64,000 bases of DNA, taken from NCBI GenBank assembly GCA_964016885.1, contig OZ024762.1, positions 26,598,001 to 26,662,000 on the forward strand. The letters are read 5' to 3'. The notes under the pieces are model-generated. The model saw only the letters and a list, made by a program, of their open reading frames with translations, ran no database searches and had not been told where the DNA came from. Made by a program: the position numbers and the translations under genes. Positions 1 to 64,000 of the stretch are shown piece by piece. Position 1 is the first letter of the stretch. Every line of letters begins with the position of its first letter. The DNA comes from Eledone cirrhosa (taxonomy: Eukaryota).

Positions 1-95
1 ACAGGGGTTCACTAGTAAATAATACGGCACCCCTTTACGGGGTGTCGTATTCGTATTCGTATTTGTGTAAAAATGCTTTTTTGAAAAATTTCAAC

Positions 96-2116
96 ATGGA
101 TAACACAAAAAAGAGAGAGAGCGCTGTCAGACAACACAGAGAGAGGGAGACTTTATCAGCATGTCAACAAGACAGCGTTCCAGCGGAGGTAAATATAAAC
201 GAAAATATTACAAAGGAAAAAAAGATTGTTACAGATTTAAAATTAACAAATATTTCTAACACAAACAACACCAACAATAACACCAACAACATCACCAACA
301 ACAACACCAAAAATAACAGCGGTAAAGTCGAGAACGACAATAACAAAAATAACAGTGGTAAGGTCGAGAACGACAATAACAATGACAATTACAACAGCCA
401 CAACAACAATAATAGTAGGAACAGTATCAACAAAAACAACAATAATAACAATAGCCACAATAACAGTAACAGCAGCAACAGTATCAACGAAAACAACACC
501 AACAACTGTACCAGCGAAAAGAACAACAATGACACCGATACCTGTAATAGCGACCTCAGCACCACCAGTAAGACCAGTAGCGGCAGCAATAGAGGTGCTG
601 CTGAATAAGAGACCACTTCTTTTGCAGGTGTCGCCCGAAATATCGAGACAGTGTTAGTCACAGAGGAGGAGATGGCAGTCGCAAGATGGTGACAAGAAGC
701 GCCCGATTTTTTCAAGGACCAGCAGCTACGAACGGTGACTTACCGCACCGTAAGCAAAATCTCACATCGAGTGGAGAGAGCCACGGAGGCTCAAATCCAA
801 AAGGCCTTGGGGTGCGTCTGGGCTCGCAAAACCCACATCACCCGAGGCAGAAAGTACGCCACAGTAGACGTACTTTTTGCCACCCCCCAGGAAGCAAAGT
901 CTCACTCTTTGGAAACCCTAAAGAGTGAGGAGTTAGTCTTGGTGCCCTCCTACTGCGGCAAGAAATTTGTGAGGGTCAAAGTGACCCAGGTCCCACCCGA
1001 CGTGCCCATACCTTGGCTGGCCGTGTCTGTCCTTGCTGGAATTGAGAACAGGGCGACCATGCTGCAAGTAGAAAAAATAGGGAGAGAGAACTGGTCAGGT
1101 ATAGGCATGCAAATGCTTATACAAACTGACCAGGAATGTATCGAGGCTATCCCCGATATCATAGACTTTGAGGAAGGACTCCAACTCCCTGTAAGTGTAG
1201 AAGGAAGACGACCAAAATGTTATCTCTGTGGGTCGAAAGGTCACCTCAGGGACTTTTGCCGCAGAAGACACCGAAGATGGCCCCTCTCCTTCCAATACCT
1301 GGTCCGCTGCTACCAAGAGCAGGACAGGCAACAAACGAAGAAGCCCCTTCCACGGTGAGTAGGAGGGCAACGTCCGTAGCACCGGTACCAAGGCCACGGA
1401 TAACTAAAGCAGCATCATCAGTAGCGGCAACACAAATAGCTACATTTGAAATGGCTACACCAGCAACAAAATTGCCGAAGAGGGCTCCACTACCACCACC
1501 AACAGCCGTGGAGCACTTACCCCTCCCAGACCCCACAGAAACCGACATGGAGTTTGAGGCGGGAGTGACGTGGCAAACAGTCTGCCACAAAAAACAAAAA
1601 ACAAAAAAACAAAAAAACAAAAAACAAAAAACAAAAAACAAAAAACAAAAAAACCTTAGATTCACCCTCCAAAAGTGAAGGCATACAAAGAGGGGTAAAG
1701 GCAGCAAGGAAACTTGCAGCAACACCACCAAAAACACCAACAACGCAAACACAACAAGACACTCACACCAAACAGCAACAAGAAGAAAACGGCAACAAAA
1801 TCACCCTCCCCCCAAAAAGTACACAGCCATAAACATAGCAAAAAAAGAACTCATAAAATATATAAAGCAGCACACAGACATCACGGAAAAAAATGACTAC
1901 ACCCCACCAACACCAAGAACTCTCTCGACAAACATAAGCATCATCGAAATCTCATTAGAACAATACAAACCTTTAAAACAAAAATTCCCCAACGCAGTTG
2001 GAGACTTCAGAGGGTCGGTTACCAAGAGGATATACACTGACATCCTCTTGGAAACACCCATGACCAGCGAAAGGGACGGTTCTACTGTCCCTTCACCACA
2101 CGAACAAGGTAAGTGA
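96..2116 (+). pseudogene. Tx1 ORF1 (gag-like, zinc knuckle), disrupted
   Basis: Asn-rich N-terminus, VSVEGRRPKCYLCGSKGHLRDFC (CX2CX4HX4C) in ORF 735..1358, then Pro/Thr/Lys-rich segments split across frames. Confidence 0.8.
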
Positions 2117-2148
2117 CCCTTTCTCATTTGCCCCGTTTCTCATCCAAC

Positions 2149-5100
2149 ATGGCTGTACTCAGAATAGGCAGTATAAATGCACGTGGCCCGGGGTCATCTT
2201 GGAAGCAGGGTCACCTGCTCAATGACCTCAGGTCACTAAACATAGATGTGGTGGCCATCAGTGAAACCAGAATCTCCGAGGCACGGGCCTTCGCACCGAT
2301 CTTCAGCGGCTACGATGTATACGCATCTCTCAGCCGTCCAGGATCGGGGTGAGGGGTTGCCGTCCTTTTTCGGAGAGGCTTGGATCTTGCGATACGGGCC
2401 ATCTTCCTGGACCCAGAAGGTAAGTCGGTGGTGCTGGACGTGACCGGCAGCGAAGGCAATGCTTTCAGGCTAGTAGCGGTCTACGAGCCAACAGGGGCAG
2501 GACGGCCAGATTTCTTCAGACGTCTAGAGACATTTCTTGGAACGTCCCGCTCTTTAGTGTCAGTGGGCGACTGGAACGGTATCTTGGATACACGCTGGGA
2601 TTGTGTGGGGCTAGTGGAAAGGGGAGGAGGGTGCAAGAGCCTCACCAACCTGCTCAGACGTTTTGAACTGTCTGACAGGTATCGTCTGAATCACCCGATG
2701 GGCCAATGTGGACATGGACAAACCGCATCGGGTCATCCAGATCGTATCTAGATAGGGTATTCTGCAGGGAACTAGATAAGGCTAGTATAAGTTGTCCACA
2801 ATTTAAAATAGTCGACTACACAGACCACAAATTTGTGATCTGTGAGATCGACATAGACAGACTTCATAGACCAGGGCCTGGTTACTGGAAGCTGGACGCG
2901 TCTTTCCCGGCGCGCAAGGCCTACAGAGACCGGATTAGCGTATTAGTTAAGCGGGCGTTGACGGGAGCGGTCGTCAACAACAGGTGGTGGTTCGCCCTGA
3001 AAAGGGCAATTAAAGTAGAGTCGATTAGATTTAGCAAAGGAGTAGTGATAGAGGAAAATAGAGTAGAGGGAGAGCTAGTCAGAAAGCTAGAAGAGGCGTT
3101 TAGGACAGGCATCGCAACCGACGTGCTTGCGGCGAGATTGGCACTCGACCAATTCTTCAACGCAAAACACGAAGGCTGCGTTGTCAGAGCTAGAGCGCGT
3201 GCTCTGAAACACGAGGGGACAAAAGCCGTCCAATGGGCCCGGGTGGCAGAGGCGCGACGTGGCAATAAAGCCACAATTCGGTCTTTGTCTGACCAAAACG
3301 GGTGCGTGATGCTCGAATCCGAGCGGATGTGTGAAGCTTTTCAGCAGCACCTTGCTGAACTTTTCGGGAGCGGCGGCGGCCCGGATCGGGACATGGACTT
3401 CAGTGCATACCTTGATGGACTGCTTCGGCTCTCGACGACCGCAGCACAGTGATGCGAAAAGCCAATAACAGCCGGTGAAATACGGGAAGCGATGGCTAAC
3501 TGCACAAGAGGTTAATCCCCAAGTTTAGATGGTCTGCCCTATGAGCTTTATGCATTTATGCCAGACTTGTTCGGTGACCTCTTGGCAGACGTCTACTGCA
3601 ACTGGCAGCAGAACGGGAGCATTCCCAGTTTTGTGAGCCGGGGAGCAGTGGCGCTGCTGAGAAAAGACCCGAACAAGGGGGATGTTATTGATAATTTCAG
3701 GCCCATAACTCTGCTAAACGCAGAGTTCAAGATTTTGGCCAAGGTGTTAGCAACGAGGTTGGCGCTTGTCGTCAAGGGTCTGGTGGGAGAGGCGCAGACA
3801 TGCTCCATCCCGGACAGATCCATACACGACAAACTCCACCTCATGCGATACATCATAGAGAGGGTGGTTAATGAACCTGGCAAGGGTGGGGCCCTGATCA
3901 ACTTGGACCAATCCAAAGCATTCGATAGGGTCGACCATCGGTACCTGGCGGCGGTCCTTGAGGCAGCCGTTTCGGGCCTGTTTTCAGGCGTTGGATCGCA
4001 GCAATGTACAGCGACATCTTCTCAGTTGTGAGGGTGAACGGTCACCTGTCGCAGCCGTTCAGCATCATGCGCTCAGTCCGCCAGGGTTGTCCCCTCTCGT
4101 CCCTCTTGAACGTATTGGCTCTCGAGCCGTTACTGCACAAACTGGGGGCGATGAGGGGCGTCCCACGCGAACTAGGATGCGGGAAATCCGAGTCGGTTTA
4201 CGCTGACGACGTCACTGTGGTGGTGTCGAGCACCAGACACGTCCAGATGCTCGGCATCGCTCTCGAGGAATACGAAACGGTGACAGGAGCAAAGATAAAC
4301 CAGGAAAAGTCGGTGGGCTTGCAGCTAGGCACCTGGAGAGGAAAGTCCATGCCGTCCGACAGCGTCGTAGAGCGTTGGACGGGCGGACCGGTTAAATTGT
4401 TCGGGGTCTGGTTCGGACCGGAACTACAGATGGAGAAAAAATGGAACGAGGTGACGAGCAGGGTGGTCTCCCTCACCCAGAAATGGGCTGAGAGGAAGCT
4501 GTCCCTGAAAGGCCGGGCGGAAGTGGCGAATGCGTACATCGCATCCGTCATCTGCTACCGCCTCACCGTCGTCCCTTGCTCCAGCCCAACTCTCACCAAA
4601 ATGGAGCGCCTCCTCTTCCGCTTTTTGTGGAAGGGACGCGCTCCCATGGTCAGACGATCCATCTCCTGTCAACATCCGTTGCGTGGAGGACTGGGCATGC
4701 CATGGCTGATGATGCGCAAACATGCGCTGAGGCTGCGACATCTCTGGTGCTTCCTTGATGGTGAACGGGTGTGGTCGCCGTTCGCCAGGCACATTTTCCC
4801 ACAGCTCGTCTCCTTGACGGAGCTGCAGTCCTGGATCAGAAAAAGACAGAGGGATAGCGCTTGGAAACTGGAATGTCTCCAGGCGCTCACTGCCCTCTCA
4901 CAGTTGGGCACCAGTATCGGTGGAACATCCACCTCGGCGTTCTATAGAGAACTAGTGGAGAGGAAGAGCGACGACGTTCTCGGAGAGATCCTGGGCGTCG
5001 AAGAAGATCAGCTGCTTGCTCTCTTCCGGAGAACTTTCAGCCCGGGGCCTATGGATAACTTCCAAAAATCTCTGGCCTGGCAGTGCTACCGGGCAGCGCT

Positions 5101-5566
5101 GCCGGTTCGAGATAAGTTCTACAGGCCCGGAAGTGCCGTTAGCCGAGCCTGTCCGAGATGCGCGCATAGCGACGAAACCGTTGTGGACGCACTCGTTCAG
5201 TGCCCGAGCATTGCTGACTTGTGGAGCTATGTCGAACAGTTGCTGTCACGTGTGGGACTGATCCGGTTGTCGACTTAGTCCATTGTGCAGATGGTCTCGC
5301 CGTCTTCCTTTGAAGAAGAAGGGCAGGCGGTTTTCATCTTCCTGGTGGCCATGGCAAAAGAGATTGTGTGGTGCACAAGGTTAAAAGGATTAAAGACAAA
5401 CACTTTCCTCTTCGGCGAATCCCTGATTAACTTTTTCAAGTTTCACTTGAAGAGGGAAATCAGGGTGGAGAGGCAAGTGCTGCTTTCTAGCAAGTTTGTT
5501 GAAAGGTGGGTGAATGTAGCGAGAATGGTCCGAGTGAATGGGACCACTCTGAATATACGTCTGTAG
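2149..5566 (+). pseudogene. Tx1 ORF2 (APE endonuclease + reverse transcriptase + CCHC), with stops and frameshifts
   Basis: LRIGSINARG, AISET, GDWNG, SYLDR, TDHK, GPGYWKL (APE); NFRPITLLN, DQSKAFDRV, SVRQGCPLS, YADD (RT); GGLG; CPRCAHSDETVVDALVQC. Spread over ORFs 2113..2352, 2380..2751, 2706..3452, 3558..4031, 4004..5278 and 5285..5566. Confidence 0.95.
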
Positions 5567-5853
5567 TTTGAGAGATGGAAAAATTGAGAGAGGGCGCTTA
5601 CCCTGGTAGTCAGTGTGGCCGTGGTCTTTTGTGTGGTTTTCACCACGAGTAACCCTCGGAGGTTTCCCCCCTATTGGGGAATTTTTCATTGTTTCAATTT
5701 TCATTTCATTGTTTATATATATATATGTTTTATGTCTTTTTTCTTTTCTTATATAAATAATAAAAATATTTACACGCACAAAACCCACAACGTACCGTCC
5801 TGTTCCGTCTGTGATGTTTTTCTTGATGTCAGCCCTTGTCGCCAATAAAGAAA

Positions 5854-5855
<2 letters not shown>

Positions 5856-5886
<31 letters not shown>

Positions 5887-8800
5887 CTTGAATCTCAGTC
5901 ATTGATGTTAGTTAACTGGAAAGTTTGTTGAAATGAATATAAAGCCACTACCTGCAGCCTCAGATATTCAGGACGTATCGGAGGGTTCTTGTTGTTCCCA
6001 GCAAGCATGCCTTTTGAAGCGTTCCTAAAAGCGTGAAGGGGCCAATTTTCTTTAACCATCCCTGGAAACTTTTTGAGATAGTCCCTAGTGCGCCTATGAC
6101 AATCGGGATCACTTTGACTTCATGGTCGTTCCAAATCCTTTTTACCTCCCACTTTAAGTCCTGGTATCGGTTTTCTCCCTCTCCTTCTCTTGCACTCTCG
6201 TGTCGAATGAGCAGGTTACATCTACAATCAGGCACGATCTATTTTCCTTGTCCAAAACCACCAGGTCAGGTCTATTGTGTTCCAGTTTCTTGTCCGTCTA
6301 TATCCTAAAATCCCATAGCACCTTCACCTGATCGTTTTCTATCACCGACTCTGGCTTATGCTCATACCACTTCTCAGAATGTGGTAAATTGTTTACTTTG
6401 CATAGGTGCCAGTGTATCACCCTGTCCATCACATCATGTCTCCAGCCCTTATAGTGAGTCTGGGCTAGGTGTTTACACTCGGATACAATGTGAGCCACAG
6501 TCTCCTCTCTCTCTTCACAGATCCTACACAGTGGGCTAGCCTCCTCCTTGTAAATATGGTGTTTCAGCCACTTCGTTTTGAGGGCCTGCTCTTGCGCAGC
6601 CATTAGCATTCCTTCTGTAGCCTTTTTAAGGACTCCTCTTTTTAACCAGTTCCATGTCTGTGGATCTCTAAATTCAGTTTTCTCAAAGAAGGTACAATGA
6701 AGGGGTTTGTCATGAAGGTTGGTCTTTCTCCTTGATGTTATTTCCTCCTTGGACATCCCTTGGTCTATTGTTCTCTCTCCTTCAGTACAATTCTGAGCAT
6801 TGGCTCCCTACTGTCGGTCATGTATTTGTGCAGGTTGTTTTTCTCCATCTGAACACAGTCCTCTATGCTGATAAGACCTCTTCCACCTGCAGATCTCTTT
6901 AAGTAGAGTCTATCGACATCACTCCTCTTGTGGAACATGTTGTAGATAGTCATTAGCTTCCTAGTCTTCCTATCCATTTCTTTTTGTTCAGCAACATTCC
7001 ATTTCAGAATTCCCTTATCTTCTCACCTGTTGGTACCTGGATTCCGTTGCTTCTGCTCAATTTACCCTTCTTCATCACTAGGACTCCACACTTATTAATA
7101 CGAAATTGCATGGACACTGTCAACAAGTATATCCATCTCCTTCTCACTCTTCCCAAAGAGTTTAAGATACTCCATGAAGAGGAAGTGGTTGATAGTAAGC
7201 TCTCCTTTTCCCAACTTGTATCCTGCTCTCACTTTTCGCAGTATAATGGTCAGGGGTATCAGGGCAAGGACAAACAATAGAGGAGACAGACAATCTCCCT
7301 GGAAGATACCTCTCTTGATCTTCACGCCTCCCAAGCATTCTCCAGCCGATGTTAACTCTGTTTTCCAGGACTTCATACTCTTGCTCAAACAACTGTCTGA
7401 TGTTATCTGCCACCTTGAAGATCTCTAGGCTTTTGGTTATCCAAGACTGAGGTACCATGTCGAATGCATTTTTGTAGTCTATCCATCCCATGACAAGACC
7501 AGTGTGTCTCCTCTTGCAATTCCTCATTACTATCTTATCAATAAGTAACTGGTCTTTTGTACCACGTGACGGCATCCTTTCTGTTCGTCGGTAACAAGTT
7601 GTTTGTGTGGAGGTGATGGTAGATTTCCTCAGACACAATGCTTGTCAACAGTTTCCACATTACGGACAGACATGTGATAGGTCTATAGTTGGTAACATCA
7701 TTACCCTTGATTCGGTCTTTCATTACCAGGATTGTGGTACGTTTTGTCAACCACTCTAGTACCTTACCCGACATCAAGCAGTAATTGAACAAGGTTGTCA
7801 GTTTTGGGTGGAGGGATGTTATATGTTTAATCCAATACCCCTGCACACCATCTGGACCTGATGATTTCCAGTTGGTTAGTTTTTTGGCCTGCCCTTTAAG
7901 AGTTTCAACTGTGATACTTAAATCAGTTTGTTGATGATACTTAAATCAGTTTGTTCACTGATCTCCTTTTGTACTGTCTCAATCCACACTGCCTGATTAT
8001 TATGTTCAACATCCTGCTCCCATATTCCTCTCCAGAATGTCTTAGTCTGTTCCACCTCAGGGATCAAGTCGTTACCTCTTTCTTTCCGTTCAAGCCGCCC
8101 AAACATCTTCTGGTTGTTGTCAAACATGCGGTTCTGTCTATACTGACTGACTCTCTCTCTCATACCGCCTAATCTTTGCACTCTTTGCTACAATGTGTTG
8201 CTTCAGTTCCTCTATGATAATATTTAGCTTTTTCCTCCTAGTTTTGTACTTTATTTCCAGTCTATTTTTAGTGTCTATGTTTTTTAGTGTCCCATTCAGT
8301 AGGGACTCAAGCTTTCCAATGTCATTTCTCATTTCCCTGATTTGACCATTCAGTCGTTTCTTCCACCAAGGTTCCGATCTTTCTTGTTTCTTGTTTCCTC
8401 TCGTTTTTATGCCAAGTAATTTCCTCGCCCCATATGCTGTTGCTTTGAGGATATTGTTGCATTGGTGAAGGTTCCTCGCCTCAAGGTATGGGATGACTTT
8501 GTTTACCTTAGCTGTTGTTTCTTTTAACTTTTTCCTGTCTACAAATCTTAGGTTCATAGGTTTCCCACTGCCATTGTTCATTTCATCTACCACTAAGTTT
8601 AGGATATCAACCAAATCTTGTCCTAGCCCGTCAGCATTCATTTCCTCGATGGCCGTATCTTTGTTCCAGGTATTATTTATTTCAGCATTCAGATCATTGT
8701 CTACTTCGGATGCTTCCCCCGTTCTCTCAACCTCTTCACCTTCATTTCCCACTGGCTCGTTTGCCTGGCATACTCCACTCTCTATTTCCAACCTAATCTC

Positions 8801-9200
8801 TCTGCTCATTTCCTTCAGTTCCTACTCGCTTATCCATCCATTAGTTCTTATTACTCGAGCTTGCCCAGCCAATTTTTGTTCATCTAATTTAAATAAACCA
8901 ATCTCGTTCCAGATGTTATGCATCCGTTTCCGATAGCCTTTTTCCTTGGGGTTACTCCTCAGGTAACATTGAATAACAGTTCTATTCAATTCTTTCGTCC
9001 AGTTGGTTCTGATCCCTTTCCTTCTTCTTCCTCCAACACCAGCAGTATTTGGATGACAGCCAGGTCCCTGCTTCTGGGCCAGGGAGCACCTGCTGGGTGA
9101 GACTTTGCCACATAACGTTCCAGTCTCCTCTTCACCGTTATTCGAACTGCTTAGGTTCGACATTTAAACACTCATATCGAAGATTGGTGAATGTATAGTT
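5856..9200 (-). mobile_element. R4/Dong-type non-LTR retrotransposon (RT + CCHC + restriction-like endonuclease), near full length, degenerate
   Basis: N-terminal NWTKELNRTVIQCY..GYRKRMHNIW; PWWKKRL; NYRPITCL; GTKDQLLID; [13 protein letters not shown]; GGRGLISIED; CRICEEREETVAHIVSEC; KVIPIVIGALGTI; LQKACLLGT. Ends in (TAA)n at 5856-5885 (minus strand), as is typical of Dong. The 5' boundary is approximate. Confidence 0.9.
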
Positions 9201-9399
9201 ACATAACCACCGGTGATTTCATCACCCCCCAGTGATTTGATCACCCCCGGTGATTTTAGCGTGGCACCATCACGCTGTAGACGAACATAAATAAATAAAC
9301 AAATAAATAGATAAAAACTTTAAAAAATAAACTTAAGTTTCATTGTAATGTTTGAATGTCTGATTTAGTTGTTTTTTTTCCTTTACATTTTTCGTTTTT

Positions 9400-9705
9400 C
9401 AAGGCCAGTAACATCGGTTACTAGTGTTGTTGTTGCTGCTGTGTTCTATCCATGCTTTGACACATAGAGTTACGGCCCTTGCCATTCTGAGTTTAAATCC
9501 CGCCGAGGTTAACTTTGCCTTTCATCCTTACGGGGTCGATAAAATAAAGTACCAGTAATACACTGGGATAATTGCTGGCCTTGTGCCAAAAGTAGAAACA
9601 ATTATTATTATTATATTATATGGGGCCGATAAAACAAAGCACCAGCAATGCACTGTGCAATCGCTGGCCTTGCGCCAAAAAAGTAGAAACAATTATTATT
9701 ATTAT
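9400..9705 (+). mobile_element. Octopus-type tRNA-derived SINE plus a partial tandem 3' copy
   Basis: GAGTTTAAATCCCGCCGAGGTTAACTTTGCCTTTCATCCTTACGGGGTCGATAAAATAAAGTACCAG...GTGCCAAAAGTAGAAAC followed by (ATT)n; same family as 42671-42855. Confidence 0.8.
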
Positions 9706-10350
9706 ATTATAGTTTAGATTTGACATTGTTTAAACTAAACATTTTGAAAGAGTTGAGAGGTACAACAGCAATAATGTTTTTGGTGTTGTTGTTGTTGCTG
9801 TTAGCTGTTTGACCGGGTCACCAAATCAGTCTATTTATATCTTTTGATACCTTCCTCGCTTCTATTCATGTTTAGTGGGACTACTACCATCCCTCTCTCT
9901 TAACAGGAGGTATTGAGAGAATAGTGGCGGTAGCGGTGATGATGCAGTGGTGGTGGTGGTGATGTGATAGTAGTACTGTAGTGATGGTGTTGATGTAGCC
10001 GTTGGTTTTGGTTTGTTTGTTTGGCTGGCTAGATTTGTTGTGGTAGTGGTGATGGTGATGGTAGTGGTGGCGGTGGTGGTGTTGGTGGTGAAATCATTTG
10101 TCTGTTGTTTGTAGCCATTTTTCTTTTTTTACTATAATATTTCTGATACAAGATTAAATATTAAATATTGGAGCCCTATGCCATAATGTGAATCGTTGCC
10201 ACTTCCTGAGAGTTAAGACTGGTATCTTATGTTCCATTTGTAATAAGAATTATTCTATCACAATTGTTTTAAATACGTAAAAAATGAAAAACTTACGGGT
10301 CGATTCCATAACACTCTATCCACCACGTGCGTAACTTCCCTTATTATTAT

Positions 10351-11090
10351 TTGCCAATGTGGACTTGGACAAACCGCATCGGGTCATCCAGATCATATCT
10401 AGATAGAGTATTTTGTAGGGAAACCGTCCTGCACGCACTCGTCCAGTGTCCGAGCATTGCTGACTTGTGGGTTTATGTCGAACACCTGCTGTCGCATGTA
10501 GGACGGTTCCAGCTATCAGCTGAGTCCATCGTGAGGATTGCCTCGCTCTCTTCCTTTAGCCGGGAAGGACAAGCAGTTTGTATCTGTCTGGTGGCCATGG
10601 CGAAAGAGATAGTATGGTGGACGCGTCTGAAAGGGCTGAAGACGAGCACTTACCACTTCGGTGATGCCCTGATTAACTTTTTCAAATTTCATTTGAAAAG
10701 GAAAATCAGGGTAGAGAGGGCAGTGGGCTCTTCCCAGTTTTTTGTTGAAAGATGGGTGAGAGAGGCAAGAATGGCCTGAGTGAATGGGCCTATTCTGAGT
10801 ATATACCTGTAAATTGAAGGTGGAAAACTGGGAGAGGCCACTTGCCCTGATGGTCAGGGTCACTGTGCCTTTTTAATGGGCTTTCTCCACGAATGATCCT
10901 CGGAAGTCTCCCCCCTATTGGGGAATTTTTGATTGTTATTTTGTTACATCCTCAGTTTTTTTTTACACGCAGAAATGCCCATTTGTACCGTTCTGTATTG
11001 TCCTGTACTGTCCTTAATGTCTACTTTATGTAAACCCTTGTGGTTAATAAAGAAAGCATGATTATCATTATTATTATTATTATTATTATC
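10351..11090 (+). mobile_element. Internally deleted, 5'-truncated Tx1 copy (subfamily A)
   Basis: MWTWTNRIGSSRSYLDRVFCRE (end of APE) joined in frame to TVLHALVQCPS (C-terminal zinc finger). The 3' UTR matches 5567-5855. (TTA)n on both flanks. Confidence 0.9.
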
Positions 11091-11194
11091 CTTACGTGAT
11101 CGATAAAACAAAGTACCAGTAATGCACTGGTAATTGTGCATAAATTGTGCCTAAATTAGAAACAATTATTATTATTATTATCCTTCTCTCCTTT

Positions 11195-11930
11195 CTCTTC
11201 TTTCTCTTCTTTCTCTTCTTTCTTCTTCTTCTTCTTCTTCTTCTTCTTCTTCTTCTTCTTCTTCTTCTTCTTCTTCTTCTTCTTCTTCTTCTTCTTCTTC
11301 TTCTTCTTCATGGTACTGACCATCAGCTTCTTCTCTTGTTCCCTCTTCATCTACATCTAATTCCTTCTCCTCCTCCTCTGCCGCAGCCTCTCCATGCCGC
11401 CATATTTAACTTGTTCTTCTTTATCTTCACCTCCTCCTTCTCTGTCTCCCCATCTTCCTCCACCTCCTCCTCCTTCCCCTTGCTACATCACCCCCTCTTC
11501 TTCCCCGTCCTCCTCCCCTCTACATTTTCTCCTACCCATCCTCCTCCCCTTCTCCCTTCTTCTTCTTCTCCTGTTTCTCTGACTCTTCCTTTTCTACTTC
11601 CTCTACTTTCACATCTACCCCTCCTCCGCCATTTTGTTTCAACATTCATCTGTCTAACGTTCCATCTATCTCTCATTCCACGTCAATGTCCAACAGGAAC
11701 TGATGGATACTTCGTTATATACTTTGTCATAGAGTGTGTCATATATTTCGGACATTACTTCCGTGATGGCCGTGTTTTTGATTGGTGAGTTGATGACTCG
11801 AGTTACAAATCGGTGGAGCTTTACTTAAATAACTATACGTATATACACATACATACATACATACATACATACATACATACATACATACATACATACATAC
11901 ATACATACATACATACATACATACATACAT
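11195..11930. repeat. (CTT)n microsatellite, pyrimidine-rich tract and (TACA)n
   Basis: Seen directly; accounts for the poly-Leu/poly-Lys ORFs. Confidence 0.95.
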
Positions 11931-12202
11931 AAAACATTCCAAAAATGTTGCATCTAATAACTGCATATACACATGTACAGATACAAAGCATATATACATG
12001 CACACATACAACTCAAAACATCCACATCCACACATACAATAACATCCATATCTACACATGCATGCATGCAGACATACATACATATCTACCTAGTTGATGT
12101 TGTGTAAATTCCAATGAAAAAGTCTTGTGTCTATGATAGAAACCGACTCTCTCTCTATTGGTAAAAGTTTCTGAAATTATAAAACCAGAAGAACATATAT
12201 AC

Positions 12203-12280
<78 letters not shown>

Positions 12281-12395
12281 CCAGGTTTGAGGTTTCGACC
12301 GGCTGAGGTTGAAGGAACAGAATAGCGGTCGGCCTCGGGCCCTCGATTTTCAGCCCCATGGATTTTCTCTATTACATTCACGTATTATATTTCGA

Positions 12396-12453
12396 ATACC
12401 TGATGATATCACCGGATTCATACGGAACCCGGTCATTGAAATGATCATAGTAT
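12396..12453 (+). ncRNA. Type I hammerhead ribozyme-like motif
   Basis: ATAC-CTGATGA-[long stem II ACCGG..CCGGT, base mismatched]-GAAA-TGATCA-TA-GTAT. Palindromic stem III ATGATCAT, stem I ATAC/GTAT. Confidence 0.6.
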
Positions 12454-12501
12454 AATAAACCTTTCAAGGATTTAAACAAATCCAATCTCCTGTCATTTCA
12501 T

Positions 12502-12719
<218 letters not shown>

Positions 12720-12739
12720 AGATATTATTTATAGTTATG

Positions 12740-13111
12740 TATATACTATACTATAAACAACTATAAACAGGGAAGGTCAGTAATGTATTACTACCTTATT
12801 ACCAGTAAGAGAAATAGCTCAATGTAATAACATCAGGTGTTTTACAGAGCAGTAATATAGATTACACAAGTATCAAAGTTATGTTTAAATCATTTAATCG
12901 CTGACAATTATTTCTTCCAAACTTAAGCTTCGGTTCCTCGGAGCATTATCAATGTTTTTACATATAATTAACCTCCTAATCAACTGAAGAATTGAATAGG
13001 AGGTTAATTATATGTACACACATTGATGATGCTCCGAGGACGCCAATCTTAAGTTTGGGAGAAACAATTGTCAGCGATTAAATGTTTTAAACATAATTTT
13101 GATACTTGTGT

Positions 13112-13119
<8 letters not shown>
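12740..13119. mobile_element. Non-coding Penelope-like pLTR unit with inverted duplication, carrying two CCGANGA hammerhead-like motifs
   Basis: Inverted arms ~12856-12980 / 12997-13119. Motifs at 12900-12944 (-) and 13031-13075 (+). Related copies at 22830-22960 and 28270-28530. (TA)n flanks. Confidence 0.65.
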
Positions 13120-13168
<49 letters not shown>

Positions 13169-13209
13169 ACACACATACATATATGATTCTACATACATAA
13201 GCGCACACG

Positions 13210-30558: not shown

Positions 30559-30631
30559 GGATGTATATAAGCCGACATACATGTTTCGCTTTTGTTGAAG
30601 CTTATCAAGGCCAACTACCCCGCATTATATA

Positions 30632-30732
<101 letters not shown>

Positions 30733-30759
30733 GTATATATACGTATATATATACATATG

Positions 30760-30849
<90 letters not shown>

Positions 30850-30929
30850 TATATAACGTATGTCTTCTCCATTAGGTGTCTATTAAGGTCTGGCTGCGGA
30901 AGCCGATTTTGGGAGAATGTGTGATCAGC

Positions 30930-31002
<73 letters not shown>

Positions 31003-31116
31003 GTATATACGGGGGTGTGTGTGTGTGTGTAAAAAAGGTATTCAATACTGTAGTTGTGATAGATACAGTTTCATACTACAGGACATTCCTGATTTCGAAC
31101 TTATACGCACACACCC

Positions 31117-31171
<55 letters not shown>

Positions 31172-31232
31172 CAGAGCAAAAGAGTCAGGACCCCGACGGC
31201 TGATCTCCGGCCGTTTCGACAGCTAGTTCCAA

Positions 31233-31339
<107 letters not shown>

Positions 31340-31659
31340 GGTGTGTGTATGTGTGCGTGTGTATATATATGTGTGTGTGTGTAATGAATTAGAAAGTTGT
31401 TGATTTAAATATCGCCACAATCTATTTATTAGGTATTCAATGTCATACGTATTTCACTGCCATTTGTTATGTCAAAATCAGTTGCGATGCCGTCAGTCAT
31501 TTTTTTCCTTGCATAAACATTAGTAATATAAGTTCTTATTGTGAGGTAACAGCTCGAGGTATTACGTGTTCTTTCTTCAGCCCATACATACTTGTACACA
31601 TCTATTTATCTATCTACCTCTTTCCCTCTTTTTCTCTCTCTTTCTATATATATATATAT

Positions 31660-32739
<1,080 letters not shown>

Positions 32740-33285
32740 TATGAGTGTGTATATATATATATATATATACAAGGTTAAAATTATTGAAATAATTAATTGA
32801 CTCGCGTGCATATTATTTTATTCTTTTATGTTTTGCGATGACCTCCCCTTCCCGCTTTGTGGCGGTGTGAGATTTTTCATTGTGAGACTGCTAGCATTTC
32901 AAATTTGGCGGTCATTCTAGCACGGAAGGGTACCATCACTGAACATTAATATCGGTAAGGTTTTTTTTATATCGATATTGTCGGGCATCCACTAATGATT
33001 TATAAGTGCCTACCTACATATATTCCTATGGACTATGTGTGGGCTTCTACATAACCTGGACATTATTTTCCCAATTTGTAGAAAACTTATAATGAAACGA
33101 TCGTTTGGAAAGAGAGATGTATTTAATTATGTCTCATATAAAATAATACAAATGGCTATCCGCAAAATACGTATAGTTAGCACCCCAAACGTATAATTGG
33201 GATTATACTAAGGTATATCCTAATGTTTGTTGAGTGAGACAGAAGCCGGTCGGAGTATTGCATAAAGCTTTCTCAGTTAATATAT

Positions 33286-33319
<34 letters not shown>

Positions 33320-33355
33320 GTTATACTTCACTTGAAGCATTGTGTAATGAGGTAT

Positions 33356-33695
33356 AAACGTTTGTAATTGTAAAGCCAAAACAATGCAGGTATGGATATA
33401 GAATATAAATGCAAATGCAAAAGATATTGTTGACAATTAGTCTTTTACCTTAAATTTGACATTAGAGATAAAACAGAGATTCTCTATACCATTTCCTGTC
33501 AGCATGACTTGGCAAGCTATTTAGAACGCTGGTTTAAGCACTTTACTTCCCTCCGAAGAAGATATATTATCTCGAAAATTAAGGATATTTAAATAAATTT
33601 AAGTTAAAAGACTAATTGTCAAGAATATCTTTTGCATTTGCATTTATATTCTATATCCATACCTGCATTGTTTTGACTTTACAAATACAAACGTT
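33356..33695. mobile_element. MITE-like element with ~100-bp inverted repeats
   Basis: 33356-33457 is the reverse complement of 33595-33695. Confidence 0.65.
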
Positions 33696-33710
33696 AATAT
33701 ATATATATAT

Positions 33711-33811
<101 letters not shown>

Positions 33812-34250
33812 GAGAGAAAGAGAGAAAGAGAGATACATAGATAGATGTGTACAAGTATGTAGGGTATGAAGAAAGAACACGTAATACCTCCAGCTGTTAC
33901 CTCACAATAAGAACTGATATTACTAATGCTTGTGAAAGAAAAACATTGACTGATGGCATCGCGACTGATTGTTACATAACAAATGTCAGCGAAATACGTA
34001 TGACATTGAATTCCTATTAAATAGATTGTCGCAAAATTTAAATCAACAACTTTCTAATTCATTACACACATGTGCACGCACACACACACACACACACATA
34101 TATATACATACACACACACATACACACGCGCACACGCACGGACACGCGCACACACACATACACACACACACATATATATATATTCGGATCTACCTGTCGA
34201 AACGGCCGGAGCTCAGCCGTTGGGGTCGTGAATCTTTTCCTATATATATC

Positions 34251-35143
34251 CGAGGTGCGTCAAAAAATGTCCAGGACTGATGTCACAAAAGATTTATTTC
34301 AAACCCAAACTTCACACTAAGAGTTTTCTCCTTCAAAGTGATCCCCCTGGAGTATGTAACTGTAATCATAGTTCTCTGCAGCGATCAAACTTTTATCTTC
34401 ATAATTTTATATACATGTCCTCAGTTTCAGGTCGGCAAGCAATGAGCACAGAGCAACGAACAAGCTTGAAAACACCGCCAGAAGCACTGGGATTGCTGCA
34501 GCAAGTGTATGGAGATAAGACGATGTCACGCTCACGTGTTTTTTGAGTGATGCAACAGGTTTAAAGAAGGACGCGAGGACGTGGAAGATGACCCCAGGAG
34601 CGGAAGACCCTCAACAACCATGACTGAGGTCAACGTTGAACGCATCAGGCAGATGGTGCATAGCGATCGTCCGCTGACTGTTCAACTGATGGCAAATGAG
34701 CTGGGCATGAATTGGGACAGCGTCTGGAATATTCTCACTGAAGATTTAGACATGCAGAAAGTCTGCGCGAAGATGGTGCCAAAACTGCTGAACGATGACC
34801 AGAATGGTCGACGCATGCAAGTGTGCCAGGACATCCTCGAGCGTCTTGAAACCGAACCAGACTTGCTAGTGACAGTCATCACCGGTGATGAGTCATGGAA
34901 CTTCGAGTACGACCCGGAGGGGACTCGTTTTGAAGACGTGGACGACATTAAAAAGGCCGTGACGACGGAACTGCGGAGGATCCCGAAATATCCTCCCAGG
35001 AATGCATACAAGCGTGGCAGAAAAGGATGGAAAATGAATTAGACTCCAGGGGGATTACTTTGAAGGAGAAAACTCTTAGTGTGAAGTTTGGGTTTGAAAT
35101 AAATCTTGTGTGACATCAGTCCTGGAACTTTTCTGACACACCT

Positions 35144-35145
<2 letters not shown>
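34251..35145 (+). mobile_element. Internally deleted mariner transposon with ~100-bp TIRs
   Basis: TIRs CGAGGTGCGTC..CCTGGAGT / ACTCCAGG..ACACCTCC in a (TA)n context. Transposase remnants VYGDKTMSRSRVF, EDDPRSGRPST, CAKMVPKLL and ITGDESWNFEYDPE join directly to the C-terminal GTRFEDVDDIKKAV, so most of the catalytic domain is missing. Confidence 0.92.
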
Positions 35146-35182
<37 letters not shown>

Positions 35183-35323
35183 CGAAGGAGTTGTGGTAAG
35201 GAACCAGAGTACTCAATTCTTAGGATAGTAGAGTGGGTAATAGGAAAATGTATGACCCCGACGGCAGAGCTCAAGCCATTTCGCCGGCTATTTCTGGACT
35301 CCACAACTCCTTCGTTATCATTA

Positions 35324-37299
35324 TCTATAAAAGGCTGAGTGTTGTTTTTGTGTGTGTGTGTGTGTGCATGTTCCATGTTTATACATTTGCAAAATTTCAA
35401 ACCGATTCGACTCAACGTCTGTAAGAATGTTGTAAATGGTCTAGCTTAGTTCAACGACTATTTATTTCATTCAAACTCACCCACAATTACGGAAATCTAT
35501 ATATATAAAACTGTGGTTGTCTGTCTGTCTATCGATTTTTGGCACACATCTCCTCTTAGAATCTCTCACGGAATTGCACCGAAATTGCTATACTTGTACA
35601 TTGAGCCCTAGCGAAGAAATCGGAAAAAAAAAATTTCAAATTGACCCACCCTATGTGACGAAATCGAATATAATGTATCGATTTTTGAGCGTAAGTTATC
35701 AGTTATTTCCCTTTGTTCTGTTTACATTGAGCGTCTTACGTAAAAAATTACGCTGGCTTTAACAGTTGTCGAGCCAGCAAAATATTGACCTGCAAAATTC
35801 ATCAGTTCGAACACTAGGCTTCCGTTTTGCTTCATTTCCATTTAAAAGCATTTTAAAACAATATTTTTACTTGAAAACAAGTCTAGTTAAAGACTACGTA
35901 AAACAAGCAAATATTTCGTCGTTAGGCGTGCAGACAGACAGTCGTGCACAGACAGTCGTGCAGACAGACAGTCGTGCAGAGAGGTGATATACGCGTGCAG
36001 ACAGACAGTCGTGCAGAGAAGTGATATAGGCGTGCAGACAGACAGTCGTGCAGAGAGGTGATATAGGCGTGCAGACAGACAGTCGTGCAGAGAGGTGATA
36101 TAGGCGTGCAGACAGACAGTCGTGCAGAGAGGTGATATAGGCGTGCAGACAGACAGTCGTGCAGAGAGGTGATATAGGCGTGCAGACAGACATAACTGAT
36201 AATTGGTTACGCTAATGTTTTTCTCTGCGTTGCAGTGTTTACATTTTCGATCTTTGTTAATAAATAACCAGTGCAGTTTTTATCCCCAGCATCCTCTTTT
36301 GTTATAATATTCGGGTTACCGTTATGTTTTCTTAACTTCATAAGGCATATTGTTGGTTGAGGGAATATTAATCAAAAACACCACATGCAAGTCTGCACAG
36401 TCGACACTACAGTTTTTAAGCCAAGAAAGAAACTTAACATTGTAACTTTAACACAGCTACTGAGCGACCCCGAGCAACGCCGGGCTTTACTGCTAGTAAT
36501 CGATAAAACTAAATACATGTTTCTTTAACCCTCTAATACAATCTGATATCCTCTCTCTACTCCCCTTAAAATTCGATAAAACTACATACATGCAACTTTC
36601 TCTTATATACGATTAAACTTACAAACTTTAAGAGGGAGAGAGAGTGAGAGGGAGAGAGAGAGGGAACGTTTATTTTTGAGTGTGGAACGGTCTAACATTT
36701 ATTTACTTCAATGACAAAGAGAACTTATTCCATTTCATACGAAACAACAATTATTCAAAAGCAATAGCGATAAATCTTTTTTAAAACATCTATCAACGAA
36801 CGTGAAAGAAAGAAGTATCAGTTCATTTACTATACACAATAATATCCTCTATGAGGTCACTAAACCTTCTAGAAACAGCAGCTAAGTCTCCCCCATATCA
36901 CACCACTCCCGACTGTCTTAAATTAGAAAACATATCTTCTATGAGGTCACTAAACCTGCTAGAAACAGCTGCTAACTCTCCCCCATATCACACCCCTTCC
37001 GACTGTCTTAAATTTAGAAAACACACATTAGACAACCATGCAGAACAACTCCATCGCAGCTCTGTTGTTCGGCTGGCATCTTGTTGCGCAAGTATTGTGA
37101 AACAATAAATTTCAACACTTCTTTGCACAGAGATAATTTCCATAGGCGAAACTACAATTGTCACTGCTGGCGCAGCTCCTGCTTCGGCAGTCCAGGTCTG
37201 CAATTCATTCACCCAGTGCCTGGCAGACAAAAAAGCGCTGCCATAAAATGGGTGGTGCAACCTAACTTTGGTAACTTACTGACCCCGAGCAACACCGGG

Positions 37300-37303
<4 letters not shown>
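35324..37303 (+). mobile_element. Outer non-autonomous Helitron-like element (interrupted)
   Basis: 5' A|TCTATAAAAG followed by (TG)n; 3' hairpin CCCGAGCAACACCGGG at ~37284-37299. Terminal CTAG not seen. Confidence 0.5.
35496..36496 (+). mobile_element. Non-autonomous Helitron with an internal 37-bp minisatellite
   Basis: A|TCTATATATATAAAA..(GTCT)n at the 5' end; hairpin CCCGAGCAACGCCGGG then CTAG|T at the 3' end. About 7 copies of GCGTGCAGACAGACAGTCGTGCAGAGAGGTGATATAG at 35925-36192. Confidence 0.85.
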
Positions 37304-37398
<95 letters not shown>

Positions 37399-38283
37399 AT
37401 AATAATAATAATAATAAGGGTTGACGGACCCAGCATATTTATCAATGCCAGTACCGGTTGTATCTCAGCGCACTCAATGGGCAATGGAAGATACATTACC
37501 AGAATATACACATAGTTACTTGCCTCAACACAAAACACGTAAAACGGGTGCCTATAAGGTTCCCGGACTCGAGTTTCTGCAGTACTAATGCAGCAGTAAG
37601 GTGCACTGCACCATCTCTCTGTATATATTATGCAACAATGCACAATGGCTTATGCTGCTTCATCAGCGGGTATCGCCTAATCAATAACCAATCAATCGAC
37701 ATAATCCAAACACCAGCCCGCGCCGGTCATGACTGTTTGTGACAACCGACACGGTAAAGCGATTAACTGGCAACCGATAGGACTCTATCTCTCAACTAGC
37801 CACTGATTTATAAATTTTACGTGGGGACGGAAAGCTAAAAAGAATCAATGTATTAGTTCCTGTCAGAAGCCCTCAGCCAACGTGTCTCACACACAAATTA
37901 TCGAGGGGTGAAAAGATGGCTATTAGAAATAGCAGTTCACATTGATATAAAATAGAATGGTAACATTCGGTTCATGTCTCCAAGCCCCATGGCTAGAGGA
38001 AAGCGATGGTAACAATGGTAGGGGCAAGAACCTTTAACGGACATTAAATGCGTTCATCCATTATATACCAATATAATAGCGAGCTGAAATGTGTCAGCCA
38101 CGTGCGTAGATAACCAGTCTAATTCACAACTTAAAAGAGTGAGAGACAAAATTAGTAGCAGGAAAAAGAGTGCATATCAAAACAAAAACACAATAAAAAT
38201 TGAAAAATTGTCTCAATATTCCGCTCGTTGGGAGATAATAATGTATCTAAATATATATATATAGGAAAATGTATCTATATATA

Positions 38284-39147
38284 TACTATAGAGTAAAGCA
38301 TGTCCAGAGAATTATTTGATAATATATATACATCATCTCTACTCCCAATCAGCATAATTAACCACACAAAAATCAATTAGACCAGGCTATAAGAATAAAA
38401 GGCATCTATGAAGAAACAGTAAATAAATATGCCACTGAGGTGTCTTTGCGCACAACCGCTATAGAATATTTATCCAATATTTCAACAGCACGTGGAAATT
38501 AATTAAATATACGGTCAACCATACATAATTAGGTAAAAATTAATGTTAGAAATGCTTATATACATACCAGGATTAAATCACTAAATCCCGACCCTTGAGT
38601 TTCGCTCACTTTTGAGATATCTTATTTAGGATAATACTCGAGTTTTAGAACTCTTCAGGGATAAACTCACTAGGACATATTATTTTCCGAAGTGGCCCCC
38701 GCCAAACACGGATTCAAAAGGGTTGAGAACTGTGACGTGGCAGTGGTCAAGTCATGAAGGGTGTGATTGGTTGCTTACGGCGAGTGGGTTGGTTGCTAGA
38801 AAGCGCAGCCCAATATCGCCCAAATTTTATCTCAACCTTATGGGAGATTATTAAATATAAAATATAAATATTTACACATACACCAATTAAACAAAGTCAC
38901 AGGTATATATGTGTTTTGGCAACTTTTCACGATGTGGCTCAATGAAGAATTAAATAATCAGAGCAAAATACTATAAAGTAAAGCATGTCCAGAGAATTAT
39001 TTAATGATATATATACATCATTTCTTCTCCCAACCAGCATAATTAACCATACAAAAAATCAATTAGACCAGGCTATAAGAATAAAAGGCATCTATGAAGA
39101 AACAGTAAATAAATACAGCACTGCGGCGTCTTCGCGCACAAGCGCTA

Positions 39148-39148
<1 letters not shown>
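38284..39148 (-). mobile_element. Terminally redundant (~685-bp period) hammerhead element
   Basis: 38284-38463 repeats at 38968-39148. Minus-strand hammerhead at 38585-38663: ATCC-CTGAAGA-GTTC..GAGC-GAAAC-TCAAGG-GTC-GGGAT. Confidence 0.7.
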
Positions 39149-39217
<69 letters not shown>

Positions 39218-39229
39218 TAGATATAGATA

Positions 39230-40200
39230 ATTTTCATTTTATTTGCCACCAGGGCATCAAAAAGTGGTACAAGTACAATGGGGGGAGTTAACATAACAAG
39301 GCGTCCTCAATAAGGAGGAGGGAATAACAAAATATAAAAGATAAAATATAAAATATAACAAAAATAAATTTAATAACAAAATCCTCAATAGGGAGGAGGC
39401 GCCTTGGGGGGTCGCACACACCCCCGAAAAAAGTGTGCAACTCTTCTCCTCAGGAGCACAGAGAAGGGGTGCTCACTTGATCTTTCATCTTCCTCACCTA
39501 TCGTCTGATGTAGAGTGAAGGGGCATTCACACGGGCCATTCTCGCCACTTTCACCCATCTTTCATAAAAACGGCTGGGGTGCAGCACCTCTCTCTCCATC
39601 CTGATCCTTCTTCCGAAATGATATCGGAAGAAACGGACCCGTTGTTGGCCAGAGAGAAAGGTGCCTGACCTCAGTCCTTTCAGACCCGTCCACCATACAA
39701 CCTCTTTCGCCATGGCTATTACGCACAGAAACACCACCTCTTCTTCGTTTTTGAAGAGAGGAGGCGGCTTGATCGTTACAATAGACTCGGTGGTCAACCG
39801 GATCGGTCCCACCCTTGACAGCAGTTGTTCGACATAGCCCCGCAGATCGGCAATGTCCGAGTAGTGTACCAATGCGTGTGCAACGGTTTCCTCGTCGCAC
39901 ACGCATCTGCGACAGATCTTTTTCGAGCGGTCCCTACCCGGGCGCCCGTGTCTTTAGAGCCTTTCTCGAACGGGCAGAGCCCTCAGTAGCACTGCCAGGC
40001 CAGGGACCTCTGGAAGTTATTCATGGGTCCCGGGCTGAAAGTCCTACCGAACAGGTTGGCCAGTTCGTCTTCCTCCATGCCTAGGGCTTCTCCGAGGGCG
40101 TCGTCGCACCTGCTAACCACCAGCCCTCTATAGAATGACGAGGTGGATTCTCCACTGACAGCCGGGTCCGCCTGCCAGAGAGCCGTGAGCGCCTGGGCAC
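39230..40200 (-). mobile_element. 5'-truncated Tx1 copy (subfamily B)
   Basis: C-terminal ORF2 (AQALTALWQADPA..CDEETVAHALVH..) plus 3' UTR, very similar to 60203-61170. GATA repeats at both junctions. Confidence 0.92.
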
Positions 40201-40897
40201 ATAGATAGATAGATAGATACATTTTCCTATATATATATATTGTAAGCAATGGAAAAGCAACATCACAACTTACAATTAAGGACAGAATGAAAACACACAC
40301 ACACATAGAACAAACAACCAACCAGTAACATGTAAAAAAACAAATAAATAAACAAATATAAACATATACAGACACCTGGATGTAACACATGCGCAAACTA
40401 AGCACACAACACACACAAAAACAAGATGACGTAGGACAGAACAAAGGAGAGGCACAAAAAACAAAGAAAAGAATCCCCAGTCACTGAAGAGGTCACAGAA
40501 TGTGTGACGAAAGAACTTTGACAATATATGAACAATGGTCTGGTTGTGGAACCAACCAACCAACCGGAAATTTATAAATTCCTAAATTTATAAATTTAAT
40601 TTATAATAAATTGAAGTGAAAGCTACTGGTGCGTGTGTTTCTTATTGGCAACATGACCCTCCCAAAGTATAACAATATCGGTTTCAAAACACGTTTTCAG
40701 ATAAAGAATCTTGCTAAACAAATTCAGAAACGAAATATATATATATATATATATATATAACAAAGAAAGTGTGGTAAGGAAACAAGTGGACCATAACGCA
40801 CCAGAGTACTCAAAACTTTTGTGTAATAGAGTGGGAATTAGGGAAAGAGTCAGGAACACTACGGCTCAGCTCCGGCCGTTTCGGCAGCTAGATCTAG

Positions 40898-40945
<48 letters not shown>

Positions 40946-41497
40946 ATGGTTAGAAGCATGTATATATGAGTGAAAGAGAAAGAGGCGGAGGGAGAGAGTT
41001 AGTATGTATATGTATATATAATTACTTATCATAGAAAATGGCGACATATGTTTTATGCTAAATAATATAATATTTAACAGTGTGTGAGTGTGTACGTACG
41101 AATACGTGTGTAGGTTGATGGCGTGTGTGAATACGCGTACGGGTGTTGGCGCGTGCATGTGTGTATACGTGTTAGGGTACTTGCGTGTGCGTAAGTGTGT
41201 GTGTACATGTATTTTTTATGAGTTTCTGTTTGTGTGTCTATATGGCTTTGTTAAATGTATGATTACACATTTTGCGCAGACACAGACACAAGTGTACACC
41301 CACCACACAAAACACACTAACGCGCACATAACACATACACACGTATGCGCCACACAAAACACGTAAACGTACACATAATACAAAAACGCACACACATGAC
41401 ACAAACTCACACATAACACTACACGCACACAGACACAAGTATACACGCACATATAACACAGAAACGCGCACACACAGATACAGATACAAATTCTATT

Positions 41498-41586
<89 letters not shown>

Positions 41587-41655
41587 ATGCCAATATATAT
41601 ATAAAATTATTTATTCATATATGTATATAATTATTTATATATATACATATATAAA

Positions 41656-41686
<31 letters not shown>

Positions 41687-42670
41687 TTATTTATTTATTC
41701 ATATATTCATGTATGTGTGTTTTAATTCGTGAACGTATACATCTATATATGTGTGTGCGTGTGTGTGCGCGCGAGAGAGTGTGTGTGTGTGTGTCTTTGA
41801 GTGTATATGTGTGCGTGTGCTGTTTTGTACGCTTTGCATATCTGGTGCGTGTAGACGTGTGTGTTTGGTTGAACATTAAATTTCATAAAATTTCCTTCAA
41901 ATTTGCTGAATTTCAGCCAAACTTGTGTCACGTCCTCGGTCAAGTTTTCTTATATCTTAATGGACCCTTCACCTGCTCCCCAGGTTCTTGAATTGTGTTT
42001 CTATTGAATGTTACATATATATCTTCTGACATATTTGATGAAATTCTATTGTCCATTAGTTGATTCTTCCGAATTGTGAATAATATTGGGCCTTGGGCAC
42101 GTAATGCGGAGATGATGTATGCGTGACACCAAATAGAATTTATATGGTAAACTTTGGCCAACATTACTAGGAATCTTATTGGTTTCACATCAACAACAAC
42201 ACCCACAACAACAACAATATCAGTAACAACAACGCCCAGAGCAACTACACCCACAACAACAGCACTCGCAACACAAATACCCGCAAAAAACTACGACATC
42301 CACAAAAACAACAAACCTCATATCTACAACACCCACAACAAAAACATTAACACCCCAAACAACAACACAACAACAACCACAAAAATAACACCCACGAAAA
42401 CAACTACCACCCGCAATATAATCAATGTTTCATTTCTGTCGCACATCATCCCCCCCCCCTCCCTCTCTCTCCCCCTCTCTCTCTCTCTCTGATATTTGAA
42501 TATACTATGATTTGAGCTTACCTTATTCATATATATATGTTTTTGCATGTCAGTTAGATTCAAACTTAAAACGATTGGCATTATATATATAAATATATCT
42601 ATATTATCAAATAATTGTATGGACTTGCTTTACTTTATAGTATTTTGCTCTGATTATTTAATTTATTAAT

Positions 42671-42855
42671 GGGCGGTGGATTGGCAGTATCGGTAGAGGG
42701 TCGGACGCCATGCTGTCCAGCATAGTTACGTCCCTTTACGATCTGAGTTCAAATCCCGCCGAGGTTGACTTTGCCTTTCATCCTTACGGGGTTGATAAAA
42801 TAAAGTACCAGTAATGCACTGGGTAATAGCTGGCCTTGTGCCTAAAGTAGAAATA
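42671..42855 (+). mobile_element. Full-length octopus-type tRNA-derived SINE with an 18-bp TSD
   Basis: GGCGGTGGATTGGCAGTATCGG (A-box region)..GAGTTCAAATCCC (B-box)..GCCTTTCATCC..GATAAAATAAAGTACCAG. TSD ATTATTTAATTTATTAAT at 42653-42670 and 42856-42873. Confidence 0.9.
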
Positions 42856-42979
42856 ATTATTTAATTTATTAATTCTTCATTGTGCCACATCGTGAATGGT
42901 TGCCAAAACATATATATATGTGACTTTGTTTAATTGGTGTATGTGTAAATATTTATATTTTATATATATATATATATAT

Positions 42980-43674
42980 TTGTTTGTTAAAATAATTAAA
43001 TTAAATTAAATCAACAGTTAAACACACATAGGAATAATAAGGTTGTTACCAAAGAGCCAGATGACTGACAGGTCGATCCTAAATATGACTAATAGCTCTA
43101 GGAAAGCCATGAACGACAACACATCGTTTAAACTTTGATTTTGAAAGTAGGTTTATAATTATTAATTTTCGTTATACATTTGTTGCTGTCTCGATGGCCT
43201 AGTTGGAAGAATAATAGACGGGGGTGATCCTAGTCTGAAGCTCGATCCTGGTCAGGACCAGGATTGAACCTAAGACCAGTATCTCCACCGTCTCTAGTAT
43301 CAACCACTAGGCCACTGAAACTGCTACGGAAAGTACTGTAAGTTCATATTTAGAAACCTACTTTAAACAATTCCAATACAGAATGATGTGGCGTCGTTCA
43401 TGTCTTTCTTAATCTTATTGCTCCCACTTAAGGTCGACTTCTAAATCCTTTGGGTGATCCATAAACTACACCCTTGTTTTGTTTCTCATCTATCTAGACT
43501 ATATTTTAACCTGTAACCCATGTTTCATTTGTGTCGCAACTCATCCCCCCCCTCTCTCTTTCTCTCTCTCTCTTTCTTTCTGTGATACTTGAATGTATCA
43601 TCTCGGCTTGCCTTATTCATACAAATATATATATGTTTTTGCATGTTAGTAGATTCCAAATTACAATGATTGGA

Positions 43675-43680
<6 letters not shown>
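42980..43680. mobile_element. Foldback element with diverged arms and two convergent tRNA-like heads (copy 2 at 44755-45478)
   Basis: Imperfect inverted repeat ~43010-43520 centred near 43255, with A/B-box-like motifs on both strands. (TA)n flanks. Confidence 0.6.
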
Positions 43681-43726
<46 letters not shown>

Positions 43727-44438
43727 TTGCGAGGTTTTTGATATAAAATCGTGTGTCGAAACAAATATTGTTATACTTGGGAGGGGCATATTGTTGAAAT
43801 AATATATTGTTGTTTACTTTTCTCACTCGCTTTACGCGATTTACTTGTCCCAATAGCTTTTTTTAGTTATTGCTCGCACCAACCAGAGGTATATGATTTT
43901 TCTTTCTTCTCATGTTTTTTATATATATTTACCTCGGCTGCGTTTGTCTGTTTCTCTCTTACTGCTTCCCCGTTCTCTCTGTTGCTCTCACCTTCTTTCG
44001 CCCCCTCTGTCAGTTACACTTTCTCTCGAATGACTTCTTCCTCGCACTTCCACTCACTCACTCTCTGTTTCTTCCCTTCTCACTTCCTCCCGTTTGGCTT
44101 GTAGTGGGTTCTCTTCTTGCTCACATCTCACTCATGTCGGACGGTCTGTATCTTGATCGCTCATGAAATCCACCCAGCTTATGCTGACCGGATAACCATG
44201 TTGCTTGTTTATTCCCATCTTTGCGTTGCTTTCATCCTTCTATGTTGTTTACTTGTCTCACTCGCTTTACGTGATTTACTTGGCCAATAGCTTTTTTTAG
44301 TTATTGCTCGCACCAACCTGAGATATATGATTTTTAATGCGACGAAATATCAATGATGGTTGTCAAATCACTGACGAAGGACTAATTTTATCATATGTAA
44401 CCCATGTGCAACCACGCAGTATTCTTCCTTCTTCTCAT

Positions 44439-44472
<34 letters not shown>

Positions 44473-44522
44473 GTTATTCCGGGTTGAATCGGAGGTAACC
44501 ACAGTAAGTAAGGTACTCAATA

Positions 44523-44575
44523 GAGATTCCTGATGATTTCTAATGAATGAAACAGTTCTAGTCCTGTAGAATCTC
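44523..44575 (+). ncRNA. Type I hammerhead ribozyme (canonical core)
   Basis: GAGATTC-CTGATGA-TTTC(TAAT)GAAT-GAAAC-AG(TTCTAGTC)CT-GTA-GAATCTC. 7-bp stem I, GUA cleavage triplet. Confidence 0.8.
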
Positions 44576-44586
44576 ATCTATATTAA

Positions 44587-44640
<54 letters not shown>

Positions 44641-45476
44641 ATAATAATAAATGTGAAGACTAAAACCCGAAGAGGGCTTAATAAAGCAGCGATTCTTTGC
44701 TTAAACTTTAATCTATTATTTTAATAAATATATATATACATATTTTTACATATTATTTGTTTAAATAATTAAATTGAATTAATTCAACAGTTAAACACAC
44801 ATAGGAATAATAAGGTTGTTCCCAAAGAGGAGAAGATTGACAAGTCGACTCTAATTATGACTAATAGCTCTAGGAAATCCATGAACGACAGCGCATATTT
44901 TTAACTTTGATTTTGAAAGTAGGTTTATAATTATTAATTATCCTTATACTTTAGTAACTATGTCAGCGGCGTAGTTGGAGGAATTGTAGACGGTGGTGAT
45001 CCTGGTCGAGAGTAGGCATCCCAGTAAACCTTTTCAGTTTTTTTCTATGGGATGTAAAATAAAAACTGAAAATGTTTGCACTACTTCACTACCCAAGACC
45101 AGGATCTCCACCGTCTCTAGTATCTACCACTAGGCCACTGAGACAGATACGAATGCTACTGAAAATTCATACCTATAAACCTACTTTCAAAATGTTCAAT
45201 ACGAAAGATGTGGTGTCGTTCATGTCTTAATGTTATTGCTTCTACTTAAAGTCGACTTCTGAATTATTTGGCTATTCCATAAACTACATCCTCGCTTTGT
45301 TTGTCATCTATTTAGAATATATTTTAACCTGTAATCCATGTTTCATTTCCGTCGCTCCTCATCCCCTCCCCCTCTCTCTCTCTCTGTGATATTTGAATCT
45401 TCTCTGATTTGGTCTTACCTTATTCATATATATTGTTTTGCATGTCAGTTAGATTCAAACTTACAATGATTGGCAT

Positions 45477-45508
<32 letters not shown>

Positions 45509-45646
45509 AATTTATTATAATAAATTGAAGTGAAAGCAACTGGTGCGTGTGTTTCTTATTGGCAACATGACCCTCCCAAAGTATAACAATATCGGTTTCA
45601 ACACACGTTTTCAGATAAAGAATCTTGCTAAACAAATTCAGAAACG

Positions 45647-45758
<112 letters not shown>

Positions 45759-46889
45759 CAGTCCAAACAACACCAACAGCACCATCCCCTGTTGCAACAA
45801 CAACAGTCACAACTGCATTACCCCCAAATACAACAACATCCACAAATACCGCAGCAGCACCCACAAAAAAAGCAACAGACGCAAAATAGCAAAAGCAGCA
45901 ACAGCCCCACAACACCAACAAAAACAACAACAACCACAACACCAACAAAACCAACAAACAACAGCCCCCACAACACCAACAAAACAACAGCAGCTACAAA
46001 AACCGCAACAACTACAACACCCACAACAATAACACACAACAACAACATGAACCCACAACAAAAATATTAACCCACAACCACAACAATAACCCTCTCAACA
46101 AGGACAACAAACGTTTTCCAGGTTAACATGCTCCCTTGTTTTGTGAGTAACATCTGTAGTACTTGTTTATTTCGATACTTGGAAATTTTGCCAAAATATT
46201 CGTTAGTTCTTTCACGACTATTTCTCTTCCGTTTCTTGAAATACCATTTATCTGTGGTTAACTCATGGCACGGCGCCGCCTTCCTCCCATGCCAGTGAAG
46301 TGAGAATTCACCAATGAAGCAGATTGACTTGCGATGTCAGGAGGCAGTAATGAAACTAACGTGATAGGAGACAAGATAGCCATCTGCTGCTCCAGTGAAT
46401 AAAGACTGTAATTGTAGTTCATTTAAGTAGGATCTAAGTATGATGTAAAGATAAGACACCCTTTTCCCGCACACTTTGGAACAACACCAACCAGCCAACC
46501 AGACAGGCAGCCATCATAGCTTAATCTACTTGATCTACTTGATCAACAACACTCTTACTAGTCAAAATCAGGGATTATGCATTGCTATTGGTAGTATGGA
46601 AACAAATACGTGAGTGTGTGTGCATGAAACATTACATATACACCAGGTCCAAACATAAAAGAACAAAACTGTCACTGCCTCTGTCTCACATGCCCTCCCC
46701 ATCTCTCACATATACACCAGGTCCGAACACAAAAGAACCAAACTCCCGCTGTCACAGCGGAAATGTAGACATTTGAAATTTTTAAAAGAAGTGAAACTTA
46801 AAATAAGCAATCGTTATATTTAAGAATATTTACGTTTAATCAAGAGCTACGAAATTTAGTACAAAAATTATCTAATATTCATTCATTAT

Positions 46890-47235
46890 TTACGTCGCTT
46901 TACGATCTGAGTTCAAATCCCGCCGAGGTTAACTTTGCCTTTCATCCCTACAAGGTTGATAAAATAAAGTACCAGTAATGTACTGAGTTATTGCTGGCCT
47001 TGTGCCAAAAGTAGAAACAATTATTTATTCAAAGGCGATGGATTGGCAGTATCGGTAGAGGGTCGGACGCCATGCTTTGACACTTAGAGTTACGGCCCTT
47101 GCCATTCTGAGTTCAAATCCCGCCGAGGTTAACTTTGCCATTCATCCTTACGGGGTCGATAAAATAAAGTACCAGTAATACACTGATTTAATTGCTGGCC
47201 TTGTGCCAAAATTAGAAACAATTATTTATTCAAAG
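46890..47235 (+). mobile_element. Two tandem octopus-type SINEs
   Basis: A truncated copy followed by a full copy; ATTATTTATTCAAAG is duplicated at 47020-47034 and 47221-47235. Confidence 0.85.
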
Positions 47236-47239
47236 TACT

Positions 47240-47645
47240 CTAACTTATTTTACTAACGGGATAAAATAATATATTCGAGACAGTCCCGCACTCCTCCCTT
47301 TATTGTATTATGATGTAGAAAGTGAAAACGGTTAAACAATGCAAAATAGACTGTCAGACGAAGGTAACGAAAAGGTAAGTCACCTGGTAATTTATTTTCT
47401 GTTAAGTATTGTGTGCTGAGTTGCAATCTGTTGTTTATTTGTGGGGTCGGTCTATGTATAAGCAAAGCTTCCTTAATTCTTAAACTGCCCACATTTCTCT
47501 CTCTGGCTTCAGTATTTACTGTTATATCTTTGTTGCTGTTTCTGTATTTGTCAATGCGTTTTTTTCAATGAGGAGCCGTGTTTTTTAATGCAGGGTGTGG
47601 AGAGCTTGAGTCGTGCTATCAATGTAGAACTCATGAGTGTAGTGG
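47240..47645 (-). pseudogene. Penelope-like GIY-YIG C-terminal remnant
   Basis: EFYIDSTTQALHT (degenerate YIG-T-R motif) ... LRIKEALLIHRPTPQIN. Cut off by the Helitron at 47653. Confidence 0.6.
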
Positions 47646-47652
47646 TATATAA

Positions 47653-48611
47653 TCTACTTATATATATAACCAGCAATTTCTCTATCTGTCTGTCCGACAG
47701 TGGAAACACGTGCGTAGAGAGAGAGAGTGAGAGTGAAAGAAAGAGACAGACTACGAGAGGTGGATAGCGGGAGGGAGAGAGAGAGAGTGAATAGACGCTA
47801 AAACACGTGCTACAGAAATATTACCTTCCCCTTCCTTTATAGAAACATTACCTTCCCCTCTGCACTGACTTTGGTCAGTGAGGCCGAGGGAATCGCTGGT
47901 TGCTATAGAGACACCTTGCACAAGCCAGAAGTAACCAGTTCGAGGCGGTTCTGACTTGACAGCATGCGAAGAAGGTTGCCATTGAATTTGTGGTTTGAAG
48001 AAGGTTGCCATTGAATTTGTGGTTGTTGCTGCTGATAATAAGGACCATTTGAAGAAGGTTGCTGCTGATGAGGCAATTTATTAATCAGATTGCGCAGTTC
48101 CATAACCTACGTTTGATTTGTTCAATTTTTTTCTTCAATTTCTTTTGTTGTTTTTTTAATTTCTTATTGAAAAAATATAAATAATAAAATAAGGTTAGAA
48201 ATTTAAATACAATTAAATACGATTTAATTTCCATTTCCAGCAGCCAATGTCCAGTGTTCAATTTCATGAAAAAATTGGAAATAATTAAAAAAATTGAAGT
48301 TTAACTTTTGAACATTTGTTTTGACAATAAAAAAATATTTCCTTATTCACACCTAATGGTATGATTAAAATTTCATAGGAATAATTTTTTCTAACCGCCA
48401 GTTATTTATTTTCTCCATTTTCGTTTTAACATATATTTATTTCAAAGATTTCACCGTATAGATAACATATATATTTATACATGCATAAAAGACACACCGA
48501 GAGACGGTGAACATGTGGTGCCGAAAACATTTCTCATCCAAATCTCAACAATATCAGTATATACACTAGATTTGCTAGCAGAAAACCACCCACCAGGTGG
48601 TTTTCTGCTAG
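47653..48611 (+). mobile_element. Non-autonomous Helitron-like element A
   Basis: A|TCTACTTATATATATAA..(CTGT)n start; ends in a hairpin terminating CTGCTAG. Confidence 0.6.
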
Positions 48612-49482
48612 TCTATATATATAAAACTGAGGATGTCTGTCTGTGTGTGTGTGAGTTTGAATCCCTAAAACTCAAGAAGCACTCAACCGACTCTTTTCAA
48701 ACTTTACACATGTAATACTTATGTTTCAGGCAATGTTCAAATTCCAAATTTCAAATTTTCATTGCCCTAGGGACGGCATTAGGCGATTTAGCGATCTATC
48801 TCTATAATTCTTAGTCTTTCTCTTTTTAGATAGATACATACATATAACGTTGCGCCCTTATAATATCTGTTTGTATGTCTGACTGTCTGCATTACGTCAC
48901 TTCCCTGAGGATGTGTGCCTGTGAGTTTGAATCCCTAAAACCCGAGAAGTGCCCAACCGATTTTTTCAAACTTTACATGTGTATTACTTATGTTTCAGGA
49001 AGTGTTATGCACAGGAAAAATTCAACTCTTTGATCTCCTAGGTGAAAAATTGCGTGTTTTAAGCTTTTTAGGGGTTTTTGAGGCGTTACGTCAGACCGAT
49101 TTCCTTCAAATTGTAACTATGTATTAGTCAGTCTCAAATCCAACTTTTTTTATGGCCTAAGGCCCGCATTAGGTGAAAAACTTCATTTTTTTCCAGTTTT
49201 TAGGGCTTTTTGGAGGCGTTACGTCTAGCCGATTTTCCCGAAATTTCAAGGCATATTATGCACATAAAAAAATTCATTTTCTTGATACCCTAGGATCATT
49301 AGGTGAAAAACTGCATTTTTCCTCCTTCATCAAGGAAAATCTTAAAGATTATCCAGCCATTAGAGTATTCAGTTTATTTTCTTTACATATTGTCCAGGCA
49401 TGCAGTTTTTCCACGATTAGGTCTGTTGGCGGCCCGCGTTCCAAAATACATTATCCCGTGCAACGCCGGGTACCACTGCTAG
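48612..49482 (+). mobile_element. Non-autonomous Helitron B
   Basis: TCTATATATATAAAACTG..(GTCT)n start; hairpin CCCGTGCAACGCCGGG then CTGCTAG|T. Internal duplicated segments. Confidence 0.85.
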
Positions 49483-49494
49483 TATACTATATAG

Positions 49495-50440
49495 TTATAT
49501 ATACTGTAGAGCTCTACACACTGTATATAGTGTGTATAATACATTATAGAATTATATATACTGTAGAGCTATACACACTGTATATAGTGTGTATAATACA
49601 TTATAGAATTATATATACTGTAGAGCTATACACACTGTATATAGTGTGTATAATACATTATAGAATTATATATACTGTAGAGCTCTACACACTGTATATA
49701 GTGTGTATAATACATTATAGAATTATATATACTGTAGAGCTCTACACACTGTATATAGTGTGTATAATACATTATAGAATTATATATACTGTAGAGCTCT
49801 ACACACTGTATATAGTGTGTATAATACATTATAGAATTATATATACTGTAGAGCTCTACACACTGTATATAGTGTGTATAATACATTATAGAATTATATA
49901 TACTGTAGAGCTATACACACTGTATATAGTGTGTATAATACATTATAGAATTATATATACTGTAGAGCTCTACACACTGTATATAGTGTGTATAATACAT
50001 TAAAGAATTATATATACTGTAGAGCTATACACACTGTATATAGTGTGTATAATACATTATAGAATTATATATACTGTAGAGCTATACACACTGTATATAG
50101 TGTGTATAATACATTATAGAATTATATATACTGTAGAGCTCTACACACTGTATATAGTGTGTATAATACATTATAGAATTATATATACTGTAGAGCTCTA
50201 CACACTGTATATAGTGTGTATAATACATTAAAGAATTATATATACTGTAGAGCTATACACACTGTATATAGTGTGTATAATACATTATAGAATTATATAT
50301 ACTGTAGAGCTATACACACTGTATATAGTGTGTATAATACATTAAAGAATTATATATACTGTAGAGCTCTACACACTGTATATAGTGTGTATAATACATT
50401 AAAGAATTATATATACTGTATGTAGTGTGTATAATACACG
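49495..50440. repeat. 57-bp minisatellite, ~16 near-identical copies
   Basis: CTGTAGAGCT recurs at 49504, 49561 and onward (period 57); accounts for the 19-aa repeat ORFs. Confidence 0.97.
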
Positions 50441-50554
50441 ATAGAGGTACATACAGTAAATCTGAAAATAAATTCTGTTTAAACACACTGAACGGCCATT
50501 GTTGGTGTGTTTTCTATATTCTGTTTGGTCAATTACGGCTCAACAGAAGCTTAA

Positions 50555-50770
50555 CGACAACAACAACAGAAACAACATCAATAGAAATAACAACAGCAGC
50601 AACAACAGAAACAACAACAGCAGCAACATCAATAGAAACAACAACAGCAGCAACAACAGAAACAACAACAACAGCAACAACAGAAACAACAACAGCAGCA
50701 ACAACAACAACAACAATAGAAACAACAACAGCAGCAAAAACAACAACAGCAGCAACATCAACAGAAACAA

Positions 50771-50838
<68 letters not shown>

Positions 50839-50849
50839 GCAGCAGCAGC

Positions 50850-50933
<84 letters not shown>

Positions 50934-51322
50934 GCAGCAACAGAAACAGCACAGCAACAACAATAGCAGCAGCAGCAGCAACAACAACAACAGCACCAGC
51001 AACAGTAACAACAGTAACAACAGTAACAACAGTAACAACAACACCAATGTGATATCCCTACGTCACAGACAATGCTTTGGTCAACCCGAGGCTCCCGCAC
51101 ACACACACACACAGTCGCACCACATACATATACACAAACACAGCCATGCGCACACACATACACCAAACCTAACACCTACATATATGTACATATACACACA
51201 CAGTGACACACACATGCACACACACGCACATGCGTACGCACACACAGACACACACACACACGTACAAGCCTACACATACGAGTATGTTTATCGATTATTT
51301 GTTATCAAGTGCAGTTAATTAT

Positions 51323-51383
<61 letters not shown>

Positions 51384-51949
51384 TGAGAGAGGTTGAGAGA
51401 GAGAAAAGTGTGAGAAAGTGACTAGAGAGAATCAAAGAGGGGTGAGTGGGGGGAGAGAGAGAGACTAAGAGAATGAGAGACAGAGGAGAGTGGGGGAAGA
51501 GAGGAGAGAGAAGAGTGGGGGAAAGAGACTAGAAAGAATGAGAGAGAAGGATGAGTGGGGGAGAGAGAGACTAAGAGAATGAGAGACAGAGGAGAGTGGG
51601 GGGAGACGAGAGAGATATATGGGTGGGGGAGAGAGATATGGGTGGGGGAGAGAGAGAGAGAGGAGAGTGGGAGAGAATGGGAGAGATGAGAGATGAGAGA
51701 TGAGAGATAATGAGAGATAATGAGAGAGAGAGAGAAGGGTGGGGGAGGGAGACGGAAGAGAGAGAAGAGTGGGGGGGGGGGACGAGAGAGAGAGACTAAG
51801 AGAATGAGAAAGAGAGATAAGAGTGTGGGAGAGAGAGACGAGAGAGAGACTAAGAAAATGGGAGAGAGAGATATGTTACAGGAGTTTTAGAGAGAGGTGT
51901 GAGGGAGAAAGAGTGAGTCAGATAGATAGAAAGATAGATAGAGAAACAA

Positions 51950-52016
<67 letters not shown>

Positions 52017-52095
52017 CAAGGGGAGTAATAGAGGGAGAAACAGAGAGATAGATAGAAAGATAGAGAGATAGAGAGATAAACAAACAAATAGATAA
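50555..52095. repeat. (CAA/CAG)n, CA-rich, GA-rich and (GATA)n simple repeats
   Basis: Seen directly. Confidence 0.95.
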
Positions 52096-53987
52096 ATTTC
52101 TTTATTAGCCACAGGTATATACAGGTATATGAAAATAAAACTATTAATAAAATAACAAATAACAATTGAAATCCCCAATAGGGGGGAGGCGTTACACAGG
52201 GGTTGTACACACCCCGAAAAAATGTACAACCCTCATCTCCAGGAGCACCAAGAGTGAGTACTCTCCTTCTCTCTTTCTCTTTTTCCTCAACCTACATGCT
52301 TATATAGAGAGAAGGCCCAACCACTCGGGCCATCTTTGCCACATTCACCCATCTTTTATAAAATTTGCTGGGGTACAGCACCTCTCTCTCCAACCTGATT
52401 CTTCTTCCAAAATGATATTTGAAAAAACAAATCAGTTGCTCGCCGGAGAGAAAAGTGTCTGACCTCAGCACTTTTAACCTCGTCCACCATATAACCTCTT
52501 TGACCATAGCCATAACACATAGGAAAACCGCCTCTCTTTCGTTTTTGAAGGAGGGTGGCGATTTGATCATGATAATGGACTCGGTGGTCAACTGGACACC
52601 CGCGACAAAAGTCGTTCTACATAGCCCCACAGGTCGGTAACGCCCGGGCAGTGTACAAATGCGTGCGCGACGGTTTCCTCGTCGCGCACGCATTTCGGAC
52701 AGATCTTTTTTGAAGGGTCCCTGCCCGAGCGCCCGTGTCTGTAGAGCTTGTCTCGAACTGGTAGAGCTCCTCGGTAGCGCTGCCAGGCCAGGGACTTTTG
52801 GAAGTTGTCCATCGGTCCCGGGCGGAAGGTTCTACCGAACAAACTGGCCAGTTCGTCGTCTTCGACGCCTAGAGTTTCTCCTAGCGCGTCGTCGCACTAG
52901 CTGCGGATCAACCCTCTATAGAATGACGAAGTGGAGTCTCCACTGATCGCCGGGTCCGTTTGCCAGTATCCGGGTCCCTGTCTATGTGTTCTATCACGGT
53001 TGACTATGAAGACGACTAATTTGTGATCTGAATAGGCAACCATGTGCATTCATGGACAGCTTAACATCTCCCTGTCCCTTTCTCTTATGTAGAACCTATC
53101 TAAATACGATCTAGATGTCCCGCTGCGGTTTGACCACGTCCACTGTGGTGCAGTCGAGAATCAAGTCGATACCTATCGGCCAGTTGGAATTGGCCGATTA
53201 AAGCTTTGAGGCTGTCGCACGCCCCCCCCCCCCCCATCTACTGGGACATGATCCTAAATAGTCCCATCGTGCATCTAGGATACCATTCCAGTCCCCCACG
53301 AAAAGCAAAGAGCGAGACGTTACCTGAAAAGACTCTAGACGCTTGAAGTAGTCGGGCCGCGATTGCCGCGTTAAACGGCCACCAGTCTGAAGGCTCCATC
53401 TAGGACTACCAGTCGACCCTCCGGGTACAAATGTACTTGCTGTATTTCGATGTCCATGTTTTTCCGAAACATGACAGCTACTCCCCCTCCACCTCCTGGC
53501 TGACAGAGAGATGCGTAGATCTCAAACTCGTCGAAAATGGGGGTCAGCTGCTGTCTGCTGTGGATCCTGGACTCTGTGATGGCTATCACATCTATATCGT
53601 GTGACCTAAGGTCGTTTAAGAGTTTGCCCTGTTTCCAGCTCGTGGATCAGCCATTTTGGTGTAGAAGAGTTGGCAAAACAAGGACGAAAGGATGCACTTA
53701 CCTTTACGTTTCCTGGAGATCGGGTTGTTCGATCTCCATTTCAGTTTTGGTGGGGTTGTTGAGTGGGGTGGGGAAACATTTCAATAGGATACGGTTTATT
53801 GGTTTTTGGCATGGGTTGCCAACGTCTTGTGAACATTTGTGCTTTATGAGTTTGAGGTGTGGTGCAGTGTCAGATTTTACAATTGTTTTCCCCTCAGTTT
53901 CTACTTTGGTTTCCTGGGAGATGATCTCCATTAAATTTTTATTGTTGGTGTTGATGTATGTATATTGTTCTTTTGGTTGTGTTGTTT

Positions 53988-53989
<2 letters not shown>
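52096..53989 (-). mobile_element. Tx1 copy (subfamily B): ORF1 end + APE fused to the C-terminus, RT deleted
   Basis: IAITESRIHS..AFRLVAV, GDWNG, SYLDR, then HRQGPGYW|QTDPAISGDST junction at ~52965; CPKCVRDEETVAHAFVHC; 3' UTR ends in (TCTA)n. Confidence 0.9.
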
Positions 53990-54038
<49 letters not shown>

Positions 54039-57000
54039 ATTTGTTTATTTGCCACGAGAGCACAAAAGAAAGGGACACATACATGGGGGGGGGGAGTTTA
54101 CATAGAAATCGAGTAAAAAAATGTAATAACAAATAAAATTATAACAAAAAGGTCCTCAATAGGGAGGGATCGTTTTGGGTCACACGCTCACCCGAAAAGA
54201 AAGGTGCGACCCTTCTCTAAGGGAGCACAAAGAGAGGGTGCTCCCTTCTTCCTTCATCCTTTTCCACCTACAGGTTGAGGTAGAGAGAAGACCCATTTAC
54301 ACGGGCCATTCTCACAACTTTCACCCACCTTTCATAAAACTGGCTGGGGTGGAGCACCTCTCTCTCCATCCTGATCCTTCTTCCGAAATGGTATCGGATG
54401 AAAAGGACTAGTTGTTGGCCGGAAAGAAAGGTGTCGGACCTCAGCCCTTTTAGACGCGTCCACCATACAACCTCCTTTGCCATGGCTATTACACAGAGGA
54501 AGACCGCCTCTCCTTCATTTTTGAAGAGGGGAGGCGGCTTGATCATTAAAATGGACTCGGTGGTCAACCTCATTGGCCCCACCCGTGACAGCAGTTGTTC
54601 GACATAGCCCCACAGATCGGCAACGCCCGGGCAGTGTACCAATGCGTGCGCGATGGTTTCCTCGTCGCGCACGCATCTGGGACAGATCTTTTCGAGGGGT
54701 CCCTACCCGGACGCCCGTGTCTGTAGAGCTTATACCGAACGGAGAGAGGCCCTCGGTAGCATAGCCAGGCCAAGGACTTCTTGAAGTTGTCCATAGGTCC
54801 CGAGCCGAAAGTCCTACCGAATAGGCTGGCCAGTTCGTCCTCCTACATGCCTAGGGTTTCTCCGAGGGCGCCGTCGCACCTGCTAACCACCAGCCCTCTA
54901 TAGAATGACGAGGTAGAGTCTCCACCGATAGCCGGGTCCGCCTGCCAGAGAGTCGTGAGCGCCTAGGCACACTCGGTGTGCCAGTCGCCCAGTTTTCTCG
55001 GTCTTTGCTTCACCCAGGTCTGTAGCTCGGTGTGCGAGGTGAGCCTCGGGAAGGCTCTCTTCACAAACGGGGCCCACACTGGTTGACCGGTGAGGAATAC
55101 CTGGAGGTGCCGTAGCCTCAATGCATGTTTACACATTTTTAGCCACGGCATCCCCAGCCCTCCTTTCAAAGGGTGTTGATAGCAGATGGATTTCCTGACC
55201 AGAGGAGACCTCTTCCTCCAAAAGAAGTGAAAGAGAGCGCGCTCCATTTTGGCGAGGATCTCACCCGGGAAAGTCACGACAGTCAAGCGGTAATAGATGA
55301 CGGACGCTATGTAAGCTTTCGCCACCTCCGCCAGACCTTTCAGGGATAGTTTGCACTCGGCCCACTTCTGGGTCAGTGCAAACACCCTATTCGTCACTTC
55401 AGCCCAGTTTTTCTCCACCTGGAGGTACGGTCCGAACCAGACCCCAAGAAACTTTACCGGGCCCTCCGTCCATCGTCCGACGATACCGTCGGACGGCATC
55501 GGTTTTCCCCTCCACTCGCCGAGTTGCAAAGCGACTGACTTGTCCCGGTTCAGCTTAGCCCCGGTCAACCTTTCGTAGTGCTCCAGTAAGGTACCGATTG
55601 CCCCGAGTTCCGCGGTGGTCGACACCATTACTGTTACGTCATCGGCGTAGGCCGACACCGCTTTGCGCAATCCCGGTTCCAAAGGGATGCCCTGCAACAA
55701 CTCCAACTTCCGCAGTAGTGGCTCGTGAGTCAATACATACAGAAGGGAGGAGAGAGGGCACCCCTGTCGGATGGAGCAGGTGATTTCGAACGGCTCCGAG
55801 AGGTAGCCGTTCACCTTGACTCTAAAGCAGATGGGGCTGCTATGTATGGCAGTGATCCAGCCCTGAAAACGGGTCCGAAACCAGCCGCCACTAGCACCGC
55901 ATCCAGGTAACCATGGTCCACCCTATCGAAAGCTTTAGACTGATCTAAATTTATCAGGGCCCCACCAAAGCCGGGTTCGTTCCCAACCCTCTCTATGATG
56001 TATCGCATGAGGTGGAGTTTGTCGTGAATGGACCTGGACGGGATAGCGCATGTCTGCGCATCTCCCACCAGGCCCCCACGATAAGTGCCAACATCTTCGC
56101 TAACACCTTGGCCAAAATCTTTAACTCTGAATTTAGCAGAATTTTGGGCCTAACATTACTAATGTCATCCCCCTTGTTCTCGTCCTTTCTCACTAGCTAG
56201 ACTACGCCCTTGGTCACAGAACAGGGAATTCTTCCGTTCTGTTGCCAGTTGTTGTAGACCGCCTCGAGCAGATCGGGGAACAAGTCCGGCATATATAGTT
56301 CGTAGCGCAGACCATCGAGGCCTGGAGATTTGCGTTTGCCGCATAGGCTTAGCACGTCCGCTATTTCAGCAGCTGAGATCGGCCCGTCGCAGGATCTCGC
56401 CTCATCGTCCGAAAGACGCGGCAGGCCGTTGAGGTATGGACCTAAATCCACATCCCCAACTGGCCCACCGCCCCTCCCGAACAATCGGGCAAAGTGCCTT
56501 TGAAAGGTCTCGCATATTTGCTTAGGTTCAAGGATCAGCCGTCCATCCTGGTCTCGCAAAGACTGGATAGTGGATCTAATCCCACTTTTGGCTTCTGTCA
56601 CGCGGGCCCAGCTAACAGCTTTTGTCCCTCGTTTCCCAGAGCAAGTATTTTGCTTCGGACAACGGAGCCTTCGTGTTTCACGTCGAAGAACTGGCTCAAG
56701 GCCGTTCTCGACGCTTGCACTCTGGCCACGTCGCCGCTTCTCATTGCCTCTTCAACATTAACTACCAACTCCCTTTCCTTCCTATTTCTATCTGAGGATA
56801 ACTCCTTACTAACTCCTATTGAAAATACTCTAATCTCTCTTTTCAGAGAGCCCCACCCCCTGCTGTTGTCCATGGCGCCCGTCAACCGCTCCTTAACTAG
56901 GGTTCTAATCCGGTGCCTGTAACCTCTACTTGCCGGTAAGGACAAGTTGAGCTTCCAGTAATCGGGTCCCTGCCTATGCATTCTATCAAGGTGACTATAC

Positions 57001-57398
57001 AGGTCACTAACCTGTGGTCTGAATAGCGACCATGAGCATTTCTGGACAACTTAAAAAGTCCATATTCTTCATTCTAACTAAGAACCTATCTAGGTACGAT
57101 CTAGATTGACCGCTATGGTTTGTCCAAGTCCAGGTTGGCACAGTCGGAAAATCTAGTCGATATCTATCGGCCAGGTCAGATCGGCCGATTAACCCCTTGA
57201 GGTTGTTACACCCCCTCTATCGGGTCATGCCCTTACATAGTCCCAACGTGCATCTAGGATACCATTCCAGTCCCCCACTAAAATCAAGGAGCGGGACGTC
57301 CCTAGAAAAGTCCCCAGACGATGGAAGATGTCCGACCGCATTGCCCCAAAGGGGGCGTAAACGGCGACCAGCCTAAAAGCTTCGCCTTCACCACTGCC
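54039..57398 (-). mobile_element. Tx1 ORF2 copy (subfamily B), mid-APE to 3' end, frameshifted
   Basis: GEAFRLVAVYAP, GPDYWKLN, KSPGLDG, DQSKAFDRV, SIRQGCPLS, YADD, C-terminal zinc finger; AATAAA then (TCTA)n at 53990-54038. Confidence 0.93.
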
Positions 57399-58160
57399 AA
57401 GCTTGTGAAATGGGGAGGGGTGCTTTGTGTTGTGTTGGTTTCTTCTGTGTTTGTTTGGTTTCTGTTAGTGATATGTTTCCTTCTTTTCCTTTTTACTGGT
57501 CGGAACGGCTCTCCTTCATCTTCGCTATGCTCCGATGTAAGGAGGTTTTCATCCGCGTTCGGGGGTAGGGGGATATTTTGTGGTAGTGTTGTGTTGGTGT
57601 GTGTATTTTTGATTGTTTTCTGTGTGGGGTGGGTGGGTGTGACTGTGATTTGTTTCGTGGTCTTTTGTTTTTGTTGTCGTTGTGGTGGTGGTGGTGATGG
57701 TGGTGTATTTTGTTGTTTTTGTGGTGGTGGTGTTGGTTGTTTTTGTTGTTGCTGTGATGTTTGTAGCAGTAGTTTTGTTTGTTGTTAGTAGAGCGCAGGC
57801 TGTCCTCAGGTGACCTCTTCCAGCACAGTGGTAACATGAGGGCCTCCTGCCTTCCACCGTAAAATTAGTGAAAGTTCGACCATCCAGTAGTACTCGGTTG
57901 GGTATTCCGGCGATTCTCACTGGTGTCATCTGTATGAGATCCACCAGACTTTTCCCCCCGAACAGTCCACTGGTGGACTCACTTGCTGATACTAGAATGT
58001 CCTTTTCTACGTCCGTGAATCCTGTCAGGACGGACCAGATGTCTACTTCTGGCGTTGAGCTCCACATTCTTAATCTTTGTGTTCTTCTTCCTTTATATGT
58101 GGGAAGAAGGTGTATTGTGGTGACACTATAGGTGCCACCGACCGTTATTGAGCCACCATT
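57399..58160 (-). pseudogene. Tx1 ORF1 fragment with zinc knuckle
   Basis: FTVEGRRPSCYHCAGRGHLRTAC, homologous to VSVEGRRPKCYLCGSKGHLRDFC in the first element. Confidence 0.8.
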
Positions 58161-58270
58161 TGGTCCTTCATTCGTTCCGTATAACCATGTCCGCTACGAG
58201 CTGAGGATCCGCTAAGGTGAAACAAATGTTCTCGGTATGGTGAACTAACTGTTGTGTAACCAGTTTTATT

Positions 58271-58307
<37 letters not shown>

Positions 58308-58319
58308 GTGCTGCTGCTA

Positions 58320-58354
<35 letters not shown>

Positions 58355-58365
58355 TATATATATAC

Positions 58366-59128
58366 CTGCAGCAGTACCCAGCGTTGCCTGGGTAGGTAAA
58401 ATAATATCTGCTTTGTTGAAAAGGTGTTGATCTTAGCGACTAATTCTCGATAACTCATCTATAGCCACACACAGTCCATGCGAGGGAGGGAGGTAATGAC
58501 CTCTAACACTAAGCCAAATTTCCTCACACTTCTTGATTTGAAACCGATGAATTCTCAAATACACAACTAAAAGCTCAGACGATCTCAGTGGCCATGGTTT
58601 TGCCTTTGACCACCTATCAGATGGGCAATGATAGGTTCTATCGTAGTATAAAAGTTGAACCAAATAAATTGATTTATGTGTGAGGTGGAGCCGAAGTTTC
58701 GAATTTGAACGAAAAGGTTTTACAATGTGGGGGAATTTGAGCGAAAAGGTGTTATTTTCGAACATTTAAGCGACAACTACGCCGTTACTAAACAAAAAAT
58801 GCAAAATATAAAGTGATTACAGGATGTGCAATGATAAATTGTATTTTGCTTTAAAATTTGAAAGAGATCGGTGGCAAAATGTGGGAGCTAGAGCCAAAAA
58901 TCTTATTTTTCGATACCTAAAAAAAGGTAACCCCCTATTGATTTTTATCTGCAGAATCACCCCTGAATAAAAATAAAATGATACGCTGATACATAGAAAA
59001 CACTTCCCGATAACTAATTTCTGAGCCTGTAAAGTTTCATGAAAATCGGTCGTAAGATATAGGCCCGTATAGGTAATACACAGACGCAGAGACATACACA
59101 CATATACTTAATTTTATATATATACAGA
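58366..59128 (-). mobile_element. Non-autonomous Helitron-like element
   Basis: Minus strand: TCTGTATATATATAAAA.. start and 3' hairpin CCCAGGCAACGCTGGG-TACTGCTGCAG. Confidence 0.65.
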
Positions 59129-59137
59129 TATATATAT

Positions 59138-59212
<75 letters not shown>

Positions 59213-59318
59213 GCATATATATATATATATATATATGTAAATACATATATATATATATATATGTAAATACATACATATATATATATACATACATATATAT
59301 ATATATATATACATACAG

Positions 59319-59396
<78 letters not shown>

Positions 59397-60202
59397 ATAA
59401 TGGTAGCTATGGTGCTTCCATAGGCGGTATGCCAAAATTAGCACTCAATATTCATACAGAGTAGAGTGTGGATAGTATAAATAAACGAAAAATCAGTGAT
59501 GCATCTGAACCCAATTTATTGCGTGTTACAATTGTTTCGAGGGAAATAGGAAAAAGTATGACCCCGACGGCAGAGCTCAAGCTGTTTCGACGGCTATTTC
59601 GTGACCTTCAAGATAATAATATAACCTACAATCTCACTTGGAGCTTACTGTCCAGAGTTAAATCTTACACGGGAGGATGCCGTCCGTGTAACTTATGCTC
59701 GGAGGAAACATTACAAATGCTGTTTTCGAAGGACCAACTCCTAAACAAGAAAGACGTACTGGTAACCGCATGCAAACACAGATTGCGTAGGACTTATCTC
59801 GCCCTTAAACCCAATAACGACCCGGGTGGGTAGACAAGGGCTGAAACCCCCCTCCCACTTGCCGAATAAGTTAGGGGAAACACAAGCTTACATAGGTAGA
59901 TGTATCTCTTTTCTTTTCTTCTATATATTCTTCTTCCCCCTGTCTCATCCTATCACTTCCTTCCACCCCCTATTTTCTTCCTCGTCTGCTTTTCCCCTTT
60001 CGCCTACCCCGATGCAGCCCGTTGGGCCTCTGTAGCATCAGTTCCCCCACATCTGTCATTTTAAGATAGAATTGGCCAAATACGCTTTACTAACTACTTA
60101 TAGCAGATGTGTTAGACCCCTTTAATTTTGTATCATTTTTGTTACTACTCCATTTCTACAATGTTTTTCTATTCTCAACTTATTAACCTGTAAATGTAAG
60201 AT

Positions 60203-62650
60203 GTTTCTTTTATTTGCCACCAGGGCATCAAAAGTGGGACAAGTACAATGGGGGGAGTTTACAAAACAAGGCGTCCTCAATAAGGAGGAGGCAATAACAA
60301 TATATAAAAATAAAATAAAATATAACAAAAAATAAAATTTATAACAAAGTCCTCAATAGAGAGGAGGCGCCTTGGGGGGTCGCACAGACCCCCGAAAAAA
60401 GTGTGCAATCCTTCTCCGCAGGAGCACAGAGAAGGGGTGCTCCCTTGGTCTTTCATCTTCCTCACCTATAGTCTTATGTAGAGTGAAGGCCCATTCACAC
60501 GGGCCATTCTCGCCACTTTCACCCATCTTTCATAGAAACGGCTGGGGTGCAGCACCTCTCTCTCCATCCTGATCCTTCTTCCGAAATGATATCGGAAGAA
60601 ACGGACCAGTTGTTGGCCAGAGAGAAAAGTGTCTGACCTCAGTCCTTTCAGACGCGTCCACCATACAACCTCTTTCGCCATGGCCATTACGCACAGAAAC
60701 ACCGCCTCTCCTTCGTTTTTGAAGAGGGGAGGCGGCTTGATCGTTACAATAGACTCGGTGGTCAACCGGATCGGTCCCACCCTTGACAGCAGTTGTTCGA
60801 CATATCCCCACAGATCGGCAATGCCCGAGCAGTGTACCAATGCGTGTGCAACGGTTTCCTCGTCGCACACGCATCTGGGACAGACCTTTTTCGATGGGTC
60901 CCTACCCGGGCGCCCGTGTCTGTAGAGCCTTTCTCGAACGGGCAGAGCCCTTCTGTAGCATTGCCAGGCCAGGGACCTCTGGAAGTTATCCATGGGTCCC
61001 GGGCTGAATGTCCTACCGAACAGGTTGGCCAGTTCGTCTTCCTCCATGCCTAGGGCTTCTCCGAGGGCGTCGTCGCACCTGCTAACCACCAGCCCTCTAT
61101 AGAATGACGAGGTGGATTCTCCACTGACAGCCGGGTCCGCCTGCCAGAGAACCGTGAGCGCCTGGGCACACACGGTGTGCCAGGCGCCCAGTTTTCTCGG
61201 TCTTTGCTTGACCCAGGATTGCAGCTCGGTGAGTGAGACGAGTCTGGGAAAGGCTCGCCTCACAAACGGGGCCCACACCGGTTGACCGGAGAGGAATACC
61301 TGAAGGTGCCGTAGCCTTAATGCGTGTTTACGTATCATCAGCCACGGCATCCCCAGCCCTCCTTTTGAAGGGTGTTGACAGCAGATGGATCTCCTCACCA
61401 TAGGAGCCCGCTTCTTCCAAAGGAATTGGAAGAGTGGGCGCTCCATTTTGGCGAGCGTTTCCCTTGGGCAAGGCACCACGGTCAGGCGGTAGTAGATGAC
61501 GGACGCTATATAAGTGTTCGCCACCTCCGCCCGACCTTTCAGGGACAGTTTGCACTCGGCCCACTTCTGGGTCAGTGCAAACACCCTGCTCGTCACCTCA
61601 CCCCAGTTCTTCTGCACCTGGAGGTCTGGTCCGAACCAGACCCCGAGCAATTTCACCGGGCCCTCCGTCCAGCGCCCGACGATGCCATCGGAGGGCATCG
61701 ATCTTCCGCTCCACGTGCCGAGTTGCAGACCGATCGACTTGTCCCGGTTCAGCTTAGCCCCTGTAAACCTTTCGTACTCCTCCAGTAAGGTGCCGATCGC
61801 CCCGATTTCCGAGGCCGTCGACACCATTACTGTTACGTCATCGGCGTAGGCTGACACCGCTTTCCGCAATCCCGGTTCCAACGGGATGCCCTGCAACAAC
61901 TCCAACTTCCGCAGCAGTGGCTCTAGAGTCACTACATACAGAAGGAAGGAGAGAGGGCACCCCTGTCGGATGGACCGCGCGATTTCGAACGGCTCCGAGA
62001 GGTAGCGGTTCACCTTGACCCTAGAGCAGATGGGGCTGCTGTGCATGGCATTGATCCAGCCCCTGAAAACGGGTCCGAAGCTTGCCGCCGCTAGCACCGC
62101 ATCCATGTAACCATGGTCGACCCTATCGAATGCCTTAGATTGATCCAAGTTGATCAGGGCCCCACCAAAGCCGGGTTCGTTCCCAACCCTCTCTATGATG
62201 TATCGCATGAGGTGGAGGTTATCGTGGATGGACCTGGACGGGATAGCACATGTCTGCGCATCTCCCACCAGGTTGCCCACGACAAGCGCCAACCTCTTTG
62301 CTAGCACCTTGGCCAAAATCTGTAACTCTGTATTTAGCAGAGTTATGGGCCTGAAATTATTTATATCGTCCCCCTTGTTCTCGTCCTTCCTCACTAGCGT
62401 GACTACGCCCTTGGTCACAGCACAGGGAATTCTCTCGTTCTGTCGCCAGTTGCAGTAGACCGCCTCGAGGAGTTCGGGGAACAAGTCCGGCATAGCTAGA
62501 TATAGTTCGTATGGAAGACCATCGAGTCCCGGGGATTTGCGTTTGCCGCATTGGCTCAGCACATCCTCTATCTCAGCGGCTGAAATCGGCTCCTCGCAGG
62601 ACTTAGTCTCCCTGTCCGAGAGACGCGGCAGGCCGTCGAGGTATGGACCG
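60203..62650 (-). mobile_element. Young 5'-truncated Tx1 insertion (subfamily B) with a 140-bp flanking duplication
   Basis: 60063-60202 is identical to 62651-62790; 3' UTR with AATAAA. Confidence 0.95.
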
Positions 62651-62667
62651 AAGATAGAATTGGCCAA
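60466..62667 (-). CDS. Uninterrupted 5'-truncated Tx1 ORF2 reading frame (RT + CCHC)
   Basis: 733-aa open frame: KSPGLDGLP, NFRPITLLN, DQSKAFDRV, SIRQGCPLS, YADD, CPRCVCDEETVAHALVHC. The first codons come from the flank and the endonuclease is missing, so expression is doubtful. Confidence 0.75.
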   Translation of the reverse strand: MANSIFGPYLDGLPRLSDRETKSCEEPISAAEIEDVLSQCGKRKSPGLDGLPYELYLAMPDLFPELLEAVYCNWRQNERIPCAVTKGVVTLVRKDENKGDDINNFRPITLLNTELQILAKVLAKRLALVVGNLVGDAQTCAIPSRSIHDNLHLMRYIIERVGNEPGFGGALINLDQSKAFDRVDHGYMDAVLAAASFGPVFRGWINAMHSSPICSRVKVNRYLSEPFEIARSIRQGCPLSFLLYVVTLEPLLRKLELLQGIPLEPGLRKAVSAYADDVTVMVSTASEIGAIGTLLEEYERFTGAKLNRDKSIGLQLGTWSGRSMPSDGIVGRWTEGPVKLLGVWFGPDLQVQKNWGEVTSRVFALTQKWAECKLSLKGRAEVANTYIASVIYYRLTVVPCPRETLAKMERPLFQFLWKKRAPMVRRSICCQHPSKGGLGMPWLMIRKHALRLRHLQVFLSGQPVWAPFVRRAFPRLVSLTELQSWVKQRPRKLGAWHTVCAQALTVLWQADPAVSGESTSSFYRGLVVSRCDDALGEALGMEEDELANLFGRTFSPGPMDNFQRSLAWQCYRRALPVRERLYRHGRPGRDPSKKVCPRCVCDEETVAHALVHCSGIADLWGYVEQLLSRVGPIRLTTESIVTIKPPPLFKNEGEAVFLCVMAMAKEVVWWTRLKGLRSDTFLSGQQLVRFFRYHFGRRIRMEREVLHPSRFYERWVKVARMARVNGPSLYIRL

Positions 62668-63092
62668 ATACGCTTTACTAACTACTTATAGCAGATGTGT
62701 TAGACCCCTTTAATTTTGTATCATTTTTGTTACTACTCCATTTCTACAATGTTTTTCTATTCTCAACTTATTAACCTGTAAATGTAAGATAGCATTGTGA
62801 TTTTTTTAATTCTTTTCTCACTATCTAATTTTATATTTTTTTCTTTCTATTATCTTTTATTGTCCCCTACTCTCATTCGAATTACCTTTTCTATGACCTC
62901 CCTCCTTCATGTCATAACCTATCCTTAGAATCTGCTGTATACATATCACTTTCAACGCTTGACCGGCTCCACTCACTCCCCTATTCTTCTACAGGCAAGT
63001 TCAGTCACCCCTACCTCCCACCAAATGCCATGAAAAGTTAGTCCAGAAATAGCCGTCGAAACGGCTTGAGCTCTGCCGTCGGTGTCATACTT

Positions 63093-63467
<375 letters not shown>

Positions 63468-64000
63468 CCTAAAACTTCGTTAATGCTGTACTAAAATTTG
63501 TATTTTAACTCATAGAATTAACGATTGACTGATTAATTTAATTAGACAATTCTATTGATTGATTAATTGTTCATGTTTGTTTGATATCTTCTGGTTGAGT
63601 GCTTAATTCGGTTCGTCTAATTTCATTACTTTGTCTCAAATTTCGAATTCACCGCCAAAACGGGGGTTTCCTCCCTTTGAGAAAACCAGGTGTCTATAGC
63701 GAAATTTACTGCTAGAAAACACACCCGCCGAGGCTATAGAACGCAAGACTTTTTGACGAAGTAAATCCTTTGTTCTGTCGTCAAAGGCCATTAACTTGCA
63801 GACCACTGCAAGCGGAATTAGTCGATCTCGGATTTACAGAAATCTAGCGTGGATGTTATATGTGATGTATATCGTATGCGATACGATATTAGTTATGTGT
63901 TGCATTCGATCTCCGCGTGATGGTCCAGGTCAGTCAAAATCATTCCCTGAGTTCAGTTTATTTCGTTGCTTTGGCAATGCGGCTGGACTACCGGTCGCTA

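What the first reader, a model, noticed from the sequence alone, without database searches (positions are those of the whole stretch)
60063..62790. Perfect 140-bp target-site duplication around a young Tx1 insertion, with AAGAT(AG) at both ends
Seen: 60063-60202 and 62651-62790 are identical by eye and directly flank a 5'-truncated Tx1 with an intact reading frame. The paralogous empty site at ~23838-23990 has this segment once. The duplication starts at AAGATAG and ends at AAGAT|AG, so both putative nicks lie in the GATA-like motif this subfamily favours. Established: APE-type LINE TSDs are normally under ~30 bp; a 126-bp TSD is reported for the RLE element R9 of bdelloid rotifers. Inference: the second-strand nick or 5' junction was made at the next cognate motif 140 bp away, a distance close to one nucleosome wrap.
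Basis: partly seen in the sequence, partly recalled or inferred. Interest (0 to 1): 0.72.

Follow-up and report, generated by a model that had tools for sequence, protein, structure and literature searches.

The report
Motif-to-motif long retrotransposon target duplication
A young copy-and-paste retrotransposon that normally lands in GATA repeats and duplicates about 5 bases has here duplicated 140 bases, from one copy of its target word to the next; long duplications are known, but this single case hints that the element's own enzyme picks the second cut by sequence.

Summary
60063-60202 and 62651-62790 are identical (140/140) and directly flank a 2,448-bp 5'-truncated Tx1-like LINE whose 728-codon frame is unbroken. 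A paralogous host repeat has the segment once. AAGATAG occurs only twice in the 1,013-bp reconstructed empty site, exactly at the two boundaries, 135 bp apart. The two siblings with both junctions readable have 5-6 bp duplications in the same WAGAT|AG register, so 140 = the family's 5-bp stagger + 135-bp motif spacing. A 2-3 nt microhomology makes the true length 137-140. Best reading (0.55): a one-step insertion whose top-strand cut was made at the next cognate motif. The same sequence would result from a 135-bp microhomology duplication plus an ordinary 5-bp TSD, and an assembly misjoin cannot be excluded without reads. The nucleosome idea has no support. TSDs over 100 bp are already reported for APE-type LINEs (human L1 in HeLa cells, ZfL2-2) and for Dualen. 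What I did not find in print is a motif-to-motif long TSD or a (GATA)n-targeting Tx1-like lineage. One case only. Interest 0.4; new variant of a known kind.

The parts
60063..60202 (+). Left copy of the 140-bp duplication (3' side of the element): 135-bp unit 60063-60197 plus AAGAT
62651..62790 (+). Right copy of the 140-bp duplication (5' side of the element)
60203..62650 (-). 5'-truncated Tx1-like LINE, 2,448 bp, no poly(A) tail, ends AATAAAAGAAAC
60466..62652 (-). ORF2 fragment (RT + C-terminal zinc-binding domain), 728 codons plus stop, unbroken; no endonuclease domain left
60203..60465 (-). 3' UTR, 263 bp
60198..60202 (+). Motif 2, left half (AAGAT|): inferred first nick and priming site; the whole AAGATAG is at 62786-62792
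60063..60069 (+). Motif 1 (AAGATAG), 135 bp from motif 2; inferred site of the top-strand break; repeated at 62651-62657
62651..62653 (-). 2-3 nt microhomology at the 5' junction (TT of a conserved Phe codon; a third base if the parent's preceding Asp codon was GAC)
   Evidence: F at this position in 91 of 96 homologues covering the junction; Asp before it in copies A and B and in P0001
59550..60062 (+). Host repeat, left part: Penelope-like remnant with a 76-aa GIY-YIG-like C-terminal peptide (59603-59830) and an inverted copy of its far end (59550-59600)
   Evidence: atlas lead, 0.95; no Pfam hit, no homologue
62791..63096 (+). Host repeat, right part, ending at (TA)n; 63046-63096 differs from the inverted left end at 2 of 51 positions
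23606..24412 (+). Paralogous host copy without the insertion; single copy of the segment at 23848-23984
39229..40201 (-). Sibling C (96.5% identical over the compared segment), 5'-truncated, flanked by TAGAT (5 bp; 6 with microhomology), (GATA)4 at its 5' side
52094..53987 (-). Sibling D (82%), internally deleted, 5' end approximate, longest TSD in register TAGAT (5 bp), (GATA)12 at its 5' side
54037..58190 (-). Sibling B (89%), 3' end in the same (GATA)12 array, head-to-tail with D; 5' end not recognisable

Best explanation
One target-primed reverse transcription event by a (GATA)n-preferring Tx1-like LINE at a lone target word. (1) The APE endonuclease nicked the + strand at AAGAT|AG (60202), and the 3'-OH primed cDNA synthesis on the RNA 3' end. 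(2) Synthesis stopped or was captured after about 2.45 kb. (3) The opposite strand was cut not 5 nt away in the same word, as in siblings C and D, but at the same position in the next AAGATAG, 135 bp further on. (4) The duplex between the staggered nicks was opened, the freed 3' end paired with the cDNA through TT or CTT, and fill-in copied the 137-140 bp twice. Shown: the junction sequences, the single-copy paralog, the motif positions, the siblings' register and the 2-nt microhomology. Inferred: the nick positions, that the element's own endonuclease made the second cut, and the order of steps.
For: Exact 140/140 copies with the element between them. Single copy in the paralog. The only two AAGATAG in 1,013 bp mark the two ends; chance 1 of 688 exact, 7 of 671 with 3-nt slack. 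All 4 of 4 3' junctions of the subfamily follow AGAT, and all 3 of 3 readable 5' junctions precede WAGATAG. All 3 of 3 (GATA)3+ arrays in the window lie within 78 bp of an end of these copies; 2% of the window is that close. C and D give TSDs of 5-6 bp in the same register. Both flanks look like one host insertion: its inverted ends differ at 2 of 51 positions, the lowest of 28 pairs among 8 copies, the next being 4. Sequence-specific top-strand cleavage by an APE domain is shown for R1Bm (PMC1919474, passages). Paired nicks yield tandem duplications (PMC11081867, passages). Radical target alterations go with 5'-truncated L1 copies (PMC2912911, passages).
Against: One case. The identical sequence arises from a 135-bp duplication plus a 5-bp TSD. 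Siblings show that a 5-bp stagger within one word works, so nothing forces the skip to the next word. In C and D the motif at the 5' junction is trivial because it lies in an array, arrays mutate, and D's 5' boundary is uncertain by a few bases. This copy's 3' end (GAAAC) differs from the siblings' (GAAAATT, GAAATTT, CAAATTT), so the 3' register could be off. Long L1 TSDs in cells rise when NER is missing and are ascribed to distant, unrelated nicks (PMC5223499, passages). The endonuclease is absent from this copy and was not assayed. No reads were available.
Confidence: 0.55

Rival explanations
1. Slippage during the same insertion. The cDNA end first paired at motif 2, copied a few bases (AAGATAG), then re-annealed by that 7-nt repeat at motif 1 on the exposed top strand. 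A host flap nuclease resolved the branch. No sequence-specific second nick is needed.
For: A 7-nt direct repeat sits exactly at both ends, and there is a 2-3 nt microhomology at the 5' junction. Y-intermediate and microhomology end-joining models exist for 5'-truncated L1 (PMC2912911, passages).
Against: It needs an extra template switch and about 140 nt of exposed top strand. No extra or templated bases are seen at the junction.
Confidence: 0.15
2. Two steps. A 135-bp tandem duplication arose first by slippage or end-joining between the two AAGATAG words; the element then inserted at the junction word with an ordinary 5-bp TSD.
For: The product is identical to the observed sequence and gives the siblings' TSD length. 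One other near-identical local duplication exists in the window (29629-29852 / 29946-30169).
Against: It needs two independent young events at one point (0 of 140 differences; 95% upper bound 2.1%). There are 36 AGATAG matches outside masked repeats in this window, and the only other recent tandem duplication has (TA)n ends. The paralog has one copy.
Confidence: 0.1
3. A long TSD from a distant nick chosen by host repair or chromatin (for example a nucleosome edge), with the motif at the 5' end by chance.
For: TSDs over 100 bp occur in up to 10% of L1 events in HeLa cells and in most events in NER-deficient cells (PMC5223499); 1 of 25 ZfL2-2 inserts in wild-type DT40 cells had 1,228 bp (PMC2666801). 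137-140 bp is near the 147-bp core (recalled).
Against: Chance of landing on the motif is 0.15-1%. Siblings have 5-6 bp TSDs, so there is no peak near nucleosome length among the 3 readable copies. The word 'nucleosome' occurs 0 times in the two papers searched for it.
Confidence: 0.1
4. A chimera. Two separate insertions, one at each motif, on two haplotypes or near-identical host copies, were joined through the element by recombination or by the assembler.
For: It explains a motif at both ends with only ordinary 5-bp TSDs. Reads were not available, and PLE-type loci are said to trouble assemblies (PMC8557442, passages).
Against: The one known host paralog differs by 8-12%; zero differences in 140 bp has P about 2e-8 at 12% and 0.003 at 4%. 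The two flanks share the best-matching inverted ends (2 of 51). There is no N in the window and the ORF is unbroken. An allelic version needs two independent hits within 135 bp.
Confidence: 0.1

Closest known systems
Microsatellite-targeting Tx1 elements: Kibi (TC)n, Koshi (TTC)n, crocodilian Tx1 in (TTCC)n/(TTTC)n (PMC4494074 passages and section 15; PMC3812793 passages)
   Same: L1-group ORF2 closer to Tx1L than to human L1; microsatellite preference; head-to-tail copies around the target, as described there for SINEU-3.
   Different: Target is (GATA)n, which is not among the targets named in the passages read. The lineage groups with cephalopod sequences, not with the fish/amphibian Tx1L cluster.
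Long TSDs of human L1 and zebrafish ZfL2-2 in cultured cells (PMC5223499, PMC2666801, PMC4245944, passages)
   Same: APE-type LINE, rare outlier TSD over 100 bp in a family whose usual TSD is short.
   Different: Those are engineered insertions in cell lines, ascribed to distant or host-made nicks. Here the copy is in a genome assembly and the far end sits on the element's own target word in the family register.
R9 of bdelloid rotifers, 126-bp TSD (cited in PMC9977147; original paper seen as a title only)
   Same: Similar length.
   Different: R9 is rDNA-specific (title), and an RLE element with a family-wide fixed TSD (recalled). Here siblings have 5-6 bp TSDs, so the long TSD is not a family trait.
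Dualen-4b_cRei of Chlamydomonas (PMC9977147, passages)
   Same: De novo LINE insertions flanked by long duplications (over half >50 bp, median 900 bp).
   Different: Dualen has both RLE and APE endonucleases and makes long TSDs routinely; no motif-to-motif rule appears in the passages read.
R1Bm endonuclease (PMC1919474, passages)
   Same: Precedent for an APE domain that cuts both strands sequence-specifically and so sets the TSD.
   Different: Fixed 14-bp TSD in rDNA, R1 clade; no skipping to a distant site appears in the passages read.

Membership tests
Target-site duplication of a TPRT insertion | Identical direct repeats abut both ends of the element | tested here: met
   140/140, maximal, directly adjacent
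Target-site duplication of a TPRT insertion | Single copy at the empty site | tested here: inconclusive
   Single in a paralog about 10% diverged; the true empty allele is not available
Target-site duplication of a TPRT insertion | Duplication made by the insertion event itself | not testable with these tools
   The two-step product is identical in sequence; needs population alleles
L1 group (APE-type) LINE | RT plus C-terminal zinc-binding domain nearest to L1-group ORF2 | tested here: met
   RVT_1 and zf-RVT; best solved-structure hits are LINE-1 ORF2p, 136 bits against 75 for R2
L1 group (APE-type) LINE | N-terminal APE endonuclease | tested here: inconclusive
   Lost from this copy by truncation. 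Full-length homologues carry PF03372; siblings keep decayed remnants (copy A E=0.15; copy D E=2.6e-5 to one named L1-like row)
Tx1 clade | RT phylogeny within Tx1 | tested here: inconclusive
   Xenopus Tx1L ORF2 scores 238 bits, 35% identity, against 136 bits for human L1. In trees of 16 and 15 named rows it groups with Argonauta and Acanthosepion rows (100/99), in an unresolved assemblage with Tx1L, apart from two assumed L1-like rows. No curated reference set; D's EN remnant scored better to an L1-like row than to Tx1L
Tx1 clade | Target-sequence preference (many members) | tested here: met
   4 of 4 3' junctions after AGAT, 3 of 3 readable 5' junctions at WAGATAG, 3 of 3 GATA arrays near element ends; window-scale sample only
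Tx1 clade | ORF1 with zinc knuckle (feature recalled) | tested here: inconclusive
   CCHC-like motifs in ORF1 remnants of A and B, Pfam E=0.052 and 0.27, below cut-off
R9-type fixed long TSD | Long TSD is the family's regular product | tested here: not met
   Siblings C and D have 5-6 bp; no long repeat flanks C or E
Penelope-like element (host repeat) | C-terminal GIY-YIG endonuclease | tested here: inconclusive
   76-aa remnant: atlas top cluster 'GIY-YIG domain-containing fragment' 0.95; no Pfam hit; no homologue
Penelope-like element (host repeat) | Inverted truncated copy at the 5' end forming terminal inverted repeats | tested here: met
   59550-59600 is the inverse of 63046-63096, 49 of 51; structure described in PMC8557442
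Penelope-like element (host repeat) | Hammerhead ribozyme in the terminal repeat | tested here: not met
   No Rfam match at gathering score in the window; the copy is decayed and divergent forms may be missed

The most novel reading that the evidence does not exclude
This (GATA)n-targeting Tx1-like lineage makes its second-strand cut by sequence, at a fixed register in any available target word, including one over 100 bp from the priming nick. TSD length across the genome would then equal about 5 plus the spacing between target words (5, 9, 13... in arrays; 140 here). That would be natural, genome-scale evidence that the element's endonuclease, not host repair or a fixed distance, places the second nick, and that it can act at a distance.
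Probability: 0.4. Interest if true: 0.7.

Novelty: new variant of a known kind. Interest (0 to 1): 0.4.

Why it matters
Who makes the second-strand cut in APE-type LINE insertion, and where, is described as poorly understood in the papers consulted (PMC4245944, PMC5223499). Non-specific LINEs give no handle on it. A family with a short target word that occurs both in arrays and alone is a natural test: if TSD length follows motif spacing, the cut is sequence-directed. It would also mean that target-specific LINEs can duplicate over 100 bp of flanking DNA, which a TSD search limited to short repeats (5-30 bp in PMC2912911) would miss. As it stands this is one locus, and long TSDs as such are known.

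Tried and rejected
Nucleosome-length explanation: no support (n=1; siblings 5-6 bp; length explained by motif spacing). Family-wide long TSD as in R9: rejected by C and D; no long flanking repeat at C or E. A hidden long TSD for D split by B: the unique part of D's left flank occurs once in the window, so not found. Hairpin in the duplicated segment: folds no better than shuffles, z=+1.34. Host pseudo-LTR as the source of the repeat: the paralog has it once and the copies abut the LINE exactly. The + strand reads TTTT|AA at 60062|63, like the L1 nick consensus, but on the wrong strand for a second nick; treated as chance. Rfam: 0 matches. The syn/nonsyn count was out of frame and was discarded; redone (against B 117 syn / 112 nonsyn in 720 codons; against C 7 / 18 in 233 codons, with 2 stops in C). 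Names for cluster members could not be looked up. A recalled report of ~200-bp repeats around nematode RTE-1 was not confirmed and is not relied on. No eukaryotic genome collection was available, so no copy outside the window, no empty allele and no reads were examined; the viral and metagenome collections stayed unchecked, and the prokaryotic, phage and plasmid collections were not used. Supplement of PMC4494074 (Tx1 target lists) could not be read and may bear on whether a GATA target is known; Repbase and Kojima & Fujiwara 2004 were not seen.
Full report
OBSERVATION. The two segments 60063-60202 and 62651-62790 are identical, and the match cannot be extended on either side. Between them lies a 2,448-bp element on the minus strand: a 263-bp 3' UTR ending AATAAAAGAAAC without a poly(A) tail, and 728 codons of ORF2 without an internal stop. 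Pfam finds RVT_1 and zf-RVT. The endonuclease domain and ORF1 are gone, so the copy is 5'-truncated. A second copy of the host repeat at 23606-24412 aligns with the left flank and the right flank in order and holds the segment once; it differs by 10%, 12% and 8% in the left, duplicated and right parts. It is a paralog, not the empty allele. With the window masked for microsatellites, the 140-bp pair is the longest perfect direct repeat outside the element copies themselves (19 runs of 40 bp or more listed).

THE ELEMENT. The best named relatives are cephalopod proteins (Argonauta hians 62%; Acanthosepion pharaonis 50%). I did not establish the species. Xenopus Tx1L ORF2 scores 238 bits and human L1 ORF2p 136 bits. 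Trees of the RT region with 15 and 14 named rows place it with the cephalopod rows (100/99), in an unresolved group with Tx1L and apart from two rows I assumed to be L1-like. 'Tx1-like' is fair; formal clade membership is not shown. The copy is young: zero differences in 140 bp bounds divergence at 2.1% (95%), and its branch from the node shared with sibling C is 0.006 against 0.030. Differences from older sibling B fall mostly on third codon positions (66/47/142).

THE FAMILY'S TARGET. The window holds six related copies. Four (focal, B, C, D) are 80-97% identical to each other; A and E form a separate group (bootstrap 100) and end in (ATT)n. All 4 of 4 copies of the first group have AGAT directly at the 3' junction. 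All 3 of 3 readable 5' junctions begin at WAGATAG; B's 5' end is not recognisable. All 3 of 3 (GATA)3+ arrays in the window lie within 0, 3 and 78 bp of an end of these copies, whereas 2% of the window is within 100 bp of an end. Arrays at 5' junctions (C, D) argue for a target rather than a tail. D and B sit head-to-tail around (GATA)12. In the GAT| register the longest TSD is TAGAT for D and TAGAT or ATAGAT for C. These two values are soft: arrays slip, and D's 5' boundary has no reference.

THE KEY POINT. In the 1,013-bp empty site rebuilt by removing the element and one copy, AAGATAG occurs twice, at 60063 and 60198, the two boundaries; AGATAG and GATAG on that strand also occur only there. 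The 140 bp are therefore a 135-bp motif spacing plus the 5-bp stagger seen in siblings. The chance of this is 1 of 688 positions exactly, or 7 of 671 lengths with 3 nt of slack; the motif is defined by the siblings, not by this locus alone. With the loose word AGAT it would be 35 of 671. At the 5' junction the element's first codon is TTC, and Phe stands there in 91 of the 96 homologues (of 120 examined) that cover the junction. So TT belongs to both element and target, and a third base is shared if the parent's preceding Asp codon was GAC, as in copy A. The true TSD is 137-140 bp.

THE HOST. The flanks are one decayed repeat with a 76-residue peptide that the ESM Atlas places nearest a GIY-YIG fragment cluster (0.95; no Pfam hit; no sequence homologue) and with an inverted copy of its far end, a layout described for Penelope-like elements (PMC8557442, passages). 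The two inverted ends differ at 2 of 51 positions, the closest of 28 pairs among 8 copies of this terminus in the window. That supports both flanks being one host insertion, though 51 bp is little.

MECHANISM. Best reading (0.55): the endonuclease nicked at AAGAT|AG, cDNA synthesis ran about 2.45 kb, the opposite strand was cut in the family's register but in the next target word, and the long overhang was joined to the cDNA by 2-3 nt of pairing and filled in. Precedents: R1Bm endonuclease cuts the top strand sequence-specifically (PMC1919474, passages), and paired nicks give tandem duplications (PMC11081867, passages). Rivals: slippage of the cDNA end between the two 7-mers during the same event (0.15); a prior 135-bp tandem duplication followed by an ordinary 5-bp TSD, which gives the identical sequence (0.1); a random or chromatin-set distant nick (0.1); a recombinant or misassembled join of two insertions (0.1). 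These weights are my judgement. The two-event rivals need two young events at one point. The random rival pays a factor of about 100 for the motif. Together, 'made in one insertion event' gets about 0.8.

AGAINST MY READING. It is one locus. Siblings show that the short stagger works, so there is no evident reason for the skip. This copy's last bases differ from its siblings'. A second near-identical local duplication in the window (29629-29852 / 29946-30169) shows that recent duplications, or haplotype artefacts, do occur here. No reads or alleles could be examined.

COMPARISON WITH THE KNOWN. Long TSDs are not new for APE LINEs. Passages of PMC5223499 give TSDs over 100 bp in up to 10% of L1 events in HeLa cells and in 57-91% in NER-deficient lines. 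PMC2666801 gives 1 of 25 ZfL2-2 inserts with 1,228 bp. PMC9977147 gives Dualen duplications of median 900 bp and cites the 126-bp R9 TSD. PMC1291365 says L1 TSDs range to several hundred nucleotides. PMC4245944 reports clade-specific short peaks and calls the second cut not well understood. Microsatellite-targeting Tx1 families are known for (TC)n, (TTC)n, (TTCC)n and (TTTC)n (PMC4494074 passages and section 15; PMC3812793 passages). I found no (GATA)n target and no motif-to-motif long TSD. These searches cover open-access text only; Repbase, Kojima & Fujiwara 2004 and the supplement of PMC4494074 were not seen. An Octopus vulgaris annotation lists 13 recently active L1-Tx1 families but has no mention of target sites in main text or supplement (PMC13282606, passages and supplement search). 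All papers were read as keyword passages, not whole; PMC3636483, PMC5035012 and PMC2861651 gave nothing beyond a reference title and one passage on loose top-strand cleavage in R2.

VERDICT. A real, probably one-step long TSD around a young Tx1-like copy. The length is a known kind of outlier and the nucleosome link is unsupported. The in-register motif at both ends is unlikely to be chance, and it turns an open question into a simple genome-wide test. New variant of a known kind; interest 0.4, or 0.7 if the spacing rule holds (probability about 0.4).

Noticed in passing
window 52094-58190: Two copies of the GATA-associated subfamily (D, B) lie head-to-tail around a (GATA)12 array at 53990-54037, as expected from repeated targeting of one microsatellite.
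   Followed up: partly
window 1-5856 and 10352-11057: Two more distant copies (A, E; 64-70% to the GATA group) form their own clade and end in (ATT)n arrays, suggesting a switch of target or tail between sister lineages. A is near full length with ORF1 and a decayed endonuclease; E has a large internal deletion.
   Followed up: partly
window 29629-29852 and 29946-30169: Near-identical 317-bp-period tandem duplication, both copies starting after (TA)n and differing only around a T-run; it is one arm of a palindrome with 30236-30303. A recent duplication or a haplotype artefact.
   Followed up: partly
window 38298-38459 and 38983-39145: 162-bp direct repeats (91%) bound a repeat whose paralog (27424-28174) also has terminal direct repeats, so they belong to the element and are not a TSD.
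   Followed up: partly
window 20524-20723, 22597-22795, 24351-24412, 35197-35300, 40760-40908: Many copies of the host's roughly 50-bp terminal sequence, some as head-to-head palindromes and several next to (TA)n.
   Followed up: partly
window 23420-23572 and 58186-58265: A roughly 150-bp palindromic insert; one arm-length copy interrupts or ends the ORF1 region of sibling B.
   Followed up: no
window 34551-35042: Remnant with a homeodomain-like HTH_32 match (E=2.9e-6), resembling a mariner-type transposase fragment (resemblance recalled).
   Followed up: no
window 6298-8821: Decayed minus-strand remnant of a different LINE (zf-RVT E=9e-5), not related to the Tx1-like copies at DNA level.
   Followed up: no
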